Virus record (IMG/VR): IMGVR_UViG_3300020472_000024
Span: 1 to 62,754 of that record
DNA from: a virus
Taxonomy: Duplodnaviria > Caudoviricetes
Length of the DNA: 62,754 nucleotides
Direction: 5' to 3' (one strand)
A program made the position numbers and the translations under genes. The notes beneath the pieces are model-generated. The model saw only the letters and a list, made by a program, of their open reading frames with translations. It had not been told where the DNA came from and did not search any database. Shown in pieces: positions 1-62,754 of the stretch; positions within the stretch are counted from its first letter, which is position 1; every line of letters begins with the position of its first letter.

Positions 1-197
1 AAGTCTTCGCCTTCAACAGCAGGTAAAAATCTAATAACAGCATAACCGTTACCAGTTTTGTCTAACTCTGGTTTCCAGAATCTGTCGTCTTGGTATTTGT
101 TCTTGTTTGATTGATCCTCAGGTTTGAGGTTTGTTTCAAGTGCCTTTGTCAGTTTGTCAAAATTACTTGATGATGATTTTAAAGTTTCAAAATCCAT
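1..197 (-). CDS. 32: ssDNA-binding protein gp32 (N-terminal part; runs off window)
   Basis: Hand translation MDFETLKSSSSNFDKL...DDRFWKPELDKTGNGYAVIRFLPA is the T4 gp32 N-terminal signature; GGAGA RBS upstream; downstream of gp59. Confidence 0.95.
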   Translation of the reverse strand, partial: MDFETLKSSSSNFDKLTKALETNLKPEDQSNKNKYQDDRFWKPELDKTGNGYAVIRFLPAVEGED

Positions 198-261
198 ATT
201 CGTATTCTCCTTATTAATTGTATTCGTTGTATTTGTGTGTCCTGTTTAATCGGACGCAATA

Positions 262-420
262 TTATTTATACTGGTTTTTCTTCCACTTATCATAATCTTT
301 TCGCCATTCACTAGCAGATTTACAAGGACTAGGTAATGATTTGTTAATCATATATTCTCTAATTCTCTTTGATGTGGTGTCAACCCAATTTAATATTGTA
401 TATATTATTCCGTCTAACAT
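262..420 (-). CDS. small hypothetical protein (52 aa)
   Basis: Hand-translated MLDGIIYTILNWVD...KKNQYK*; ATG 6 nt after a sigma70 -10 box. Confidence 0.6.
   Translation of the reverse strand: MLDGIIYTILNWVDTTSKRIREYMINKSLPSPCKSASEWRKDYDKWKKNQYK
263..270 (-). promoter_or_regulatory. T4-type late promoter TATAAATA upstream of gp32
   Basis: Exact TATAAATA on minus strand, 65 nt upstream of the gp32 ATG. Confidence 0.75.
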
Positions 421-426
421 AGTACC

Positions 427-455
427 ACTATAACACTATTTGAGCATATTGTCAA
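427..455 (-). promoter_or_regulatory. sigma70-like early promoter
   Basis: gcTTGACA-17 nt-TATAGT. Confidence 0.75.
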
Positions 456-1293
456 GCGCCATATAGTCAATATATTGGATATTTTTCTCTCTTTTCCAAT
501 CGTCTGGTATTGTACTAATTGGGTCAGAACCATCGCCTCCGTGTGGATTTACCTTGTAGAAAGTGATGTTTGGGTGCTCTCCAAATAATTGTAACCATTG
601 TCTAGTCCAATTGATACTAGGTGTCTTGTGTGCCTCACTTAAACCATAATGTTTAGTGTCTTTGTATAGGTTGTTTAGATTGTCATTAAAACTCTCTAAA
701 TCGTGTCCTAATAAAAATACTTCTTCTGGATTATTATCTTGTATTGCAAAATAACCTGAAGTAGGACCTGCTGCCCAACCTCTATCTCTTGTCTTACCCT
801 CATTGCTAATCATATAGTCGTGTACTGATCTAACTTTATCGCCTTCTGTAATCCAACTAACATTGATAGATGTATGATTGACTTCTTTCTTTTCTCTTGT
901 CTTATTCTTTTTTAATATCTCTACTACACCTGCTAAATTAGAACCGTGCATTACAAACTCTTTACAATCACCTCGTTCATTAGAAGAAATTACATTTTCT
1001 TTTTTAATTAGTTCATAATCTTGGTCTGAATAGTTTTGTCCTGCATATAATAATTGTTCGTACATTTCTCCAGGCATTGTACTCCAATCTCTAAACACAC
1101 ACTTGTTATCTTGTGCATAACCAGAATTATATATCTCGTGCATAATACCCATATCAACTGCTGTGATAACATCTGGTTTAAAATCTCTATACAAGGCATT
1201 ACACCCATATATTTTACCGTGTGGTCTTAATGATTCTAAATTAAAATCTTTTCTACTCTCACCATTACCTATAACAAATACTCTACCAGCCAT
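436..1293 (-). CDS. hypothetical protein, GNGxS Rossmann-like (Maf/sialyltransferase-like) fold
   Basis: N-terminal VFVIGNGESR...YGCNALYRD...AVD and later VFLLGHD motifs. Confidence 0.5.
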   Translation of the reverse strand: MAGRVFVIGNGESRKDFNLESLRPHGKIYGCNALYRDFKPDVITAVDMGIMHEIYNSGYAQDNKCVFRDWSTMPGEMYEQLLYAGQNYSDQDYELIKKENVISSNERGDCKEFVMHGSNLAGVVEILKKNKTREKKEVNHTSINVSWITEGDKVRSVHDYMISNEGKTRDRGWAAGPTSGYFAIQDNNPEEVFLLGHDLESFNDNLNNLYKDTKHYGLSEAHKTPSINWTRQWLQLFGEHPNITFYKVNPHGGDGSDPISTIPDDWKREKNIQYIDYMALDNMLK

Positions 1294-2107
1294 ATTTCTT
1301 CCAAAACTCTCTCATCTTATTATAATTTCTGTTAAAACCTTCTGTTAATAATTGTCTTGTCATATTACTTTCTTTTTCAAAATTTGGATCATCATTTTTA
1401 TCTATATTTACATAATCAGATTCATCTCCAGGTATTAATATGAATTGTGCAATCGGTGTACCTGCCTTGATTATTGTTTCTCCTTCTGTACTATGCCAAA
1501 ACATTGGTACGGTACCTATGGTAGCGTGACCTAATCTTGGTTCAAGTACACCAGAACAAGTTGTAAATCTAAAATCATCTTGGTAAAAAGGATGAAGTTG
1601 TAATAGTTTATAACCTTTAGGTATTCTTGCCACCCAAGGTAAATTAAATTTCATTAATCGTTTTAATGTATCTTTTGGCCAATTCTCAAAGAAAGGTGCC
1701 ATTGATTGTTCTTGGTGTGATGTAATTAAAGGCATATTATTCATTGATTGGGATGGATTTATAAATCTAAAATTTTCACCTTTAACTTCTATCTTAACGT
1801 CTTGGTGTAATCTCATTATCCAACCTGTGTTATGCCACATTTGTAGTGCTGGACATTTTGATGTATGTCTATTTTCTTCTTGTTTAAATTTTTGATGTTC
1901 AGGTACATCATACATTTCCTGACCGTGTCTATATTGTTTTGTTATTGAACCACCTTCTTTGAAATCTCTTGCTGCCTTTTTCACCCAACTAGGTTTTAAT
2001 GAAGACGCTTTTACTATTGGCATTGTTTTATCAATGCCTGGTATTGTGGCAATAAATTCTACTTTAGGTTTTGATTTATCTCCCCCACCTGCTAATTTAT
2101 CAAACAT
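1283..2107 (-). CDS. hypothetical protein, dUTPase-like beta-clip fold possible
   Basis: 274-aa ORF; KCPA motif and C-terminal IKAGTPIAQFILIP. Confidence 0.5.
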   Translation of the reverse strand: MFDKLAGGGDKSKPKVEFIATIPGIDKTMPIVKASSLKPSWVKKAARDFKEGGSITKQYRHGQEMYDVPEHQKFKQEENRHTSKCPALQMWHNTGWIMRLHQDVKIEVKGENFRFINPSQSMNNMPLITSHQEQSMAPFFENWPKDTLKRLMKFNLPWVARIPKGYKLLQLHPFYQDDFRFTTCSGVLEPRLGHATIGTVPMFWHSTEGETIIKAGTPIAQFILIPGDESDYVNIDKNDDPNFEKESNMTRQLLTEGFNRNYNKMREFWKKYGW

Positions 2108-2708
2108 TTTTAATTACCTCTTTCATTATTAATTTACATTCTGTCAAATTATAGTTTATAAAAGGTTTCAACTTGGTAACCTTATGTGCGATTTTAGGCC
2201 AGACAACCCTTTCTTTAATTTGTTTATTCCAATTTTTGATAAACGATAAGACTTGGTCAAGCACAACGAAGGTTTGGAAAGACGTTCTCCTCTGGATAAG
2301 TAAACGTAAAAGTCGTGGATGTTGTCCGCTATTGCAAATGAAACCATCATCAAAAGAAATACGCTTACTGCTAAAGTCATTAAGAATATTAACAAAGTCG
2401 TTTCTAAAATGAAATTTAAAATTGTCTTTAACTTTTTTATAATTGAGGTATATCTCTCGTCCATCATTTTCTAATAAGTTACCAATCCAGTTCTTGTCTT
2501 TGTCAATAAAATTTGCAACAAAGAAATCAAGTATTTCATCTTGTTTATATTTTGTGCTAAGTTTGTGAAAAAAGTATCTGTCATTTCTTTTTGTAAATGT
2601 ATCTAGTTTTATATTTACCTTACCATCATAGTCAAAATAATTATAGTTGGTAGTAAAATGTAATTTAACTGCCATATAGACTCTAAAAACATCAAACCCT
2701 CCATACAT
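2100..2708 (-). CDS. 59: helicase loader gp59
   Basis: YMAVKLHFTTNYNYFDYDGK...RNDRYFFHKLS matches gp59; 33-59-32 synteny. Confidence 0.9.
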   Translation of the reverse strand: MYGGFDVFRVYMAVKLHFTTNYNYFDYDGKVNIKLDTFTKRNDRYFFHKLSTKYKQDEILDFFVANFIDKDKNWIGNLLENDGREIYLNYKKVKDNFKFHFRNDFVNILNDFSSKRISFDDGFICNSGQHPRLLRLLIQRRTSFQTFVVLDQVLSFIKNWNKQIKERVVWPKIAHKVTKLKPFINYNLTECKLIMKEVIKNV

Positions 2709-2950
2709 TAGAACCAATCCTTATTAGGCGGTATCTCAACGTCTGTTTCATTATACTTATCATACCATAAACTAAGCAAAGCAATAACAACACCTAATAT
2801 TATAAGACCCCATAAACCTGTTGACTTTTCTACAAATAATAAATGATATAATACCTCAACACCATTCATACCTTCTAATGGATTTGCTTTTTCAGCATTT
2901 TGTGTGAGTTTGTCCATAAACTCGTCCATTGCTTTTAACTCATTAGACAT
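2708..2950 (-). CDS. small membrane protein
   Basis: 80-aa ORF with one hydrophobic helix. Confidence 0.6.
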   Translation of the reverse strand: MSNELKAMDEFMDKLTQNAEKANPLEGMNGVEVLYHLLFVEKSTGLWGLIILGVVIALLSLWYDKYNETDVEIPPNKDWF

Positions 2951-3090
2951 TTTAATTCTTCTAACGCTTTCATTAAAGGATGTTTCATAACTTTTTTGTT
3001 ATTCATTTTTGGTATTGCCTTTAGAAATTTAGGATATTGTATATTTAATTTTATAATAACTTCTTCAAGTAATTTATCTTTTCTGGTCAT
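2935..3090 (-). CDS. small hypothetical protein (51 aa)
   Basis: Hand-translated MTRKDKLLEE...; fills the gap and overlaps the gp33 stop (ATGA). Confidence 0.5.
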   Translation of the reverse strand: MTRKDKLLEEVIIKLNIQYPKFLKAIPKMNNKKVMKHPLMKALEELKCLMS

Positions 3091-3302
3091 ACAGGTAATG
3101 TACCACCTTTTTTCTCTTTTAACATTTTAAGATTGATTGCTTCGTGTTTGATTTTCTCTTTCAATGATTTGTTAACCATTGAGTTGATTGTGCCTACATC
3201 AATGTCGTGTGTCTTACAATAGTCTATTATGGCGTCCATATATGGCATTTTATTCTCTTTGACCATTGCCTCTATTTTTAAACTAAATTCTTTACTATTC
3301 AT
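3087..3302 (-). CDS. 33: late transcription coactivator gp33
   Basis: FSLKIEAMVKE..YMDAIIDYC...NKSLKEKIKHEAINLKML...TLPV; synteny. Confidence 0.9.
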   Translation of the reverse strand: MNSKEFSLKIEAMVKENKMPYMDAIIDYCKTHDIDVGTINSMVNKSLKEKIKHEAINLKMLKEKKGGTLPV

Positions 3303-3308
3303 ATCTAC

Positions 3309-3337
3309 ACTATAACATATTTCTTTAAGCAAGTCAA
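3309..3337 (-). promoter_or_regulatory. sigma70-like early promoter (leaderless gp33 transcript)
   Basis: TTGACT-17-TATAGT, ATG 6 nt downstream. Confidence 0.75.
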
Positions 3338-3398
3338 GGGTATCGTGTGGTTACTCACGCTAGCTTTCACCACACTTCGGCGCCTACCTAACACACGG

Positions 3399-3929
3399 TT
3401 AGATATTCTCTAATACTTTTTCTGGTGATGATACCGTATAAGGGTCATCATCATCACTATAATTATTAATACCTGGTTCTTCAAACCATTTTTCTACTAT
3501 GCCATTTTTAACTACAGCAGCATATCTCCACGATCTCATACCGAAACCTTGAGCAGGTTTATTTACTAACATACCCATTGATCTAGTAAACGTACCACAA
3601 CCATCTGGTATCATTTTTACATTCTTAATATCTAAATCTCTTGCCCAGGCATTCATTACAAATGCGTCATTTACTGATATACAATATACATCATCATAAC
3701 CTTGTTCTTTAAATTTTGAATATAACTCATCATACATAGGTAATTGTTGTCCTGAACAGGTAGGTGTAAATGCACCTGGTAAACTAAACAACACAACTTT
3801 TCTATCTTTAAATAGATCATCTGTTGTTATATCTTTCCAAGTACCACCAATAAAAGTACAACCACCTTTTTCATCGGTGTCGCCTTCTCTAAATTTGAAA
3901 GTGTGATTTATTAATTTACATTGGTTCAT
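3399..3929 (-). CDS. peroxiredoxin (Prx5/PRX5-like)
   Basis: LPGAFTPTCS, SVNDAFVMNAW and RSWRYA motifs. Confidence 0.95.
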   Translation of the reverse strand: MNQCKLINHTFKFREGDTDEKGGCTFIGGTWKDITTDDLFKDRKVVLFSLPGAFTPTCSGQQLPMYDELYSKFKEQGYDDVYCISVNDAFVMNAWARDLDIKNVKMIPDGCGTFTRSMGMLVNKPAQGFGMRSWRYAAVVKNGIVEKWFEEPGINNYSDDDDPYTVSSPEKVLENI

Positions 3930-3947
3930 TATATATTCCTCATTATT

Positions 3948-4185
3948 AAGTGCCTGATTCTGTTGCGAGGTTCAGGCAAACCCCAAGCAGTTATTATGCT
4001 GCTAAAGCGTAACTTTCGTTAGCATTTATAATTTGACATTACGGTGTCAGCGATTTAACTCCAATAAGTTTTAGTAGCAGTCGAATCTAACTCACCCCCT
4101 CAAAGCACACATCAATGTGTTTTAAATTGGTGGAGGTGGTGGGTATTGCACCCACGTCCTCACTAGTTATTGTCTTATCTTCAAC
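3948..4185 (-). ncRNA. ssrA: circularly permuted (two-piece) tmRNA
   Basis: Acceptor piece first (T-arm GUGGG-UGCAAUA-CCCAC, CACCUCC-A-CCA ending at 4128), then about 28-nt intervening sequence, then coding piece starting GGGGGUG at 4099 (G3.U70 pair), tag ORF ANESYALAA-stop-stop at 4023-3991, and a 3' hairpin with CAACAGAA loop; outer ends approximate. Confidence 0.93.
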
Positions 4186-4195
4186 ATTAAATTCT

Positions 4196-4534
4196 TTAAT
4201 TCTGTAAGGTCTTATTCAAAACCACATCAAAGGTCCTAAACAAAATGCAAGTGTTATTAGGATTGTCAGGTGTTTGTACTGAAGCAAATGATTGAGTTGT
4301 ATCGTTCATCCAATAAACTATCATATAAACAATTTCTCCATCTGGTTTTCCACCTGCTCTACCATAACTTACATTAAGAGGCACAAACTTATTGTCTGTT
4401 GCCCACCTATTAATTTCATCATTCGTGGAACATATTGCTGGCAATTGTTCCCACCAAAAGTTGTATTGTTTCTGCGTTTCTGCATAAGCAATACTTGTAA
4501 ATAATAATGTTAAAATTAGTGTTAATATTTTCAT
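4196..4534 (-). CDS. secreted hypothetical protein
   Basis: Signal peptide MKILTLILTLLFTSIAYA; two Cys. Confidence 0.7.
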   Translation of the reverse strand: MKILTLILTLLFTSIAYAETQKQYNFWWEQLPAICSTNDEINRWATDNKFVPLNVSYGRAGGKPDGEIVYMIVYWMNDTTQSFASVQTPDNPNNTCILFRTFDVVLNKTLQN

Positions 4535-4584
4535 ACTTCCTTTACCGTTAGGTCGCAAGTATAAATTTAATTCACATTATTAAT

Positions 4585-5280
4585 CTATGTCGTACTTTTG
4601 ACTTTACCTTTGTTAAGTTCTTCGTAATATTTATAAAAGTCTTGGATCGCTTTACCCAGCGACTCTTCGTAATCTTTTCTATTCTTCTTGTAGCAAGCAA
4701 CAGAACCATCTTCTCCTGCAAGTAATATAACAATTTGTTCTATGGGTTTACCGAATATCTCCTCATACATAATAGCATAGGCAGTACATTGTAAAAAGTA
4801 ATTATCTATCCAAGACTCTTGTCGTTCTTTGTTTGCTGTTTTGAAATCTATAACTGAAAGTTTACCATTGTATTCAGCAACACAATCAACTTGACCTGCA
4901 ATGGTCAATTTGTGTGAGTACATAATTGCCTCTAACAAATGAATATTGTTTATCTGATCTACGTATGGTTTTAATAATTTAAAAAGTCCTATTGGTAATA
5001 CACTTCTCTCACTAGGAGTTTCACCTTTTAGATATTGTTCTATTAATGTGTGAGTTGCCTTACCTCGTCTGGCTGCTCGTGCCATTTCCCAATTAGCAGC
5101 GCCTTCACCTACGTTCTTACGCCACTCTATTAGACCATCTTTTTTTCTGATATTTAAAACGGTAGTTACGGAAGGATAGTTCTTGCCATCAACTTCGTAA
5201 AACCTGTGTCCGTCTATTCTTCTACCTTTAGTTTTAGGTAAAAGGTCTTTGTTTATTTCTTCAAATTTAAATTTACTCAT
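4585..5280 (-). CDS. PD-(D/E)XK (Cas4/RecB-like) exonuclease
   Basis: YPSVTTVL, RGKATH, AGQVDC...IDFKT, YFLQCTAYA motifs. Confidence 0.9.
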   Translation of the reverse strand: MSKFKFEEINKDLLPKTKGRRIDGHRFYEVDGKNYPSVTTVLNIRKKDGLIEWRKNVGEGAANWEMARAARRGKATHTLIEQYLKGETPSERSVLPIGLFKLLKPYVDQINNIHLLEAIMYSHKLTIAGQVDCVAEYNGKLSVIDFKTANKERQESWIDNYFLQCTAYAIMYEEIFGKPIEQIVILLAGEDGSVACYKKNRKDYEESLGKAIQDFYKYYEELNKGKVKSTT

Positions 5281-5288
5281 AATATACT

Positions 5289-5317
5289 AATATAACATTA
5301 TATTGGCAAAAAGTCAA
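5289..5317 (-). promoter_or_regulatory. sigma70-like early promoter
   Basis: gcTTGACT-17-TATATT, ATG 8 nt downstream. Confidence 0.7.
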
Positions 5318-5401
5318 GCGTCAAATAGACCTATGGAGCATATAATGATCCACAAGTTTATTGCGATCCTTTACCTGTTCATTATTAAGAGTTTCTACCG
5401 C

Positions 5402-5872
5402 TCAACTAGGGTCATACGGTTCATACACCGTCTTACCATCATCATTTCGGTATGCTCTTAATACTTGTTTTCTATTGTCTTCATCATTCTTATACGAACA
5501 ATGAATCCACCCACTATTAGGTTCCTCTGGATTGTGAAATTCCAATATCAATTGGTCAAAATTTAATTTGTCTATGATATATTTTGCTAGTTCAGCATTT
5601 GCTAAACCAAATATTTCAAAGTCCGCCGCCTGGCCCTTTGCGTGTTGTGATTTTAAACTTGATCCTATCTTAACGCATAACTCTGGCGATCTGTACCCAC
5701 TTGATACTGATACTACCTTACCATAATGATCTCGTATCGGTTGTAGTATATTCTCACATAGTTTTTTTAAATTATCCATATGATCCTCACTCGGATTATT
5801 GCTAATACCGTGTCTGTCTGCCGTTTGAGAGGCAGTCATTTCTTTAAGCGAGAAGTTGTTGCTTAACTGCAT
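5402..5872 (-). CDS. peptidase M15 family (D-Ala-D-Ala peptidase/endolysin-like)
   Basis: SSGYRS, SQHAKGQAADF, WIHCSY motifs. Confidence 0.9.
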   Translation of the reverse strand: MQLSNNFSLKEMTASQTADRHGISNNPSEDHMDNLKKLCENILQPIRDHYGKVVSVSSGYRSPELCVKIGSSLKSQHAKGQAADFEIFGLANAELAKYIIDKLNFDQLILEFHNPEEPNSGWIHCSYKNDEDNRKQVLRAYRNDDGKTVYEPYDPS

Positions 5873-6014
5873 TTATTTTATCCTTTGCTTTTAATTTAAG
5901 TTTCTTTAGAGTTCTCAAATCGTACCAACTTTGTGTTGTTCTATCATTTTGTCTTTTTGTTTCATACTTGTTTACTTCCTTTTTCAGTTCTTTATGCTTC
6001 TGCTTAGCAGACAT
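5844..6014 (-). CDS. small coiled-coil protein (DUF465/YdcH-like)
   Basis: Hand-translated MSAKQKHKELKKEV...LRTLKKLKLKAKDKI. Confidence 0.55.
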   Translation of the reverse strand: MSAKQKHKELKKEVNKYETKRQNDRTTQSWYDLRTLKKLKLKAKDKINAVKQQLLA

Positions 6015-6017
6015 AAA

Positions 6018-6410
6018 TTACCCCCTTGTTAGTTTAAGTATTTTCTCTATTTGTGCCTTAATAATTGGTCCTCTATTCGGCCAATGTATGTATGGTTCGT
6101 CTGATTTAGATAAATTGTATAAAAAAGGTAATACAATTTTCTCAATATCTTTAAATCTTTTTAATGTATCTTCGTCTGATATTTCTTTTGTAATGGTATC
6201 TTTTTCTGCTACTATCTGCATTATCTCATTCATCATTGATTTTATATCACCAACATCTGATTTAACTTTAGATAATTCTATATTAGTTCCTTCAACTACT
6301 TTAGGATCAATACTAGGTTTGCTTGATTCAGGTTTAGAAGTAACTGGTGTGAAACCCCAATCATCTGAAGTATCAAACTCTCGCATATAATCTGGTATAT
6401 CTTTTGCCAT
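6018..6410 (-). CDS. conserved hypothetical phage protein
   Basis: 130-aa ORF; DWGFT and YIHWPNR motifs. Confidence 0.7.
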   Translation of the reverse strand: MAKDIPDYMREFDTSDDWGFTPVTSKPESSKPSIDPKVVEGTNIELSKVKSDVGDIKSMMNEIMQIVAEKDTITKEISDEDTLKRFKDIEKIVLPFLYNLSKSDEPYIHWPNRGPIIKAQIEKILKLTRG

Positions 6411-6727
6411 TACTTTTTCCTTCTACTTGCTATTCTTTTTTTATTTTTTGCTATTGCTTGTTGAGTTTTAATTTGTTTGATTGTTTTCTTGCCGTATCTC
6501 TCAGCAAGTGGACTTGTAGGATGTGCCTCAGCAATCCTTGACATATTATCTTTCCAACCTTGGTCATTTTTAATATTTGTACTCCCTATGCCTGCAACGA
6601 TATTTATTGGTTGTAAAACTTGTGTAATATGTTTATTCTTTTGTAAATACTCTTCCATATCAGATATTGACATCATATCGTCATATTCTTTCTTGGTTTT
6701 CTTATTATAGAAGGTATATATTGGCAT
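6410..6727 (-). CDS. conserved T4-like hypothetical protein (FmdB-like N-terminus lacking Cys)
   Basis: MPIYTFYNKKT... Confidence 0.65.
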   Translation of the reverse strand: MPIYTFYNKKTKKEYDDMMSISDMEEYLQKNKHITQVLQPINIVAGIGSTNIKNDQGWKDNMSRIAEAHPTSPLAERYGKKTIKQIKTQQAIAKNKKRIASRRKK

Positions 6728-6927
6728 TAAGAAAAGTATTTATTTAACATTTCTAATTGGTCATCATACTCAGCAATTATACCTAATTCTTTTTCAATTG
6801 TTTCTAGTGTATCAGGATGCTCTGCTATACCAGCAGTTTTCTGTAATAACACTTCTACATTTGCTTTATGTTTTGCTATATGACCTTCAGCGTGTTTCTT
6901 TAGTGCTTCTATCATTTCACTTCGCAT
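6727..6927 (-). CDS. hypothetical protein
   Basis: 66-aa ORF, translationally coupled. Confidence 0.7.
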   Translation of the reverse strand: MRSEMIEALKKHAEGHIAKHKANVEVLLQKTAGIAEHPDTLETIEKELGIIAEYDDQLEMLNKYFS

Positions 6928-7077
6928 TTTTTTTCTCCTTTAATATTCTACCGTAATTCGGCCATCCAAATTTGTCGGGTGACTCATCTGTGTATCTCCA
7001 ACGAATAACTCCTGTATCAGGATTTCTTTCGTAAATTTTTTCTCTTTTAAATTTTATTTTTTGTTTAATCGCCATTA

Positions 7078-7236
7078 TTAATCCTCAACATTATTATGAT
7101 ATAGACCGTCCCTTAATATTTTTTCTTCATCAAAGGTAAATGGTCTAATCATATTTTTACCTTTGTCTTTTCTCTCTTTAGTTTGTCTTTTACTTTCTTC
7201 GTAACTCAATTGTTCCATATCATCCATTTGTGCCAT
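7078..7236 (-). CDS. small hypothetical protein
   Basis: ORF with likely start MAQMDD after AAGGG RBS. Confidence 0.5.
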   Translation of the reverse strand: MAQMDDMEQLSYEESKRQTKERKDKGKNMIRPFTFDEEKILRDGLYHNNVED

Positions 7237-7801
7237 TATGTATCCCTTCTTTGTACCAGTCAGGCATAACTGCACCTGGTTTTTCCCATTTAGCAAATCG
7301 TATCTTCTCTAGTATATAGTATTTTCTATAAGACCCTACAACGTCACCTGGTATCTTACAATGATCTGGCATTGCTGGTGTAGCGTCTGTACCTATCACA
7401 TCAACTCTAGCATTTACTGGTGGTGTTTTTAGTAATTCAGCAAGTTTAGTTATTGATACGTGGTCTTTATCTTTTTGCCATCTTAATTTGTATTCTTCAT
7501 TCAAAGCAAGAAAATGTTTGTACAACCATATGTAATTGTAAGCAGATTTTAAAACCCATTGTGTACTAGGGTGACCTAACCAACCTGCCTTGTATATGAT
7601 TGCTTCTTCGTTAGAGTTCTCTAGTCGCCATCTTCTTATCTTACGACCATTCTTTGTGAAGTCTGTATATTCAATGCCGTCAAGTACACGTTTTGCTGTA
7701 CATAGCATTTGAGCAGACTCTAATATCATTTTGATAATGTGTTTATCACACATCATCTTAGCAGCAGTTTCTGGATTTTTATCTACGTAAAATATATTCA
7801 T
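7220..7801 (-). CDS. pyrimidine-dimer DNA glycosylase/endonuclease V-like protein
   Basis: MNIFYVD..P...A....DKH..KMILESAQML, HPS..W motifs. Confidence 0.75.
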   Translation of the reverse strand: MNIFYVDKNPETAAKMMCDKHIIKMILESAQMLCTAKRVLDGIEYTDFTKNGRKIRRWRLENSNEEAIIYKAGWLGHPSTQWVLKSAYNYIWLYKHFLALNEEYKLRWQKDKDHVSITKLAELLKTPPVNARVDVIGTDATPAMPDHCKIPGDVVGSYRKYYILEKIRFAKWEKPGAVMPDWYKEGIHNGTNG

Positions 7802-7986
7802 TAATGTATTGCTTTTCTAAAATAATTCATCTTATCATACTTCTCACACAATGCTTTGAAAGTCTTATACCAAAAGTCTTTACTCCAATTCGTTTCAGCA
7901 TTCTTACACTTGTTCTCAGCATTTTTAATTCTTCTCATCTGTAAATCAGGAGAGATAATTCTATCAATATCAATATTTGTAATCAT
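7801..7986 (-). CDS. hypothetical protein (leaderless)
   Basis: 61-aa ORF directly after a promoter. Confidence 0.6.
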   Translation of the reverse strand: MITNIDIDRIISPDLQMRRIKNAENKCKNAETNWSKDFWYKTFKALCEKYDKMNYFRKAIH

Positions 7987-7992
7987 AGTTAT

Positions 7993-8021
7993 AATATATC
8001 ACTTTTTTTCACCTTTGTCAA
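7993..8021 (-). promoter_or_regulatory. sigma70-like early promoter
   Basis: gcTTGACA-17-TATATT, ATG 6 nt downstream. Confidence 0.7.
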
Positions 8022-8298
8022 GCACAGGATGTTGTTTGTATTCAACTTCTTGGCATATTGCCTCTAATCCGTCCTTCAAAACCCTACGAATCTTGCAATC
8101 ATAACCTGTAATTTTAGATAAAAACTGGTCGTCTGTTGTTTTTTTATCGTTAGCAGCGAGAGATAGATCAACACCACCTTTAATATAGGTAATTGTCTTA
8201 TATGATTCGTATGAGGAAGCAGTTGTACCTACAACGGCAGGTAAAGTACCACACGCATTTAGTAATAGTAAACTACTTATTAGTATCAGTATTCGCAT
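7999..8298 (-). CDS. lipoprotein
   Basis: Lipobox LLLNAC after a hydrophobic signal. Confidence 0.7.
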   Translation of the reverse strand: MRILILISSLLLLNACGTLPAVVGTTASSYESYKTITYIKGGVDLSLAANDKKTTDDQFLSKITGYDCKIRRVLKDGLEAICQEVEYKQHPVLDKGEKK

Positions 8299-9319
8299 TC
8301 CACTCCATTATCTGATCTAGTTTAAGTCTTATCTCATCAGGATCCAAACCTAAATTCTTCAGTTCTTCTGTTCCCATTTTGTTAAAAAAATCTTCGTAAT
8401 CTCTATTAGTTAATTCTCTTTTACCTAACTTGTTAAAAAAATCTTTATAAATTTTTTGCTTATCTCGGTAGTTTTTCGCTCTAATTTTTGCGTTAGCAGC
8501 TTCCGTCTGCCAGTCTTTTTGTTTCTTCGCAAGTTTCTTTTCTTCTTCAATTTTATTCTTTTTCGCATTTCGCTTTTCTTTCCATTGTCTTAATGATATG
8601 TTAGCAGCAATTAATAATAATACTGCTAATGGATCAAATACAAATATCAATATTAATATTATAATTCTAACTGCTGAGTCAAAATGATCTTTTGCATTTT
8701 CTCCATATATCAATTCAGCAACATATTTAAGTGGTCCTACATCTGCCTCTATCTTTAATTGTTCTATTTCAATATTACTTTTTGCATTGGTCAATTTAGC
8801 AATCTCGTCCATTGCATTTTTAATTTCTGTATTTAAAAAATCTCGTTCTTCTTTTTGTTTCTTTCGTTCTTTTAGACCTCTACTGACATATTCTTTTGCA
8901 ATATAAACATCTAACGCCTTGTCTAATCTATCAAGTGTATTTTCTGCTCTATCTATAATAAGATTTTGTTGATTTATTTGTTTATCTATTAATGCTATCT
9001 GTACTGCATTATTACCTGTTGGTCTAACTTGGTCTAGGTGTGCCTTTGATAGGAAACCAAAGATACCCATTGATGTAATGAATACTAATACAATAATTGC
9101 TGTAAATAGATATGCTTTTAATGCCCTAGGTATTCCTTCTCGCCAGTTATGATACAACCAACTGGCAGCAACTAACTTACCTACTTCTAATGCTGAACCC
9201 ATTGCAATAATAGGTACGGCAGCACCAGCAAATAAAGTTGCTAGTCCTAGTATAGAATATCCTGCCGCTATTAAAGATATAGCAATCGCTGATATAAATG
9301 TTATTAATGTTAAAAACAT
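8273..9319 (-). CDS. multi-pass membrane protein with periplasmic coiled coil
   Basis: Three N-terminal hydrophobic helices, coiled coil, EADVGPLKYVA motif, a further TM helix (IFVFDPLAV). Confidence 0.75.
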   Translation of the reverse strand: MFLTLITFISAIAISLIAAGYSILGLATLFAGAAVPIIAMGSALEVGKLVAASWLYHNWREGIPRALKAYLFTAIIVLVFITSMGIFGFLSKAHLDQVRPTGNNAVQIALIDKQINQQNLIIDRAENTLDRLDKALDVYIAKEYVSRGLKERKKQKEERDFLNTEIKNAMDEIAKLTNAKSNIEIEQLKIEADVGPLKYVAELIYGENAKDHFDSAVRIIILILIFVFDPLAVLLLIAANISLRQWKEKRNAKKNKIEEEKKLAKKQKDWQTEAANAKIRAKNYRDKQKIYKDFFNKLGKRELTNRDYEDFFNKMGTEELKNLGLDPDEIRLKLDQIMEWNANTDTNK

Positions 9320-9323
9320 TGTA

Positions 9324-10004
9324 TTATTTATTCTCTAATTTTTTGATTTTATTAATCATTCTTATGACTCTCTTGTCATAATCTTTTGTAGTTGAAAATG
9401 CGTCTAGTGTTTTGATTAATACAATTGAGTCTAATGGTTTATTCTTATCTAACATCAATTGTCTTTTGATTCTAAATTCTTTATAAGCAGGATGCTCGTT
9501 TAATAATCTAATATATTCTTTTACACTATCACACTTACTAGCAAATACTCTTACACCCCAACCTGACCATTGTTCTACACCTGTTGGTTTTAAATGTGAT
9601 ACGGTTTCTGTAAATGTTCTAATACCGAATAAGTTATTACCTTTAACTGCAAATCTACTTTTACCCCAACCAGACTCTAACGCCGCCTGACCTATAATCA
9701 TTTCCCAAGGCACTCTCCTATCTTTAGGTGTTGTGAAATTTATGTAGTCAATACATTTGTGCATTGCTCTAACGAATTGTATATCGTCATTGTAGGTAAA
9801 TTCAGGTTCTCTTAAATCTAAATCTTTAATTTTTTCTAGGTAAAAGTGTTCTAGTTCAGCATTCACTTTTGCTTTTGACCATTTGTTAGGATTAAATGTA
9901 CCCCAAGCAAATACTAAAGCACACACAATACCTGATACAAAAAATATCTTCGTGTATAACCACGCCTTATTTAATATGTTGTCCCAATTAATTTTTTTTG
10001 GCAT
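9324..10004 (-). CDS. glucosaminidase (GH73, Bax/FlgJ-like), membrane anchored
   Basis: QAALESGWGKSRFA..GNNLFGI motif; N-terminal TM. Confidence 0.88.
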   Translation of the reverse strand: MPKKINWDNILNKAWLYTKIFFVSGIVCALVFAWGTFNPNKWSKAKVNAELEHFYLEKIKDLDLREPEFTYNDDIQFVRAMHKCIDYINFTTPKDRRVPWEMIIGQAALESGWGKSRFAVKGNNLFGIRTFTETVSHLKPTGVEQWSGWGVRVFASKCDSVKEYIRLLNEHPAYKEFRIKRQLMLDKNKPLDSIVLIKTLDAFSTTKDYDKRVIRMINKIKKLENK

Positions 10005-10287
10005 AATAATCATATCCTGTCCACTCTTGTCCTTCGTGGTCTTTAAATGTTTCTAGTTTTGATTGATAAAAAGTTAAATTAGATTTTAATTTTTCTACTT
10101 TTTTAAAAATAACTGCCGCCTGTTTAAGTGTATAGTTATCATAGATGTCCTTTGCCCATTGACCTGTGTAATATAATCTACTCGTACCAGGTAAATTTGA
10201 TGGTTTAATTAGACCTTCTAATTTAAGCAATGCCTCACCGACTCTTGCCTTAATATATGGGTCTAACTCTTTCACTTTTCTACTCAT
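9988..10287 (-). CDS. hypothetical protein
   Basis: 99-aa ORF with RBS. Confidence 0.7.
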   Translation of the reverse strand: MSRKVKELDPYIKARVGEALLKLEGLIKPSNLPGTSRLYYTGQWAKDIYDNYTLKQAAVIFKKVEKLKSNLTFYQSKLETFKDHEGQEWTGYDYYAKKN

Positions 10288-10306
10288 AATATATCTTTCT
10301 CTTGGA

Positions 10307-10732
10307 TTATAAATCTAAACCAAGTCTATTTAACTTTGGTCTAAATGAATAAAATATTTTATTGTGGTTACCTGTATCACCTTTGATATTCATTTGCCAT
10401 AAATGGATCATTTCGTGTGCCAAAGTTTCTACAAATTCTTTTTTGTTTCTGTATGTAGGTAGCATTTCTAACCAAAATTGCTGTGTACCTTTTCTTTCCC
10501 ATACCCAAGTTGTTACCTGACCGTAACAAAACTTTTTACTTTCATCTTTATAAATTTTTTTAATTTGAATATCATTGAAAGGTTGTAATATATTTTTAAA
10601 CAATGCTTTGTTAAGCACCTTGAAATACTTTTTAACGTCTTTATAGGTAGTTTTGTATTTACGATTACTCGCTAGTTCTCTTTTCAAAACTTTTTTCACT
10701 CTCATATTTTTGTCTAGTTTTTTCTTTTTCAT
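10307..10732 (-). CDS. SprT-like zinc metalloprotein
   Basis: TLAHEMIHLWQ...H...F motif. Confidence 0.8.
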   Translation of the reverse strand: MKKKKLDKNMRVKKVLKRELASNRKYKTTYKDVKKYFKVLNKALFKNILQPFNDIQIKKIYKDESKKFCYGQVTTWVWERKGTQQFWLEMLPTYRNKKEFVETLAHEMIHLWQMNIKGDTGNHNKIFYSFRPKLNRLGLDL

Positions 10733-10816
10733 CTTTGATAACTTGAATAACTCCCATTGTTATACACGATAAAATTATTACTTTTAATTCCATCGGCATT
10801 TCTAAAAATATTTCTA

Positions 10817-11152
10817 TCATTGACAATCCTTGTCTTTGATCTTACTATCTTTTAGTAATAAACATTTGTGTTGTTTATCTAATTCTAATCTCAAATCTGT
10901 CATAACTCTATCCATAATTAAAGGCAAACTTGCCTCTATGATAGGTATGATCTCTAAAGCAAACTTATGTGCTAAGTTTTGTAGTTCACCTTCTAATACT
11001 TTCATTTGGTCTATATCGGTACCTTTTACGGTCTCTACGATAATATGACCAGTCGTGTTTTGTACTCTCTCATTTGCATTTAAAACATTAAATATACTCC
11101 ACGACCAGATATATACAAATGCTAAAAATACGTATAATAATTGTTTTCTCAT
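10817..11152 (-). CDS. hypothetical secreted/membrane protein
   Basis: N-terminal hydrophobic segment; leaderless start. Confidence 0.65.
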   Translation of the reverse strand: MRKQLLYVFLAFVYIWSWSIFNVLNANERVQNTTGHIIVETVKGTDIDQMKVLEGELQNLAHKFALEIIPIIEASLPLIMDRVMTDLRLELDKQHKCLLLKDSKIKDKDCQ

Positions 11153-11153
11153 A

Positions 11154-11187
11154 TATTTATAGTATCAGACTTATAGACCAAAGTCAA
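11154..11187 (-). promoter_or_regulatory. sigma70-like promoter overlapping a TATAAATA late promoter
   Basis: gcTTGACT-17-TACTAT (11187-11159); TATAAATA at 11161-11154. Confidence 0.7.
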
Positions 11188-11234
11188 GCGTTAATAATCG
11201 TTGATTTTAAAGGGTTTTTAGGGGTGTGCTATGA

Positions 11235-11249
11235 GAACAAAGCGTGAAC
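11235..11249. promoter_or_regulatory. alphaproteobacterial LexA (SOS)-box-like direct repeat GAAC-N7-GAAC
   Basis: GAACAAAGCGTGAAC in intergenic DNA, 48 nt upstream of the -35 box. Confidence 0.55.
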
Positions 11250-11269
11250 ACCCCTTTAAATATGCGTGT

Positions 11270-11764
11270 TTATTGTGCGATTCTTACGAAATCGTCATTC
11301 CAATTAAATGTTTCTTTAACTAGATTTGCTGTTAAACCTTTATACGTATTATTAAGGTTTTTGTTTTTGATTGCCATTAGGACTTCAGCGTCATCAGCGT
11401 GTAATCCTTCTAACATCTGTATAAACATAGTTTCTTTTTTTAACTTGTTTATTGTGTTATTACCACCCACAACAAAGTGATATAGTTTTCTGCTTTCCAT
11501 AGCAAGACTTGTATGTTCTGTTCCAGCAGGTGCCTCGTTTTTGATGTAAGGCGGATTTCCTTCTGGTAAATCAAATTTGATTTTAGGATCAAAGGCAGCT
11601 TTTAGTAATTGCCTCATTGGTTTGTTGTCGTATTTTTTTAGTATAGCAATCTTTTTAGGTTTGTCTTTAGCATTATTAATCTGTGTAAAGATTTCGTGTG
11701 CTGTAGGAGCGCCTGATCCTTCGGTGCTTAAACCTTGATTGATTGCTTGATTTGTTATAGCCAT
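11270..11764 (-). CDS. conserved T4-like hypothetical protein (usual rnh neighbour)
   Basis: FDLPEGNPPY, ETMFIQMLEGLH..DAEVL motifs. Confidence 0.75.
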   Translation of the reverse strand: MAITNQAINQGLSTEGSGAPTAHEIFTQINNAKDKPKKIAILKKYDNKPMRQLLKAAFDPKIKFDLPEGNPPYIKNEAPAGTEHTSLAMESRKLYHFVVGGNNTINKLKKETMFIQMLEGLHADDAEVLMAIKNKNLNNTYKGLTANLVKETFNWNDDFVRIAQ

Positions 11765-11778
11765 AATATCCTCATTGT

Positions 11779-12624
11779 TTAAAAGTCATTAATCTTATCT
11801 ATCAATGTCTTTAATTTTTTACCTATAAAATAAGGCAACAGGAGCGACCTGTCTTTTACTTTATAGTTGTTATACTTATTTATAATGTTAGTTTCTATCG
11901 TTTTTGGTATTTGGGACAAGTCAATAAGTTTCTTGTTCCGATTGTAGTTCTTTTTTGTTTCTGATCCTAAAGGTATGTTGTCTATATTAGACCACTCCTC
12001 TAGTTGTTTTGCTTTTATAGGTTTCTGTCTTTCACCTCTTACAAATATTTCATCATCACTTAATATATTAGGTACACCATCTGATCTATCACCTTTTATT
12101 ATTTGTGTTCTTAAAAATTTAATAGGATCCTCTTGTTCACCTATGAAACCTTTTAACAAAGGCGACCATTGATATACATTACCATAATGATGTAATTGAA
12201 TAAAGTCTTTGTCACCTGATACAATCAGGTACTTATCTTCTTTTTGTAATTTACAAATTGTAGCAATTATATCATCTGCCTCACTATTCTCAACATACAT
12301 TACTTTGTATGGAAAATTCTCTTGTACTTCTTTTTTAATATCTGTTATAATCTTAAATATTTCATCCCAATCAAATGGACCATCTTGTCTTGCTTGTTTT
12401 CTACTATGTTTATATAATGGAAAAAATTCTTTACGCCAAGGATCACTTGCGTCCGAACAAAGTACCATTACACCGTACTCGTCTTTAAACTTTACATTGA
12501 TACCTCTCAATGAGTTCAGTACCATAAACCTTATCATTTCTTTATTAGGTTTGACATCACCTTTGCCTCTTACCTGTGCCATTAGGTTTGAGATTAAAAC
12601 TTGATTAAGGTCTACTAATATCAT
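11779..12624 (-). CDS. rnh: T4-type RNase H (5'-3' exonuclease)
   Basis: MILVDLNQ, EADDIIA, SGDKDFIQL, GDRSDGVPNILS motifs. Confidence 0.95.
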   Translation of the reverse strand: MILVDLNQVLISNLMAQVRGKGDVKPNKEMIRFMVLNSLRGINVKFKDEYGVMVLCSDASDPWRKEFFPLYKHSRKQARQDGPFDWDEIFKIITDIKKEVQENFPYKVMYVENSEADDIIATICKLQKEDKYLIVSGDKDFIQLHHYGNVYQWSPLLKGFIGEQEDPIKFLRTQIIKGDRSDGVPNILSDDEIFVRGERQKPIKAKQLEEWSNIDNIPLGSETKKNYNRNKKLIDLSQIPKTIETNIINKYNNYKVKDRSLLLPYFIGKKLKTLIDKINDF

Positions 12625-12844
12625 TTTAAATATTTCTTTTTATACCATTTGTAAAATGCTTTGTCTTTCATTAGGTCTAATACACCTGCTGCTGAAATCT
12701 GATCGCTTCTAATACAATCTGCATAGTCTTGGTAATCTTTTTTCTTTATTAATTTTGTTTTTGTTGCCATAATATTTTAGTGAAGTGGTTAGGGCGCTGT
12801 AATTGCTGTAATACAGCATCTGAGCGCCCAAAACCTAGTTTAGA

Positions 12845-13147
12845 TTATGCTGAATAAGCGACTTGCTTACCAAACACTTTGTTCATACCAGCGATCAAAA
12901 TTGCTTTTGAAGGTGTACCAACTCTAAAAGAAACTCCGTTTGCTGATCTATTTTCGTAAATCATTAAACCTTCGTTTCTTAATTTTCCTACCATAGCGGC
13001 AGGTGATTTAAGATCAAATCTGTTTCTTAAAGTTTTCCAAGAAACATCAACACCTGTTTCAAACAGGTTTCTGATCTTTGTAGTTTTTGAAGTTCTAGCA
13101 TTTGCCATATCTTCTTCTCCTTTATTATTGTTAAAAAAATTAAACAT
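12845..13147 (-). CDS. small basic protein, winged-helix-like
   Basis: VSWKTLRNRFDLKSPAAMVGKLRNEG..IY pattern; alternative start at 13108. Confidence 0.55.
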   Translation of the reverse strand: MFNFFNNNKGEEDMANARTSKTTKIRNLFETGVDVSWKTLRNRFDLKSPAAMVGKLRNEGLMIYENRSANGVSFRVGTPSKAILIAGMNKVFGKQVAYSA

Positions 13148-13212
13148 TAGTGTTTAACCCTCTCTTTCTGTCAATTTTACAACCAGACACGGCGATTGCT
13201 TGTGCAATTCTT

Positions 13213-13710
13213 TTAGTCATCTAAATCTCCATCAGGTTCAAAAAAACCTTGTGTATCATTTAGATCCTTTAATTCTTTATTAACATCACCTGAAATAGGT
13301 CTGTTATTTCTTACAGGCGTTTTATTATCTAATATATCAGTATAATTAATTTTTGCTGATACGGTACCTGCCCTATTTGTTTTTAATAGTACCATCTTAT
13401 CTGCTAATTTCTGAGCAGGATGTGGTATTTTAAAATCTCTATAAATCATACCACGCATTACATCTACTAATAATGCTAAATCTTTTGTAAAATTAGGTTG
13501 ATTTGTTTTCATTGCTAAATCTACAAAGTGTTTTAATAGTCCCATACTAATATCATCAACGGCAGTTTCAACAAATTTTTTAGTTTGTTGTTCTTGTATT
13601 TGTTTAGCAACCTTCTCACCCATTTTTCTACGTTGTTCATCTAGTTCTCTTGTTCTAGGATTTACAATCTTGTTAGTAGGAAACGGTATTATTTTACCAT
13701 CATCTGCCAT
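13213..13710 (-). CDS. hypothetical protein
   Basis: Starts MADDGKIIPFP, a common phage N-terminus. Confidence 0.7.
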   Translation of the reverse strand: MADDGKIIPFPTNKIVNPRTRELDEQRRKMGEKVAKQIQEQQTKKFVETAVDDISMGLLKHFVDLAMKTNQPNFTKDLALLVDVMRGMIYRDFKIPHPAQKLADKMVLLKTNRAGTVSAKINYTDILDNKTPVRNNRPISGDVNKELKDLNDTQGFFEPDGDLDD

Positions 13711-13711
13711 T

Positions 13712-13978
13712 TTATTTGATCTCACCTTTAAAATTCACTTTCCCTTGTTTTTCAAAAAATTCTACAAGTTGATTATAACCACCAATTAACTCTCCATTAA
13801 TTTTTATCTGTGGCATTTGTCTTACATTTTTACCAATGTCTTCTAACATCTTACTCGGGTCTGACCCAAAATCTTTTTCTAAAGTCTTTTCTGTGTAGTC
13901 AAGGCGAAGATTATTTAATAACCCTTTCGCCTTGGTACAATAGACGCAATTAGTTTTGCTGTATATTATTATTGTCAT
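13712..13978 (-). CDS. nrdC: glutaredoxin
   Basis: IYSKTNCVYCTKAK, MPQI, IGGY motifs. Confidence 0.9.
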   Translation of the reverse strand: MTIIIYSKTNCVYCTKAKGLLNNLRLDYTEKTLEKDFGSDPSKMLEDIGKNVRQMPQIKINGELIGGYNQLVEFFEKQGKVNFKGEIK

Positions 13979-14573
13979 CATCATTACCTACTAGGTTCTC
14001 GTAGGCGACATTCGCCTTATCTTTTAAATTATAGGCGTCAACCGCTTCTTCAATAGTGTAGTTATACATTTTGTTAAACTCACCCATTGGAAGTCTTAAC
14101 CCTATCCAAGCACGATAATATCCATTCTTTGTTAAGGTTACATCTTGTTCAAAGATTTCATATCCTCTAACTTTAGTATCCTTAATTATGTTAACAAGAA
14201 CCGACTCAACTTCACTAACAATAGTTTTAGTTTCTGTCTTACCTAATTCAGTTATAAACTGACTAGATTTCTTGTTCATTTCACCTTTAATAATATCGGC
14301 AAGTTCTGCTTTTGCAAGCATTTTTGCTTTTTCTATTGCAAGGTTCAAGTCTGGAGACACAGCAGTACCTACTCCGTAGATACAAACTTTGTTCTTATCT
14401 TTTCCAAAGATTTTCTTATCACACGCCTTGGAATCGTTAATGTCTGCCATATACCAACTTGGTACTTTGTCAACAACATTACCTTTTTCTGACTTTATCT
14501 TATAATTACCAGCACAATTGGTCAGCAATACTGACATTGCTATAACTGATAATATCTTCATTTGTTTCATCAT
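13950..14573 (-). CDS. LPP20-like lipoprotein
   Basis: Lipobox LLTNC; VPSWY, YGVGTAVS..L.LA.EKA...AKAELA. Confidence 0.75.
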   Translation of the reverse strand: MMKQMKILSVIAMSVLLTNCAGNYKIKSEKGNVVDKVPSWYMADINDSKACDKKIFGKDKNKVCIYGVGTAVSPDLNLAIEKAKMLAKAELADIIKGEMNKKSSQFITELGKTETKTIVSEVESVLVNIIKDTKVRGYEIFEQDVTLTKNGYYRAWIGLRLPMGEFNKMYNYTIEEAVDAYNLKDKANVAYENLVGNDDDNNNIQQN

Positions 14574-14578
14574 TTACT

Positions 14579-14722
14579 TTACACACTCCTTTTCATAGTA
14601 TATACCATTTCTTGTAGTTTGTCAAGCGCTAATTCAACATAGTTGAAAACATCAGTAATTCCAATGTCCGTTTGAGTAAATACAATGGCAAAGAGTCCAA
14701 TTATGATTAAATTTTTAATCAT
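14579..14722 (-). CDS. small membrane protein
   Basis: Hand-translated MIKNLIIIGLFAIVFTQ... Confidence 0.55.
   Translation of the reverse strand: MIKNLIIIGLFAIVFTQTDIGITDVFNYVELALDKLQEMVYTMKRSV
14597..14625 (-). promoter_or_regulatory. sigma70-like early promoter
   Basis: gcTTGACA-17-TATACT followed by AGGAG RBS. Confidence 0.7.
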
Positions 14723-15231
14723 TTTACCTCCCATTCACCGTCCTTGTTCATACACACTTTTCCGAACGACTTAAAAGCGTGTTTTGGCCGACTATAATAT
14801 CGGCAATATTCTGGCGTGTATATATCTCGGTAATAGAATTGAGCAAATAGTTCCCAATAACTAGGACCATCAAACTTTCTTCTACCATCGGCACACTCCA
14901 AAATTTCTTCTTTAACAATAGTATCACCTTTTTGTTTAATAACTATCTTAACATAGCAATATTGACCATCTACTTTTTTAGGTTCTATTGTTTTAATCTT
15001 ATCATAATAGACATTGTTATCTGCCTTCTCTAATTTTTCTAGTATTGTGGTAACCTTGTCGTAATTAATATTATCAATATCACCTTCTACTGAAATAACT
15101 TTAATATCTTTTTCAAATGCTTTTTTATTTAAATCACAATCTACACAACCCCACGCTACTTCCATAAACAATAGTACCGTAATCATTATTAACGTAGCGT
15201 ACATATAAACTTTAAAATTTCTAGGATCCAT
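14719..15231 (-). CDS. hypothetical periplasmic Cys-containing protein
   Basis: N-terminal TM/signal; C-terminal GKVCMNKDGEW resembles its upstream neighbour. Confidence 0.7.
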   Translation of the reverse strand: MDPRNFKVYMYATLIMITVLLFMEVAWGCVDCDLNKKAFEKDIKVISVEGDIDNINYDKVTTILEKLEKADNNVYYDKIKTIEPKKVDGQYCYVKIVIKQKGDTIVKEEILECADGRRKFDGPSYWELFAQFYYRDIYTPEYCRYYSRPKHAFKSFGKVCMNKDGEWEVK

Positions 15232-15713
15232 TATCGTCTTTCAAACCACTTTCCATCTGGTGTCTGACAAGCAGTACCAAATACAACTTTTCTATTAACT
15301 CCACCAATACCTATAAGTGGCCATTGATTAGCAATATCAATTGTTGCGTCATAATCTTTACATTTAATAGGACCTTCAACATAAGATTTTGTAATCTTAA
15401 TTATACCTGAATTACCTGTTTCTGAATTAAACCAATTTGAATAACTTTGTGTAGTAGGACCATTATTTAAATGATCTACAAATACAGCATTGTGTACATC
15501 ATAATCACTCTTATACATAATTTCTGCACCTGCAAAAGCACCTACAACAGCACAACCAGCAATCACATAAGGATCAGTTGCACCCAATTCAACACAACCT
15601 GCTGTAGTTGTGATCGTACCTAAACCAGCACCTACCTCGGATCGGTTTATGTTAGCACAATTAGTTAGCGATAAACTAACTAGTAAAATCCATATTATTT
15701 TTTCTAATCTCAT
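15231..15713 (-). CDS. 17-kDa outer-membrane surface antigen-like lipoprotein (glycine zipper)
   Basis: Lipobox LTNC, GAGLG/GAFAG, WFNSETGNSG, GTACQTPDGKW. Confidence 0.8.
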   Translation of the reverse strand: MRLEKIIWILLVSLSLTNCANINRSEVGAGLGTITTTAGCVELGATDPYVIAGCAVVGAFAGAEIMYKSDYDVHNAVFVDHLNNGPTTQSYSNWFNSETGNSGIIKITKSYVEGPIKCKDYDATIDIANQWPLIGIGGVNRKVVFGTACQTPDGKWFERR

Positions 15714-15882
15714 CACAAATTTTCTGACTATTCACACTTTTAACAATGTAATAATCTTCGTTATTATCAATCACATAATTATTAAAACCTTTTTCCTGCC
15801 AAAGCGTTTGTGCTCTAGCAGAAATAGGTCTGAATAAATGTGTGCCATCATTAGCACTCGTACACACAAAATCACCAATCAT
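15676..15882 (-). CDS. hypothetical protein
   Basis: 68-aa ORF, coupled. Confidence 0.6.
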   Translation of the reverse strand: MIGDFVCTSANDGTHLFRPISARAQTLWQEKGFNNYVIDNNEDYYIVKSVNSQKICDEIRKNNMDFTS

Positions 15883-16130
15883 TATTGGTTACCTTTGAAT
15901 ATCTTGTTCCACGGCCATTTCGTCTTTGCCTCTGACCAAGTTTTCTTTTGATATTCTTTTGTCTTATCAACTTCACTTGAAATAAAGTTAACAAGTTTAC
16001 CTGGTGTTTCAGCAATCGCTGTACCAAACTCTTGTGGAGTTATCGTCTTCTTTTCCTCTGCCATAGTTTCAGCAACATATTGTAAACTGAATACTGCAAC
16101 AAGAAAAAGTATCGCTAATAGTTTTTTCAT
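15882..16130 (-). CDS. secreted hypothetical protein
   Basis: Signal peptide MKKLLAILFLVAVFSL. Confidence 0.65.
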   Translation of the reverse strand: MKKLLAILFLVAVFSLQYVAETMAEEKKTITPQEFGTAIAETPGKLVNFISSEVDKTKEYQKKTWSEAKTKWPWNKIFKGNQ

Positions 16131-16132
16131 AA

Positions 16133-16405
16133 CTATACTTTCCTTCCCATTGATTTAAAATCGGCAGCGTCAACAACTTGATAATTACCTTTGTTGTAAG
16201 CAATACCGATAGTTTTACCAGCAGGTAGTGTAACTTTTGGTAAAGTTCTCTTTACACACGCACCTGGGATTCTATCACTTGTAGGTATAGAATTTCTTTT
16301 AAGACCGTTTATGTCTAAAGTCAAATCAGGAAATTTGAATCCTTTAAGTGTCTTTAGAAAAGACGGTCGCATTATACTTTTATATTTCTCTTTGATTTTT
16401 TTCAT
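16133..16405 (-). CDS. hypothetical protein
   Basis: IAYNKGNYQVV...MGRK C-terminal motif. Confidence 0.7.
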   Translation of the reverse strand: MKKIKEKYKSIMRPSFLKTLKGFKFPDLTLDINGLKRNSIPTSDRIPGACVKRTLPKVTLPAGKTIGIAYNKGNYQVVDAADFKSMGRKV

Positions 16406-16722
16406 TAATCGTTAACTGATTGTGGGATTGAATCTGCTCTTACTTCAGCAAATGATTTACCGAACACTTTTTGATAAAAGGTCTCTCTAGGATCAGTTGT
16501 TAAGTAAGCACTCAACAAAGCGTCAAAATTTACATCTAAATCTGAATAGTATGATGGATTTGTTTTCTTTAGTTCTATATGATCTTTAAAGAATTGTATT
16601 CTATTTTTATAAACATCATTTTCTTTATCTTCTAATGTGTCTAATTTTGATAATTTAATATCTTTCTGTTTAGCAACTTCAAACTCTTTGAATAAGTTGT
16701 TTTTATCGTATTTAAATGACAT
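16405..16722 (-). CDS. hypothetical early protein
   Basis: 105-aa ORF with RBS, downstream of an early promoter. Confidence 0.7.
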   Translation of the reverse strand: MSFKYDKNNLFKEFEVAKQKDIKLSKLDTLEDKENDVYKNRIQFFKDHIELKKTNPSYYSDLDVNFDALLSAYLTTDPRETFYQKVFGKSFAEVRADSIPQSVND

Positions 16723-16761
16723 AGTGTATTTTTCCTTCTGTTTTTGTTAATATATCTGTTA

Positions 16762-16790
16762 ATAGTATCATAAATCGTTGCTTTTGTCAA
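16762..16790 (-). promoter_or_regulatory. sigma70-like early promoter
   Basis: gcTTGACA-17-TACTAT. Confidence 0.75.
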
Positions 16791-16914
16791 GCATTAAAAA
16801 AGTGAGTAAAATCAACGATTTTCTCATATTTAATCGTCCGAGGATGACCGAGGATTGACGATTCGACCCCTCCACGAGTAGTACATCACCCATTATTTGC
16901 AACTTTCAGTTGTA

Positions 16915-17061
16915 TTATATCTTCCATAAATCTCTCAATGATTGTTGTACACTTGTTAATTTTTCTTTAGGTTTGTTTTGTCTGGATCCTATATAATAAG
17001 CAATTCCAAAACCAACTACGGTTAAAATACAACCAATCACACCTAATCCTATTAGTTCCAT
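16915..17061 (-). CDS. small membrane protein
   Basis: Hand-translated MELIGLGVIGCILTVVGFGIAYYIG... Confidence 0.55.
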   Translation of the reverse strand: MELIGLGVIGCILTVVGFGIAYYIGSRQNKPKEKLTSVQQSLRDLWKI

Positions 17062-17063
17062 AG

Positions 17064-17285
17064 TTATTTTACACTCCTCTTGTGACTCTCAATATTGTTT
17101 ACAAATACTCTTATCAACCTAGAAACATCTACCGTTTCCTCTTTTAATGTTTTAGGATGAACAAAAATAACTCTACTATCATTTACTTTTAATGATTTGT
17201 GTTCTACTTTATCATCAACTACAACAGCGCTGTCTGTATGCTTACGCCAATCGTGTGAAGAATAACCTAATACGTCAATACTCAT
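17064..17285 (-). CDS. hypothetical protein
   Basis: 73-aa ORF, coupled. Confidence 0.65.
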   Translation of the reverse strand: MSIDVLGYSSHDWRKHTDSAVVVDDKVEHKSLKVNDSRVIFVHPKTLKEETVDVSRLIRVFVNNIESHKRSVK

Positions 17286-17818
17286 TATTTACCTAATTTA
17301 CTTTCTGCTTCTAAATTCAAAGCAACATCAACATCTGATAGTTCTTTATCTGTCATTGTAATTTCTGATAAAACATTACCTTCTTTATCTCTTACAACAC
17401 CAGCATTCTTATCTTCTTCTTCAGGTGTCATTACTAATTTAATTTTAGTTAATTGATGTGGTTCGTTTTCATCTGCCCACGTATCAATGTGTATATCTTC
17501 TGCCTCCATTGCCTCTTCTAAAGTTTGATTGTAAGTATCAGTATCATATTTAACTTTACCGATATACTTTGATGTTTCGCAATCTGTATAGTTAGCGTCT
17601 ACCATATATGTTTCAACACCTTCGTTGGCGTCTGTTATATCTTTACCTATCTTACTATGGTTTATACCACCGTGATCTAAAAACTTTTGATCTGCCTCAT
17701 CTTTATCTTTTGCCAATACATCTTGTTCAACTTTAAGTGTATAGTATGTTGTCTTTCTGTATAGGTTTTTACCTACATCATCTTTAAATGTATATACATC
17801 TGTTTCTACTTTTGCCAT
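17285..17818 (-). CDS. acidic hypothetical protein
   Basis: 177-aa ORF with GGAGG RBS. Confidence 0.7.
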   Translation of the reverse strand: MAKVETDVYTFKDDVGKNLYRKTTYYTLKVEQDVLAKDKDEADQKFLDHGGINHSKIGKDITDANEGVETYMVDANYTDCETSKYIGKVKYDTDTYNQTLEEAMEAEDIHIDTWADENEPHQLTKIKLVMTPEEEDKNAGVVRDKEGNVLSEITMTDKELSDVDVALNLEAESKLGK

Positions 17819-17826
17819 TAGTCCTC

Positions 17827-18084
17827 CTATTTGTTTTCACTACTCATTAGCAATACGATATAGTGAATTGCTTTTAATAAATCTTTTCTGTTTCTACCGT
17901 TCTTCTTACCGAATCTAGCAAGATACTTAATAGCATTTGCCTGGCAGAAATCTTTATCAATACCTAAATGTCTTAACATATCTTGTACTTGAAAACCATC
18001 TTTTGTTGTACTATAATGTTCAGTATAGGTTGATTTAATATAATCTGATATTTCTTTAATTATTTTGTCTTCGTTATATTTCAC
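17827..18084 (-). CDS. DUF3310 / T7 gp1.7-like protein
   Basis: HY...FCQANAIKYLARFGKK....DLLKAIHY motif. Confidence 0.8.
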   Translation of the reverse strand: MKYNEDKIIKEISDYIKSTYTEHYSTTKDGFQVQDMLRHLGIDKDFCQANAIKYLARFGKKNGRNRKDLLKAIHYIVLLMSSENK

Positions 18085-18563
18085 TAGTTTACCTCTTTAT
18101 TATTATAATGTAAAACTTTTGATCTAGTTAATTTAGGATTAAAATCTTTTCTTAAAGATGATCTATCCCAACATTGACCGTAATCATTAAACATTCTTTT
18201 TTTATCTTTTTCAGAATCAACAACATTACCAAATACATCATAGTAAGAAGTATAATATTCTTTTTCTGTTTTAAATTCTATATTAGAAACATTAGTATAA
18301 TTAGTTGCCATATCTTTATAGTTCCAATCACAATATTTCAACATCTTCATTTTCATTTTTTCATTATCAAATTTTGATCTATACTTATTAGGTACATTTC
18401 TGTAAATAGTTTCATAAGCACCAAAAGTTTCACACTCATTTTCTGGATCTATATACTCTCTCATATAAACTACGTTGAAAGTACCACCGTTTACTTTATC
18501 ATACATAGGTTTACCTTCAAAGTAAATATCGTTAAGTTTCTTTTGATCTAATTTGTTATTCAT
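18084..18563 (-). CDS. hypothetical protein
   Basis: 159-aa ORF, coupled. Confidence 0.7.
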   Translation of the reverse strand: MNNKLDQKKLNDIYFEGKPMYDKVNGGTFNVVYMREYIDPENECETFGAYETIYRNVPNKYRSKFDNEKMKMKMLKYCDWNYKDMATNYTNVSNIEFKTEKEYYTSYYDVFGNVVDSEKDKKRMFNDYGQCWDRSSLRKDFNPKLTRSKVLHYNNKEVN

Positions 18564-18751
18564 TAAGCAGTCTCCATATCAATAACTTCGTCAACATTGT
18601 GTTCGTCAATACCTGTCATTGCAACATTCTCAACATTCATAATATCTGTTTTTGCTGTTTCTTTTGTAATTAAGTTTTGTTTAACTTGATTGATAATTTT
18701 ATCAACTGCTTTTTCGGCAGTATTTTCTGCCCATTGTTTTACTTTTGACAT
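18563..18751 (-). CDS. hypothetical early protein
   Basis: MSKVKQWAE start; first gene after an early promoter. Confidence 0.7.
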   Translation of the reverse strand: MSKVKQWAENTAEKAVDKIINQVKQNLITKETAKTDIMNVENVAMTGIDEHNVDEVIDMETA

Positions 18752-18798
18752 AGTGTATCCTTTGTGTTAGTGATTAATTGTTTTTTATTCATACTATT

Positions 18799-18826
18799 AT
18801 AATATCACAATGGCACGAAAAGTCAA
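18799..18826 (-). promoter_or_regulatory. sigma70-like early promoter
   Basis: gcTTGACT-16-TATTAT (TATAAT adjacent). Confidence 0.7.
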
Positions 18827-18872
18827 GCACTAAAAAGTGTTGATTTTACTAGGTTTTTTGAAGTATTAAAAA

Positions 18873-18887
18873 GAACAAAAGGAGAAC
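18873..18887. promoter_or_regulatory. alphaproteobacterial LexA (SOS)-box-like direct repeat GAAC-N7-GAAC
   Basis: GAACAAAAGGAGAAC, intergenic, 47 nt upstream of the -35 box. Confidence 0.6.
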
Positions 18888-18892
18888 ACCCT

Positions 18893-19612
18893 TTATTTCC
18901 AATGGTTTTTGACCCATTCTATCGCTTTTGGGTCATATGATTCGTGTGGATGTGGATTAGCGAGTTGGTTAGGATCAGGTTTTCCGTGAAATACTGCGAC
19001 TTTAGAACCTGGATATCGTTCAAAGGTAAACTTTGATTTTTGAAATCTAGGATTATCTCTATCATACCATTTAGCAGAAAAAGTCCATTCATCTGGAAAA
19101 CAATCAAATTTATCGGGTGTTTGTTTGATACATTGTGATATAACATTTTGGTCACCTTGTAGTTTTTGCAAAGTTTTCCTTTCTTTTAAAAAAGGTTCCC
19201 ATACACAAGGTGTCATTACATTATTATTAAATCTCATTATACTTGAATTAAATCCTTGTGTTGATCTATTAAAATCTCTCATCAATACAACTTGTTTATC
19301 TTTTGAGTGTGTAAAAAAACAATCTATATTTTCTAAAATTACTACATCTAAATCAAAGTATAAGCAATCACCTTCTAGGTTTGCTTCAGGACTAAACAAA
19401 GTAAGTTTATTCCACCAATGTTCATAATCGTGGAATGGTAATTTTCTTACTTCTATATTATCACCTTTCACTAATTTTTGCATTTTAGTGTGTTCAGTAT
19501 AAATGATAAATTTATGAGGTACGGTTAAATGTCTTTGTGTCATATTGTACAGAATATTCACATATTCTGTTTTATACTTGTTTCCCCAATATAAACAAAC
19601 TACATTATTCAT
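18893..19612 (-). CDS. glycosyltransferase (GT-A, GT8-like)
   Basis: WGNKY, WWNKL, YFDLDVVI, NSS, GDQ, FHGKPDP motifs. Confidence 0.85.
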   Translation of the reverse strand: MNNVVCLYWGNKYKTEYVNILYNMTQRHLTVPHKFIIYTEHTKMQKLVKGDNIEVRKLPFHDYEHWWNKLTLFSPEANLEGDCLYFDLDVVILENIDCFFTHSKDKQVVLMRDFNRSTQGFNSSIMRFNNNVMTPCVWEPFLKERKTLQKLQGDQNVISQCIKQTPDKFDCFPDEWTFSAKWYDRDNPRFQKSKFTFERYPGSKVAVFHGKPDPNQLANPHPHESYDPKAIEWVKNHWK

Positions 19613-20420
19613 TTTGATATTTTAGTGTTTCGTATGCTGTACCATCTGCCATTTCATCTAAAGTAAATTGATTTTCTGCAACAAACTTTAACCACTCTTC
19701 CATAGTCTTTCTACCTGGTTTTAATGGTTTTTCTATCTTACTAATATCTCTACTAGTTACAGGACCCATTACACTATTTGCTTCTGCGAATACAGGTACA
19801 TAGTTAAATAAAGCGTCAAAAGCAGATAGACTATAATTGGTTACTAATGCGTGGCAATCTTTTAAATCTTTTTTAATATCTTTATCCCACCACTCATTAC
19901 CTGGTCTAGGTTTATTTCTAAATCTAATCTCTCTATCTGTATGTTTTCTAATCTCTTGTTTTGCTATTTCTACCCACTCTTTTTGTGATATACCATTTAA
20001 ATGATATGTAACCATTTGTGAAGATGGACATAATAATATATGTTTACCTCTATCGTCAGCACGCCAACCTTTAAATTCTGCGTCTATACCTAATTTTATT
20101 AATTTCTCATATCTAGCAGGTGTATTAACTTTACCTAAATTAGTATGAAAACTACCTTTACATATTCTAAAGTAAGTTCTTTTTTCGTCTAGTATTTTAG
20201 GTTCAGGATATCTAGTAATCTGACTTGATATATAACCTGTATCTACAAACCAATATTCTTCTTTGTTTTCTACACACTTTCTAATCTCTCCTATATTTGC
20301 ACCTGCTAAACCCCAAAAAAAGTGTATAGGTTTATCTTCATCTTTCCAACCTTTTTTTATTGCTGGCCAAATCTGGTGAGATAGACATTTATCCCAATTT
20401 AATTTATGTGTTATAATCAT
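19605..20420 (-). CDS. GT-B-like (KpsS/KpsC capsule-synthesis-like) protein, paralog 1
   Basis: FVDTGY, ILLCP, EIRKHTDREIRFRNKP, HALVTNYSLSAFDAL. Confidence 0.6.
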   Translation of the reverse strand: MIITHKLNWDKCLSHQIWPAIKKGWKDEDKPIHFFWGLAGANIGEIRKCVENKEEYWFVDTGYISSQITRYPEPKILDEKRTYFRICKGSFHTNLGKVNTPARYEKLIKLGIDAEFKGWRADDRGKHILLCPSSQMVTYHLNGISQKEWVEIAKQEIRKHTDREIRFRNKPRPGNEWWDKDIKKDLKDCHALVTNYSLSAFDALFNYVPVFAEANSVMGPVTSRDISKIEKPLKPGRKTMEEWLKFVAENQFTLDEMADGTAYETLKYQNE

Positions 20421-21052
20421 TTTGGTGTATAAAGTAATTCTGACTTAACAGATAATACTTGTTTATAATTAATACTTTCAAAGTAATCTTCAATATCTTT
20501 CATTGTTATATTTTGTTTTACCATTACTTTCTTTTTTGCCTCTATGTGTATAAAAGGTTTACATTTCTCAATAAGTTTTCTAGCACCTATCAATGCCTCT
20601 ATTTCATAACCTTCTGCGTCTATCTTAATATAATCTATGTCTTCTAAATTAAAACTATCTAATGTTCTAATTTCTATATCTATATTACCTCTATCGCTAG
20701 CGTGTGTGTTACCTGTTAATTCAGGATCATAAAATACTAATACATTCTTTTGTTCTCTACCTAAACCATAAGGATATAATGTGTAATTAGTATTTGTAAT
20801 ATTCTTTACATAGCATTCTCTTACTTGTGGTATAGGATCAAAAGCATATGTATGATTAAAAACTTCAGTAAAATCTTTTGACCAAAAACCTATATGTGAA
20901 CCTATGTCTATACAATTCATTAAATTAGTTTTTTTACTTTTTATATAATTTAATATTGTTTCTCTATGAATAGTTTGATAACCACCATCTTTAATATAAT
21001 GTTCAAAATGCGTATCTGAATCTGGTAGATACCAACCTTTTACAAATTTCAT
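20417..21052 (-). CDS. FkbM-family methyltransferase
   Basis: IDIGSHIG, TLDSF, IKIDAEGYE motifs. Confidence 0.9.
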   Translation of the reverse strand: MKFVKGWYLPDSDTHFEHYIKDGGYQTIHRETILNYIKSKKTNLMNCIDIGSHIGFWSKDFTEVFNHTYAFDPIPQVRECYVKNITNTNYTLYPYGLGREQKNVLVFYDPELTGNTHASDRGNIDIEIRTLDSFNLEDIDYIKIDAEGYEIEALIGARKLIEKCKPFIHIEAKKKVMVKQNITMKDIEDYFESINYKQVLSVKSELLYTPK

Positions 21053-22080
21053 ATTTTTAACCACCTATCATTATTTAATGTCCATTGAACAACTTGATTA
21101 ATTCTTTCGTCAATACTTATTTCTGGTACCCAACCTAACTCTTTCATCAAGTTACCATCTAAAGCATAACGCAAATCGTGTCCTGGTCTACTAGTATGAA
21201 AGTCTACCATTTTATATTTGAGTTCTTTATTCTGTGCCCTAGCAATCTTTTGTGCTAGTTCTAAATTATCCCACTCAACAGGTCCTACTAAATTAAATTT
21301 AGGACACTTTGCCCCACCATAATCTTGTTCTAATTGATCTATCTTGTTTTGATTTTGTAATAAGAATAAACAACCATCTGCAACATCTTTAGCGTGTATG
21401 TAGTGTCTGCTACCTGGTACTTTCTTATCTCTATCACTATGAATAGTAACCATATTACCTTCTGCAACATTTTTAATAGTCATTGGTATAAATTTTTCAG
21501 GATGCTGTCTTTCACCAAACACGTTCATTGTGTGAGTAATATAAACTGGCATATCATATGTGTTTTGAAATGCTACTGCAAGTTCTTCACCACCTGCCTT
21601 TGTAGCACTATATGGATTTGTAGAATTATATCTATCTCTCTCTTTATAGTTAACACCTTTAGGTGCTGGACCAAACACTTCGTCTGTTGAGAAGTAAATA
21701 AATCTTTCTAAATTTTCTTGTTTTCTAGCAAAGTTTAATACATTACAAGTTGCTACTACATTATCTAAAACAAAACACATAGGGTCTTCTATTGATCTAT
21801 CTACGTGTGATGAGGCAGCCATATGTACTATGTAATCAAACTTACCTAAATCTGCTGTTAACATTTCGTTTACCTCTGCTCGTAAATCGTGGTAAACTAT
21901 TCTTACTCTCTTTTGTGTTTCTTTATCAAACTCATTCATCATATCTGCAATTCTATTTAAATTGCCAGAGTAATCTAGTCTGTCTAATGAAACTATTTCC
22001 CAATCTGTTTTTTGTAATAGATGTCTGATTGTATGATGTGCTATGAAACCTGCACCACCTGTTAATAATATTCTTTTCAT
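21049..22080 (-). CDS. rmlB: dTDP-glucose 4,6-dehydratase-like NAD-dependent epimerase/dehydratase
   Basis: TGGAGFI, HMAASSHVDRSI, STDEVFG, PYSATK, RPGHDLRYALD. Confidence 0.9.
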   Translation of the reverse strand: MKRILLTGGAGFIAHHTIRHLLQKTDWEIVSLDRLDYSGNLNRIADMMNEFDKETQKRVRIVYHDLRAEVNEMLTADLGKFDYIVHMAASSHVDRSIEDPMCFVLDNVVATCNVLNFARKQENLERFIYFSTDEVFGPAPKGVNYKERDRYNSTNPYSATKAGGEELAVAFQNTYDMPVYITHTMNVFGERQHPEKFIPMTIKNVAEGNMVTIHSDRDKKVPGSRHYIHAKDVADGCLFLLQNQNKIDQLEQDYGGAKCPKFNLVGPVEWDNLELAQKIARAQNKELKYKMVDFHTSRPGHDLRYALDGNLMKELGWVPEISIDERINQVVQWTLNNDRWLKI

Positions 22081-23085
22081 CTAAAATCCTGTTCTACCCA
22101 CTTTATTTTCTAAATCAATCCATCGTTTGCCAATAATTTCTGGCGTATGATAATCTCTTATATAATTTTGTCCTTCAATAATTTTTTTACTAATATCTGA
22201 CTTACGCATATTTATTAACATTTTAAAAGTGTTAGCAAATGCAACGTAATTAATTGATCTTGCAAATCCTACAAATTCAGCATATTTTCTAAACTGATTC
22301 CAAGTATCAACACCGTGATTTGTAATTACAGGTTTACCTGAATATAATGCGTCCATTATTCTATTAGGACTTTTACCTTTAATATGACTTATAGCACTCT
22401 TACTATTAATTACAATAGGTAAAAAAACTATATCTGCTTCTTTCATTAATTCATATTGTTTTTTAAGATCAAATTCATATATTTCCATTCTACCATTTAC
22501 AATTTGATCTGAATACATTTTTATGTATTTTTTACTTCTATCTATCATAGCAATTATTTTAAATTGTAATTCTGCTTCTGTAAATATTTTAATCAAGTCG
22601 TTCCACATAATCTTATCAAAATGTTTACTATTTCCAAAAGTAAATATATTAATATATCTTCTACTCTTTAAAGCAATTCTAGGTTCTTCTCTTATTGCTT
22701 CTACTGGATCCTCAATAATAATAGAATCTCTACCTACATATTTTCTAATTAATTCTTGCATACTCAAACAAGTGGTTACAATTGCATTTGCATTAGCACA
22801 TATAACATTGTGTGGTTTAATTACTCTATCAACCCAATCTGGTGATATTTGTTTTTTCCATTTATTATCGCATATATCATAAACACATTTTATACCTTGT
22901 TCTTTTAAATAAAATAAATCTTTAGGAGTTGATTTCTTTGCTAAAACAACAATGTCATCTTTAGTTGCTTCTTTTAAATTTCTAATTATACCATCTCCAG
23001 GTCTCATACCTTGTAAAGGTATCTTTGCTCTAAATCTATATGAGGCACGTTTACTATCATAACCAGGTACAAAAAACTTTATCAT
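22081..23085 (-). CDS. glycosyltransferase (GT-B)
   Basis: ASYRFRA, YDICD, ADIVFLP, KSPNR..DAL..GKPVI. Confidence 0.75.
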   Translation of the reverse strand: MIKFFVPGYDSKRASYRFRAKIPLQGMRPGDGIIRNLKEATKDDIVVLAKKSTPKDLFYLKEQGIKCVYDICDNKWKKQISPDWVDRVIKPHNVICANANAIVTTCLSMQELIRKYVGRDSIIIEDPVEAIREEPRIALKSRRYINIFTFGNSKHFDKIMWNDLIKIFTEAELQFKIIAMIDRSKKYIKMYSDQIVNGRMEIYEFDLKKQYELMKEADIVFLPIVINSKSAISHIKGKSPNRIMDALYSGKPVITNHGVDTWNQFRKYAEFVGFARSINYVAFANTFKMLINMRKSDISKKIIEGQNYIRDYHTPEIIGKRWIDLENKVGRTGF

Positions 23086-23930
23086 TTTAAAGGCATACCC
23101 TTTGCTAATATTTTATGATTTTTTTTATACATTAATTCAGTTCGTTGTTGTTGTTCACTAGGATAAACTAATTTAAATTTCTCTATACCCATTGCTTCAT
23201 ATTTCTTTAAATCAAAATAAAATTCACTCCAGTTTATATCATCATTATAAAAAGTTCGTTCTTGTCCTAAATGAATCAAACTACAAACAAACTTCTTTTT
23301 TAACAATAAATTGATTTTAGAAGTTGTACCATAACAAGTTTTACTAGGACAATTATAAGAGCATTCTATATTCATAAACAATCTAAGCATATCTTTTCTT
23401 TCAATACTTTCTATAAATTTTATATCATCATTACAATGAATAGGTAAAACAATTGTATCATATACACCTAATGCAACTTTCTTTTCATATTGTTCATTGG
23501 TTGTAATATCTTGTATGCAACTTGCCTCTATTTTATAATTAGGAAAATCGTTTTTAATCCATTCTGCTAACTTATCACTAAAGACTATAACTGCATTACC
23601 ATTTCTATTATATTCTTTTAATGCTGATTTACTTTCTTTATATGCTTCTTCCGTTGGTGTTTTATTTTGTAAAGTTAATTTAACACCAATTCCTTTATCG
23701 TACAACCATTTTACATTGTCTTTGCTTATCTCTGGATATAAAGCAGGTCTTCCTCCATATAATGGAATATATTCATCTACTTGTCCATACATACAATCCA
23801 CATCTTCATAATCAAATTCAAATTTAGAAAACTTTTTTGCTCGTTCTATATGTGTATCTAAATAAGGTCCTATAGGTCCGTGTGGAACCTTTGACCTAGC
23901 AGAGCAAGATATTTTACTTTTTAATTTCAT
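23082..23930 (-). CDS. peptidase U32-like (Fe-S) protein
   Basis: LYGGRP, ECSYNCP...CY...C cluster, FKLV; TIM-barrel-like pattern. Confidence 0.45.
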   Translation of the reverse strand: MKLKSKISCSARSKVPHGPIGPYLDTHIERAKKFSKFEFDYEDVDCMYGQVDEYIPLYGGRPALYPEISKDNVKWLYDKGIGVKLTLQNKTPTEEAYKESKSALKEYNRNGNAVIVFSDKLAEWIKNDFPNYKIEASCIQDITTNEQYEKKVALGVYDTIVLPIHCNDDIKFIESIERKDMLRLFMNIECSYNCPSKTCYGTTSKINLLLKKKFVCSLIHLGQERTFYNDDINWSEFYFDLKKYEAMGIEKFKLVYPSEQQQRTELMYKKNHKILAKGMPLK

Positions 23931-24810
23931 ATTTAAAATTGTTATATGTTTGATCGTGTTGTAATTGTTCTATTTGTTTTACTGCGTATCCACTTCTAAA
24001 TTCTTCCATTTGAAACTGACACGCTGAAAGATATAAACTATGTTCTCTTATCTTATCGTCATCTGCAAAATAAGGTTTATCTACATTCTTTAATTCTTTT
24101 TCTGATAAAAAACTAGCAGCATTTGGTCCTAATGTTATTGCTGGATAACCATCTTGTATTGCCTCAAAGGCAGCGATACTATTAAATGCTACTAAACAAT
24201 GTACCTTATCTTTAATTAATTGATCTTTTAAATTCTGACCTTTTTTAGTTCTTTCATCCCTATTAGGTTTCTGTCTAACAATAATTCTTTTATCAGTATA
24301 TTTTCTAATCTCTTTAGATACAAAATCAATATATTCTTCTTGTGTAAAATCTGTATGTCCATTTACGGTTAAACATCTTAATACTTTTGCTGATGGTGGT
24401 ATGATTAATATACTCTCACCGTTAATTGGTCGTTTAGGTTTATAACTATCATAATCAATCTTCATAATTTTACTAAATCTATTTTTAAGTAAACCTATGT
24501 CAGTTAAGAAATCTAATTGTGCATAATTTAAATGATCTAATGTTTGAAAATTATTTTTAGTAAATCTATGCCATATTTTTTTAGGATAACAACCCATATA
24601 TCCTGTATCAATATAATAAAAATCTATATTGTTATCTAAACATTGTTTAATTGTTGCTATACGAGTGATACCTCTAAAGACACGAGGAGATTTATCTGAT
24701 ACATCTATTGTATCATCTTTTAGATATTTAACATTTTTAGTATCTGATTTATAAATTGAATCTAAAAATTTATCTGTTTTTTTTCTAACTCTATCAACGC
24801 AAGTAACCAT
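23914..24810 (-). CDS. GT-B-like capsule-synthesis-like protein, paralog 2
   Basis: YIDTGY, ILIIPP, EIRKYTDKRIIVRQKP, HCLVAFNSIAAFEAI..GYP. Confidence 0.6.
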   Translation of the reverse strand: MVTCVDRVRKKTDKFLDSIYKSDTKNVKYLKDDTIDVSDKSPRVFRGITRIATIKQCLDNNIDFYYIDTGYMGCYPKKIWHRFTKNNFQTLDHLNYAQLDFLTDIGLLKNRFSKIMKIDYDSYKPKRPINGESILIIPPSAKVLRCLTVNGHTDFTQEEYIDFVSKEIRKYTDKRIIVRQKPNRDERTKKGQNLKDQLIKDKVHCLVAFNSIAAFEAIQDGYPAITLGPNAASFLSEKELKNVDKPYFADDDKIREHSLYLSACQFQMEEFRSGYAVKQIEQLQHDQTYNNFKYEIKK

Positions 24811-24811
24811 A

Positions 24812-25801
24812 TCATATCAAATTTTTAACTTTACCAAAATAATAACCACTTGATAAATCTTTTATATTATAATGAGTAGCAGCATAATTAGCAAACCACT
24901 TATCTCTCTTATCCTGTATACCAGGATTTTCAATGTCTTTTAAATCACCACTATTCATATCATAAAAGAAACAATTTTTAGATTTTACATATAGTGGTTT
25001 ACCTTCACATATTGCTGGTGTCGCTGAAGATGATGACCAAGTACATACAGCATAAGCATTCTTTATTACAGGTACAATGTCTGGATAATTACCATTTGCT
25101 TTTGATTGAATTGTTATGTCTTTTTTACCCATAATATAATTTGTTAATTTATCAAAATCTTTTTGTTGTGTACCTGATAATGCTCTATGAAATCTAACTA
25201 TAATAGGTCGTTTTGAATATCGTCTTATTTCTTCTATTGTTTCTATAGCATATTCTGTTGCATTTTTCTTTTCTGCTGAATAACCTTCTGTTCCTCTATT
25301 ACAAGTAATTAAAATATGTTCACCTTTACCATTATAAGGTTTTACTTCTATGTTCTTATGTTTTTTAATTTCTTCCCAACGATTCATTACACCTTCTATA
25401 AATTCTTTTTCAAAATATTTTGCACCTTGATTTGCGTATATACTAGAATAAGGTTGTCTTGTCCATCTTTTATTTGCTAAAGTCATTGCTTTTATTCTAG
25501 GTTTATCTAATTCAAATCCATCATATGATATTAATACATCTGAATCTAAAAAGAATATCTTACCAGTAGGTTCGTATTTGTCTATGATCTGTCTTCTATG
25601 ACTTGTATCACTTTGTTTTATATCACCTTTTACTTGATATGCAAAACACCAGGCGTATTCAGCGTCGGTTAATTTTCTATTAGTTATATAATACGACTTC
25701 CAATCTGTATGATGTTGAAGACCTTGATAAAATGCTTTCGGCCATAATTCTTTATATGAACCTAAAGCACAAGTATTGGCGTAAACAGCAATCTCTTTCA
25801 T
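24812..25801 (-). CDS. GT-B-like capsule-synthesis-like protein, paralog 3
   Basis: ILITC, EIRRYSKRPIIVRFH, AVCTWSSSSATPAICEGKP. Confidence 0.6.
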   Translation of the reverse strand: MKEIAVYANTCALGSYKELWPKAFYQGLQHHTDWKSYYITNRKLTDAEYAWCFAYQVKGDIKQSDTSHRRQIIDKYEPTGKIFFLDSDVLISYDGFELDKPRIKAMTLANKRWTRQPYSSIYANQGAKYFEKEFIEGVMNRWEEIKKHKNIEVKPYNGKGEHILITCNRGTEGYSAEKKNATEYAIETIEEIRRYSKRPIIVRFHRALSGTQQKDFDKLTNYIMGKKDITIQSKANGNYPDIVPVIKNAYAVCTWSSSSATPAICEGKPLYVKSKNCFFYDMNSGDLKDIENPGIQDKRDKWFANYAATHYNIKDLSSGYYFGKVKNLI

Positions 25802-26334
25802 TATGTAATATTATATTTCTTTTTCTTTGTTGGTTTTTTAGTTGTAAAATCTAAAGTAAAGTTTTTATATGGGTCCTCATAATATTGTGCAAATAATTCG
25901 TTCCACCATTCTTGTGGTCTTACCGTTGCGTGAGCATTCATACCATTAGGTAATGTTTTACCTGCCTCTTTAACTGCTGCTGTAGCAAATACATACTTGC
26001 CTGAATAATCAAATATCTCTTTTATTATTCTAGGTAAATCTGCCTCTGGTATGTGTTCTAATACATCAATACAAATTACTAAATCAAACTTACGACCTGC
26101 CTCTGGTTTCTTTTCAAATTTAGGTACTGCTGGATCATACTTGTAACTATTCCAACCATCAGGATGATGTTGTGCTTTACCACATCCATAATCTAGTATT
26201 GTATCTACATTATATTTTTCTATTATTTCTTTTATCTGTGGCATATATCTTTTTATCATATGACCTTTCCAGACTTTAGGATCCTGGTGCATTAACTTTG
26301 CCTGATCCAAATATATTTCGTATAAATTATCCAT
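25801..26334 (-). CDS. class I SAM-dependent methyltransferase
   Basis: ILDYGCGK, FDLVICIDVLEHIP. Confidence 0.9.
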   Translation of the reverse strand: MDNLYEIYLDQAKLMHQDPKVWKGHMIKRYMPQIKEIIEKYNVDTILDYGCGKAQHHPDGWNSYKYDPAVPKFEKKPEAGRKFDLVICIDVLEHIPEADLPRIIKEIFDYSGKYVFATAAVKEAGKTLPNGMNAHATVRPQEWWNELFAQYYEDPYKNFTLDFTTKKPTKKKKYNIT

Positions 26335-27005
26335 TACATATCCGTTCTTGTTGTTTCTTTAAATGTGTCAAACCATTCTTCGGAATAATCACAATGTTTG
26401 TAGTTCTTAAAGTATGGTCCACCTTCGGTGTAGTGTACTAATTTTGCATTAGGATTGTGTTCATATTCACCTACTAACCAATTCCATTCTTCGTCAACCT
26501 TACCTACTAATTCTTCATTTTCTAACCATTTAAATTGATGAAGTTCTAATCCTGTAGCACTATTTACATAATCTGGTGTAAGTGCTGTGCATTTAGCATT
26601 ATTAAATATCATCATACTAGACCAATTCTTTTTAGGGTAAGGTGTTTGTGGTTGATTTAAAAACTTAACCGTACTAGTTGGTGTATAATCGTGTTGTACA
26701 CATTGAACAGCATACTTTGTAGTTCTTTGTCGCCACAATGCTGATATATCTGACCGAGATAACATATCACAATCCATAAAGATTGCGTGTCCTGAATAGT
26801 TGCATAGATAAGGTACTAAAAATCTACTAAATGCAAATTCAGTTGATTGTATCTTTAATCTTTCTCTTACAAATACATCTTTTATATTTTGTAATCTTAT
26901 AGGCGTAATAGCAATAGGTTGTGTAGAGTGTTTAAGTAAACTATGACTCAATACACTAAATGCTACTTTTTCATTATCATCATATCCAATAAAAACTCTA
27001 ATCAT
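26334..27005 (-). CDS. glycosyltransferase (GT-A, GT8/CDI-like)
   Basis: VFIGYD, STEFAFSRFLVP, FMDCDM, KNWSS, HYTEGGP. Confidence 0.88.
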   Translation of the reverse strand: MIRVFIGYDDNEKVAFSVLSHSLLKHSTQPIAITPIRLQNIKDVFVRERLKIQSTEFAFSRFLVPYLCNYSGHAIFMDCDMLSRSDISALWRQRTTKYAVQCVQHDYTPTSTVKFLNQPQTPYPKKNWSSMMIFNNAKCTALTPDYVNSATGLELHQFKWLENEELVGKVDEEWNWLVGEYEHNPNAKLVHYTEGGPYFKNYKHCDYSEEWFDTFKETTRTDM

Positions 27006-27319
27006 TATTTACCTGCCAATTTATTAGGTGGTTGATATTCCCAACGAGGTGGATTGTTTCCACTTGGTGGGTGATCGTGGTATGAACCTGGTTTATATGT
27101 ACTTAAATCTGGCATAGGTGTATTACCTGTTTTACCTTCTTTAATTTCTTGTCTAGTCCACGATGGTTTTTTACTCTTATCTAAACTACCTACATTAAGA
27201 GGATAACCTGGTTCACATTTCTCAACCTTGCCACCTTTTTCTAAAAACTCTTTCATAAGTTTATCTCGTTCTTCTTGTGAAGATTTAGGTTTCTGATTTA
27301 GTTCGTAATCGTATGCCAT
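27005..27319 (-). CDS. hypothetical protein
   Basis: FLEKGGKVEKC motif. Confidence 0.65.
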   Translation of the reverse strand: MAYDYELNQKPKSSQEERDKLMKEFLEKGGKVEKCEPGYPLNVGSLDKSKKPSWTRQEIKEGKTGNTPMPDLSTYKPGSYHDHPPSGNNPPRWEYQPPNKLAGK

Positions 27320-27618
27320 TATAGTTTTCTTACTATGTGTTTCCTCAACTCTTTTAGGAAAAACTCCATCTTATCTATCATACCAATTAAAGCAGGATCA
27401 GTAATATATTTGTTTTGTTCCTTTAACTTATCGTATTCTTTAATAGAAATTTGAACCATAGGACTTAAATCTCTAGCACCTTCGTTCTCATAAGTTCTAT
27501 CGTGTTCGTGTGTTGTATCTTCAGGCACACTTTTGTTTTCGTTTACATTGTAGTGAGCACCATTTTCATCAACATAATCATCTGGTAAATCTTCACCACC
27601 CATATATAAATTAGTCAT
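27319..27618 (-). CDS. hypothetical protein
   Basis: Start MTNLY after AAGGAG RBS. Confidence 0.6.
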   Translation of the reverse strand: MTNLYMGGEDLPDDYVDENGAHYNVNENKSVPEDTTHEHDRTYENEGARDLSPMVQISIKEYDKLKEQNKYITDPALIGMIDKMEFFLKELRKHIVRKL

Positions 27619-28396
27619 TGTAATCTCCTTCATTGACTTGTTTATCTCGTTCATCAACACCAGCATCTTTTTTTCTTTTACCTTTTAAATGCGCCGTGTA
27701 AGGTGCGATTATTGATTCTGGCCACACGTGACCATCTTTTCTTCTACCTGTCAAATCCATCTGCGGTTGACCATTCAAAGTTCTTTTTCTTACCTCATTC
27801 CAAACATATGAATCGTGCCATTGTTTTTCATTGAAAAGTAAATCTTGTTCGTATGTGTTTCTTAATTCTTGTACAAATCTTTGTGTATGTTTATTAGTTA
27901 GATTATAACCTACAAATCCACATTCAGGATAAAATGGTGGGGCAGGTCTTTCTAGGTAGCAAATCGCTTTATCTTCAGGTAATATATCTCTTAATATTAT
28001 TTCTTCGGTCATTATTCTTTTGAACATTACATCTGCGTCAATCCAAAAAACATAATCATAATTACCTTCTAGCATTAAATGTGTCTTTGCATATACTTTA
28101 TAACTAAATCTTATTGCGTCTTTAATAAAATCTAAACCATATACAATTTGACTATTATCAGTACCTTTTATTGTACTGAATTGATTTCTAGTTTCGTTTC
28201 TTTTTATGAAGTCTTTTAGTGTAGGATTTGTGTCGTGTATATCTCTGTGGAATATATTTCTTTCAGGATCAATTTCAGGTATCCAACCTTCGTGGTAAAT
28301 ATAACAATCAAATGGCCAGTTATATGTCTTGTAAAATCTATGTGCGTAATACTCGTATAGTTTTCTGTTAAGACTAGTTACTACTGCTATTTTCAT
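27611..28396 (-). CDS. glycosyltransferase (GT-A nucleotide-diphospho-sugar transferase)
   Basis: DAIRFSYKVYA, WIDADV, ECGF, WHDSY, HLKG. Confidence 0.8.
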   Translation of the reverse strand: MKIAVVTSLNRKLYEYYAHRFYKTYNWPFDCYIYHEGWIPEIDPERNIFHRDIHDTNPTLKDFIKRNETRNQFSTIKGTDNSQIVYGLDFIKDAIRFSYKVYAKTHLMLEGNYDYVFWIDADVMFKRIMTEEIILRDILPEDKAICYLERPAPPFYPECGFVGYNLTNKHTQRFVQELRNTYEQDLLFNEKQWHDSYVWNEVRKRTLNGQPQMDLTGRRKDGHVWPESIIAPYTAHLKGKRKKDAGVDERDKQVNEGDYND

Positions 28397-28937
28397 TTCC
28401 AACCTTTTGTATAAAATAACTATCTGCAATATCTGATATAGGGTTACCTACTTTTTCAGTATCAAATAGTTTCTTCAAATCAATTTTAGTTTCTTTATTA
28501 AATGCTTCGTACATCATATCCTTATCAGCATTACCTTTACCTGTTGCAAATTTTTTAACAACACTAGGTACAACTATGTCGTAAGGTATGTTTCGTTCTT
28601 GTAATTGATATTTAAGTATACCACAATTCTCGGCAATTTGAAATAATGCTTGACCTTTAGAACCGTAAGAGTATCCTTCTATGAATACTTTTAGATTATG
28701 TCCTATTATATGAAATTTTTTGATTGCCCAATTAGATATATTAGAAAATCTTTCTATGGGTGTATTGTATTCTTTATGTTCTTCGCCAATAATATTATTA
28801 GCAATTTTACCTAGGTGTTTCTTTTTCTTTGTCAAATAATAAAACATAATATTTTTTCCATCATTAATACAGACACAAGGACTGGTTAAACTATAATCAA
28901 TTCCAACTATCGTGTTCTGCCTCATCTGGTATTTCAC
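28374..28937 (-). CDS. RuvC-like Holliday junction resolvase/nuclease
   Basis: GIDYSLTSP, FIEGYSY, VKKFATGKGNADK, DIADSY; start uncertain. Confidence 0.85.
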   Translation of the reverse strand: MKYQMRQNTIVGIDYSLTSPCVCINDGKNIMFYYLTKKKKHLGKIANNIIGEEHKEYNTPIERFSNISNWAIKKFHIIGHNLKVFIEGYSYGSKGQALFQIAENCGILKYQLQERNIPYDIVVPSVVKKFATGKGNADKDMMYEAFNKETKIDLKKLFDTEKVGNPISDIADSYFIQKVGNENSSSN

Positions 28938-29076
28938 TTCCTATATCTTCCTCATCTTCTACCTCATAACCACAAAAAGGACAAGTCCAAGGTTGTTGAT
29001 TTTCATTCTTTTCTTCGTCCCAAGTTATGCTATATTTAGTGTTGCAATTAGAACAATGTTTTTCTACTTTTTCCAT
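28897..29076 (-). CDS. small zinc-ribbon protein (59 aa)
   Basis: Hand-translated MEKVEKHCSNC...WTCPFCG; coupled to the nrdB stop. Confidence 0.7.
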   Translation of the reverse strand: MEKVEKHCSNCNTKYSITWDEEKNENQQPWTCPFCGYEVEDEEDIGSEIPDEAEHDSWN

Positions 29077-30173
29077 TATAATTTAAACTTTTTAAATTGA
29101 TCTTTTTTAACATCTTGTTTTATGCCACCAATCACATAAGATTCTATTTCTGTTTCTTGTGGTGCATTCTGTGTTCCTTTACTATTCAACCAATGATCTG
29201 TCCAAGGTAAAGGATTTGTTTTTGTTTCATAAGCAGGTGTTAATTGTATTGCTCTCATTCTTCTATTTGCTGTATATTCTACAAATTTATGTAATAGTTT
29301 TTCTGATAAACCTATCATAGAACCTTTAGAGAATAAGTAAGTTGCCCAACGCTTCTCCTCTTGTACTGCCTCATCATACATTGTATAAACTTCCTTTTCA
29401 GTTTCTTTTATAATTTTTGTAAAGTCTTTATCTTTCTCAAAATCTTTCCAGTTATTAATTATTCTTTGCGACATTGCAAGGTGTTGACTTTCGTCCCTAG
29501 CAATAAAAGATATAATCTTAGCAGAACCTTCTAGTTTCTTTAATTCACCAAATGCAAACGAACAAGCAAATGATACATAGAATCTTAAACCTTCTAATAT
29601 ATTTACCGTTACCATTGCAAGATATAATTTTTTCTTTAGTTCATATAGATCAACTTTTTGATCTGTTGCCCATTTATATCCTAATTCAATAAGTTCATCA
29701 TAAGTTTTAGTTACTGACTTACTTCTTTTTTCAATCTTTTCATCTTGTATAATAGTATCAAATACATCACTTGGTTGTGAATATAAGTTTTTAATAATGT
29801 ATGTATAACTTCTACTATGAATTGTTTCCATAAAGTCCCAAGTTATAATAGCACTTTCTAATTCTGGTAAAGAACAGAAAGGTAAAAATGCTAAACAAGG
29901 TCCTCTACCTTGTACACTATCTAACATAGTTTGATACTTTAAGTTTGATGTGAAGATAAACTTTTGTTCTTCTCTTAATTCTAGGTAATCGTTTCTATCT
30001 TTTTGTAAAGACACTTCTTCAGGTCTCCAAAAATATCCTAATTGTTGTTGAGTTAGTTTATCAAAAATAGGATACTTCATAGTATCATATCTTTGTACTG
30101 CAAGGTCAGGACCAAAAAACATTGATTGTTTTGTTGCGTCTAAATTTTTATCTTTGTTAAATACTGATTTCAT
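29076..30173 (-). CDS. nrdB: ribonucleotide reductase class Ia beta subunit
   Basis: FWRPEEV, ETIHSRSY, LEGLRFYVSFAC, IARDE..H, APQETEIESY. Confidence 0.97.
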   Translation of the reverse strand: MKSVFNKDKNLDATKQSMFFGPDLAVQRYDTMKYPIFDKLTQQQLGYFWRPEEVSLQKDRNDYLELREEQKFIFTSNLKYQTMLDSVQGRGPCLAFLPFCSLPELESAIITWDFMETIHSRSYTYIIKNLYSQPSDVFDTIIQDEKIEKRSKSVTKTYDELIELGYKWATDQKVDLYELKKKLYLAMVTVNILEGLRFYVSFACSFAFGELKKLEGSAKIISFIARDESQHLAMSQRIINNWKDFEKDKDFTKIIKETEKEVYTMYDEAVQEEKRWATYLFSKGSMIGLSEKLLHKFVEYTANRRMRAIQLTPAYETKTNPLPWTDHWLNSKGTQNAPQETEIESYVIGGIKQDVKKDQFKKFKL

Positions 30174-32483
30174 TTATATTGTACACGAGTCACAATTCTC
30201 GTCTTCCTCTTTTTGTTCGGGTTGTTTTGTTTCATCTATCCAACCAATGTCGTGTACTGGTTCGTCAATATCTTTTTTAGCGTCATAAGTATTTTGATAA
30301 TAAGAAGTCTTCCAACCTAATCTATATGTTGTCAATAAGTCTTGTGCCATTACTGATACAGGTACTTGATTGTCTTCATAATTTTCAGGATTGTATGACC
30401 AATTACCAGATATTGCCTGGTCAAAATACTTTTGCATTACTGCAACGATATTTATATATCCTTCGTTTTCTTTCATATCCCACAATAGACTATAATTATT
30501 TTTTAATCTTTTGTAATCAGGAACAATTTGTTTCAAAGGACCTTTTTTACTTTTCTTAACACTTAAATAATCTCTAGGTGGTTCAATGCCGTTTGTAGCA
30601 TTTGAAACCACACTAGAGGATTCTGATGGCATTTGGGCCGAGAGTGTGCTATGTCGTAGGCCGTGAGTTTTAATTTCTTTCCTTAACCATTCCCAATCGT
30701 AAGTATATTGACGATTGTTAACTAGTTCATCAACTTCTTTTTTATAAGTGTCAATGGGAAGAATACCATCGGAATATTTTGTTCTATTAAAGTATTCACA
30801 TCTACCTTTTTCTTGTGAAACTTCTTTACTTGCTTTTAATAAAAAGTATTGAAATGCCTCGGTAAGTTTATCAACTTGTCTCCAAGCAAGTTTATGTTCA
30901 TACTTGTATCCTTTTTTAGCAAGATAATGTGCAAGTCCTATATAACCTACACCTAAACTTCTTCTTGCCTTTGTAGAAATTTCTGCTGCTAAAACAGGAT
31001 ACTTTTGATGATCTATAATTTCATCTAAAGACCTTACTGCTAAATCACATAAGTTTTCTAACTCGTCCCTCTTGTCTATTAACCCCACATTGATAGCAGA
31101 TAAAATACATAAAGCGATTTCACCTTCGCCATCAATGTGTTGTATGGGTTCTGTTGGGAGGGTAATTTCTTGGCATAAATTTGACATTGTTATTCTGTCT
31201 TTAAAAGAGGAGTGTGTATTACAATGATCTATATTCATAATGTAAATACGACCTGTTTCTGCTCTTTCTTTTAATATGTCAAAGAATAAATCTTGTGCTG
31301 ATACTTTCTTTTTAGATATAGATAATTTTCTTTCTGCCTTTTCGTATAGTTCATCAAATTGTGGTGTACCCCACGCCTCATATAATTCAGGTACTTCGTG
31401 TGGTGAAAATAAAGTTATATCTTCTTCATTAATAAATCTTTCGTAAAATAATTTAGATAGTTGTATAGAGTAATCTAATTTTCTAACTCTATTATCTTCA
31501 GTACCTTTATTGTTTTTTAAAACTATAATGTCTTCTATTTCTTGGTGCCAAACAGGAAAATGTACGGTAGCAGAACCACCTCTTACACCGTTTTGTGTAC
31601 AACATTTAACGGTTGATTCAAACTTTTTAAGAAACGGAATAACACCTGTGTGTTGTACTTCTCCACCTCTTATTCTACTATTGATACCTCTTATTCTACC
31701 TGCATTGATACCGATACCTGCCCTTTGAGCAACATATCTACCAATTGCCATATCACTTGAAAAGATACTTGGTAAAGTATCATCTGAATCTACTAATACA
31801 CAACTTGCATATTGTTTAATAGGTGTTCTTACACCTGCCATTACTGGTGTTGGTATGTTTATTTTAAATGATGATATTGCGTCATAGTATTTTTTAACAT
31901 ATGACATTCTTTTATTTTTAGGATACTTAGCAAATAGTGTAGCAGAAATCATCATATACATAAATTGTGGTGTTTCAAAAACTTCACCACTTGATCTATC
32001 TTGTACTAGATACTTGTCAATAACTTGTCTTAATCCTGCATAGGTAAAATCATAATCTCTATTGTGATTGATCCAACCTTCCATTCTATCAAAATCTCTT
32101 TTCTCATAATTTTCCATTATAGAAGAATCATAAACACCTTTTTCTATACCTCTTTTAATTTGATCGTATAAGTGTGGGTGATCCCAAAGTTTATCTATAA
32201 CTTGTTTTCTTAAACTATAAAGTAATAGTCTAGCAGCAACATATTGATAGTTAGGATTTTCTAAAGAAATTAAATCAGCGGCAGACTTAATTAAAATTTG
32301 TTGAATTTCATCTGTTGACATTCCATCATAAAATTGTAGACCACTTTGCATTTCTACTTGTGAAGATGATACACCTTTTATATCTTCTACGGCATACTCT
32401 ACCATATCGTGTATCTTTTCAATGTTTAAAGGTTCTTTACCTCGGTTACCTCTTTTCACTACATTAATAATCTCTTGTACCAT
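30174..32483 (-). CDS. nrdA: ribonucleotide reductase class Ia alpha subunit
   Basis: ATP cone, SCVL, QNGVRGGSA, SNLCQEI, MPSESSS, C-terminal CDSCTI. Confidence 0.98.
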   Translation of the reverse strand: MVQEIINVVKRGNRGKEPLNIEKIHDMVEYAVEDIKGVSSSQVEMQSGLQFYDGMSTDEIQQILIKSAADLISLENPNYQYVAARLLLYSLRKQVIDKLWDHPHLYDQIKRGIEKGVYDSSIMENYEKRDFDRMEGWINHNRDYDFTYAGLRQVIDKYLVQDRSSGEVFETPQFMYMMISATLFAKYPKNKRMSYVKKYYDAISSFKINIPTPVMAGVRTPIKQYASCVLVDSDDTLPSIFSSDMAIGRYVAQRAGIGINAGRIRGINSRIRGGEVQHTGVIPFLKKFESTVKCCTQNGVRGGSATVHFPVWHQEIEDIIVLKNNKGTEDNRVRKLDYSIQLSKLFYERFINEEDITLFSPHEVPELYEAWGTPQFDELYEKAERKLSISKKKVSAQDLFFDILKERAETGRIYIMNIDHCNTHSSFKDRITMSNLCQEITLPTEPIQHIDGEGEIALCILSAINVGLIDKRDELENLCDLAVRSLDEIIDHQKYPVLAAEISTKARRSLGVGYIGLAHYLAKKGYKYEHKLAWRQVDKLTEAFQYFLLKASKEVSQEKGRCEYFNRTKYSDGILPIDTYKKEVDELVNNRQYTYDWEWLRKEIKTHGLRHSTLSAQMPSESSSVVSNATNGIEPPRDYLSVKKSKKGPLKQIVPDYKRLKNNYSLLWDMKENEGYINIVAVMQKYFDQAISGNWSYNPENYEDNQVPVSVMAQDLLTTYRLGWKTSYYQNTYDAKKDIDEPVHDIGWIDETKQPEQKEEDENCDSCTI

Positions 32484-32492
32484 AATCCTCCG

Positions 32493-33494
32493 TTAAACCT
32501 TTTTCCAGTGAGTTAATTTAGTTAATGCCGATAATTTGTTGTAAGTATTTTTACTTATAATATCTTCAACTTCAGAAATACTATAACCATTCATAATCAT
32601 ATCGTTTACATCTTTTAGTTGTATGTCTTCTGGCCATACAACAATATTAAAATTCTTTTCAATCACTTTATACATTCTGTCAACGATTTCTTTATTCCGA
32701 GGTTCGTTATCAAATATGTATAAAACTTTTTCGTTTGGTATTTTATTATTTAAAAATAAATCTGCACCAGCGGCAGCAAGACAATTATCAATAAATAAAC
32801 TATCAATCGGACCTTCAACGATTTTAACCTCTTTTGTAAAGTTAATTCGTTCCAGACCATATATTTTTTGTTTGTTCTCATCTAATTTGATCGTTAGATA
32901 TTTTGGTTGTTCATTGCCGAAAGCACGACCTTGAAAAGCAAACAATTTTCCACTTGTATCAAAAAACGGTATAATAAGTCTAGGATGATCTTTAATAACT
33001 TTGTAAGTTTTAGGTTTTACTTTGTTAACTAAAGTCATAAACTTATTACATAGATATAGAATATCAAAATACTTTTTAGGTATCTTTCTTTTAATACAAT
33101 ATAATCTAGCAGGATGATCTTCAGGTAAATCAGATATAGATTTTAGATCATCTAGTATTGTCTGATCTTTAAACTTCGTTGGTTTAAAATCAAACTTTGG
33201 CGTTGGTGTCGCAGGTGCCGAACCCTTGTAGCGTTCTAAAATATATTCTGAATATAAAGTAGGGTCTACAAATTTTAAAAAATTGGCGAAATTCTGTCCT
33301 TGTCCACAATTATGACATTTAAAGAACATATCATTTTTTACTCTATAAAGATATGCTCTCGCTTTTGTTTTTGATTTCTTCGAATCACCACAATGCGGAC
33401 ATCTGAAATTAAATAGATAATCAGTTTTCTTTTTAAACTGCGTTAATCTACCAGACAGATCATTAATAAATTTTAGATCAATATAACTTGACAT
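32493..33494 (-). CDS. 61: DNA primase gp61
   Basis: FRCPHCGDS..KARAY, CHNC, RLIIPF, VEGPIDSLF, FDNEPRN, KDVNDM. Confidence 0.95.
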   Translation of the reverse strand: MSSYIDLKFINDLSGRLTQFKKKTDYLFNFRCPHCGDSKKSKTKARAYLYRVKNDMFFKCHNCGQGQNFANFLKFVDPTLYSEYILERYKGSAPATPTPKFDFKPTKFKDQTILDDLKSISDLPEDHPARLYCIKRKIPKKYFDILYLCNKFMTLVNKVKPKTYKVIKDHPRLIIPFFDTSGKLFAFQGRAFGNEQPKYLTIKLDENKQKIYGLERINFTKEVKIVEGPIDSLFIDNCLAAAGADLFLNNKIPNEKVLYIFDNEPRNKEIVDRMYKVIEKNFNIVVWPEDIQLKDVNDMIMNGYSISEVEDIISKNTYNKLSALTKLTHWKKV

Positions 33495-33504
33495 AGCAGT
33501 ATTC

Positions 33505-33533
33505 ACTATACTACATTTGTGTTAAAAAGTCAA
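33505..33533 (-). promoter_or_regulatory. sigma70-like promoter for primase-nrdAB
   Basis: gcTTGACT-17-TATAGT. Confidence 0.75.
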
Positions 33534-33624
33534 GCGTAATCTGAACCGACTTTTTAAGTCAAAAAATCACCGCCGATCTTCCACGCACCTAAAAAGTTAG
33601 GTTTGCGTCTAGTTTTTCGGAGGT

Positions 33625-34062
33625 CTAACTGATACCAGTTCCTGACATCATTTGCATTATAAACTTGAAGTTTTTAGATAAAATCCAACCTATAGCAATA
33701 AATCCACCTAGGATAATCCATCTGTATTTTTCTAGGACTCCTACTCTTCCACCTATATCATTTCGTAATGCTTTAATTTCAACTAATAATCTCTTTTCAA
33801 CTTGATCCATTTCTCTTTGTAGGTCTCTAAAAATTTCGTCTATTTCACTATCTCTATCTTTAATTTTTCTAAAGATAATGTCGTCAACTTGTTCTTGTCT
33901 TTGGATTTTTTCTTCGTGTACTGCTAACATTGACTTAATAGATGTGGATACATCTGTTAGTTTGTCTATTGCTGTGTCTAAACGACCTTGAATAGAATTA
34001 ACATTTTCTATTTCTTGTTTTAAGGTTGCTAGTTCAACTCTTATGTCTGTATTATCTGCCAT
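33625..34062 (-). CDS. coiled-coil protein with C-terminal membrane anchor
   Basis: Heptad-rich; LEKYRWIILGG TM at the C-terminus. Confidence 0.7.
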   Translation of the reverse strand: MADNTDIRVELATLKQEIENVNSIQGRLDTAIDKLTDVSTSIKSMLAVHEEKIQRQEQVDDIIFRKIKDRDSEIDEIFRDLQREMDQVEKRLLVEIKALRNDIGGRVGVLEKYRWIILGGFIAIGWILSKNFKFIMQMMSGTGIS

Positions 34063-34154
34063 TAAAATTCTCTCTCAATCCAACTATATATTGACCAGTT
34101 GTACCATAATAAAAGTCCTGATATTAGTATAAGATTAATTGTTCCGTAGTCCAT
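34062..34154 (-). CDS. 30-aa membrane peptide
   Basis: Hand-translated MDYGTINLILISGLLLWYNWSIYSWIEREF*; coupled on both sides. Confidence 0.5.
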   Translation of the reverse strand: MDYGTINLILISGLLLWYNWSIYSWIEREF

Positions 34155-34157
34155 AAG

Positions 34158-35798
34158 TTATTTCTCTATCGTGTAAATGGTTACCTTGTTTGATTTACCC
34201 TTTACGGTTACCTCGTCTAATTTTTTGAAATTGTATAATGTAGATATATCTTTGTATGTGTCTTCTCCGACAACTAGTGTGGCGTCATAGTTTTTAGAAA
34301 CTCCCTCTAATCTACTTGCCAAGTTCACAGAATCACCGATAACAGAATAATCAAATCTTTGTTGACTACCCATATTACCTACAATACACTTTCCTGTATT
34401 GATTCCTATACCTATATTTATGACATTGTTATCTCCAAACCCATTCATATTATTTAAATATTTTAATTTATCTATCATTTCAAGTGCCGAAGTTATTGCT
34501 AACTCTTTGTGTTTCGGTGTGTCAATAGGTGCATTCCAAAATGCCATTATACAATCGCCCATATACTTATCAATTGTACCACTATTTCTCATAATAATAT
34601 CTGTCATAGGTGTTAAAAATCTATTAATAACTTTTGTTAATTCTGCAGGATTACTTTTATATTTTTCTGACAATGGTGTAAACCCTCTTATATCACAGAA
34701 TAAAAATGTTAGTTCTTTTGTTTCACCACCTAGTTTTAACAAGTCAGGATTCTGTTGTAGTTTCTTAACCATTTTAGGTTCAAGGTAATGTTCAAATTGT
34801 TTTTTAATTTGTAGTTTTAATCTATTCTCTCTTGCAAAGTTATTATATATTAAATGTGTCCATACAATAGTCATTGCAATTGCAATATAAGACCAGTCTG
34901 TAATTATCATTTTACTATGCCATAGATAAACAGAACCTATAGCAATATCAGCATATGCACCAAATAGTAATACTGCTGACCATAGTAAACCTACTCTAGG
35001 TATAATCAATACAAATGCAAGTAGACCTAATATAAATCCTATCCATTCTAATGTAGGCAACCAATCAGGTCTTTGAATAAACTTACCTGACAATAAAGTT
35101 TCAGTTGACATTGCCATTATATCGTGTGGATTTTTTAAACCGTTAGGTGTTAATACAAATGTTGAACCTGAAAATGTAGCACCTATGAATACAATTTTAC
35201 CTTTTACAGATGACCAATCTTTATCTGCGTGATCTATTCTAGGTATTTGATGTCTAAAATCTATCCATATATTATCTTGTTTAGGTATTTTAAATTTGAT
35301 AATCTTCAGTATTGTTTCAGGTACAGAATTTTCTAAAGGTAATTTTCTAATAGTACCATCTACATCTACTGGAACAAGAACATCACCTACACCTAATACT
35401 TTTCTTTTTATACTTTGTAGATTTTTTGCGTCTTTAGTTTCTGTTAAGATAACAGGATACTTTGAGATCATTTTCAAAAACATTTCATCACCACCTAATC
35501 TATCTTTATGTACAAAAACTACATTTAAGAAAACTAAAGCGGCACCATTTTGATATGCTTTAATAACAGCACGACCTAATTGATCTCTCTTCCACGGCCA
35601 TTGACCATATTTGTTTAGTGAATTATCTGATATGTCTATTAAGACTAGACTTTTTGATTTATAATTATTGCCAAACTTTTGATATAAGTCAAAGGTTTTT
35701 AATTGTAGGGTCTGTAAAGGTATTGGATTATATACTTTTAACGCCAATAATATAATCACACTTACCACTACTGCCCACGTGGAAGTAAACTTGTTCAT
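34158..35798 (-). CDS. CHASE2-domain class III adenylate cyclase
   Basis: N-terminal TM, CHASE2 motifs (IDIS..SL..YGQWPWKR, VDVDG.IR, GKIVFIG), 3 TMs, cyclase motifs LFCDIRGFT, IDKYMGDCIMA, DYSVIGDSVNLASRLE, VKGK. Confidence 0.93.
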   Translation of the reverse strand: MNKFTSTWAVVVSVIILLALKVYNPIPLQTLQLKTFDLYQKFGNNYKSKSLVLIDISDNSLNKYGQWPWKRDQLGRAVIKAYQNGAALVFLNVVFVHKDRLGGDEMFLKMISKYPVILTETKDAKNLQSIKRKVLGVGDVLVPVDVDGTIRKLPLENSVPETILKIIKFKIPKQDNIWIDFRHQIPRIDHADKDWSSVKGKIVFIGATFSGSTFVLTPNGLKNPHDIMAMSTETLLSGKFIQRPDWLPTLEWIGFILGLLAFVLIIPRVGLLWSAVLLFGAYADIAIGSVYLWHSKMIITDWSYIAIAMTIVWTHLIYNNFARENRLKLQIKKQFEHYLEPKMVKKLQQNPDLLKLGGETKELTFLFCDIRGFTPLSEKYKSNPAELTKVINRFLTPMTDIIMRNSGTIDKYMGDCIMAFWNAPIDTPKHKELAITSALEMIDKLKYLNNMNGFGDNNVINIGIGINTGKCIVGNMGSQQRFDYSVIGDSVNLASRLEGVSKNYDATLVVGEDTYKDISTLYNFKKLDEVTVKGKSNKVTIYTIEK

Positions 35799-35806
35799 AA
35801 GACTAT

Positions 35807-37957
35807 TTAGTCTGTCTGTATTATAGTGATATTGTTTTGACTTTCACTACTACCTACATCAAGGTGTTGTGCCTCTTTGTCTTGTAATATTTGTATGTCT
35901 GCTTCGTTTGCTGTTTCAGTTTTAACATATGATCTATGATTATCATTGTATCTATTAATTATAGTGTAATCACCTGAAGTTGAGGCAGTTGCGTCATAAT
36001 CATTATTTAATGTAGAGTATCTACCAGTTCTAGTTTCTGAAGATGAACCTGTAAGTTCATTTGTTGTAGTAATAGTTTGTGTAATTTCTCCAGTAGCGTA
36101 ATTTAATTCTTCACCACTAGCAGTTATTTCTGTTTCAGCAGCAGAATTATCTACCCATTCAGTACCACAAGATGAGTTTGCTTTATCCCAATAGTATCCA
36201 TAGTATTCACAATCCCATTGATTATCTACATCTGCTAACCATTGTTCTAGTTCAGCGTCTATATCGTAATCATCTTCGTAAGCATATTCATCTTCCCAAC
36301 TATCTTCCGCTTGTTCTTCTTCCCAACCTGCATACCACCAGTCATTTACTTTTGTCCAATAGATATCCCAATCGTCCCAAGTCCATTCTGAAATATACTT
36401 GTCTTTTAAATCTTTTATCTTCCAAGGTTTAGGTTGATCGGCACACATTTCCCAATCAGGATATGTTCCACACCAACCATAATATTTACCAAATAATTTT
36501 TTTGCTTCTTTAGTCCAAGAATCATAAGTTACTTTTAACTTCCAGTCATCTGCGTACCATTCATTTACCCAATCTAAATATTCCTGATTACACCAAGATA
36601 AATCATAACCATTATATTCACAATAGTTAGCAACCGTTAGTTCAGGTGGACCACCGTTATTATTATATTCTGCATTACTATAATAAGCGTCATCCATTGC
36701 AAAGTCTTCCCAAGTATAACCTGTCATACCTGCTTCTGTTTCATCTTTTGTTTCTTCAACTACGTCAACTGATTCTGTTTCTACATTCCAAGATGATAGA
36801 CCATACTTCTCTAGTGTTTCATTATATGCCTCATCATAAGCATCCCAATCAACTTCATCCCAATTTACTTCATCCCAATTAATAGTATCCCAAGTACAAT
36901 CTGAACAACCGATGGCGTCAAAGTATGCTTGATCCATTTCTGCATACATACTCTTTGCGTCATCCCAATCCATTTTCTTTTCACCATCAGCATCCCATAC
37001 TGATATTTCATTATTTTCATCTATAATATCCCACTCTTTTAAATCATCTTCCCATTGATCGTAATAAGAAGTATCAACTTCTGTTTCTACCGTTGCGTCT
37101 AAACCTTTTTCTTCTTTAGATTCTGTTTCAATCATTGAATCTGCTTCACTAACTGACATATCAGTAGCAACAATTGTATTATTATCTTCTACAACTGATA
37201 CATCTTCATTAATTAATGCCTCTTCCATATCTTGTGCCTTAGATTCTTCTTTAGACATTTCAGATTTTTTATCTATATCACCGAAAGATTTTGATGTATC
37301 TTCTTTAATTTCTTTTTCAAAATCTTCTAGTTCTATAATGTCTGATTTATTTGTTTCAATTTTAGGAGGTGTAGGTGTTAAATCGTTTGATGTAACTGAA
37401 ACTGAATTATAAACATTTGTAATTGTTTGAGAACCTGCTTCTGTTGATACCGTTACCTGTCCTACTGCACCATCACTATCTGGTAATAAAGTTATTGTTG
37501 CAACACCTGAAGTTTCTACCGTTGCTGAGAAAGCAGTACCTTGTACCGTTACCGTGGCAAATCCAGCATTAATATTTACCTCACCACCTAAATTAGATAC
37601 TGAACCTGATTCATAGGTAAAAGAACCTACATTAACGGTGACATTCATTGCTAATTCTATTGGTACTTTACTTGTATCAAAAGCAAATTGGTCAATTGAT
37701 TTTTCTGTATTAGGTCCCATTGTAAACTTTGTGCCATCTACATAACTTAATATCATACCACCATCTTCACCAGTTTGAAGAAAGTCTTTCATCTGCAACT
37801 CATAACCCATTATAACTTTTTCTGTTTGACCATCTCTTTCGTTATAAGTTGACCCCATTTGACCTGTAATTTCGCCAACTTTAGGACCTGTGATTTGAGA
37901 AAAAACACTAGTACAGAAAAGTACCAGAAATGATACTATGAAATAAAGACTTCTCAT
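35807..37957 (-). CDS. secreted FecR-domain protein with long acidic Trp-rich C-terminal region
   Basis: Signal peptide; FecR pattern D.LQTG.DG...L.Y.DGT...MGPNT...AT.TVQGTAF; D/E/W/Y-rich tail ending NNITIIQTD. Confidence 0.82.
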   Translation of the reverse strand: MRSLYFIVSFLVLFCTSVFSQITGPKVGEITGQMGSTYNERDGQTEKVIMGYELQMKDFLQTGEDGGMILSYVDGTKFTMGPNTEKSIDQFAFDTSKVPIELAMNVTVNVGSFTYESGSVSNLGGEVNINAGFATVTVQGTAFSATVETSGVATITLLPDSDGAVGQVTVSTEAGSQTITNVYNSVSVTSNDLTPTPPKIETNKSDIIELEDFEKEIKEDTSKSFGDIDKKSEMSKEESKAQDMEEALINEDVSVVEDNNTIVATDMSVSEADSMIETESKEEKGLDATVETEVDTSYYDQWEDDLKEWDIIDENNEISVWDADGEKKMDWDDAKSMYAEMDQAYFDAIGCSDCTWDTINWDEVNWDEVDWDAYDEAYNETLEKYGLSSWNVETESVDVVEETKDETEAGMTGYTWEDFAMDDAYYSNAEYNNNGGPPELTVANYCEYNGYDLSWCNQEYLDWVNEWYADDWKLKVTYDSWTKEAKKLFGKYYGWCGTYPDWEMCADQPKPWKIKDLKDKYISEWTWDDWDIYWTKVNDWWYAGWEEEQAEDSWEDEYAYEDDYDIDAELEQWLADVDNQWDCEYYGYYWDKANSSCGTEWVDNSAAETEITASGEELNYATGEITQTITTTNELTGSSSETRTGRYSTLNNDYDATASTSGDYTIINRYNDNHRSYVKTETANEADIQILQDKEAQHLDVGSSESQNNITIIQTD
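36841..36892 (-). repeat. 15-nt coding tandem repeat (W-D-x-V/I-N/D pentapeptides)
   Basis: Protein WDTINWDEVNWDEVDWD; repeated catcccaat/tatcccaag units. Confidence 0.7.
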
Positions 37958-37958
37958 T

Positions 37959-39047
37959 TTAACAACCTGAATTAGTTAACTGAACGGTTGTGTCTGCTGT
38001 TTGATCGTTTCTATTAAATGAATATGTGCAAGTATCAGAACCATCTTGGTCAACTAATAATGTATAATCATAAATTGAATCACCATTGACCGTTAGATGA
38101 GCAGTATTTGAACCGTTTAATTGTATTAACTCTACAATTGCACCACTTGTGTACAAGTAAACTTGAGCATTATTATTTCCACCATTTCCATAATATCTTA
38201 ATGTGTTACTATTACCACTTGTAACCGTTTTCATATAATTATTATCACCATACTGAACCATTCTTACGTGTGATCCAACTGCGTCTGGATGAACATCTAA
38301 AATATTTGAATCACCTATGACATCGTGGACTTGATAATTGTCAGCACCGTGGCTGGACATATGTACTTGATTTGAAGAACCAATTATATAAACATCTATT
38401 GTAGCACCTTCATCACCAGTTGTATCTGCAAATTGACCGTGACCTTCTACATTAGGACCAATCATCACATTTGCTTTACTAGCACCTACCATACCACTTG
38501 AATTAGTATTACCATAAAACTCTACATCATTTGAATTACCTGACATAAGAACATATAAGAAGTGTGAATCACCTCTAACATATGCCCAAAAATCATTTGA
38601 GTCTCCTCTTATATCTAAATCTATATGAGTATCTTGTATGTCATCACTTGTATGACCACTAATATCTACTATGTTTGAAGAACCTGTAACATCTATATCG
38701 TAATAATGACCATCAGCGTCTGTATCGCCTAAATCTAATCTTAATTTATTTGAATTACCTGTAGCAGTATAATCAAAGGTCATATTAGAACCTTTAAATT
38801 TCATATCGCCAGAGTCATCTGTTTCGTTTGAGTTACCTATTTGTTTAACTATGATAGTTAAATTGGGACCATCAATTACGAAAGGTGCTGATGTAGATAT
38901 ACCAAACTTATTTGTAGCACCGTCTTGTTTTATATAGACGGATCCTAATTTGTTTTGATTGTCTTGTTGGATATAAACGGAGTTACCAGCGAAAGTATTA
39001 CTTAATGTCGCTAGAAGAATCACTATCGCTATCATTATCTGTTTCAT
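37959..39047 (-). CDS. curlin-like (CsgA/CsgB-type) beta-solenoid repeat protein
   Basis: Signal peptide; many (Q/x)-x-G-x-x-N arcs with alternating hydrophobics (YIKQDGATN, VKQIGNSN, DVTGSSN, VQYGDNN); follows csgG. Confidence 0.75.
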   Translation of the reverse strand: MKQIMIAIVILLATLSNTFAGNSVYIQQDNQNKLGSVYIKQDGATNKFGISTSAPFVIDGPNLTIIVKQIGNSNETDDSGDMKFKGSNMTFDYTATGNSNKLRLDLGDTDADGHYYDIDVTGSSNIVDISGHTSDDIQDTHIDLDIRGDSNDFWAYVRGDSHFLYVLMSGNSNDVEFYGNTNSSGMVGASKANVMIGPNVEGHGQFADTTGDEGATIDVYIIGSSNQVHMSSHGADNYQVHDVIGDSNILDVHPDAVGSHVRMVQYGDNNYMKTVTSGNSNTLRYYGNGGNNNAQVYLYTSGAIVELIQLNGSNTAHLTVNGDSIYDYTLLVDQDGSDTCTYSFNRNDQTADTTVQLTNSGC

Positions 39048-40008
39048 CAGCATTCTCCTCCTGTTTTAATTCTTCTTTTAATTTTGCTTCTTCTTTAATT
39101 TGTTGTTTACGTTCTTCTTTTGCTCTTTCTTTTTCATCAATATAATCTTGGTAAGTCTTTTCTACTTTTTCTTCACCAATATCAACCGTAATATCAGTAT
39201 CAACATAGTCTTTTATTTCTGGTACTTCTACTTCTTTGATAGGTTCAAATTCCCATAGACCTTTGTCAACACCTAAATTGATAACATCAACTACACCTTT
39301 TTCAATTGCTTTTCTAACTGCAAGTGTAACTGGTTCGTTTCTAGCATAACCAGCTTCTACTTCAACTAACATTGTATCAGTATCAAAGTATTTAAATATG
39401 TCTGATCCTGTTGATGTAGAAAAAATAGTTTTCTCAACCGTTGTTGATAGTACAACTTCACCAGTCTGTACATTAATAACTCTTAATATAATAGTTACTA
39501 TGTCTTGTCTAAATTGTTTGTTTGCCTGAATACCTAATACTCTAGCACCAAAACCACCTGATTTAATATCTGAATCATAACCTACAATACCACCTGTGAT
39601 ATATGCACCAGCAAATAATAGTGGTGGTAAAGGTTCTGCACCCTCACCATTTACTTGTTGTCTTGTTGATCTAATTAATTTTCTTTCTTGTAATAAACTT
39701 GGAAGACTTGTTCTCTCTACAACTCTAAACCATTCACCATTACCTGCGTCTGCAAGTGCTTTAATTAATAATTGATATGATCCTTGAGTTACTGCCGTAC
39801 TCATTGACGCAAAAGAACCACCTGGTTTCTTTTGTCCTGTCATATCTATGAAATCGTAAACTGCAATTATAATAGGTTCACCTTTAGGTGATTCTATATT
39901 TGATAAATCTTTATAAGCAACCGTTTGTGTTCTTACATCAAACTTTGCTTTTCCAGCACAACCTACTAACAAAAAAGAAAGTAGGAATATTGATATGTAT
40001 TTTAACAT
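38998..40008 (-). CDS. csgG: curli secretion channel CsgG
   Basis: Lipobox LVGC; AVYDF.D.TGQ.KP, STAVTQG, WF.VVER..L..LLQER.LIR, GGIVGYDS, GYARNEPV. Confidence 0.93.
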   Translation of the reverse strand: MLKYISIFLLSFLLVGCAGKAKFDVRTQTVAYKDLSNIESPKGEPIIIAVYDFIDMTGQKKPGGSFASMSTAVTQGSYQLLIKALADAGNGEWFRVVERTSLPSLLQERKLIRSTRQQVNGEGAEPLPPLLFAGAYITGGIVGYDSDIKSGGFGARVLGIQANKQFRQDIVTIILRVINVQTGEVVLSTTVEKTIFSTSTGSDIFKYFDTDTMLVEVEAGYARNEPVTLAVRKAIEKGVVDVINLGVDKGLWEFEPIKEVEVPEIKDYVDTDITVDIGEEKVEKTYQDYIDEKERAKEERKQQIKEEAKLKEELKQEENADETDNDSDSDSSSDIK

Positions 40009-40475
40009 TACGTATTGTCCTCTTTAGGCATTGTAAATGTCGTTACGGTTCCGTCTGTTTCTGTAACGGTTACGGTTACATTACCTGTACCTGAAGGTGT
40101 TGCCCAAGTAACTACTTCACCACCTACTGGTGATGTAAATGTACCAGAGTCTTGTTGTAGACCATCAGTACCAAATACGTTATCTGTAATTTGTTTTGCA
40201 AGGGCAGTATAAAATCTTGCCTCTATATTTGACTTAAACTTAGCAATTGCTGTGTTTTTTGCTTCTGTTTCTGCTTTTTCTTTAGCAGCTTTTTCTGCTG
40301 CCTTGATAGCGTCTTTTCTAGTCTTCTCTATATTCTCAATTGTTAGATAGTGTGATGATTTTCCGTTACCAGAAAACGATGGACTACCAAACTTAAAGGT
40401 AAGTTCACTACCTTTTACTGATTGGATTGATAAAACTACTAAAATTGTTGCTAATGCTAGTGATAATTTTCCCAT
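40008..40475 (-). CDS. csgF: curli assembly component CsgF
   Basis: Signal peptide then SELTFKFGSPSFSGNG (CsgF N-terminal F..P.F.G motif); C-terminal VTETDGTVTTF. Confidence 0.88.
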   Translation of the reverse strand: MGKLSLALATILVVLSIQSVKGSELTFKFGSPSFSGNGKSSHYLTIENIEKTRKDAIKAAEKAAKEKAETEAKNTAIAKFKSNIEARFYTALAKQITDNVFGTDGLQQDSGTFTSPVGGEVVTWATPSGTGNVTVTVTETDGTVTTFTMPKEDNT

Positions 40476-40496
40476 AAATTTCTCTCTTTACAGGTA

Positions 40497-40504
40497 TATT
40501 TATA
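40497..40504 (-). promoter_or_regulatory. T4-type late promoter upstream of csgF
   Basis: TATAAATA 21 nt upstream of the csgF ATG. Confidence 0.75.
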
Positions 40505-40508
40505 AGAT

Positions 40509-40682
40509 TTACTTACTGAATTTGTCTGTTAATTTGTTGATTAGTTCAAAAGCGACTTTAATTTTTTCTTCTAAAACCTTAATTCGGTAATGTGCCTGCG
40601 CTAAGGTGACTATTAGTAATATAAATGCCACAAATATCGGCCATAATCTACTCAACATCAATACTGCGTCTGAAGCTTCCAT
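40509..40682 (-). CDS. small membrane protein (57 aa)
   Basis: Hand-translated MEASDAVLMLSRLWPIFVAFILLIVTLA... Confidence 0.6.
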   Translation of the reverse strand: MEASDAVLMLSRLWPIFVAFILLIVTLAQAHYRIKVLEEKIKVAFELINKLTDKFSK

Positions 40683-40687
40683 AATTA

Positions 40688-41152
40688 TTATTCGTATACT
40701 TTTTTTCTCTCGTATGCCTGCTCGTGTCTACCTGTAATCTCTAGTATTTCCCACTCGCCATTTTCTAATACTCTTACTTTTGCATTTACTTTATCACAAG
40801 TCATATTGTAAACACCGTCTTTAGTTTCACTTTCTTTATATTTTCTTTCTGCCTCTCTTTTATTTTTAAGGCAGTCCATTAAGTTTTCACTTGCAACGTG
40901 GTCAACTAGTTTTCTTTGTCCATCTTCTCCTAGTTCAAAGATACATACTGCAAATACAACACCGTCTTCAGGTGTAGATTCTGAAGTCTTGTGTTCTTCT
41001 TTCATAAAAGTTTTATGTGTATGTTTCTTTTCAATAGGACATACTTGGTGACCGTCATCGCCACAACCTGTGCAATCTGCAAATACAATACTAACACCAC
41101 CTATTAATATAATAAGTGAAAGTAATCCTGCTAATAGTAATCTTCCTTGCAT
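40688..41152 (-). CDS. secreted Cys-rich hypothetical protein
   Basis: Signal peptide; CTGC..HQVC; NLMDCLKNKREAER...TC motif. Confidence 0.7.
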   Translation of the reverse strand: MQGRLLLAGLLSLIILIGGVSIVFADCTGCGDDGHQVCPIEKKHTHKTFMKEEHKTSESTPEDGVVFAVCIFELGEDGQRKLVDHVASENLMDCLKNKREAERKYKESETKDGVYNMTCDKVNAKVRVLENGEWEILEITGRHEQAYERKKVYE

Positions 41153-41457
41153 TAGTTTAATATTTTAAGTAATCTTATTCCGTATTTTGCTTGTTTGTCT
41201 TCTTGTAATAATGCTTTTACTTGTTTACAAGCAAATATAACTCTTTCGCCACCTACTTCTCTACTTGCTACTCTTTTAGATTTTAGGCATTGACTTATAT
41301 TTTCTTTGTAAACCCATTCAATTAATTTTCCGTTAAGTGTTAGTGTCAAAGCAATGACACCATCTTTTTCATACTTTTCACCACCAGTATATAATTTAGC
41401 TGCAAATACGCTAGTTGTAAATAATAATAAAAATAATATACTAGTTAATTTTTTCAT
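41152..41457 (-). CDS. secreted hypothetical protein
   Basis: Signal peptide; NISQCLKSKRVASR...AC motif, paralogous to its neighbour. Confidence 0.7.
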   Translation of the reverse strand: MKKLTSILFLLLFTTSVFAAKLYTGGEKYEKDGVIALTLTLNGKLIEWVYKENISQCLKSKRVASREVGGERVIFACKQVKALLQEDKQAKYGIRLLKILN

Positions 41458-41912
41458 TGTGTTGTTTTCCCATTTTGATATATAATATTTCTATTACTAT
41501 CCTTTAATTTCTCAACATCATCTCTAAGGATTTTTACATCCTCTTGTAATCTTTTGATGTTAACGCCATTGTTCATCATATCTTCCATACTCTTTTGTAT
41601 TGCTTCCACCTGACCAGCAATGTGCTCAATCAACATAAATTGCTCCGAGTCAGCAGGTAGTGATCCCATTTCTCCACGAGGCCACTTAATTCTAAATTCT
41701 GTATTCTTTTCTAAATCAGCACCTATTGTTTCTATTGCCTGATTTAAGTCTTTTTCTGCAAGTGTGCTTTTAGTTTCTAACATTGTTATACGCTCTAGCA
41801 CTCCGAAATATGCCCATACACCAACGGCAACAGCAGCAACTATGGAAATCAAGTTCCTCATAGGCATACTGATAGCAGTATTGTCTGATATATCTAATCT
41901 ATTGTTTGCCAT
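41454..41912 (-). CDS. membrane-anchored coiled-coil protein
   Basis: TM near N-terminus; FRIKWPRGEMGSLPADSEQFML motif. Confidence 0.7.
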   Translation of the reverse strand: MANNRLDISDNTAISMPMRNLISIVAAVAVGVWAYFGVLERITMLETKSTLAEKDLNQAIETIGADLEKNTEFRIKWPRGEMGSLPADSEQFMLIEHIAGQVEAIQKSMEDMMNNGVNIKRLQEDVKILRDDVEKLKDSNRNIIYQNGKTTQ

Positions 41913-42291
41913 TATCTAATTCCTTTTTCTCTGGTTCATAATATTCCTTATATTTATCAAGCAAATCATTCGTTATTTTTAATTGATTACGAATTTGTGC
42001 AAAGTTCTTTGCTAATAGTTCAAAATCTTTATCTGTAAGACCCCATAACACAGGATCAATGCCAGATTCCTCTAGTCTTTTAAACACTTCCTCGGCATTT
42101 TTACTAGTGATAATAATCCACTTTAGATTTTCTAGTTCTAACGCTGTGGGTTTGTTCAGATTGAGTTTTTCTCTCTCAACCTTCTTCTTAAATATCGTTA
42201 GTTCTTTAACACCCGAACAACTAGTAAGGGATGTAATTAGGATTAGCGATACTAGGACACTCCCTATTAATTTCAGACTTTTTTGTAGCAT
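41899..42291 (-). CDS. o-spanin-like lipoprotein
   Basis: Lipobox LTSC; overlaps the 3' end of the i-spanin-like gene. Confidence 0.6.
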   Translation of the reverse strand: MLQKSLKLIGSVLVSLILITSLTSCSGVKELTIFKKKVEREKLNLNKPTALELENLKWIIITSKNAEEVFKRLEESGIDPVLWGLTDKDFELLAKNFAQIRNQLKITNDLLDKYKEYYEPEKKELDNGKQ

Positions 42292-42688
42292 TCTTTTCTT
42301 TTTCAGTTAATTCGGCGCCACTTGCTATTTCAATACATCTTGTTGCTAATGCACTAGCACCGTTTGTTATTCTTTCAATAGATTCTGTTTTAGCAATTGC
42401 AAGTTTACCAACATCTCTATTCTTTTTGTTAAACCTTTTATCTAAATCGTCAAGGTCTTTTTTAAGTACACTTACTAACTCATTCATTTTTTGATTAGCA
42501 GCAAGTATATCTTTGAAATCGTTTTTTTGTTGTGTGATAAGTTCTTGTTGATCTGAAATTGCTTCTTCCATTTTCACAGCATTTGCTTTTAAAATAGCAT
42601 TATCTGATCTCAACTTCATCACATAAACGCCAGCGCCAATTACGGCGCTAGCGAGTATTCCAATAAAAAATAATCTAAATCCTAACAT
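42221..42688 (-). CDS. i-spanin-like protein
   Basis: N-terminal TM, long coiled coil, C-terminal Cys pair. Confidence 0.6.
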   Translation of the reverse strand: MLGFRLFFIGILASAVIGAGVYVMKLRSDNAILKANAVKMEEAISDQQELITQQKNDFKDILAANQKMNELVSVLKKDLDDLDKRFNKKNRDVGKLAIAKTESIERITNGASALATRCIEIASGAELTEKEKNATKKSEINRECPSIANPNYIPY

Positions 42689-42691
42689 ATG

Positions 42692-42853
42692 TTAGTCTTT
42701 CTTCCAAATTGCCCACAGACCCCAAGCGATTGAAGCCCACGCAGCCATTTTAGCAATAGGACTTGCAAATAAAATTATAAGTCCGATTGCAATTAGAGCA
42801 CCACCGTGTAGCGATGATACTTCTTTTGCTCTTGCTTTTACAAAGTTTAACAT
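42692..42853 (-). CDS. small two-TM protein (holin candidate)
   Basis: Hand-translated MLNFVKARAKEVSSLHGGALIAIGLIILFASPIAKMAAWASIAWGLWAIWKKD. Confidence 0.55.
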   Translation of the reverse strand: MLNFVKARAKEVSSLHGGALIAIGLIILFASPIAKMAAWASIAWGLWAIWKKD

Positions 42854-42854
42854 A

Positions 42855-43445
42855 TTAGTTTACTCCTTTTATTTTGGCATTTCTTTTTCTATGCCCATTC
42901 CACGCAACGAAGCCACCTATTCTTAATGACCAATATGCGAGGTAGTTCATAAGATAGAAACCATTAACATTGATATTAATATCTCTAAAGATTTCGTCTG
43001 ATCTTTTTTGAGATATAACACCTAGGGTTTCTTTCTTATTTTTCATTAATAGGGTTTGATACTTATACGCATAATCGTGTACAAGTCCTCCCATTAATAA
43101 CACTCCTACTGGTGAAAAAAACGGATGCAAAAATTTAGGTATGCTTGCACCGTCAAATGTAAACCCAGCAGGTATGACAAATTCTTTATCGTTTAATTTA
43201 TAATTGTAATCTTCAGCAAGTTCCCAATGTCTGACACCGAGTAACCAGAGAAGTATACCTTTCCAGAAACCTTTACCTTTTGTTTTGATAGGTATAGGTC
43301 TTAATACTGGCATTTTTTTAGATGTAAATGTATAACATCTAGGTTTCTTTTTATCAAGTAGATTGATAAGTGATCCTAGTATAACAACTATAATTAATAT
43401 AGTCCACATCCAAAATTTCATTGCTAAACTTATTATTAGTTCCAT
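42855..43445 (-). CDS. DUF1353 family protein
   Basis: IPAGFTFDGASIP, LVHDYAY, D.IF, LRIGG..AW. Confidence 0.8.
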   Translation of the reverse strand: MELIISLAMKFWMWTILIIVVILGSLINLLDKKKPRCYTFTSKKMPVLRPIPIKTKGKGFWKGILLWLLGVRHWELAEDYNYKLNDKEFVIPAGFTFDGASIPKFLHPFFSPVGVLLMGGLVHDYAYKYQTLLMKNKKETLGVISQKRSDEIFRDININVNGFYLMNYLAYWSLRIGGFVAWNGHRKRNAKIKGVN

Positions 43446-43460
43446 ATATTTCTTCCTCTA

Positions 43461-44204
43461 TTATTTATAGAATAGGTGTTCCCCTACATTTAAGAAGGTT
43501 CCACCTTTCCGTAATGCGTCTTTTACTTGTGTTTCGTCTAGTTTAAAACCCAATGATTTCATTTTTGATATAGAATCATTGTGTTCTTTTAAGTTCGTAT
43601 TCAATTCTATTATAACCGTTCTTGCTTTTTGTATGGTTTCTAACCCACCGTTGATAACTCTATGTTCTAAACCATCAACATCCATCTTAATATGATCTGG
43701 TATTATGTTCATTTGTTTACAAAAGGTATCTAACATAACCGTATTAATACCTTGTTTAAATGCAACACTCATACGACTTAAATCAAAATTCTTTTCTTCA
43801 TCAACGGTATGACAAGAACCACCTGGTCCTACATCTCTATTGTTTGCTATATTCAATACAGAAAATCCGTCAAAGTCTAAATTACCAGCACAATAAGCAG
43901 TAATTCTATCACCCATATTATTTAATCTTATATTCTGACATAACAAATTATAATTACTTGCCTCTGGTTCAAACGCATATACTTTAGCATTTCTACTTAC
44001 AGCACTCATAAGAGAATACATACCTACATTTGCCCCTATGTCAATTACAACATCTCCTGATTGCATATTGTCCATCCAAGTTATCGTAATAGGTTCTTTT
44101 TTAAAAATTTTCTTAACTCTACCTGCTGTTTTTTTAGTAGGTGTATAAAATTTTACTTCTTTATTATGATAACTTACACTACCTGTTTCATCAAACTTCA
44201 TCAT
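43461..44204 (-). CDS. FkbM-family methyltransferase
   Basis: IDIGANVGMYSL, YAFEP, IKMDVDGLE. Confidence 0.9.
   Translation of the reverse strand: MMKFDETGSVSYHNKEVKFYTPTKKTAGRVKKIFKKEPITITWMDNMQSGDVVIDIGANVGMYSLMSAVSRNAKVYAFEPEASNYNLLCQNIRLNNMGDRITAYCAGNLDFDGFSVLNIANNRDVGPGGSCHTVDEEKNFDLSRMSVAFKQGINTVMLDTFCKQMNIIPDHIKMDVDGLEHRVINGGLETIQKARTVIIELNTNLKEHNDSISKMKSLGFKLDETQVKDALRKGGTFLNVGEHLFYK
43462..43469 (-). promoter_or_regulatory. T4-type late promoter
   Basis: TATAAATA overlapping a stop codon, upstream of the lysis-like block. Confidence 0.7.
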
Positions 44205-44454
44205 CTGTACTATTCATCTTATCTAATTGCCATTGTTTATATTGTTCGTCAGTTATTTCTTCGCAACCCATTTGAAAACTTTGATATGTCATTCCTAAAG
44301 TTTTAAATGCACCTAATGTTTCTTCCATAATAGGTGGCATTGCTTTTTCACATTGCTCACGTGTATTATAAATTTGTAAATCAGTTCTATAATGGGTAGT
44401 ACAATCTACTTCGCCCATTGACATTATACATAGTAATCCAAATATTCTAAACAT
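44191..44454 (-). CDS. small secreted Cys-containing protein
   Basis: LLC...C...YNTREQC...GC pattern. Confidence 0.6.
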   Translation of the reverse strand: MFRIFGLLCIMSMGEVDCTTHYRTDLQIYNTREQCEKAMPPIMEETLGAFKTLGMTYQSFQMGCEEITDEQYKQWQLDKMNSTDDEV

Positions 44455-45029
44455 TATTTTTTCCAATACTTATTTGATCGCAAGTTATAAACTAATGCTA
44501 ATCTATTTCGTATGCCATCTGCTTTATAACTATGCCAGGTATGATCGGTTCTACTAAAAGCAAAAGCACGGTTCGGTTTCCAATCAACTTGATAAGGATT
44601 TTTACCTGACTTATCCTCATACAACCAAGTACCTTCGTTTTTTTCAGGTGCAATATAAATCACTACACTTAATAATTTATCTCTACTATCACTATGAATA
44701 GGAAAGACATAATCTCTTCCATTATTTACAACATTTAATTCTGTATATTGATAATGTTGTAGTTTATCTGGCGCTAATTCTGTTAACCATTGCCACATTT
44801 TATCGTGGTATGAATTGTGTATCTCTTTTATTTGATCTTCACTTAAAGGAGATATACCTTCTTTGCCAGATGATGATTGAAAACCTATTTCTATTTTACC
44901 GTCTTTGTAAATCTTGTGTTTATAGATATCCCACTCATCAAATTTTGTATTAAACTCTATATTTCCTATCGTATGTAAATGTCTATGATATAAAAAATTG
45001 TCTTCAATAATATACTTTGGCCACATCAA
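44454..45029 (-). CDS. 2OG-Fe(II) oxygenase
   Basis: HSD, GTWLY, TWHSY, R..L..N motifs. Confidence 0.85.
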   Translation of the reverse strand: MMWPKYIIEDNFLYHRHLHTIGNIEFNTKFDEWDIYKHKIYKDGKIEIGFQSSSGKEGISPLSEDQIKEIHNSYHDKMWQWLTELAPDKLQHYQYTELNVVNNGRDYVFPIHSDSRDKLLSVVIYIAPEKNEGTWLYEDKSGKNPYQVDWKPNRAFAFSRTDHTWHSYKADGIRNRLALVYNLRSNKYWKK

Positions 45030-45034
45030 TTATC

Positions 45035-45292
45035 TCATTTCTTTTTTTTACTCGCCTTTAAATTTACCGTTCCAATAGAATCTAATGGTCTCATTGTAGT
45101 TGGTTCTAGTGAAGTGCTAACTGAATCACCAACACCTGCTGACAAACCTACTCGTCTAGCACTTTTACCACCTTGTCCTTTAGGTGATGTATCAGTACCT
45201 TTTCTACTCAATGCTGCCATCGGTTGTAAACTATCTAATCCACCAACTTTAATAGTTGATATACCTAGATATTCTTTTAAAGATTTAACCAT
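45035..45292 (-). CDS. putative internal head protein
   Basis: N-terminal KSLKEYL, capsid-targeting-like. Confidence 0.55.
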   Translation of the reverse strand: MVKSLKEYLGISTIKVGGLDSLQPMAALSRKGTDTSPKGQGGKSARRVGLSAGVGDSVSTSLEPTTMRPLDSIGTVNLKASKKKK

Positions 45293-45620
45293 TGTATTTG
45301 TCCTTAAATGTTTTGTATTCTTTTTCTTCTTCTACTTTTAATTCTGTTTTACCAAAATGTTTTTCATCTATTGCGTGTTCAATGTTTTCTATCTTTTCAA
45401 TAACACCTCTTAATACTACATTGTTATTGTCATCACTCTCTTTGATTTTTCTTTTGATAGGTTTAGCAAACATCAACGGATCTTTTTTATCTTTTCTAAC
45501 ACCTGGTTCGTGTTTAGGAGGCAATGCAACATTACCACCATCACCAACAGCATTTGCTGGTGCGTCTTCATCAATCTTGTTGATGATTTCATCCATCATT
45601 TCTTTATAATGTTTTGGCAT
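45285..45620 (-). CDS. putative internal head/virion protein
   Basis: IDE/DAPANAVGDG motif; IxE cleavage-like sites. Confidence 0.6.
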   Translation of the reverse strand: MPKHYKEMMDEIINKIDEDAPANAVGDGGNVALPPKHEPGVRKDKKDPLMFAKPIKRKIKESDDNNNVVLRGVIEKIENIEHAIDEKHFGKTELKVEEEKEYKTFKDKYNG

Positions 45621-46089
45621 AGTCAAACTCCGATTTTAATTCTCCATCTTTTTCATATACATCAACACCAAACCAATTACAAACAATTTGATCGTCTGTA
45701 TAAAACTCTGGTATCTCTCTGCTTTCATTTAATATATCTTCATAGAGATTGTTGTCTTTTAAATATGTAATAATAGTTGACTCTATTACATCTTTGTGTT
45801 TTGAATATTCTTTATTCTCTTTTAATAATAAAGCAGCAGCAACAGCAAATGATCCTAACTTACCTTTAATACCTACCTTAGCAAGTATTCTTTTTAAATT
45901 AAAAACAAACCTATGTAGTACCGTATAGGAACGCTTTGCTTCTGTTCCTTTAATCTGTCTATACTTTTGAAGTACCTTACCATCTTTATCAATGATACCA
46001 TACTTAAAAGCAGGTTGTTTTTCAAAAGGTGTTACTAGCATTTTAATAACTCTATATGCAATCAGTAAATCTACTGGTCTATTTGCCAT
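45604..46089 (-). CDS. conserved T4-like hypothetical protein
   Basis: AFKYGIIDKDGK, YTVLHRFVFNLKR. Confidence 0.75.
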   Translation of the reverse strand: MANRPVDLLIAYRVIKMLVTPFEKQPAFKYGIIDKDGKVLQKYRQIKGTEAKRSYTVLHRFVFNLKRILAKVGIKGKLGSFAVAAALLLKENKEYSKHKDVIESTIITYLKDNNLYEDILNESREIPEFYTDDQIVCNWFGVDVYEKDGELKSEFDYAKTL

Positions 46090-46451
46090 TACATTTCCTC
46101 TAATAGTTTCTTAATGTTTTCATCTACTTCAATCTCATTAAGTTCGTGTGGATATAGATAATTCAAGTGTTGTAAAACCGTTTTCAAAATTGGCCAGTAT
46201 TGTTTATCTATTTTGTATAAAAGTAATACACAAGCCGCCTCTACTCCAAAAACATTTTGTAAAACTATAATGTGATTTACAATTAGTCTTACTTTTATTT
46301 CACCTATTAACTTATATCTACGAAATAACCTTTTAAGATATTTGAATCTTTTAATGTCATCATATAATTCCTTATCTTTTTCAAGTGTAGGATTATCATA
46401 ATTCTGCTGTGCATACAGCATCCAATTATCTTTGGTTATCTCTTTGAACAT
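46089..46451 (-). CDS. conserved T4-like hypothetical protein
   Basis: YDNP, DIKRFKYLKRL, RLIVNHII.L.NVFG. Confidence 0.75.
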   Translation of the reverse strand: MFKEITKDNWMLYAQQNYDNPTLEKDKELYDDIKRFKYLKRLFRRYKLIGEIKVRLIVNHIIVLQNVFGVEAACVLLLYKIDKQYWPILKTVLQHLNYLYPHELNEIEVDENIKKLLEEM

Positions 46452-46453
46452 TA

Positions 46454-46897
46454 CTACACTAATTTAGCGTAGACTTTTGATGTTCCGTTTTGTAAAGTTT
46501 CATAAGATACTTCCATCTTTAATCCACCTTCTTTTCTATGAGATATACCATCATCATTTATATCAGAACCATCGGTATCTTTACCAAATCTTCCTCCGAA
46601 TTGAGTCACTTCACAAGAAACTTTACCAGAATCTCCTTGAATATCACAAGGTGATACCGTAAGACCTATTCTTTGTAACTTTTCTCTTAATTCGTCAACT
46701 GCAAATTGAGGTTTCATATATTCCCTTTCGGCAATAGAACCAACAAATGCGTTAACTCTTTTTAAAACATCAGCGTCAGCAATATTATGTACACCTATTG
46801 ATGAATCTTCTACTGAATTTGTAGTTTGTGATCCAACAGCAGCGGCACTTTTATCCGAACCTGAATGTTCGTTTACGTGTTGTTTAAAAGTTTTCAT
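46454..46897 (-). CDS. putative internal head protein
   Basis: MKTFKQHVNE capsid-targeting-like N-terminus; QFGGRFGK. Confidence 0.65.
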   Translation of the reverse strand: MKTFKQHVNEHSGSDKSAAAVGSQTTNSVEDSSIGVHNIADADVLKRVNAFVGSIAEREYMKPQFAVDELREKLQRIGLTVSPCDIQGDSGKVSCEVTQFGGRFGKDTDGSDINDDGISHRKEGGLKMEVSYETLQNGTSKVYAKLV

Positions 46898-47011
46898 TTA
46901 TTTTCCTCTACTTCTTTTTTAACTTCTTTTTTATCCTCAACCTCTTTAGATTGAGTGTCGCCTAAAACATCTTCCTCAAAGTCTTTTAATTCTTCTTCTT
47001 TGATATGTTGT

Positions 47012-47212
47012 TTAAACTTTTTTACCATCTGTTTCTCCCCTACTTAACTTTAAAAGTTTTTCAGTTTGTTGTACAGCACCATAGATTGCGTTTAAGTTAT
47101 TTCTTTGTTTCATAACTTCACCTTCCATAGTTTCTATACCTTTTTTAGTTTTTTCAAAATCAGCTTGCAATACTGCTAATTCTTCTTGCAAAAACTTTTC
47201 ATTAATTGACAT
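47012..47212 (-). CDS. coiled-coil hypothetical protein
   Basis: 66-aa ORF with RBS. Confidence 0.65.
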   Translation of the reverse strand: MSINEKFLQEELAVLQADFEKTKKGIETMEGEVMKQRNNLNAIYGAVQQTEKLLKLSRGETDGKKV

Positions 47213-47230
47213 AATTTAATACTCCTATTA

Positions 47231-47698
47231 TTAACTTACTACTTGGCCATTACCGCCAACTACATTCCACTTACTATCTTTAAACATCATAATTGCACTT
47301 CTACCTGGAGCGTCAATGTTAACTTTTGTACCAGCACCTGCATTGATATTTGTAGGTGTTATAGTAACTGGATTGACACCAGATGTAGAGTTGTTAATTA
47401 TGATTTTGATTTGACCATCTGTACCATCTGCTAAAGTACAAGGACAAGCGCCTGATGAAGCGTTTACCATAGTTGTTGAAGATGTAACCTCAACTTCTAA
47501 AGATGAAGATCCGTCACCTAATATTGTTTGGTGTGTATCTTTTAATCCTAAGTAAGAAGGTATATTATTAAATACATCTTCTGCTGTAACTTTTTTATTG
47601 ATTGGTGTTCCTGATGGATTATCTATTATGTGGAACAAATCCACACTTGCCAATGCGTCACCGAGATCGGTCAACGCCGTTATTTTCTTATCTGCCAT
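47231..47698 (-). CDS. putative virion structural protein
   Basis: [12 protein letters not shown] start; beta-rich [13 protein letters not shown]. Confidence 0.6.
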
Positions 47699-47778
47699 TT
47701 TTATTCTCCTATTAACCCCTTATGGGGAATGCTATTCTAGGCATACACCTAGACCACTTTGTTCATATAGTATATATA

Positions 47779-47796
47779 AGGGCGCCAAAGCGCCCC
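47779..47796 (-). terminator. GC hairpin (possible terminator/processing site)
   Basis: GGGCGC-caaa-GCGCCC just downstream of 47810..48094; weak U-tract. Confidence 0.5.
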
Positions 47797-47809
47797 TATA
47801 ATTATTTTA

Positions 47810-48094
47810 TTATGCGTTAGATGTTAGGCAAACTAAAGTAGTATATTGTACTCTATTTGCTCTGCCACCTGAACCAGTCGTTTTTAGAACCCATCCTGAA
47901 TGAGCAACCTTTCCAGATTGCGTTTCAGAAGCATTGTAGTTAAATAATCCGTGCGTAGCGCCACTTATAAATGTGCCTGCAGAAGCATTTTCGTACAACG
48001 AAGTTCTATTAGCGCTTGAAGGCGCTACGTTCAACATAGTAGCCGCCCATAATGGCGCTCCACCTGCTGATGATGCTGTTGTCCAACTTGACAT
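47810..48094 (-). CDS. putative virion structural protein
   Basis: Own late promoter and RBS; AHSGWV...GGRANRVQYTTLV motif. Confidence 0.6.
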   Translation of the reverse strand: MSSWTTASSAGGAPLWAATMLNVAPSSANRTSLYENASAGTFISGATHGLFNYNASETQSGKVAHSGWVLKTTGSGGRANRVQYTTLVCLTSNA

Positions 48095-48149
48095 AGTATT
48101 CTCTCCCTTGTTAAATTGTTAAGGTACTCAATTTGTTAGTATATGATAC

Positions 48150-48157
48150 TATTTATA
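48150..48157 (-). promoter_or_regulatory. T4-type late promoter
   Basis: TATAAATA, intergenic. Confidence 0.75.
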
Positions 48158-48167
48158 AGGAAAGATA

Positions 48168-48656
48168 CTAGAAACCTAGTTTTTTGAGTTGTCTAATAGT
48201 GTTTGCGTAAGATGTATGATGTATACCAATTCCACCTCTAGCAGTGAATTGATTAGTGTTTTTAGGGTAATCGTCTATTAATATTGCAGGTTGTCCACCT
48301 GATTTTGCGTATAGTTGTTTCTGTGATCTCTTAACTAGATTGACTCTACCAGCAGAAAGACCTAATTTAGTTCTTGCCCAATGTGATTTTCCAGGTATAC
48401 AATTAGGATCAAAAGTTTGTTCTACATATGCTGATAATATGTGAGGTTGAAACTTTGATATGTAAGACCATAGTTGTCTTCCACCTGCCTGCCAAGGTAA
48501 AGTGTGCCAAAATTTTGGGGTGTCTTTGATTGGTTGCCACTTTTCAGACTTACTAGCATACTGCCATTTAGATATAGGCATACCAGTTACCTTTTCAGCA
48601 GCAGTTTTAAAATCACAAAGAACACCATCCATATCACAATAGATACGAGGTTTCAT
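48168..48656 (-). CDS. HAD-family 5'(3')-nucleotidase/phosphatase
   Basis: IYCDMDGVLCDF, ILS, K..W, LIDD. Confidence 0.88.
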   Translation of the reverse strand: MKPRIYCDMDGVLCDFKTAAEKVTGMPISKWQYASKSEKWQPIKDTPKFWHTLPWQAGGRQLWSYISKFQPHILSAYVEQTFDPNCIPGKSHWARTKLGLSAGRVNLVKRSQKQLYAKSGGQPAILIDDYPKNTNQFTARGGIGIHHTSYANTIRQLKKLGF

Positions 48657-48660
48657 AGTT

Positions 48661-50067
48661 TTAGTATTTGTAATCTACTCTTGGATTCATTTCAGGTGAA
48701 GTTGCAACTTGACCTGTCATTGTTTTTTTCTTTGAATCTCTAGTGTCTGTGTCTGCTTCTTGTTCTTTCTTTTTATTAGACTCTCCGTCAGGTGAGTTTT
48801 TAGGACCTTTACCTTCTTTGATTTCAGCAGCCATCATTGCAAAAGTTTTCCATTCATTCTTTGGTGTTTTAATTATTTCTTTTTCTCCACCAGCACTTTT
48901 TTGATGTCTATTTGCTTTTGCTGTTTGACCCATATGAGTTTCTTTTACTTCTTGTTTTTTCTTATCTTCTTTATCTTTAAGAAGTTTATGAGCAACACCA
49001 ATAGTTAATGGAACCTCACCTGTTTCTTTATTAGGTTCTGGTTTCACAACTTTGTTTTTTTCGTTTTCAATCTTTTGTTTTAATAAATTGATTTGACCTT
49101 GAGCAACTACTAATTGTTTTTCTAATGCGTCTGCGTCTTTAGGTGTTTCTTTAGCAGGTGTTGAATTAGGTTCTACTTCAGATTTTTTTTTCTTAATATC
49201 TTCTGCCATTTGTGCAAAAGTTTTTGTATTAAAAAATCCTTCTTTAACTTCTTCTTTTTTAGGTACACAATTTGGTACTTCTTTACCATCTTTCTTTTTC
49301 ATACCTATCATTTCATAATTTTTCCAACAAGGGTCTTTATCTTCTTTCATTGATGGATCAAAATGTGATAATCTAAAACCATATGGTTTAGATATACGAG
49401 CAGTTGTTTTTTCTGCACCTTCTATTTCAACATCTTCTAAACTTCCGCCACCACCTGGTCCGATTTGTCTTTTTGCTCTTGCCTTGTCTAATTCTTTCAT
49501 TGCCTTATCTTCAGCATCCTTTTCACTATTTGCATTAACAACTACTTCAAAACCATCAGCACCACCGATACCTTTATAACCCATAGTACCTGATACCAAC
49601 CATCTTGCTTCTTCTAAATCTTCTTTAACTTCTTTTTTCTTCATTGCCATCACAGATCCGTATTCTTTTTTCATTGATCTTAATTTAGCAAGGTCTTTGC
49701 CATCAATATCTCCATCTTTATCTTTATCTAATTTCTTTTGACCTCCTACTAAATTTTCTTTCACTTCTTTTTCTTCTTGTTTCTTTTCTTTTGGAATTTT
49801 GCCATCTTTATCTGGCACACAATTAGGTACTTGTCTTCCACCTTTGTCTTTCATACCAACCTTTTTGTATCCTTTCCAACACGCCTCATCAACTTTTGCG
49901 TAAAATTCTTTCTTCTCAGCACCAGTCATATGACCTATAGGTTTGCCTGCCATTTCTAATTGTTTTTTAAAGTTATCTTGGTAGTCAGATTCTAAAACTT
50001 TATTCTGTAAGTTTTTTACCGTATCTTCAATACTACCTTCTTTAGTTTTTAAATATTTTTCTCCCAT
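48661..50067 (-). CDS. putative internal head polyprotein with repeated modules
   Basis: Two CWKxY..xGMK.K.G.xVPNCVP repeats, DKDKDGDIDGKDL EF-hand-like loop, many VKE sites. Confidence 0.65.
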   Translation of the reverse strand: MGEKYLKTKEGSIEDTVKNLQNKVLESDYQDNFKKQLEMAGKPIGHMTGAEKKEFYAKVDEACWKGYKKVGMKDKGGRQVPNCVPDKDGKIPKEKKQEEKEVKENLVGGQKKLDKDKDGDIDGKDLAKLRSMKKEYGSVMAMKKKEVKEDLEEARWLVSGTMGYKGIGGADGFEVVVNANSEKDAEDKAMKELDKARAKRQIGPGGGGSLEDVEIEGAEKTTARISKPYGFRLSHFDPSMKEDKDPCWKNYEMIGMKKKDGKEVPNCVPKKEEVKEGFFNTKTFAQMAEDIKKKKSEVEPNSTPAKETPKDADALEKQLVVAQGQINLLKQKIENEKNKVVKPEPNKETGEVPLTIGVAHKLLKDKEDKKKQEVKETHMGQTAKANRHQKSAGGEKEIIKTPKNEWKTFAMMAAEIKEGKGPKNSPDGESNKKKEQEADTDTRDSKKKTMTGQVATSPEMNPRVDYKY

Positions 50068-51230
50068 TATGGTCTCCTTAATCCTTTATGAAATTTATCT
50101 TTTGCTCTTTTAATTTTTCTATCTAAAACTTTTAGTTTTAGTTTGTCTGAAACCTCTCTATATATTCTTTCAAAGGTTGCCTTACCTGGATGTATATAAG
50201 TTTCATTAGCAGTTTTTAATGCTCTTGCAATAGTAGATACTTTAGATAAATCTTTAGCAATCTTTTCTATTTCTCTTACTGCCTTACTATACATTCCATC
50301 ACTCTTTACAGCAATTTTCATTGCCTTAGCAACTTTATCAGGACCGTATTGAATAGGGTCTGACTCTACTACACTTTTTGGTCTTATTCTTATTTCGTTA
50401 ACAGGTGATGTATTTCTACCCATTTTGTTTATTTTAAAACCTTTTTTTCTTAAATTAGCTGCCTTATTTTGTAAGTCTGCTAAAGTTTCTGCGTCTTCAA
50501 AACCAGCGTGTTTGCCATATCTATCATCATAAGATAGTCTAAATGCCGATTTCTTTTCTTCAAGTTCTTTTCCTTTTGCAGGATCTTTTTCTGCAACTCT
50601 ATATCCAAATCTATATTTTGGTTTTCTACTCTTAGCAAAACTACCTTGTTTTGATGATGTATTAGCACCACCTCTTTCAGAAATATTTTCTTCTTCTTTA
50701 ACTACTTTAACATCTTTAGTACCTTTCATATCACCAGTTTTGTACCACTTAATAAATTTTTCTGCCTCTTGTGAAGTTTTATATTTTCCGTGTATTACTT
50801 TTCCGCCATCTTTTTTTGTAATCTGTACTTTAAATGATTCTCTTACAGGCATACCTTTTTTTACCATACGAGATAATGCTAAACCAGATAAGAAAGGTAT
50901 ATGTTTCTTTCTTAAATCATTTAAAAATGCGTCAGGTATTCTATCAAATATTTTTCTTAATTTGTTTGCCTGATCTATTGAAATTGTTTTACCTTTTAGG
51001 TCTGAATATTGTTTTGATAAAGTATCTAATTGTGACCTTGAAAATTCTTGTAGTTCAACTTCTTCACCTAAAATTTTCTTAACCGTACTTAATGGTAACT
51101 TTAATGCCTTAGCAATTTCTTTAGCAGATTGTCCTTCTTGGTCAGCAGTAAAAATATCTTTCATTCTACCTTCATCTATTTCAAAGTTGAATTGTGCAAC
51201 TTCATCCATTAATGATCTAATATGTTTCAT
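50067..51230 (-). CDS. putative internal head polyprotein with HTH
   Basis: SAKEIAKALKLPLSTVKKIL HTH; modules separated by xxE sites. Confidence 0.6.
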   Translation of the reverse strand: MKHIRSLMDEVAQFNFEIDEGRMKDIFTADQEGQSAKEIAKALKLPLSTVKKILGEEVELQEFSRSQLDTLSKQYSDLKGKTISIDQANKLRKIFDRIPDAFLNDLRKKHIPFLSGLALSRMVKKGMPVRESFKVQITKKDGGKVIHGKYKTSQEAEKFIKWYKTGDMKGTKDVKVVKEEENISERGGANTSSKQGSFAKSRKPKYRFGYRVAEKDPAKGKELEEKKSAFRLSYDDRYGKHAGFEDAETLADLQNKAANLRKKGFKINKMGRNTSPVNEIRIRPKSVVESDPIQYGPDKVAKAMKIAVKSDGMYSKAVREIEKIAKDLSKVSTIARALKTANETYIHPGKATFERIYREVSDKLKLKVLDRKIKRAKDKFHKGLRRP

Positions 51231-51239
51231 AGTTCTTCC

Positions 51240-51551
51240 TTATAGTGCCGAATAAATTTCGTCCCAATTTTTTACTTTTCTTTTTAAATCTGTCATCATC
51301 ATTTTTTCAAGTCTTTGTCTGATAGTAATAGCATCGTTTCCAATAACTCTAGCATAATTATTATGTACTGCTTCTAAACCTGAATATGCGTCTGCTAATT
51401 TTTTATCTCTTAAAATTTCAGCAGCAATATATCTTCTACTTTCAAAGTGATCGTTCTTTGCTGTCTTTGCTCTAATATATTGTAAATTAGTTTTAGACGC
51501 TTCTGTCGCTTCTAATAAATTTTCTCTTACTTCTTTTAATGTTCTTTTCAT
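51240..51551 (-). CDS. putative internal head protein
   Basis: MKRTLKEVRENLLE start. Confidence 0.6.
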   Translation of the reverse strand: MKRTLKEVRENLLEATEASKTNLQYIRAKTAKNDHFESRRYIAAEILRDKKLADAYSGLEAVHNNYARVIGNDAITIRQRLEKMMMTDLKRKVKNWDEIYSAL

Positions 51552-51635
51552 CTTCTTTTTCTTCTTTATCAAACTGCTCGGAGTTTGGTGTGTTGTTTGC
51601 TAGATCATCTAAAAACTTATCAAGTTCTTTATCCA

Positions 51636-53720
51636 TTATAAATTCTTTATCATTTTAGATACGACTTCAGATAACTTTTTCTGCCATTCTTCCTTGTATC
51701 TTTCCTTATATTTATCTATTGTTTCACTTGTAGTTGACCAATCATTTATATCTTTTACAGAAATGTCTGTACTTATTGGTCTTTCTACTACTTTTTCTCC
51801 AGAAGTATTATCTACTGCTGGTTTATATGATCCACCCTCATAATTTGGGTCATATCCGTCTTGTCCTGGGGTTACTTTTATTGTATGTTGAGCATAATCG
51901 TGCCCAATATCGTATGATTCTTTTACTTTATCAGATTCTTCTTCTCTTTTTTCTGATACGGCTTCAAAACCATAATCTATGTCTAAATTGTATTCTCTCA
52001 CTTGTGCCTCTCTATCGGCAGATATAGGTAAACAATCCCATATCCACGCCTTGTGTAAATTATTGTTGTTGTCTTCTAGTACAATATAATTTGTACCTTT
52101 TCTAATCACTTTTCCATTTATATTTTCTTTTATGTGATTAACTTTATCCCCTATATTAAAAATCATTTCTCTTATATAAAGGTCTCTTATTTGATTCTGT
52201 TCAAACTCTTGTAAAGATTTAATTGACTTGTAGTTAGTATCGTATTCCATACTTGCTACTAATCTCATTCCTTTTCTTACATCTTTAAATAAATCATCTG
52301 CGTTTCTGTATCCTGTAGGTACACCTTTTTTAAATGTATCGTAATCATCTTTACTAGCGGCATCCCTCATCTTACTTGCTGACATACCTGATACACCTTC
52401 TGCGTCTGGATCTCTTTCGCCTGCTGATAACACATTTATGTTATCAAAATTATAATGTCCGTGCCTACTTTTAACATCATTATATTTGTTTAGTATTGTT
52501 TCAAATTCTCTTACTCTATCTGAACCAACTACCATAAAAATTTCAGTATATCCTTGTCTGTATAGTTTACTTGCAATATCTAAAACCATATTTGTTGAAT
52601 TGATTTCAATGTTTCTACTATACTTAGGAAACATAAATTTCATATGTGCTAATTTTGTTCTAGGAGATAATGGATTCTTTCTAGGATCATTACTTCTACT
52701 TAAAAATATTTTAAATGTATCTGCTCTAACACTTGCAACTTTCTTAATTAGTTTTTCGTGTCCAGATGTAGGTGGATTAAATCTACCAAAAGTAAATGCA
52801 ATTGTTTTTCTTCTTCTAACTGCTTCTGATTTTAAACTATCTATCTCACTATCTGTTACAACACCATCATCTAATATTTTTTTACATTTTTTATAGAAAG
52901 TTATGTAGTGATACTTCTCTAACATTTTATAGATAACTGCTTTAGGTAATCTATTCTTAATACCGTACTTTCTAATTTCTTCAGGCGACATATCACTATC
53001 AAACGCTGCTCTTCTTTCAGCGTCTACCTTATCACCTACTTTAATTATTAATTCTATATCGTATTCTATTTCCTCTAGTTTATCTTTAACCTTATCTTGT
53101 AAATCTAAAACATCATTTGGAGTTAAACTTTGTAGTTCTTTGTAATCTATTATATCTCTTTTTAGTTCACCTTTAATTACATCTAACTCTTGTACTTTTC
53201 TTTCAAAATCTCTAACATATACAGAAGGATCAAATTTAAAATCTTCAGGTCGTTTAATAAATTTATTTTTACCTATATCAAATACTGCGTCTGCCTTTTT
53301 ATTTTGATCGTCATAAGTTTCTTTATCTGTAATAAAATAATAGTTAATAGGATGTTTTGTACCAGGTATTAATTTACCTTGTATGTTATCAGGATTTTTA
53401 GCAGATAAAAACTTTTGTGATAGTCTTAATCTTTCTTCTTCTTGTTTTTCTTTAGGTACATCAAATAAAACATTGATGTCTAGGTCAGCGTCATTTCTAT
53501 ATCTTCTAGTTAAGATAGAACCTATTAAAGAATAATCTAATATATCATATTCTTTTTTAAACTCCGTAAATTGTTTCATTATCATACCAATAATTTCAGG
53601 TTTGATTTTAGGGTCTTTAGATTCTGGATTAGAGAATACACCTGGAGCATATGTTTGTCTAGGTATGTCTATGACTGCCTCTTTTATTGGTATTGTTTTT
53701 ATGTATTCTTTAAATCTCAT
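51636..53720 (-). CDS. fusion: Pol-beta-like nucleotidyltransferase + HIGH-superfamily cytidylyltransferase-like domain
   Basis: LIGSILT....DADLDINV (GS..DxD); TFGRFNPPTSGHEKL, VVGSDRV, SAGERDPDAEGVSGMSASKMR. Confidence 0.85.
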   Translation of the reverse strand: MRFKEYIKTIPIKEAVIDIPRQTYAPGVFSNPESKDPKIKPEIIGMIMKQFTEFKKEYDILDYSLIGSILTRRYRNDADLDINVLFDVPKEKQEEERLRLSQKFLSAKNPDNIQGKLIPGTKHPINYYFITDKETYDDQNKKADAVFDIGKNKFIKRPEDFKFDPSVYVRDFERKVQELDVIKGELKRDIIDYKELQSLTPNDVLDLQDKVKDKLEEIEYDIELIIKVGDKVDAERRAAFDSDMSPEEIRKYGIKNRLPKAVIYKMLEKYHYITFYKKCKKILDDGVVTDSEIDSLKSEAVRRRKTIAFTFGRFNPPTSGHEKLIKKVASVRADTFKIFLSRSNDPRKNPLSPRTKLAHMKFMFPKYSRNIEINSTNMVLDIASKLYRQGYTEIFMVVGSDRVREFETILNKYNDVKSRHGHYNFDNINVLSAGERDPDAEGVSGMSASKMRDAASKDDYDTFKKGVPTGYRNADDLFKDVRKGMRLVASMEYDTNYKSIKSLQEFEQNQIRDLYIREMIFNIGDKVNHIKENINGKVIRKGTNYIVLEDNNNNLHKAWIWDCLPISADREAQVREYNLDIDYGFEAVSEKREEESDKVKESYDIGHDYAQHTIKVTPGQDGYDPNYEGGSYKPAVDNTSGEKVVERPISTDISVKDINDWSTTSETIDKYKERYKEEWQKKLSEVVSKMIKNL

Positions 53721-54412
53721 TTTCTTTTCTTTAATTCTAGTTCTCTTTTAATCCACGCCATCGCTGTACGATTTTCTGGTTTAGTTCTCATTCTACTTCT
53801 AATAAATTTTGAAGCAGTAGATAGAGTTTTTGTAACTAATTCTTTTTCATCTCTACTATTATCTACAATTAACATTTTAGAAGGACCAAATACTCTTTGA
53901 AACGCACCCATATTTAATTGTACTTTTTGCCAACTTTTCTTTGTAATATATTCTGGTATACTTCTTTCTCTACTTTTATTTCTTTGCAATGCAACGTCTA
54001 AACTTGTATTGACAAATACCATATAACAATCATATCCTATATGTTTTAACATATTAACTTGACTAGATATAACTCCATAATCTCTTCCTGTACTATCAAC
54101 AATTACACCTAATCTTCCTTTAAGATAAGAATCTAATTGTTTTCCAGCAAATTGTTTTGCACCTTTTCTAATCATATCTCTAAAGTATGCTTCTTCATCT
54201 GGCATTTTCATAGACATACCTGCTTTTCTTAAATCTTTTTCAAACTTAACATCTGAATTAACAAGTTTTAAACCTGTGCCAGCAAAAGCACTAGCAGTTA
54301 CAAATGATTTTCCTGAACCAGGACCACCTGCTAAAAAGAATGCTTTAAATATACCAGGATCATAAACACCTTCATTGATATATTGTCTTACTGAATCTAA
54401 TGTCTTCTTCAT
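53717..54412 (-). CDS. P-loop kinase (zeta-toxin/Pnk-like, AAA_33)
   Basis: FLAGGPGSGKS, VNSD, IVDSTG, VALQRNKSRER. Confidence 0.85.
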   Translation of the reverse strand: MKKTLDSVRQYINEGVYDPGIFKAFFLAGGPGSGKSFVTASAFAGTGLKLVNSDVKFEKDLRKAGMSMKMPDEEAYFRDMIRKGAKQFAGKQLDSYLKGRLGVIVDSTGRDYGVISSQVNMLKHIGYDCYMVFVNTSLDVALQRNKSRERSIPEYITKKSWQKVQLNMGAFQRVFGPSKMLIVDNSRDEKELVTKTLSTASKFIRSRMRTKPENRTAMAWIKRELELKKRK

Positions 54413-54972
54413 TTTGTTTTATCCATAATAGTCTGTGCTATTGCTTCTTTAGAATTACCTTCTGCTTTAATTTTTATTAACTCGTCTTTATAATAATCTA
54501 AAAGTGGTGCTGTTTCTTTTTCAAATACTTTCAATCTAGTTTTTATAATCTCTGGTTTATCGTCTGCTCTACCTCTAGCAGTTAATCTTTTAATTACTTC
54601 TTCTTCCGATACATCAAGGTAAACAACATAATCATATTCAATACCTTTTTCTTCCATTGCTTTTGCCTGTTCAATGTTTCTAGGAAAACCGTCAAAGATA
54701 TAACCTTTTTGTGCGTCTGGTTTTTCTAATCTATCTAATACAGCATTAATAACAATATCAGTAGGTGCAAATTTACCTTTTGCTAATAAATCTTTTACTT
54801 GATCGTTAGTCTTTGCTAACTTTCTCATCATATCACCAGTATATATGTGTGGTATGTTAAGTTTCTTTGTTATAATTTCCGAGTAAGTAGATTTACCTGA
54901 TCCAGGTCCACCAATCATAATGATTCTTTTTCTACCTAATGCCTCAAATATATAATCTTTAAAACTTTTCAC
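54409..54972 (-). CDS. adk: adenylate kinase (short-lid type)
   Basis: GGPGSGKST, TGDMMR, YIFDGFPRNIEQA, RGRADD, RL.VF..ET.PL. Confidence 0.92.
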   Translation of the reverse strand: MKSFKDYIFEALGRKRIIMIGGPGSGKSTYSEIITKKLNIPHIYTGDMMRKLAKTNDQVKDLLAKGKFAPTDIVINAVLDRLEKPDAQKGYIFDGFPRNIEQAKAMEEKGIEYDYVVYLDVSEEEVIKRLTARGRADDKPEIIKTRLKVFEKETAPLLDYYKDELIKIKAEGNSKEAIAQTIMDKTK

Positions 54973-55259
54973 TAATCCTCAACATCACTTCCTGATCGCC
55001 ATTGATAACAACTCCAGTATCTTGCTTTCCATTTAGGTCCTGGGTTATCACAATTATGTCTTGCTCTAAATGACGCTCTCCTCTCATCACTATCTCTTTT
55101 AATTTCCATATTAGGATCGCCAAAAGTTACCTTAACTACATTGCCTGATCCATTCTTAACATAAACACCAAACTTTTTTGAATTGCCTGAAGGCAATCTG
55201 AAAGGTTTGTTTAATTTCTTATTTTCTTTTTCTTCTATAAATTGTTTTAATGATTTCAT
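54972..55259 (-). CDS. small basic conserved phage protein (DUF6321-like)
   Basis: KKFGVYV, VTFGDP, RRASFRARH.C, ARYWSC. Confidence 0.75.
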   Translation of the reverse strand: MKSLKQFIEEKENKKLNKPFRLPSGNSKKFGVYVKNGSGNVVKVTFGDPNMEIKRDSDERRASFRARHNCDNPGPKWKARYWSCYQWRSGSDVED

Positions 55260-55263
55260 TTTT

Positions 55264-56484
55264 TTATCCTTTTACCCAATCTTTGGCGATAGTAAAGTTT
55301 GCTCTACTAAACTCTAATCTATCTACCAGTTTAACTGCACCTGCTTTTTTATCTACTGCAACAAATCCTTCTGGATTAGTTACTCTATAACCATTAGGTG
55401 TTCTAATAAAATGTCCTATTGATTGTATCTGCGATAATTTTTGTATTAAAAAATTCTTTGCATTTCCTAAACTTACGTGTGAAGCAATAGCAAAATACAA
55501 AGCATTTCTATTTCTATCTATAAATTTTAAATTTGTTTCTAATGCTTCTTTATATTTTTGTTTACCTTTTTCAGTTTTTCTAGCACTAATTTCTGTTCTT
55601 AAAATTTGTTCATAATATTCTCTAAACATATCTTGTAAAGTTTTAACCTTACCCATATGTCCTTGTGTGTTTCTAATGTAATGATTGAAAAATGATTTTA
55701 GTCTAAACCCTACTGATAAAGGATCGTTTGATTTCATTTGATTTAATAATGGACCTGCCTTAATTAAAGACCCTTGTGCCATTCTTATTAGTCCATCAAA
55801 CCTAGATAATTCTCCAGAAGTAAATGTAGATGATCCAGATGTATCAGTATAACCTGCACTTGCTAAATAAACTGCCGTTGATCCTGAAGTACCTCGTATT
55901 GTTCCAAACCCAGCAGATAAACTATCCATAGTTTTACCTGAATAGAAAGTATGAAATACAATTCCTATTCTTGCTCTGGATATTCTTCTACCTAACTTTG
56001 AAGAAGTTGGTACTGCATATGTTATAGTGTTAGGTGTAAAAGTTATCATCTTTTCACCATCTATACTTGCCATTTTCAAATCACTTTTTGTGAATAACAA
56101 ATCACCTTGATAGACACCTCTTATGCCTAATCTTTTTAAATCTCTTAAACACGCCATTAATTTCATTGCAACAGGACCAGAGTGATTTCTGCTTATGTCG
56201 CCAGGTGTGTAATTTATTTTAGGTGTTTTGTTGAAGACTGATTTTGTACCGACAAAGAATTTGCCGTTCTCAGGATTTGTGCCACAGATTATGGCAGGAG
56301 CGCCGTCCCATTTAACAGACATATTAACTCGTCCGCTAGCAGAACCAGCCAGCATATTTCTTACTGACTTTAAAAAATTTATTGCATTCTCTCCACCTTT
56401 TGAACCACGATTTATTATATCGTCTTCTAGGTGTTCTAGGTGCGTATTCTTTTCTGTGGTAATGAAACCTTTAAAACTAAACAT
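55264..56484 (-). CDS. ATP-dependent polynucleotide (RNA) ligase-like protein (DUF6267-like)
   Basis: KWDG (motif I), YQGDLLF (III), PEGFV (IV), VKLVDR (V). Confidence 0.65.
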   Translation of the reverse strand: MFSFKGFITTEKNTHLEHLEDDIINRGSKGGENAINFLKSVRNMLAGSASGRVNMSVKWDGAPAIICGTNPENGKFFVGTKSVFNKTPKINYTPGDISRNHSGPVAMKLMACLRDLKRLGIRGVYQGDLLFTKSDLKMASIDGEKMITFTPNTITYAVPTSSKLGRRISRARIGIVFHTFYSGKTMDSLSAGFGTIRGTSGSTAVYLASAGYTDTSGSSTFTSGELSRFDGLIRMAQGSLIKAGPLLNQMKSNDPLSVGFRLKSFFNHYIRNTQGHMGKVKTLQDMFREYYEQILRTEISARKTEKGKQKYKEALETNLKFIDRNRNALYFAIASHVSLGNAKNFLIQKLSQIQSIGHFIRTPNGYRVTNPEGFVAVDKKAGAVKLVDRLEFSRANFTIAKDWVKG

Positions 56485-56543
56485 TTATTCTCCAATTTAT
56501 CCATTAATATAATCATCACTTCCCCATAAACAAATCATACTAC

Positions 56544-56551
56544 TATTTATA
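56544..56551 (-). promoter_or_regulatory. T4-type late promoter heading the ligase-kinase-NTase block
   Basis: TATAAATA about 60 nt upstream of the ATG at 56484. Confidence 0.7.
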
Positions 56552-57911
56552 CTATTTTTAGTCCAGATGTAGTTATAAACAAAGACTTGCCTTTCCAACC
56601 ACCTGCTGCTCTAGTTCTACAAGTTACTGGCATTTTAACACTAAAACTCTTGTATTTAAAAAACAATTTAAAAGATTGACCTTTATTGTCATAATCAAAA
56701 TTAATATTTTTTAATTCACTAGATTTTTTAACTGATAATATGTTCTTTAAATCACTATCAGCAGATACATCTTTCATAATACTCGGTCCTTGTTCTTTAC
56801 CTATTAATAATTTGTAAGGACAAGGTGTACTTTTAACTCTAGGATCCTCGTAAGTATAAAAGAAAATTGTATTTAAAAAGTACATTAAGTTATCTGGTTT
56901 CTTTAAAAAGTTACCTAGATTTTTTATTACATTGTTTCTAAAAGGATAATAAAAACCTTCAGCATAAAAATCTAATTTTTGTGATCTGAATATAGTAGCA
57001 AGTTCACCAAAACTTTTTGCTGAAGCACTTTCACTATACTTTTCTTTTCTAATATCAAAATTTTTTAATGCACCTAATATTAATTTTTTATCTTTAGGTA
57101 TTTCTTTTTCTGCTTGATCCCAAGCAGTATCTATCATAGTACAAACATTTTTTAATTGTTTTGTATCTTCTAACTTACCAAAGTAGGCATACATATTTGT
57201 ATTAAATTTTGGCGTTTCATCTTTACCTTCTGAAATTTTATTTGAGTATCCTTGATAGTCTCCTTTTTTAAGTTCAACAACTACATCTGATGGATTTTTA
57301 TCTGATACTCCTGGTGGTTTACCTCTAGGACACCAATATACTTTGTAAGGTTTTTTACCACCTATATCTTTATTAATAGCAATAGCATTATTAAATCCTA
57401 TTTTAATATCTCTTTCAGCAGTTTCATCTTTATCTATTAGTTCAGCAAGTTGTTCATAAGATACTTCATCTACTCCACCACTACTTGGATTTAAAACACC
57501 TGTACCTTTTCTACCAAATTTAGAAACATCACTTTCTAGTTTGTTTGAATAAGTGTTAGGACTATACTTGTTGATTAGAAAAAATACAGAAAGAATTTCG
57601 TTTACATTGGAAGAAGCAGTCGTATCTTTACGACCTTTCATACCATAATGACCTGTAATATCTGATTTTCTTATTGTGATAAAATATTTTAAATCTGTTT
57701 GTTTATTAAAGACTTGAAATATAAATTTGCCATTTGTGGTTAATAATAGTGTGCCTCTTCCATTATCAACATTTTTGTAAAGTAATTCGGTAATACCTTT
57801 TACTTTTCTATCTTTTAATAATTTGCTTACCTTTTGATCTACTGCTTTTTGTAAAGTGTAGTAAGGATTTAAAACATTTTTCTGTTTATAATAGGGCGAT
57901 ACGGTTACCAT
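56547..57911 (-). CDS. large hypothetical protein, possible PD-(D/E)XK-type nuclease
   Basis: NVNE...PSDVVV.....GYSNK pattern. Confidence 0.5.
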   Translation of the reverse strand: MVTVSPYYKQKNVLNPYYTLQKAVDQKVSKLLKDRKVKGITELLYKNVDNGRGTLLLTTNGKFIFQVFNKQTDLKYFITIRKSDITGHYGMKGRKDTTASSNVNEILSVFFLINKYSPNTYSNKLESDVSKFGRKGTGVLNPSSGGVDEVSYEQLAELIDKDETAERDIKIGFNNAIAINKDIGGKKPYKVYWCPRGKPPGVSDKNPSDVVVELKKGDYQGYSNKISEGKDETPKFNTNMYAYFGKLEDTKQLKNVCTMIDTAWDQAEKEIPKDKKLILGALKNFDIRKEKYSESASAKSFGELATIFRSQKLDFYAEGFYYPFRNNVIKNLGNFLKKPDNLMYFLNTIFFYTYEDPRVKSTPCPYKLLIGKEQGPSIMKDVSADSDLKNILSVKKSSELKNINFDYDNKGQSFKLFFKYKSFSVKMPVTCRTRAAGGWKGKSLFITTSGLKIV

Positions 57912-57916
57912 ATCAC

Positions 57917-57947
57917 TATTTATATACTATTATAAAGAGAATGTCAA
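57917..57947 (-). promoter_or_regulatory. composite sigma70-like + late promoter
   Basis: gcTTGACA-17-TATAAA(TA); ATG 5 nt after TATAAATA. Confidence 0.7.
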
Positions 57948-58207
57948 GCACGAGTCCATAGGAATCTTGGTATACCACCACTATTTTCCCATACACGGTT
58001 CTTATTTTGAAAGTCTGCTAGTTTCTGTGCGTCTTCTTCAAAGAAGTATTCCGAAACAGCATTTTTAGTAGGGTGTTCTATAACTTGCCAGACAAATTTA
58101 CGACCTCTTTTTTTCATCTTAACTTTATAAGATAATTTAGGATACTCTTTATCTGATCTAGGTTTTCTATCACCTCTATGGAATCTCACTTTTTGTTTTT
58201 TAGGCAT
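57944..58207 (-). CDS. conserved hypothetical protein
   Basis: FFEEDA, GGIPRFL motifs. Confidence 0.7.
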   Translation of the reverse strand: MPKKQKVRFHRGDRKPRSDKEYPKLSYKVKMKKRGRKFVWQVIEHPTKNAVSEYFFEEDAQKLADFQNKNRVWENSGGIPRFLWTRA

Positions 58208-59648
58208 TGTATATTTCCTTTATTGCTTGTTTGTGAGTAATTAAATCCCAACTAGCAATTTCAGCATTTCGTTGAGATTCAAATAAGTCTAATTTTGATA
58301 TTATTTTTTCATCTAATTTTAAATATTTTTCTTTTATAATATCTCTATTAATCATATCTAGTCCTTCTAATAAGACTACAAAGTGTTGTGGTTGAAATAA
58401 AACGTATCCACTATCATTAACTAAATCATCAACAGCAGGTAATCTAGTTTTCCATAAATGTAATTTCTCTGCTAAACTATCAGGTATATCCATTTCTTTT
58501 ATGTCTTGCCAAAATTTAGAATCTTTTCTAGGAGTAATATAATGTAATGCTACAAAATCTCTAATGTTATTATTAATACTTGTAATACTTTTATTATACC
58601 ATTTAATAGTATGTTCATTATAGTTTAATATATTTTGACTTAAAACATATGCTGATTGAATAGAAGAACCAATTGAGGATGCCTCTAAAGGTTCTATAAA
58701 GTTAGCACTTAAACCAACTGCAACACAATTTTTAATCCAAGTATCTTTTAAAGCACCTGGATCAAACTTAATATGTTTCTTAACATCTATTTCATATCCT
58801 AATTCTTTTTCAACTTCTTCTTTTGCTTGCTCTGGTGTTATATAACTACCATCAAAAATATATCCATTACCGTGTCTACCTTGTACAGGTATTTTAAATC
58901 TCCAACCATACTTCATTGCTTTTGCTAGTGTCCACATATTATAATTGTCTTCGTCACCAGTTGGAAATACAATAGCGGAATTCATTTTTAAATACTTGTC
59001 ATATGATTCCCACTCAGCACCTAGTTTATTGATTAACAATTTTTTAAATCCTGTACAATCAATATAGAAATCTGCATTGTAAGTATTGTCTTTACTTAAA
59101 ACTTCTTTTATACTTCCGTCTTCTTGTAATTTTACATCTGCTATTTCGTCATCTGTAATAGTAATGTTTCTTTCAATACACTTTTCTTGCAACCAAGTAT
59201 TTAATTTATGAGTATCAAAATGAAATTGAGCAGTTACTATTGATTTTAAAAGTTTTGCAGGGTACATACTATTTTTAATATGTTTATCAGCAGGACAATT
59301 TCCATCATTAATTAACTTATGATAATATATAAAGTCACCTGAATTTTTAATTGCTTGCATTTCGTATGATACGGTATTAAGATAATCTGGAGTTCCCCAA
59401 TCTTTAAAATTTATACCAAATTTAAAAGTAGCACCACAATGTTTTATTAATGACTCTTTCTTCTCACCAATATATGCTAAAAAATCTGACCAATGTTCAG
59501 TAGAACCTTCACCTACACCTATAATTCCTACCTTATCTGATTTTACAATATCAATATTAAGTTGTGGATATTTTGTTTTTAATATTAATGCTGTAACTAA
59601 ACCTGCTGTGCCAGCGCCTACAACTAATATTGAATCAACTTTATTCAT
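58200..59648 (-). CDS. flavin-dependent (tryptophan-halogenase-like) halogenase
   Basis: GAGTAG, GVGEGST, TFKFGI.F.DW, IDCTGF, GWRFKIP, GLS..FIEPLEASSI. Confidence 0.9.
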   Translation of the reverse strand: MNKVDSILVVGAGTAGLVTALILKTKYPQLNIDIVKSDKVGIIGVGEGSTEHWSDFLAYIGEKKESLIKHCGATFKFGINFKDWGTPDYLNTVSYEMQAIKNSGDFIYYHKLINDGNCPADKHIKNSMYPAKLLKSIVTAQFHFDTHKLNTWLQEKCIERNITITDDEIADVKLQEDGSIKEVLSKDNTYNADFYIDCTGFKKLLINKLGAEWESYDKYLKMNSAIVFPTGDEDNYNMWTLAKAMKYGWRFKIPVQGRHGNGYIFDGSYITPEQAKEEVEKELGYEIDVKKHIKFDPGALKDTWIKNCVAVGLSANFIEPLEASSIGSSIQSAYVLSQNILNYNEHTIKWYNKSITSINNNIRDFVALHYITPRKDSKFWQDIKEMDIPDSLAEKLHLWKTRLPAVDDLVNDSGYVLFQPQHFVVLLEGLDMINRDIIKEKYLKLDEKIISKLDLFESQRNAEIASWDLITHKQAIKEIYNA

Positions 59649-60159
59649 TTTTTCCCCAAGTATTAAAACTTAAAACTGCTCTGTCTTTACTTTTATTAAT
59701 ACTATCTCCTGAACCGTGCATTAAATAACTCGGCCACATTAACATCAATCCTGTTGTAAGTGTCATTTCTTTAGTTTCTTCTGTTGAAGGATTTTTAAAA
59801 ACTAACTTGCTACTATGTTCATCTGCTTTTAAAACTACAATGCCAGAGATAATTGAACCAGGATGATTGTGATATTTTAATGTACTATCTTCACCTTGTA
59901 TATTAATCCAAGAGTCTTGCATTCTTTGATTAGGTATGTAAACTTCGTTCATAATTTTATCTTCTATATCTTTATGATAGTCTAAAATATAAGAGTTGCC
60001 TCCCATATTAATATATGTTGTTTTAGCGTTGCCTTTAAAGTAATCATACTGCCCTAAATCTTTTGGATTAATACTATTAATTATTTTATCTATTTCTGTA
60101 TCATTTAAAAAATTATATTTTTCATATATATCTATTGTAAAAATAGTTTTCTTTCTCAT
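59641..60159 (-). CDS. 2OG-Fe(II) oxygenase (TIGR02466-like)
   Basis: SWIN, HNHP.S.ISG, WPSYLMH, R..LSFN. Confidence 0.85.
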   Translation of the reverse strand: MRKKTIFTIDIYEKYNFLNDTEIDKIINSINPKDLGQYDYFKGNAKTTYINMGGNSYILDYHKDIEDKIMNEVYIPNQRMQDSWINIQGEDSTLKYHNHPGSIISGIVVLKADEHSSKLVFKNPSTEETKEMTLTTGLMLMWPSYLMHGSGDSINKSKDRAVLSFNTWGKNE

Positions 60160-61529
60160 CATACTTTAAAATCTGAAAACTTGTCGTAAGGATTTTCTAC
60201 TTTAAGATCAGGTTCTTTTCCTTTATCTACTATATTTTGTGCTTGATTATCAACATCATATAGTTTCATTTTTGCTCTATCTACACCTACAATAAATGAT
60301 CTGAACATAGCAGGATCATTATATCTATTCTTTAATTGTTTAACTTTCATTTGACCTAGTTGTTCTAGTTCTTCATTTGATTGTAAAGCAAACATAAAGT
60401 CAGCAGTTGCAGGCAAACCAAAAGACTCTGCCGTATCTTCTAATCCAATATCTGTACTAACGAAACCAGTTCTAGTAGTTTGTGTTGCACTAAAAATTGG
60501 TACATCAAATTCTACAGCAAGACCTCTTAATTCTTCTGCAATTGCTTTTATGTAAAAGTAAGATGATATATTACCACCTTTGAATCTGGCACTAGCACAT
60601 ATGTTAAGATAATCTATGAAGACAACATCTGGTCTAAAACTTTTCTTTAGTGCTAGTTCATTAAACAATGCTCTAAAGTGTCCACTATGAGCAGACGCAG
60701 TTGGATATTCTTTAATAATTAATTGACCGTTTGTTTTGTTTTTAACTTTTAATATTTTAGAATCATACAAGTCTTTTGGTAATGCGTGTAGATCATCTAT
60801 TGTTGTGTCTAATAAGTTGGCGTCTATTCTTTCAGCAATTCTTTCTTCTGCCATTTCTAAAGTAATATACAATACATTTAAACCTTGTGCCAAATAAGCA
60901 CTAGCACAATGACACATAAACAAAGACTTACCTACACCTGTACCTGCAAGAGCAATGTTTAATGTCTTACTTGGTACACCACCTTTTGTAATTCTATTGA
61001 AGTAACTTAAATCAAATTGATACTTCTTCTCTTTTGTATGATAATATTTAAATCTGGATTCTGCGTCTTGTATATAATCGTGTCCTATATGATTATCAAA
61101 ACTTACTGCTAATGCGTCTGCAAGAATACTAGGTATTGCCTCTGGTGTTTTGTCTTTAGATTTACCATCTAAAATTTTAATACCGTCTAATACTGCATTG
61201 TGAACAGCACGATCTTTACAAAATTTTTCAGTTGTATCTAACAACCATTTGTTATCAACATCTTCAGGATTAAGTGTAGATAATAATTCTTTTACTATTT
61301 TATTTTCTTCTTCGTTAATATCTTTTCTATTATTAAGTTCAATTAATATAGTTTCTTTTGTAGGTAAATTTTTATATTTCTGTACAAAGTTATCAATCTC
61401 TTGGAATAAAATCTTTTCTTCTCTTTTAGGAAAATAAATTTCGTTTACAAAAGGTAAAACCTTTCTAGTGTAATCTTCATTGAAGATAAGATTTCTTAAT
61501 ATTGTTTGTTCTATTCTTTCGTTATTCAT
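60159..61529 (-). CDS. 41: replicative helicase gp41
   Basis: LAGTGVGKSL, TLEMAEERIAERIDAN, IDYLNIC, ATQTTR, ESFGLPATAD, QLKNRYND. Confidence 0.97.
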   Translation of the reverse strand: MNNERIEQTILRNLIFNEDYTRKVLPFVNEIYFPKREEKILFQEIDNFVQKYKNLPTKETILIELNNRKDINEEENKIVKELLSTLNPEDVDNKWLLDTTEKFCKDRAVHNAVLDGIKILDGKSKDKTPEAIPSILADALAVSFDNHIGHDYIQDAESRFKYYHTKEKKYQFDLSYFNRITKGGVPSKTLNIALAGTGVGKSLFMCHCASAYLAQGLNVLYITLEMAEERIAERIDANLLDTTIDDLHALPKDLYDSKILKVKNKTNGQLIIKEYPTASAHSGHFRALFNELALKKSFRPDVVFIDYLNICASARFKGGNISSYFYIKAIAEELRGLAVEFDVPIFSATQTTRTGFVSTDIGLEDTAESFGLPATADFMFALQSNEELEQLGQMKVKQLKNRYNDPAMFRSFIVGVDRAKMKLYDVDNQAQNIVDKGKEPDLKVENPYDKFSDFKV

Positions 61530-61531
61530 AA

Positions 61532-62080
61532 TTAAATGTAATGTAGATAACTTCCTACTATATATTTTGGTTGTTTAATTGGTTTATGTCCTATATGTTT
61601 ATAGTTCCACATAGGAGGAAACATTAATAATCTGCCAGTTTTTGGTTGTACTTTCATATCATATTCAGGAAAGGATGTATGACCACCTTCATTATCTTTT
61701 AAATATAAAAAGAACACAAGAAATCTTTTGGCACTAGCATAGTCCATAACATCTACGTGTTCCTGAAATTCATCTACATTATTAACTTCATATTTTTTAA
61801 AACGGATTTGTTCAAACCCAAATTTTTCTGGCCATTGTTTGACTTTATCTATATTATTATCTTTCATATACTTGTCAACATATGGTCTTAATGTTTTGTA
61901 TATTATATCAACGTACTCTTGCCAATCTTCATTTGAATTAATATTGATTTCTGTAAAAGACCTATGATCTTTTAATTCTGTTTTCATCCATTGTTGTTTT
62001 GAATCTTCAAACTTGTCAATCAAGTGTTGACATTGTTTTGGTTTTAATACATCATCATATACAGAAATATAATTACTCAA
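61532..62080 (-). CDS. 2OG-Fe(II) oxygenase (prolyl-hydroxylase-like)
   Basis: HVD, R.L...LYL....GG.T.F, FPP.W...H, KY. Confidence 0.88.
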   Translation of the reverse strand: MSNYISVYDDVLKPKQCQHLIDKFEDSKQQWMKTELKDHRSFTEININSNEDWQEYVDIIYKTLRPYVDKYMKDNNIDKVKQWPEKFGFEQIRFKKYEVNNVDEFQEHVDVMDYASAKRFLVFFLYLKDNEGGHTSFPEYDMKVQPKTGRLLMFPPMWNYKHIGHKPIKQPKYIVGSYLHYI

Positions 62081-62384
62081 TTGGATCTCCTCTTTTCAAC
62101 TTCTCATCTAAAAATTTTATTAACATATCACCAATATAGTCTATAAACTCTTTATTGTCAAGGTCCGTTTCGTGTGGATTAAAAATTATATCGTAATCAA
62201 ACTTCATAGATTTAGTACCATCTGGATTTTCTTCTTTTCCAAATCCAACTTTACCATATTTAAATATAACACCTTTGTACGGTGGTTGTAATAACTTTAT
62301 ACTAGTAAAGTCATCACCTTCTCGTTGTACAAAAGCGTATTTTTTATTCTTCGTCTGATCCGTAGGAGAATTTTCTTTTGGCAT
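62073..62384 (-). CDS. 40: gp40-like head vertex assembly protein
   Basis: Position between uvsX and 41; [16 protein letters not shown]. Confidence 0.6.
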
Positions 62385-62754
62385 ATTCATCAATCTTATC
62401 TAATGTTTCTTTTGTAAAATATTTTTCAGGTTCTGTATTGATTGACTTACCAAAAACTTTAGAACCATCAGGCATTTCATATCTTGTAGATACTTTTTTA
62501 AATACACCTGCTTGTTCGCCAAGTTCTAAAAGACCATAGTATTTGTCTAGTCCTTTTTTGTAAGTAAGTCTTACGTCTATCATAGCGTTTTCTTTTGTTA
62601 ACCTTGATTTATAATTTTTACAATGAATTACATTACCTATCACTTCTGTGCCTTCTTTTTCTTTTCGTTTAGAAAGATAGATGATTGATGAAGCAGCGTA
62701 TTTCAAACCTGAACCGCCACCCATTTCTTTTTGTGGAAACATAGAACCAATAAC
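62344..62754 (-). CDS. uvsX: UvsX recombinase (C-terminal part; starts outside window)
   Basis: [37 protein letters not shown]. Confidence 0.95.

Follow-up and report, generated by a model that had tools for sequence, protein, structure and literature searches.

Gene clusters that combine a viral curli (type VIII) secretion system (T8SS) with FecR and adenylate cyclase genes were described from myo- and podo-pelagiphages by Wittmers et al. 2022, and excerpts of that paper also cover cluster synteny, ocean-wide distribution and expression and note that the FecR and cyclase genes can be missing (PMC9599517). The 62,754-nucleotide viral sequence analysed here, termed the window, contains a member of this published pelagiphage-type curli module and its gene set is not new. 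The initial annotation was not aware of any description that connects the curli genes of phages to a cyclase, which the 2022 publication contradicts. Pelagibacter phage HTVC008M (KC465899) and Methylophilales phage Melnitz (MZ577097), whose hosts are alphaproteobacterial and methylotrophic OM43-clade bacteria respectively, are marine T4-like phages without CsgE, as is the window phage, and have the same gene order, csgF-csgG-curlin-FecR-(...)-CHASE2 cyclase. The window cyclase shares only 34-34.5% identity with theirs, the FecR-type protein, about 370 aa in both phages, is 716 aa in the window and has an acidic, Cys/Trp-rich extension of 500 aa, and the separate second curlin-repeat gene that they carry between FecR and cyclase is missing from the window. 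Close relatives of the window also show another gene arrangement, in which csgF and the cyclase gene are divergent.

The CsgG lipoprotein, CsgF and a repeat-rich secreted subunit are shared with the curli systems of E. coli and Salmonella (CsgBAC-CsgDEFG). Unlike these, the phage lacks CsgE, which was absent from all five phage records searched, and a scan of the ORFs revealed neither CsgC nor CsgD, while the phage CsgG has a charged 80-aa tail and a different constriction loop and the FecR-type and cyclase genes are added.

FecR and CHASE2 gene pairs have been described in Burkholderia, Campylobacterota and Sinorhizobium meliloti, and the cyclases of such bacterial modules, including S. meliloti CyaD1 with SMc02177, have the same architecture as the phage enzyme and are its closest cellular relatives. 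Parts of two papers describe an outer-membrane component that feeds CHASE2 cyclases (PMC13001267, PMC5498481), and those of S. meliloti respond via the outer-membrane beta-barrel NsrA (PMC13001267), a precedent for the trans-envelope route to CHASE2 that had been proposed for this locus. Another likeness is to the retention module of RTX adhesins (RIN, 5ix9; LapA-type anchoring), as in both cases an N-terminal domain belongs to a secreted protein encoded beside its own secretion system. RIN is the periplasmic domain of the Marinomonas RTX adhesin MpIBP and, according to an excerpt, tethers the adhesin because it is too large for passage through TolC (PMC5550230). The phage protein differs in being Sec-exported and paired with CsgG rather than TolC, and its retention at the pore is putative. 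It also shares the periplasmic domain fold of the FecR/PupR anti-sigma regulators but has only a signal peptide, with neither their cytoplasmic anti-sigma domain nor a TM anchor, and none of the five genes of the phage cluster encodes an ECF sigma factor or TonB-dependent transducer.

Composition and layout of the cluster

The five-gene observation of the initial annotation was confirmed, while its interpretation was supported in part. All five ORFs were found on the minus strand of the window at 34158-40504, at the coordinates given before, and abut in the order CsgF, CsgG, curlin-family protein, FecR-type protein and CHASE2/class III adenylate cyclase with intergenic distances of -1, -56, +1 and +8 nt (Table 1).

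Table 1. Positions of the cluster genes, domains and promoter-like motif in the window
Feature	Position (nt)	Strand	Description
TATAAATA	40497-40504	-	T4-type late-promoter-like motif, ends 21 nt ahead of the csgF start codon
csgF	40008-40475	-	155 aa, secreted CsgF homologue, T8SS pore-associated factor
csgG	38998-40008	-	336 aa, outer-membrane lipoprotein pore subunit
Curlin-family fibre subunit candidate	37959-39053	-	364 aa, signal peptide, C-terminal Cys pair
FecR-type secreted protein	35807-37957	-	716 aa, signal peptide, assigned by relatives and predicted fold
FecR/RIN-type beta-sandwich N-domain	~37358-37885	-	residues ~25-200
CHASE2 sensor and class III adenylate cyclase	34158-35798	-	546 aa, inner membrane
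CHASE2 domain	35013-35759	-	Pfam PF05226, E 2e-27
Cyclase domain	~34164-34721	-	Pfam Guanylate_cyc PF00211, E 8e-25

The promoter-like motif was not more frequent in the window than expected by chance (10 copies compared to 17.3 expected from shuffles), and all ten copies were on the coding strand. In 33 of 93 distinct relatives the motif was 13-33 nt ahead of the earliest in-frame ATG of csgF, the ORF being taken from stop to stop, so that this ATG may not be the true start; the background frequency was 0.0086 motifs per 100 nt. The cyclase gene had a motif of its own in only 1 of 109 cases, and in the 37 csgG-bearing loci it was colinear with the csg operon in 26 and divergent in 11. The earlier reading of one late operon therefore holds for this window and not for the whole family. 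Small membrane proteins are encoded just upstream of the csg cluster, one with a weak BhlA-holin match (E 0.014, below the cut-off).

The csgF and csgG identities were upheld by matches to Pfam CsgF (PF10614, E 5.3e-13, 49.7 bits, cut-off 25.8) and CsgG (PF03783, E 1.1e-50). CsgF also matched phrog_35372 (E 3.6e-33) and had no match in a phmmer search of the PDB, and residues 5-256 of CsgG matched the E. coli CsgG structure 3x2r (E 6e-50). The CsgG lipobox is LVGC, with Cys17 invariant in 11 relatives, and its C-terminal tail is highly charged. At the positions that line the constriction of E. coli CsgG, the loop residues of the phage protein were unlike those of E. coli. The curlin-like protein has G-x-[STDN]-N motifs mostly spaced 11, 22 or 25-28 residues apart, with outliers of 9 and 44, and its AlphaFold2 model was an all-beta repeat (pLDDT 70.5, pTM 0.73) with only weak beta-helix matches in Foldseek. 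A profile-profile comparison tied it to HTVC008M-type curlin proteins (hhalign probability 99.3%, E 7.2e-21), and a search with Pfam Curlin_rpt gave no match, in which the protein differs from the pelagiphage module; its proposed identity as a curlin is thereby indirect. Homology strongly supports that the phage encodes a CsgG/CsgF pore of the outer membrane together with a single beta-repeat subunit of the curlin family.

The window FecR-type protein scored below the Pfam FecR cut-off (15.1 bits, E 0.032, cut-off 24 bits), so the FecR assignment comes from its relatives, 25 of 30 of which matched PF04773 at E <= 0.1 (best 1.2e-12), and from the predicted fold; the protein also matched phrog_37870 (E 3.4e-18). 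The AF2 model of the N-domain (pLDDT 85.6) matched in Foldseek the anti-sigma protein 4m0h (E 5.7e-5, TM 0.53), PupR 6ovk (E 2.6e-3, TM 0.52) and RIN 5ix9 (E 9.2e-4, TM 0.77 of the target, rmsd 1.0 over 63 columns), and a phage FecR sequence profile matched 5ix9 at E 1.6e-4, the 5ix9 matches spanning only 63-78 residues or part of the phage domain. The N-domain thus resembles both the periplasmic domains of anti-sigma FecR/PupR proteins and RIN, and a Sec-exported protein with a FecR-type periplasmic beta-sandwich at its N-terminus is strongly supported. A plug is one reading of the shared fold, because the anti-sigma FecR/PupR matches are better and the 5ix9 match is short. The relay role suggested for FecR agrees with this predicted fold, as the PupR (6ovk) and anti-sigma (4m0h) periplasmic domains touch outer-membrane proteins. 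Residues 211-600 are acidic and Trp/Tyr/Cys-rich with a net charge of -85. Eight Cys are conserved in the middle part, whose possible folding in the periplasm argues against threading via the narrow CsgG channel. The Thr/Ser-rich tail ends in a conserved ITIIQ motif and its profile was not similar to that of the curlin protein (hhalign probability 0.4%).

The cyclase matched phrog_35576 (E 1.8e-124) and P. aeruginosa CyaB 3r5g (E 2.2e-33), with D369, K411, D415, N492 and R496 invariant in 30 relatives and aligned with CyaB. The "adenine-specifying Asp (FDY)" of the initial annotation was probably mis-assigned. In CyaB and OaPAC the position of Ser485 ("FDYS") is occupied by the Thr of "DYT", presumably the class IIIb specificity residue. 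The predicted TMs are one at the N-terminus and a cluster at 253-290, and a putative fourth at about 301-318 was below the prediction threshold. An intact class III adenylate cyclase on an inner-membrane CHASE2 sensor is strongly supported by these comparisons. The cyclase TMs, the CsgG lipobox and the N-terminal hydrophobic segments of CsgF (KD 1.75), the curlin-like protein and the FecR-type protein (KD 2.04) agree with the signal, lipobox and TM segments reported earlier. Targeting signals were found and virion features were not, in keeping with envelope rather than virion proteins.

Conservation in viruses and the bacterial FecR/cyclase pair

Thirty-two viral loci had 5 kb or more of sequence ahead of the cyclase gene and included csgG in 30, a FecR gene in 31 and csgF in 29, and the 25 testable csgG loci included csgF and FecR in all and the cyclase in 23. 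FecR and cyclase thus track csgFG, a comparison that had been set beforehand as one that could refute the proposal, and the five genes are supported as one conserved unit in phages. Inverted cyclase genes still adjoin the csg cluster. A curlin-family subunit was present in 70 of 80 csgG loci, the HTVC008M curlin protein carries a PA14 domain, and lectin-type PA14 and Laminin_G_3 domains were found inside or adjoining the cluster in relatives.

The bacterial sample consisted of the 80 relatives that matched the cyclase best, most with alphaproteobacterial record titles. A FecR-like ORF was located within 10 kb of the cyclase in 34 of these loci and not found in the other 46. HlyD and ABC (type I secretion) genes were within 8 kb in 27, sometimes with TolC, and neither csgG nor csgF was found beside any of the 80 cyclases; the export partner is type I in these bacterial modules and the T8SS in the phages. 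The bacterial FecR proteins are giants of ~900-2100 aa with RTX, cadherin or FG-GAP repeats and without signal peptides, in contrast to the Sec-exported phage protein. A hydrophobic N-segment was present in none of 13 FecR ORFs beside type I systems compared to 8 of 19 others (Fisher p 0.010), while all T8SS-linked phage FecR proteins had signal-peptide-like N-termini, as expected if each FecR protein is a substrate of the neighbouring secretion system. By these sequence relationships the FecR/cyclase pair derives from a bacterial module, mostly alphaproteobacterial, and its re-coupling to a T8SS by phages is strongly supported.

Possible roles of the module

The best explanation overall, favoured tentatively, is a pelagiphage-type curli module for surface-fibre export with a pore-associated FecR protein that would report to the cyclase. 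Its mechanistic part, from the pore-associated FecR protein via CHASE2 to cAMP, is more doubtful. The FecR-domain protein would be a pore-associated cargo or adaptor of its own secretion system, its folded N-domain would stay on the periplasmic side of the CsgG pore like RIN under TolC, and CHASE2 would read the state of that domain, for example a pore that is occupied or a fibre that is assembled or pulled. The initial annotation had superinfection or cell contact as the putative signal, and lysis timing or clumping as what the output may set. Counted for the mechanism were the conservation of the genes as a unit, the bacterial pair, the N-terminal pattern of the FecR proteins, the published precedents, the 5ix9 likeness, a viral contig (L037) in which the cyclase accompanies TolC/HlyD-like genes and a FecR-cadherin protein that lacks a signal peptide, and cNMP-binding genes: adjoining csgF in a viral locus (L238), near the cyclase in 10 of the 80 bacterial loci, and in a bacterial locus (L116) where the HlyD beside the cyclase carries a fused cNMP-binding domain and another small cNMP-binding protein follows. 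Counted against it were the two csgG loci without the cyclase, the clusters without FecR and cyclase noted by Wittmers et al., the 46 bacterial loci without a FecR ORF found, the short 5ix9 match, the Cys-rich middle, the tail unlike curlin, the indirect curlin identity of the 364-aa protein, the five phage records in which no cNMP-binding domain was found, and the Melnitz-infected cultures, in which Buchholz et al. saw no clumping.

A regulatory reading, in which FecR and the cyclase regulate the viral T8SS or the physiology of the host and are not physically connected to the pore, was proposed by Wittmers et al. 2022 (PMC9599517) and is judged unlikely. FecR would sense a ligand in the periplasm, for instance an iron compound, and the cyclase would independently raise cAMP and change host or phage expression to control curli production. 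FecR-family folds (4m0h, 6ovk) are classical periplasmic sensor/relay domains, and the divergent cyclases and the 108 of 109 without their own motif would allow separate timing. However, a protein with neither a cytoplasmic anti-sigma part nor a TM anchor, its acidic C-terminal part and its giant RTX/cadherin relatives are unlike regulators, and neither a transcription factor nor a cNMP receptor was found in the five phage records searched.

Plain surface-fibre or adhesin production for "sibling capture" or a superinfection shield, as put forward in Zaragoza-Solas 2020 and in Wittmers 2022, is improbable. The fibres would clump or coat infected cells and the cyclase would be a co-transferred FecR passenger with no curli role. 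The conserved curlin-family subunit and the lectin-type domains in relatives fit this reading, but a passenger would not be expected to persist in 23 of 25 loci, to regain cluster adjacency after inversion or to keep catalytic residues invariant. Least probable is the proposal of Buchholz et al. 2022, made for Melnitz where an excerpt reports no clumping of infected cultures (PMC9004378), that CsgG/CsgF is a gated outer-membrane hole that times or executes lysis with cAMP as timer or gate signal: the late-type promoter motif, the absence of the usual gate CsgE, the altered constriction loop and the upstream membrane proteins speak for it, but the conserved curlin-family subunit, the lectin-like domains on curlin proteins and the FecR-type protein are left unexplained and an outer-membrane pore alone would not depolarise the inner membrane.

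New here are the bacterial origin of the FecR/cyclase pair and the likeness of the FecR-type domain to both FecR/PupR and RIN. With a pore-associated FecR protein, fibre export or surface events would be converted to cAMP in the infected cell. This output would depend on host receptors, as no cNMP-binding domain was found in the five phage records, one of them 100% complete, and the cAMP would act mostly on those receptors because phages rarely carry a cNMP receptor.

The curli-cyclase operon and its products

Minus-strand ORFs covered approximately 97% of the window, a 62.7 kb viral record that is about 40% complete and has a G+C content of about 31%. The genes csgF, csgG, curlin-like (364 aa), FecR-type (716 aa) and CHASE2/class III cyclase (546 aa) lie in this order, and PHROG families were found for four of the five proteins. 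The initial annotation had described these as an operon with the motif TATAAATA upstream, which was confirmed by the ORFs, the Pfam matches and the position of the motif 21 nt 5' of the csgF start. Its identification of the parts was correct overall, with details of the FecR-type protein, the curlin-like protein and the cyclase specificity residue corrected.

T4-type late promoters are recognised by gp55/gp33. The motif TATAAATA was not enriched across the window (10 copies relative to 17.3 in shuffled sequences), and only its strand bias and conserved position were taken as evidence. All 10 copies were on the coding (minus) strand, and five of the nine copies examined preceded an ATG by 1-59 nt, within a short spacer. 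Among 93 distinct relatives, 33 carried the motif 13-33 nt 5' of the first in-frame ATG in the csgF ORF, relative to a background rate of 0.0086 per 100 nt per strand. Judged by the position of the motif, the operon is located behind a putative T4-type late promoter.

Coordinates of the operon, neighboring genes and related loci
Feature	Location	Strand	Remarks
Five-gene operon	window 34158-40504	-	ORFs abut or overlap; successive gaps -1, -56, +1 and +8 nt
DUF7201 coiled-coil protein	window 33625-34062	-	hydrophobic C-terminal end; after the operon
57-aa membrane protein and 154-aa secreted protein	window 40509-41152	-	before the operon; 57-aa protein has a weak BhlA-holin match (E 0.014)
C-terminal tail of CsgG	window 38998-39240		residues 257-336; 80 aa, Glu/Lys/Asp-rich
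ITIIQ of the FecR-type protein	window 35810-35830		C-terminal
AGE60352, Pelagibacter phage HTVC008M	L001:7583-8908		flanked by the FecR and cyclase genes
Laminin_G_3 (concanavalin-like lectin) protein, viral contig	L203:6996-8447		484 aa; directly upstream of csgF
Paired CHASE2-cyclase genes	L019:1190-4381		opposite orientation, beside csgF; L177 is the same contig
Type I secretion locus, contig classed as viral	L037:519-9932		no csg genes
Type I secretion locus, marine alphaproteobacterial single-cell genome	L116:3517-20988
cNMP-binding protein	L238:513-1229	-	239 aa; divergent, adjoining csgF

Relatives of the DUF7201, 57-aa and 154-aa proteins were encoded alongside the cluster in close relatives, with both of the gene arrangements described in the next section.

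CsgG (336 aa) matched PF03783 at E 1.1e-50 and the E. coli CsgG structure 3x2r at E 6e-50, and carries the lipobox LVGC with a Cys that was invariant in the relatives. CsgF (155 aa) matched PF10614 at E 5.3e-13 with 49.7 bits, above the cut-off of 25.8, while a phmmer search of CsgF against the PDB returned nothing meaningful. None of five phage records matched CsgE (PF10627), for which the E. coli control was positive. The charged C-terminal tail of CsgG is not present in the E. coli protein and differs in length among the relatives, and the start of the curlin gene overlaps the end of csgG by 56 nt.

The 364-aa protein had been called curlin-like. It had no Curlin_rpt match in Pfam, and its link to curlin proteins comes from a profile-profile comparison (hhalign) with the same-position proteins of HTVC008M-type phages, which gave a probability of 99.3% and E 7.2e-21. 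Two Pfam-scanned members of that comparison set scored 19.3-19.4 bits, just below the Curlin_rpt cut-off of 20.7, and the positional counterpart in the Methylophilales phage Melnitz scored 26 bits, above it. The protein contains G-x-[STDN]-N motifs, for the most part at intervals of 11, 22 and 25-28 residues, and was modeled by AlphaFold2 as an all-beta repeat (pLDDT 70.5). A Foldseek search of this model against the PDB gave no matches at E <= 0.001 and only generic beta-helix proteins, so the model gives no specific support for a CsgA fold. On the profile comparison the protein is a candidate curlin-family subunit. In HTVC008M itself, AGE60352 is annotated as a hypothetical protein and combines PA14 (E 2.7e-6) with curlin repeats (E 5.2e-8), a combination of lectin-type domain and repeats that makes it a curlin-anchored binding domain.

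The cyclase matched CHASE2 (PF05226, E 2e-27, residues 14-262) and the class III cyclase domain (E 8e-25), with CHASE2 between an N-terminal TM segment (4-22) and a TM cluster (253-290), and P. aeruginosa CyaB (3r5g) was matched at E 2.2e-33. The metal-binding residues D369 and D415, the substrate residue K411 and the transition-state residues N492 and R496 align with CyaB 3r5g and were invariant in 30 relatives, as the initial annotation had indicated for the metal Asp, Lys and N/R residues. The Asp of 'FDY', which it had taken to specify adenine, is probably not the second specificity residue. This position is more probably Ser485, which is aligned to the 'DYT' Thr of CyaB and OaPAC and which we take to set base specificity in class IIIb cyclases. 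With its catalytic residues intact, the protein is predicted to be a class III adenylate-specific nucleotidyl cyclase.

The window's own FecR match of 15.1 bits was below the Pfam cut-off of 24. The FecR call of the initial annotation was sustained by the family and the predicted fold, as 25 of 30 aligned relatives matched PF04773 at E <= 0.1 (best 1.2e-12) and the AlphaFold2 model of residues 1-210 (pLDDT 85.6, pTM 0.77) matched the anti-sigma structure 4m0h (E 5.7e-5, TM 0.53) and the PupR cell-surface signalling domain 6ovk (E 2.6e-3). Based on these relatives and the model, the FecR family assignment of the 716-aa protein is sound despite the sub-cut-off match. It may be that the FecR-type protein and the cyclase are free-standing regulators, and the matches to anti-sigma domains are of the kind such a regulator would give. 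The 716-aa protein begins with a signal-peptide-like segment followed directly by the FecR domain and was found to have neither the cytoplasmic anti-sigma domain nor the TM anchor of an anti-sigma FecR, and no partner ECF sigma factor or TonB-dependent transducer was present among the five genes of the cluster.

An alignment of 30 phage FecR-type proteins contained eight conserved Cys in the middle region and a nearly invariant C-terminal ITIIQ, shared by the short and distant HTVC008M-type proteins, while the regions before ITIIQ were unalignable. The ITIIQ tail was not curlin-like by profile, and the idea that the protein ends in a curlin repeat was rejected after hhalign of the last 116 residues against the curlin alignment gave a probability of 0.4%. 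An ESM Atlas search with residues 330-716 returned no usable match.

Conservation of the cluster in phages

A search of the phage collection at the DNA level recovered only 514 bases with 66.7% identity to HTVC008M, which was insufficient, and relatives were therefore identified at the protein level. At least 600 stretches encoding cyclase relatives were recovered when viral contigs were scanned with a protein pattern, and a scan from the csgG side found CsgG relatives encoded in 588 of 600 stretches; the best 80 were kept in each case. The two sets share contigs and are not independent, and as both consist of the best-scoring 80 they lean to the window's phage group. Among the 32 cyclase loci whose upstream flank reached 5 kb or more, csgG was present in 30, the FecR-type gene in 31 and csgF in 29, with L037 and L059 as the exceptions. 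Among the 25 csgG loci with enough flank, csgF and the FecR-type gene were each present in all 25 and the cyclase in 23. The neighborhood check on which the initial annotation had made its proposal depend thus found FecR and cyclase co-conserved with csgFG, and these counts exclude chance co-location. By homology and conservation the five genes are a conserved unit kept together by selection.

The arrangement was colinear, as in the window, in 26 loci and divergent in 11 loci. The latter were all close relatives of the window in which the cyclase gene is oriented away from csgF, with a very short spacer separating the two, and just one of 109 cyclase genes had its own TATAAATA. The divergent loci indicate that the cyclase is not always part of the late operon. 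The gene stayed next to the cluster even where it had been inverted, which speaks for a functional link. A less likely reading is that the cluster may serve plain fibre production, with the cyclase as a passenger.

The two testable csgG loci without a cyclase within approximately 8-9 kb were L203 and L206, both viral contigs. L203 encodes the lectin-like protein listed in the Table and a 617-aa curlin-like ORF after FecR. The viral contig L019 carries two CHASE2-cyclase genes side by side.

Type I secretion genes beside bacterial FecR-cyclase pairs

One genome per prokaryotic species was scanned with the phage cyclase alignment and the flanks of the best 80 relatives, most of which had alphaproteobacterial record titles, were searched with HMMs of the phage proteins. 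No relatives of csgG, csgF or curlin were found at these 80 loci. A FecR-like ORF was located at most 10 kb from the cyclase in 34 of the 80, type I secretion (T1SS) genes of the HlyD and ABC types were within 8 kb in 27, and both T1SS and FecR were present in 13. The bacterial FecR proteins were approximately 900-2100 aa long with RTX, cadherin-like, Big_9 or FG-GAP repeats (Pfam). Related neighborhoods have been described, including FecR with CHASE2 histidine kinases in Burkholderia and Pseudomonas, FecR beside a CHASE2 cyclase, a phosphodiesterase and a TPR protein in Campylobacterota, and cyaD1 beside SMc02177 in S. meliloti (PMC5498481).

T1SS substrates need no Sec signal, while substrates of type VIII (curli) secretion (T8SS) must carry a signal peptide. 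A hydrophobic N-terminal segment was present in none of 13 bacterial FecR ORFs beside T1SS genes and in 8 of 19 elsewhere (Fisher p 0.010), a count that leaves out two FecR ORFs cut by contig ends. In the phages, the N-terminus was signal-peptide-like in all 30 aligned proteins, with a hydrophobic segment of KD 2.04 in the window. The N-termini therefore match the neighboring system, with no hydrophobic segment beside T1SS and a signal-peptide-like segment beside CsgG, and on this pattern the FecR-type protein resembles a substrate of the secretion system encoded next to it.

The phage FecR profile also matched 5ix9 at E 1.6e-4, as did the model of the FecR-type protein (E 9.2e-4, TM 0.77 of the target, rmsd 1.0 over 63 columns), and the two matches covered 63-78 residues. 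This structure is RIN, the N-terminal periplasmic beta-sandwich of a Marinomonas RTX adhesin, which is too large for passage through TolC and has been proposed as a plug that retains the adhesin on the cell (PMC5550230).

Two individual loci illustrate the T1SS context. In L116, a TolC-like OEP, an ABC protein with a C39 domain and an HlyD with an N-terminal cNMP-binding domain were followed by the CHASE2 cyclase, a separate 147-aa cNMP-binding protein and then HlyD, ABC and FecR-RTX genes. The HlyD-cNMP fusion and the separate cNMP-binding protein suggest that cAMP acts directly on the T1SS machine. The contig L037, which is taken as viral from how the collection itself classifies it and from a small number of PHROG hits, encodes a 1299-aa FecR-cadherin protein that has no signal-peptide-like segment (KD 0.22), a TolC-like OEP (578 aa), ABC-membrane-like and HlyD-like ORFs and a CHASE2 cyclase. 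Its ABC (250 aa) and HlyD (241 aa) ORFs are short and may be fragments. HlyD-like matches were also located upstream of the cyclase in four further loci (L040, L042, L048 and L081).

Possible mechanism, previous reports and occurrence

Late in infection, the cell would receive a CsgG/CsgF pore, a curlin-family subunit, a FecR-type protein exported to the periplasm and a CHASE2 adenylate cyclase. The FecR-type protein may be held in the pore or at it, with a periplasmic N-domain that the CHASE2 domain would read, thereby coupling export or surface events to cAMP. We infer this tentatively, as the most likely of the mechanisms considered, although it is less likely than not. Several observations stand against it, as the best fold matches were to anti-sigma domains rather than RIN, the Cys-containing middle region may fold before export and the tail is not curlin-like. 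In addition, a FecR ORF was not found within 10 kb in 46 of the best 80 bacterial loci, and a cNMP-binding domain was found in none of the five phage records searched. Complex prediction of CHASE2 25-246 with the FecR N-domain 21-200 (30-row alignments, controls not run) returned 'no answer' with a score of 0.00 in two runs and is neutral on binding.

The rarity of cNMP receptors in phages means that the output must usually pass through host proteins. The contig L238 has a full csgF-csgG-curlin-FecR-cyclase cluster with a cNMP-binding gene (Pfam E 7.9e-18) next to csgF, the sole such gene among the best 80 csgG loci.

A broader reading, which we consider unlikely, is that the FecR domain and CHASE2 would form a general secretion-coupled second-messenger module. 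The N-domain of a fibre or adhesin would be kept at the channel (TolC in bacteria, CsgG in phages) and read by CHASE2, such that cAMP reports a fibre that is displayed, loaded or pulled, and the phages would have swapped T1SS for T8SS and kept the sensor pair.

The initial annotation held that no link between phage curli genes and a cyclase had been described, which was wrong since Wittmers et al. 2022 (PMC9599517) describe the cluster. That paper counts FecR and adenylate cyclase among the components of the viral T8SS cluster, together with a histidine kinase in podophages. It reports that the gene order is conserved, that the cluster occurs ocean-wide and is expressed in metatranscriptomes, and that it has alphaproteobacterial affinities. 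The curli cluster was also reported by Zaragoza-Solas et al. 2020 with the idea of 'sibling capture'. CsgG and CsgF may alternatively be a lysis pore. A pore for lysis timing was proposed by Buchholz et al. 2022 (PMC9004378), who observed no clumping. HTVC008M (KC465899) and Melnitz (MZ577097) share one order by annotation, namely CsgF, CsgG, curlin-associated, FecR domain, curlin repeat protein and adenylate/guanylate cyclase. Relative to these, the window has a cyclase only about 34% identical, a FecR-type protein of approximately twice the length and no second curlin gene. The gene cluster of the window is thus already published as a kind, to which the window adds a member.

Half or more of the operon's sampled words, in nearly identical sequence, were present in 14 public marine DNA runs, which came from at least eight studies. 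Contigs from four RNA-library runs (two studies) were 95-100% identical to parts of csgF, csgG and the FecR gene and sparse on curlin and the cyclase; RNA libraries can contain DNA, such contigs cannot rank genes and uncovered stretches carry no meaning. They are consistent with the expression that Wittmers et al. describe and do not by themselves prove transcription.

Among the best literature matches listed, no published link was found of CHASE2 with type I secretion and an adhesin, of a retention module with an RTX adhesin and FecR, or of FecR with RTX, type I secretion and adenylate cyclase, which does not establish absence from print. The remaining interest is in the mechanism, on which two leads, one from the type I secretion context and one from the likeness to an adhesin plug, were not found in the papers cited or among those same matches. 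These leads make the mechanism testable, giving a concrete hypothesis for the bench on this 'mysterious cluster', and may bear on what CHASE2 senses in bacteria, which a 2016 paper called unknown.

The operon would equip the infected cell with a secretion system in the outer membrane and with a source of cAMP. Phages with this type of cluster are reported to infect some of the most abundant marine bacteria (PMC7029224, PMC9599517), and the known hosts are reported to be without curli genes (PMC9599517; Zaragoza-Solas et al. 2020; PMC9004378). Such hosts, together with the occurrence in the fourteen runs, are why the operon matters in the sea. If the module reading were true, infected SAR11-type cells would gain a trans-envelope sensor of touch or occupancy that is absent from the host.

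Follow-up and report, generated by a model that had tools for sequence, protein, structure and literature searches.

Several neighbouring genes of a marine phage begin with a similar peptide of about ten residues, which raises the question of what this peptide does for the different proteins that carry it. The window analysed here is the whole of the record IMGVR_UViG_3300020472_000024 (62,754 bases, 31% GC). It comes from a T4-like marine phage that infects SAR11-type bacteria and belongs to the pelagimyophage lineage. The record is about 40% complete, and head genes and the prohead protease are absent from its 62,754 bases. Nearly all coding is on the minus strand, which carries 18,172 aa in ORFs of at least 100 aa compared to 1,072 aa on the other strand. 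The genes in question lie on it in a block (45035-56484) between gp41 and gp61. A preliminary description took this block for a cargo locus of about 11 kb, in which ordinary metabolic enzymes were recruited into the head by gaining a tag. All eight N-termini it quoted are real gene starts on the minus strand of the block.

All features of the block are on the minus strand. A T4-type late-promoter-like octamer, TATAAATA (56544..56551), is located 60 nt upstream of the first start, that of a 406-aa DUF6267 protein (55264..56484; Pfam PF19782, E 2e-120) with the tag MFSFKGFITTE. A 95-aa basic protein (54972..55259; phrog_7595) begins MKSLKQFIEE. In the following 187-aa protein of the adenylate kinase family (adk, 54409..54972; PF00406, E 2.9e-40), MKSFKDYIFE and then ALGR precede the fold; its start codon is GTG here and ATG in relatives. 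The tag of the 231-aa P-loop kinase (53717..54412, start 54412), which is AAA_33/zeta-toxin-like and nearest to L-seryl-tRNA(Sec) kinase, is MKKTLDSVRQYINE. The 694-aa nucleotidyltransferase protein (51636..53720, start 53720; phrog_395, E 5.7e-68) carries MRFKEYIKTIPIKE. A 103-aa basic protein (51240..51551) carries MKRTLKEVRENLLE from 51551, an ATG within a longer TTG ORF, and this choice of start is backed by relatives. Further along are a 387-aa Lys-rich protein (50067..51230) with an N-terminal HTH-like stretch and a 468-aa Lys/Glu-rich protein (48661..50067) in which a Cys motif is repeated twice. The former has a degenerate tag, MKHIRSLMDE (51230), and was left outside the count of nine; the conserved N-terminus of the latter, M..KYLKTKEGSIE, is of a non-tag type. 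The 5'-3' deoxyribonucleotidase-like protein (48168..48656; phrog_2643, E 3.1e-23) is untagged and its fold starts from residue 4. A second TATAAATA copy (48150..48157) is found 56 nt upstream of the gene for an untagged 94-aa Ala/Ser/Gly-rich protein (47810-48094), which is followed by an untagged 155-aa protein (47231-47698). The position in cyanophage S-SM1 that matches this pair (47231..48094), by position only, is occupied by virion proteins. The ninth tag, MVKKFKQHIKE (MVKKFKQHIKEE), was not in the earlier list; it starts a 44-aa acidic protein at 47028 (46894..47028). A 147-aa protein (46454..46897, start 46897) begins MKTFKQHVNE. Two untagged proteins with profile matches, a DUF7207 protein (46089-46451) and a phrog_18642 protein (45604-46089), separate them from a 111-aa protein (45285..45620) whose tag, MPKHYKEMMDE (45620), is also degenerate and is replaced by MKRFKEVAED in one relative. 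The last gene encodes an 85-aa basic protein (45035..45292, start 45292) with the tag MVKSLKEYL, without Glu at position 10.

The tags share the consensus M-K-(S/T)-(F/L)-K-x-(Y/F/H)-(I/V/L)-x-E. The preliminary description had called for a genome-wide scan, and a strict motif (^M.{0,4}[FL]K.[FYH][ILV]) was compared with all candidate starts having at least 40 codons (n=934). It matches nine of them. Seven are true gene starts, all within 45035-56484, and the remaining two, at 13545 and 12159, lie inside longer ORFs; at gene starts outside the block, in roughly 85 genes, there are no strict matches. Under leave-one-out scoring, seven of the nine tags take one of the first three places among 926 starts. 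The other two are those of DUF6267 (6th) and the kinase (17th), the latter a weak member of the motif. The (I/L)xE ending is missing from two of the nine, DUF6267 (ITTE) and the 85-aa protein (no Glu). The rough probability of nine tagged genes in one run of 19 among about 104 genes is 3e-6. Not every gene of the block is tagged: the tag is on about 9-11 of 18-19, and those without it include the deoxyribonucleotidase, the DUF7207 protein and a fibre-like protein. The mature tagged proteins are mostly basic (pI 9-10), although proteins of high pI are frequent in this AT-rich genome, among them the untagged deoxyribonucleotidase (pI 9.9). The earlier observation that the Glu is directly followed by the catalytic fold holds. 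In adk, adenylate kinase models reach profile position 2 at residue 15-16, the NCBIfam alignments pairing residues 15-182 with profile positions 2-178, and P-loop models begin at residues 24-27 of the kinase.

The tags resemble the T4 capsid targeting sequence. In the account of a review (Mullaney and Black 1996, via PMC9026906), residues 4 and 7 of that sequence serve targeting and residues 8 and 10 serve processing. The tags have hydrophobic residues at 4, 7 and 8 and Glu at 10, the positions named there. MKTYQEFIAE opens both T4 ipII and T4 ipIII, and MKTFKEF opens ipI. M-K-T-(Y/F)-x-E-F-I-x-E in T4 and M-K-(S/T)-(F/L)-K-x-(Y/F)-I-x-E here have the same layout, a peptide of about ten residues at the extreme N-terminus with an (I/L)xE end. 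A scoring matrix trained on the window tags alone ranks ipI 2nd of 3,030 T4 starts. A general T4-type pattern (^M.{1,3}[FYL]..[FYH][ILV].E) matches four of these starts, ipII and ipIII among them, the others being uvsW.1 and gene 61.1, so a motif match is not proof of packaging. The products of uvsW.1 and gene 61.1 are not known as head proteins, and a literature search on gp61.1 found nothing relevant. As in T4, the phage is T4-like, relatives encode a gp21-type protease and several mature proteins are small and basic. Unlike in T4, where the tag is on three small non-enzymatic proteins, it is found here on recognisable enzymes, in 9-11 genes and in one late block. Lys at position 5 is lineage-specific, the leader extends up to 14-20 residues, and the tag here is known from sequence. 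Our literature search found no paper that connects marine T4-like phages with the capsid targeting sequence.

The tag is conserved and portable, and the proteins that carry it have unrelated folds. Across 80 related loci, the tag score is reached by 221 of 9,083 starts on the coding strand versus 4 of 3,053 on the opposite one, and 220 of the 221 fall into the same ten families. In these relatives the leader varies in length, and its hydrophobic-x-E end adjoins the conserved fold. The adk tag is retained, the kinase leader always has its [LI]xE end immediately before G(V/L)YDP, and relatives of the 694-aa protein have leaders of 5 to 20 aa whose Glu always adjoins [AS][VI]IDIPR. The general pattern is present at residue 1 in 46 of 150 DUF6267 representatives (mutually at most 50% identical), whereas internal Met positions give 3 matches in 1,296. 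In 99 DUF6267 sequences the majority consensus opens MxxFxxxLxE, and untagged relatives start at the fold, with M(A/S)KNTHLEH. An optional tag of this kind fits the proposal that it was gained. In HTVC008M, where leaders are more degenerate, no annotated start matches the general pattern. Peptidase_S77, the gp21-type protease, is found in HTVC008M, S-SM1 and T4, and an 86.7-kb relative contig carries both Peptidase_S77 and the same tagged block.

Support for loading into the head is indirect, and part of it comes from published data on cyanophages. The general pattern matches 3 of 4,501 starts in S-SM1. Only one of the three belongs to an annotated gene, that of cytidylyltransferase SSM1_190 (MKKFSAFLNE), an orthologue of the tagged 694-aa nucleotidyltransferase. 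In purified S-SM1 virions this enzyme is listed with 25 peptide counts, compared to 18 for gp20 and 22 for gp22 (Sullivan 2010, Table S8). SSM1_192 (MLSFKELQE) is also present, with 7 counts. Virion proteins 188, 191, 195 and 197 of the same block have no such tag, indicating that the tag is not the sole route into the particle. The cytidylyltransferase is listed as undetected in virions of Syn9 and S-PM2, data sets in which several known structural proteins were missed too (Sullivan 2010, Table S8); the Syn9 enzyme carries the tag. Among the entries listed, 11 of 16 cyanophage cytidylyltransferases begin M/V-K-(K/S)-F-x-x-F-(L/I)-x-E, and short ones lack a leader and start directly at the fold. 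NMNAT-like enzymes or cytidyltransferases were repeatedly detected in cyanophage virion proteomes (PMC9602691, PMC10665884), one paper adding kinases, and the S-CREM2 authors warned that abundant proteins could end up in virion preparations by co-purification (PMC10665884). The virion enzymes of S-SM1, S-SCSM1 and S-CREM2 include an orthologous nucleotidyltransferase from the same gene neighbourhood. Carriage of enzymes in the virion and their delivery to the host are already proposed in these papers (Sullivan 2010; PMC9602691; PMC10665884). The portions of them considered here give no loading signal, and the T4-type leader would supply one. Compared to cyanophages, the pelagimyophage lineage puts the leader on many more proteins.

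Expression data are available for P-HM2, in which the orthologues (genes 161-165 and 168-171) are classed as Late and the flanking gp43, uvsX, gp41, mazG, gp61 and nrdAB are Mid. By analogy with relatives, for which papers report late expression and the nucleotidyltransferase in virions, the same would be expected here. TATAAATA has 10 copies in the window, all on the coding strand; 17.3 are expected, hence there is no overall enrichment. Seven of nine evaluable copies precede a gene start by no more than 80 nt, versus 12% of positions. After the copy at 56544..56551, the next is only at 48157.

The enzymes of the block appear to be linked. In DUF6267, K58-x-D60-G61, E372-G373 and K385 show little or no variation across 99 diverse sequences. 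Its AF2 model has a pLDDT of 92.5, and residues 1-10 alone are below 50, which makes the tag its sole unstructured part. In a structure search (VIA) of 48,161 chains, the top 13 matches of this model are RNA/DNA ligases (Z 7.6-5.9); sequence searches with DUF6267 found no ligases. The model identifies DUF6267 as an RNA-ligase-like nucleotidyltransferase with a helical insert. The 694-aa protein scores 23.4 bits with CTP_transf_like (cut-off 21) and 19.2 bits with NTP_transf_2, under its cut-off; it has a weak Pol-beta-type nucleotidyltransferase N-domain and a cytidylyltransferase-like (NMNAT-like) domain. Kinase-DUF6267 (P0045) and nucleotidyltransferase-DUF6267 fusions are found, and metagenomic protein P0043 joins a tag, the phrog_7595 domain of the 95-aa protein and DUF6267. 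Each fused protein has a single tag, at the extreme N-terminus only. The fusions and the ligase-like fold point to a linked kinase, ligase-like and nucleotidyltransferase set, which describes the enzymes better than the label of ordinary metabolism. The fusion of DUF6267 to a P-loop kinase in some phages is similar to the pairing of a KxDG ligase-fold adenylyltransferase domain with a P-loop kinase in T4 Pnkp and Rnl1 and in the fungal ligase-kinase Trl1. Unlike these, DUF6267 has Z scores of only 6-7.6, a large helical insert, no OB or other known C-terminal domain, and a cytidylyltransferase-like enzyme as a partner. T4 Pnkp and Rnl1 are not known as head proteins.

Could the peptide have a different origin? 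Lys, Phe, Ile and Tyr are frequent in AT-rich proteomes, but a product of chance or of N-terminal compositional bias in a 31% GC genome is hardly credible given the lack of strict matches outside the block, the strand difference in relatives and the rarity of matches at internal Met positions. The likeness might instead belong to RNA or DNA, with the amino acids as a by-product of a translation-initiation or repressor site, such as one for RegA, which relatives encode, or of a recombination joint. An AT-rich genome also favours AAA, TTT and ATT codons near starts. However, synonymous codons vary among the tags (Ser AGT/TCA/TCT, Ile ATT/ATA/ATC, Glu GAA/GAG) and the first 30 nt of tagged genes have a mean pairwise identity of 45%, so the likeness is at the peptide level. 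No common upstream motif is found, the hydrophobic and Glu positions are kept despite variable leader length, and the residue pattern recurs in the 46 diverse DUF6267 proteins and in higher-GC cyanophages. We regard a nucleic-acid origin as quite improbable.

A portable N-terminal module without a capsid role, acting in cytoplasmic complex assembly, as an amphipathic localisation helix or as a removable inhibitory propeptide, is unlikely but has more to be said for it. A shared assembly signal is conceivable because the tagged enzymes are functionally linked, with DUF6267 fusions; untagged block proteins also reach S-SM1 virions, and the T4 pattern matches uvsW.1 as well. Against it, the tag agrees with the T4 targeting (4, 7) and processing (8, 10) positions given in the review (PMC9026906), the sole annotated S-SM1 start with the pattern belongs to a virion protein, expression is late, together with head genes, and fused proteins bear one tag at the extreme N-terminus.

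We favour, as probable, that the shared peptide is a T4-type capsid targeting sequence and that the tagged proteins are loaded into the head, trimmed and injected. Docking, cleavage, injection and the roles of the enzymes in the host are what we infer. Late transcription would start upstream of the DUF6267 gene, at the TATAAATA-type promoter. The leader would dock each protein onto the scaffolding core during prohead building, and a gp21-type prohead protease would cut after (I/L/V)-x-E, around residues 10-14. Once mature, the proteins, most of them basic, would remain in the head and pass into the host along with the DNA. A partial parallel is provided by the ejection or inner-body proteins of the giant phages SPN3US and phiKZ, many of which are packaged, trimmed by a head protease and ejected into the cell. 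Unlike the tags here, they have other propeptides and belong to another phage lineage, and the accounts considered describe no short portable 10-residue tag. The cargo would comprise functionally linked enzymes, namely the ligase-like DUF6267, a polynucleotide-kinase-like P-loop kinase, an NMNAT-like nucleotidyltransferase and adenylate kinase, together with small proteins. At least nine neighbouring late genes start with a peptide of the T4 head-loading type, so the particle probably contains these enzymes and injects them along with its DNA.

Nine genes of the block at 45035-56484 (-) share an N-terminal tag of about ten residues, with the consensus M-K-(S/T)-(F/L)-K-x-(Y/F/H)-(I/V/L)-x-E. 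The eight N-termini quoted in the preliminary description are all located at gene starts. Additional tags are MVKKFKQHIKEE (start 47028) and two degenerate forms, MPKHYKEMMDE (45620) and MKHIRSLMDE (51230). The motif proved specific when it was scanned across the window, a check that the same description had proposed. Of 934 candidate starts, a strict regular expression matches 9, of which seven begin true genes, every one within the block, and two are internal starts. When each tag was left out in turn from a 7-column matrix, seven of the nine came third or better among 926 starts, with the DUF6267 tag 6th and the kinase tag 17th. The first 30 nucleotides of the tags have a mean identity of 45%, the codons vary from tag to tag, and the regions upstream of the tagged genes have nothing in common but purine-rich ribosome sites. 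This indicates that the constraint acts on the peptide. The shared tag is not explained by chance, composition or an RNA-level signal.

The conserved positions in the tags of the window and in 109 distinct tags of relatives are 4 (F/L), 7 (Y/F/H/V), 8 (I/V/L) and 10 (E). These are exactly the positions that matter in the T4 capsid targeting sequence (CTS), the N-terminal head-loading peptide of the internal proteins. In the available text of a T4 head review (PMC9026906), the first 10 residues of IPIII are sufficient for encapsidation, residues 4 and 7 serve targeting and residues 8 and 10 serve processing, and Asp at position 10 blocks processing and leaves targeting intact. In the T4 genome, ipII and ipIII start with MKTYQEFIAE and ipI with MKTFKEFTS...ITE. 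The leader ends in a putative cleavage-site form, [IL]xE in six of the nine tags and VxE in one; DUF6267 (ITTE) and the 85-aa protein lack an (I/L)xE site.

The matrix trained on the window alone ranks gene 61.1 first and ipI second among 3,030 T4 starts. It misses the cytidylyltransferase of cyanophage S-SM1 because Lys at position 5 is lineage-specific, and the strict expression matched no annotated start in the cultured pelagimyophage HTVC008M. We therefore adopted a more general T4-type pattern, ^M.{1,3}[FYL]..[FYH][ILV].E. It fits 4 of the 3,030 T4 starts, those of ipII, ipIII, 61.1 and uvsW.1. Gene 61.1 (NC_000866 18966-19130 (-)) encodes a hypothetical protein of 54 aa with the N-terminus MKTFKEFIKE. 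It falls between genes 41 and 61, which is where the marine relatives have their tagged block. Homology of gp61.1 to the 111-aa protein of the window or to HTVC008M gp143 was not established (E 6.6 and 0.26), and a literature search on gp61.1 returned nothing relevant. The fourth match is a 76-aa ORF starting at 114210 (+) of NC_000866, which we take to be uvsW.1, with the N-terminus MLLEFKQFLYE. Judged by this N-terminus, either the pattern has produced a false positive here or the ORF encodes a further unrecognized tagged protein.

The tag is maintained among relatives. We retrieved 80 IMG/VR loci with the 694-aa protein of the block as query (60-93% identity). Starts scoring as tags number 221 of 9,083 on the coding strand, compared with 4 of 3,053 on the opposite strand, and 220 of the 221 fall in the same ten families. 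The leader varies in length and is conserved at both ends. In the nucleotidyltransferase it ranges from MRLLE or MKTFKE up to 20 residues and always adjoins [AS][VI]IDIPR. In the kinase it always ends in [LI]xE, followed by G(V/L)YDP, and in adenylate kinase it ends in E, followed by A(L/I)(G/N). The small tagged families behave in the same way. On an 86.7-kb relative contig (G001), the best tag scores again lie within the block, with the exception of one RimK-type protein elsewhere. This ATP-grasp protein (462 aa, locus L105:7979-9367 (-)) has the tag-like N-terminus MQVPKFKDYLTE; no homologue of it was found in the window, HTVC008M, S-SM1 or T4.

The window is a whole IMG/VR record of 62,754 bases, estimated to be about 40% complete, with a GC content of 29-34% and almost all coding on the minus strand. 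Its replication and nucleotide-metabolism genes are of the T4-like phage type. Judged by N-termini, the high-coordinate end encodes the gp41 helicase and a fragment of UvsX, and ribonucleotide reductase is encoded at 29-32 kb. The block, with gp41 on one side and the primase/RNR genes on the other, is syntenic with gp127-gp143 of HTVC008M, the nearest named relative (DUF6267 protein 50.9% identical), and with the gp41-gp61 interval of the cyanophages P-HM2 and S-PM2; cyanomyophages are the next nearest. A megablast search with the block matched none of the named phages. A separate gene run at 34158-42688 (-) encodes products with signal-peptide- or lipoprotein-like N-termini, and fits the curli-related cluster of pelagimyophages as described in the available part of PMC7029224.

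The Peptidase_S77 family, to which the prohead protease gp21 belongs, was not found on this fragmentary, about 40% complete record. It is present in HTVC008M, in S-SM1 and on the 86.7-kb contig, where it shares one contig with the same tagged block. In T4 gp23 and gp24, the sequences at what we take to be the cleavage points are LTE followed by A and LRE followed by S. The aligned region of the capsid protein reads FLGE in HTVC008M and ILTE in S-SM1.

The tag stands ahead of unrelated folds: adenylate kinase, an AAA_33/zeta-like kinase, DUF6267, the 694-aa cytidylyltransferase-like protein and five small proteins without a family. The block had been proposed to be a cargo locus of recruited enzymes. 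The presence of the tag on unrelated enzymes within it is borne out; the block itself is mixed, with untagged genes interspersed. These encode a deoxyribonucleotidase, DUF7207, a phrog_18642 protein and proteins of 155, 94 and 66 aa. The adenylate kinase matches PF00406 at 138.3 bits (cut-off 26.8, E 2.9e-40). Whole-length adenylate kinase models align from residue 15, which agrees with the suggestion that the fold begins just after the Glu of the leader. The NCBIfam models cover residues 15-182 without reaching their equivalog cut-offs (one scores 160.4 where 262 is required), so the product is assigned to the family and not to one exact specificity. The tagged kinase is nearest to L-seryl-tRNA(Sec) kinase. 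The 694-aa protein matches PF01467, the HxGH nucleotidyltransferase family, at 23.4 bits (cut-off 21) and phrog_395 at E 5.7e-68. With the nadR NMN adenylyltransferase model it reaches only 22.7 bits (cut-off 341), so NMNAT activity is putative and the protein is termed NMNAT-like or cytidylyltransferase-like. A phmmer search of its first 300 residues against PDB sequences gave only matches with E of at least 0.13, so a Pol-beta-type N-domain is indicated solely by sub-threshold Pfam matches.

Several other features in and near the block were observed. A 47-aa ORF at 51493-51636 (-), between the 694-aa and 103-aa tagged genes, overlaps the upstream TTG-extended frame of the latter and is a possible gene. 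The 468-aa Lys/Glu-rich protein at 48661-50067 (-) contains a Cys motif twice, CW(K/x)(G/N)Y...G(M)K.K.G..VPNCVP. A basic stretch with Cys likewise closes the 95-aa tagged protein (54972-55259). From the sequence, this could be a module that binds metal or nucleic acid. Directly upstream of the block, at 56547-57911 (-), lies the gene of an untagged 454-aa protein with a weak phrog_2496 match.

DUF6267 shows that the tag behaves as an optional N-terminal module. A full search returned 2,798 representative clusters. Among the best 150, 46 fit the general pattern at residue 1, 20 fit a looser form and 84 fit neither; many of the 84 start directly at M(A/S)KNTHLEH. Internal Met positions fit the pattern in only 3 of 1,296 cases. 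Aligning 99 sequences gives a majority consensus that starts with MxxFxxxLxE. An AF2 model based on this alignment reached pLDDT 92.5 and pTM 0.89, and only residues 1-10 are below pLDDT 50. It superseded a first model from 25 close relatives (pLDDT 67), with which searches were swamped by helical bundles.

Conserved residues and structural comparison suggest that DUF6267 is ligase-like. K58, D60, G373 and K385 are invariant in the 99 sequences (mean column identity 36%), and G61, E372, D388 and R389 are conserved at 90% or more. The KxDG lysine and the later EG and K motifs of ATP-dependent RNA/DNA ligases are present; we presume them to be motifs I, IV and V of the ligases. In an all-against-all structural search with the model, each of the top 13 among 48,161 chains is a ligase. 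These include trypanosome REL1 (Z 7.6, 192 residues aligned), the Naegleria RNA ligase NgrRnl (7.1), Trl1 (6.8), T4 Rnl1 (6.6) and T4 Rnl2 (6.3), followed by DNA ligases (5.9). No Z reaches 8, and Foldseek against the PDB returned nothing at E <= 0.001 with either model, so we describe the modeled protein as ligase-like and not as a proven ligase. Phmmer against PDB sequences returned nothing, and an ESM Atlas search returned only DUF6267 clusters. DUF6267 is naturally fused with the cytidylyltransferase-like domain, in either order; further fusion partners are the kinase, the domain of the 95-aa protein and, in a single case, an ATP-grasp domain of the RimK type; phrog_455 spans DUF6267 and the transferase. 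These fusions suggest that the enzymes of the block work together. The pairing of a kinase with a putative ligase recalls end-healing and sealing. The metagenomic protein P0140 combines DUF6267, cytidylyltransferase-like, RimK and Zn-protease domains.

Proteins of the equivalent interval are found in virions of relatives. In the available part of Sullivan 2010 (PMC3037559, Table S8), purified S-SM1 virions contain 41 proteins, including the 'cytidylyltransferase' T4-GC190 with 25 peptide counts and five more proteins of the gp41-gp61 block, GC1453, GC1454, GC1455, GC425 and GC426. The general pattern fits 3 of 4,501 starts in the whole S-SM1 genome; just one of the three belongs to an annotated gene, that of this cytidylyltransferase, with MKKFSAFLNE. 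SSM1_192 (GC1455, 7 counts in the same table portion of PMC3037559) starts with MLSFKELQE. Of the 16 cyanophage GC190 sequences listed in the accessible protein file of that paper, 11 start with M/V-K-(K/S)-F-x-x-F-(L/I)-x-E. Of the other five, three are short forms that open directly with the fold, one is an S-PM2 entry with a wrong start and one has 90 aa. The same enzyme class is reported in virions of S-SCSM1, S-CBWM1 and another estuarine phage (PMC9602691, available portion), and in those of S-CREM2 along with the neighboring ORFs 155, 156 and 160 (PMC10665884, available portion).

Other observations count against loading by the tag. Of the S-SM1 virion proteins from the block, four lack a tag, and the accessible Table S8 of PMC3037559 records no detection of the cytidylyltransferase in Syn9 or S-PM2 virions. 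The accessible text of PMC10665884 also cautions that such proteins possibly co-purify with virions. Expression timing is available for one relative: as far as S2 Table of PMC5082946 is accessible, P-HM2 interval genes 161-165 and 168-171 are Late, and the genes around the interval, gp43, uvsX, gp41, mazG, gp61 and nrdAB, are Mid.

We also located the T4-type late-promoter-like octamer TATAAATA in the window. It occurs ten times, always on the coding strand, and seven of nine evaluable copies lie 80 nt or less upstream of a start; for the DUF6267 gene the distance is 60 nt, and for the 94-aa gene it is 56 nt. Enrichment of the octamer was ruled out, with 10 copies observed against 17.3 expected from shuffled sequence, and only its strand and position ahead of genes are informative. 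The annotated start of the 454-aa gene is only 6 nt past its own copy, so its true start may be further downstream.

On the best explanation, the tag is probably a capsid targeting leader of the T4 type that the prohead protease cuts off. For a window that is itself a fragment without head genes, this explanation draws on sequence logic, on the proteomes and transcriptomes of relatives and on the behavior of the leader as an optional module. A broader reading is possible and on balance rather doubtful. Marine T4-like phages, pelagimyophages and cyanomyophages, might use the T4 peptide as a general loading code. An enzyme kit, consisting of the RNA-ligase-like DUF6267, the polynucleotide-kinase-like kinase, the NMNAT-like nucleotidyltransferase and adenylate kinase, would then be shipped in the head and injected with the DNA. 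Upon such injection, end repair and the supply of adenine nucleotides and NAD would precede any phage gene expression.

Our search of openly accessible, indexed papers found no work linking the capsid targeting sequence to cyanophage or pelagiphage enzymes. Capsid targeting sequence together with cyanophage retrieved only the T4 review PMC9026906, in whose available text cyanophage appears solely in the reference list. Capsid targeting combined with HTVC008M, pelagiphage, cyanomyovirus or T4-like cyanophage gave none among the matches listed, and no paper was found for adenylate kinase with phage virion proteome. The available text of the pelagimyophage survey PMC7029224 treats adk as an auxiliary metabolic gene and does not mention a leader.

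If the enzymes are indeed injected, 'auxiliary metabolic genes' such as adk would be virion cargo, and pelagimyophage adk and its neighbors would be reclassified from metabolic helpers made in infection to injected proteins. One use of the kit would be to counter host nucleases or nucleotide-depleting defenses. The leader would also provide a mechanism for the recurrent, unexplained nucleotidyltransferases and kinases in purified cyanophage particles, and the T4 head-loading tag would occur naturally on real enzymes, as in the artificial CTS fusions of Black's laboratory. DUF6267, a core gene of marine T4-like phages, gains a testable proposed function as an RNA-ligase-like enzyme alongside a kinase and a nucleotidyltransferase. 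As a simple sequence rule, the tag may be used to predict the virion cargo of uncultured T4-like phages.
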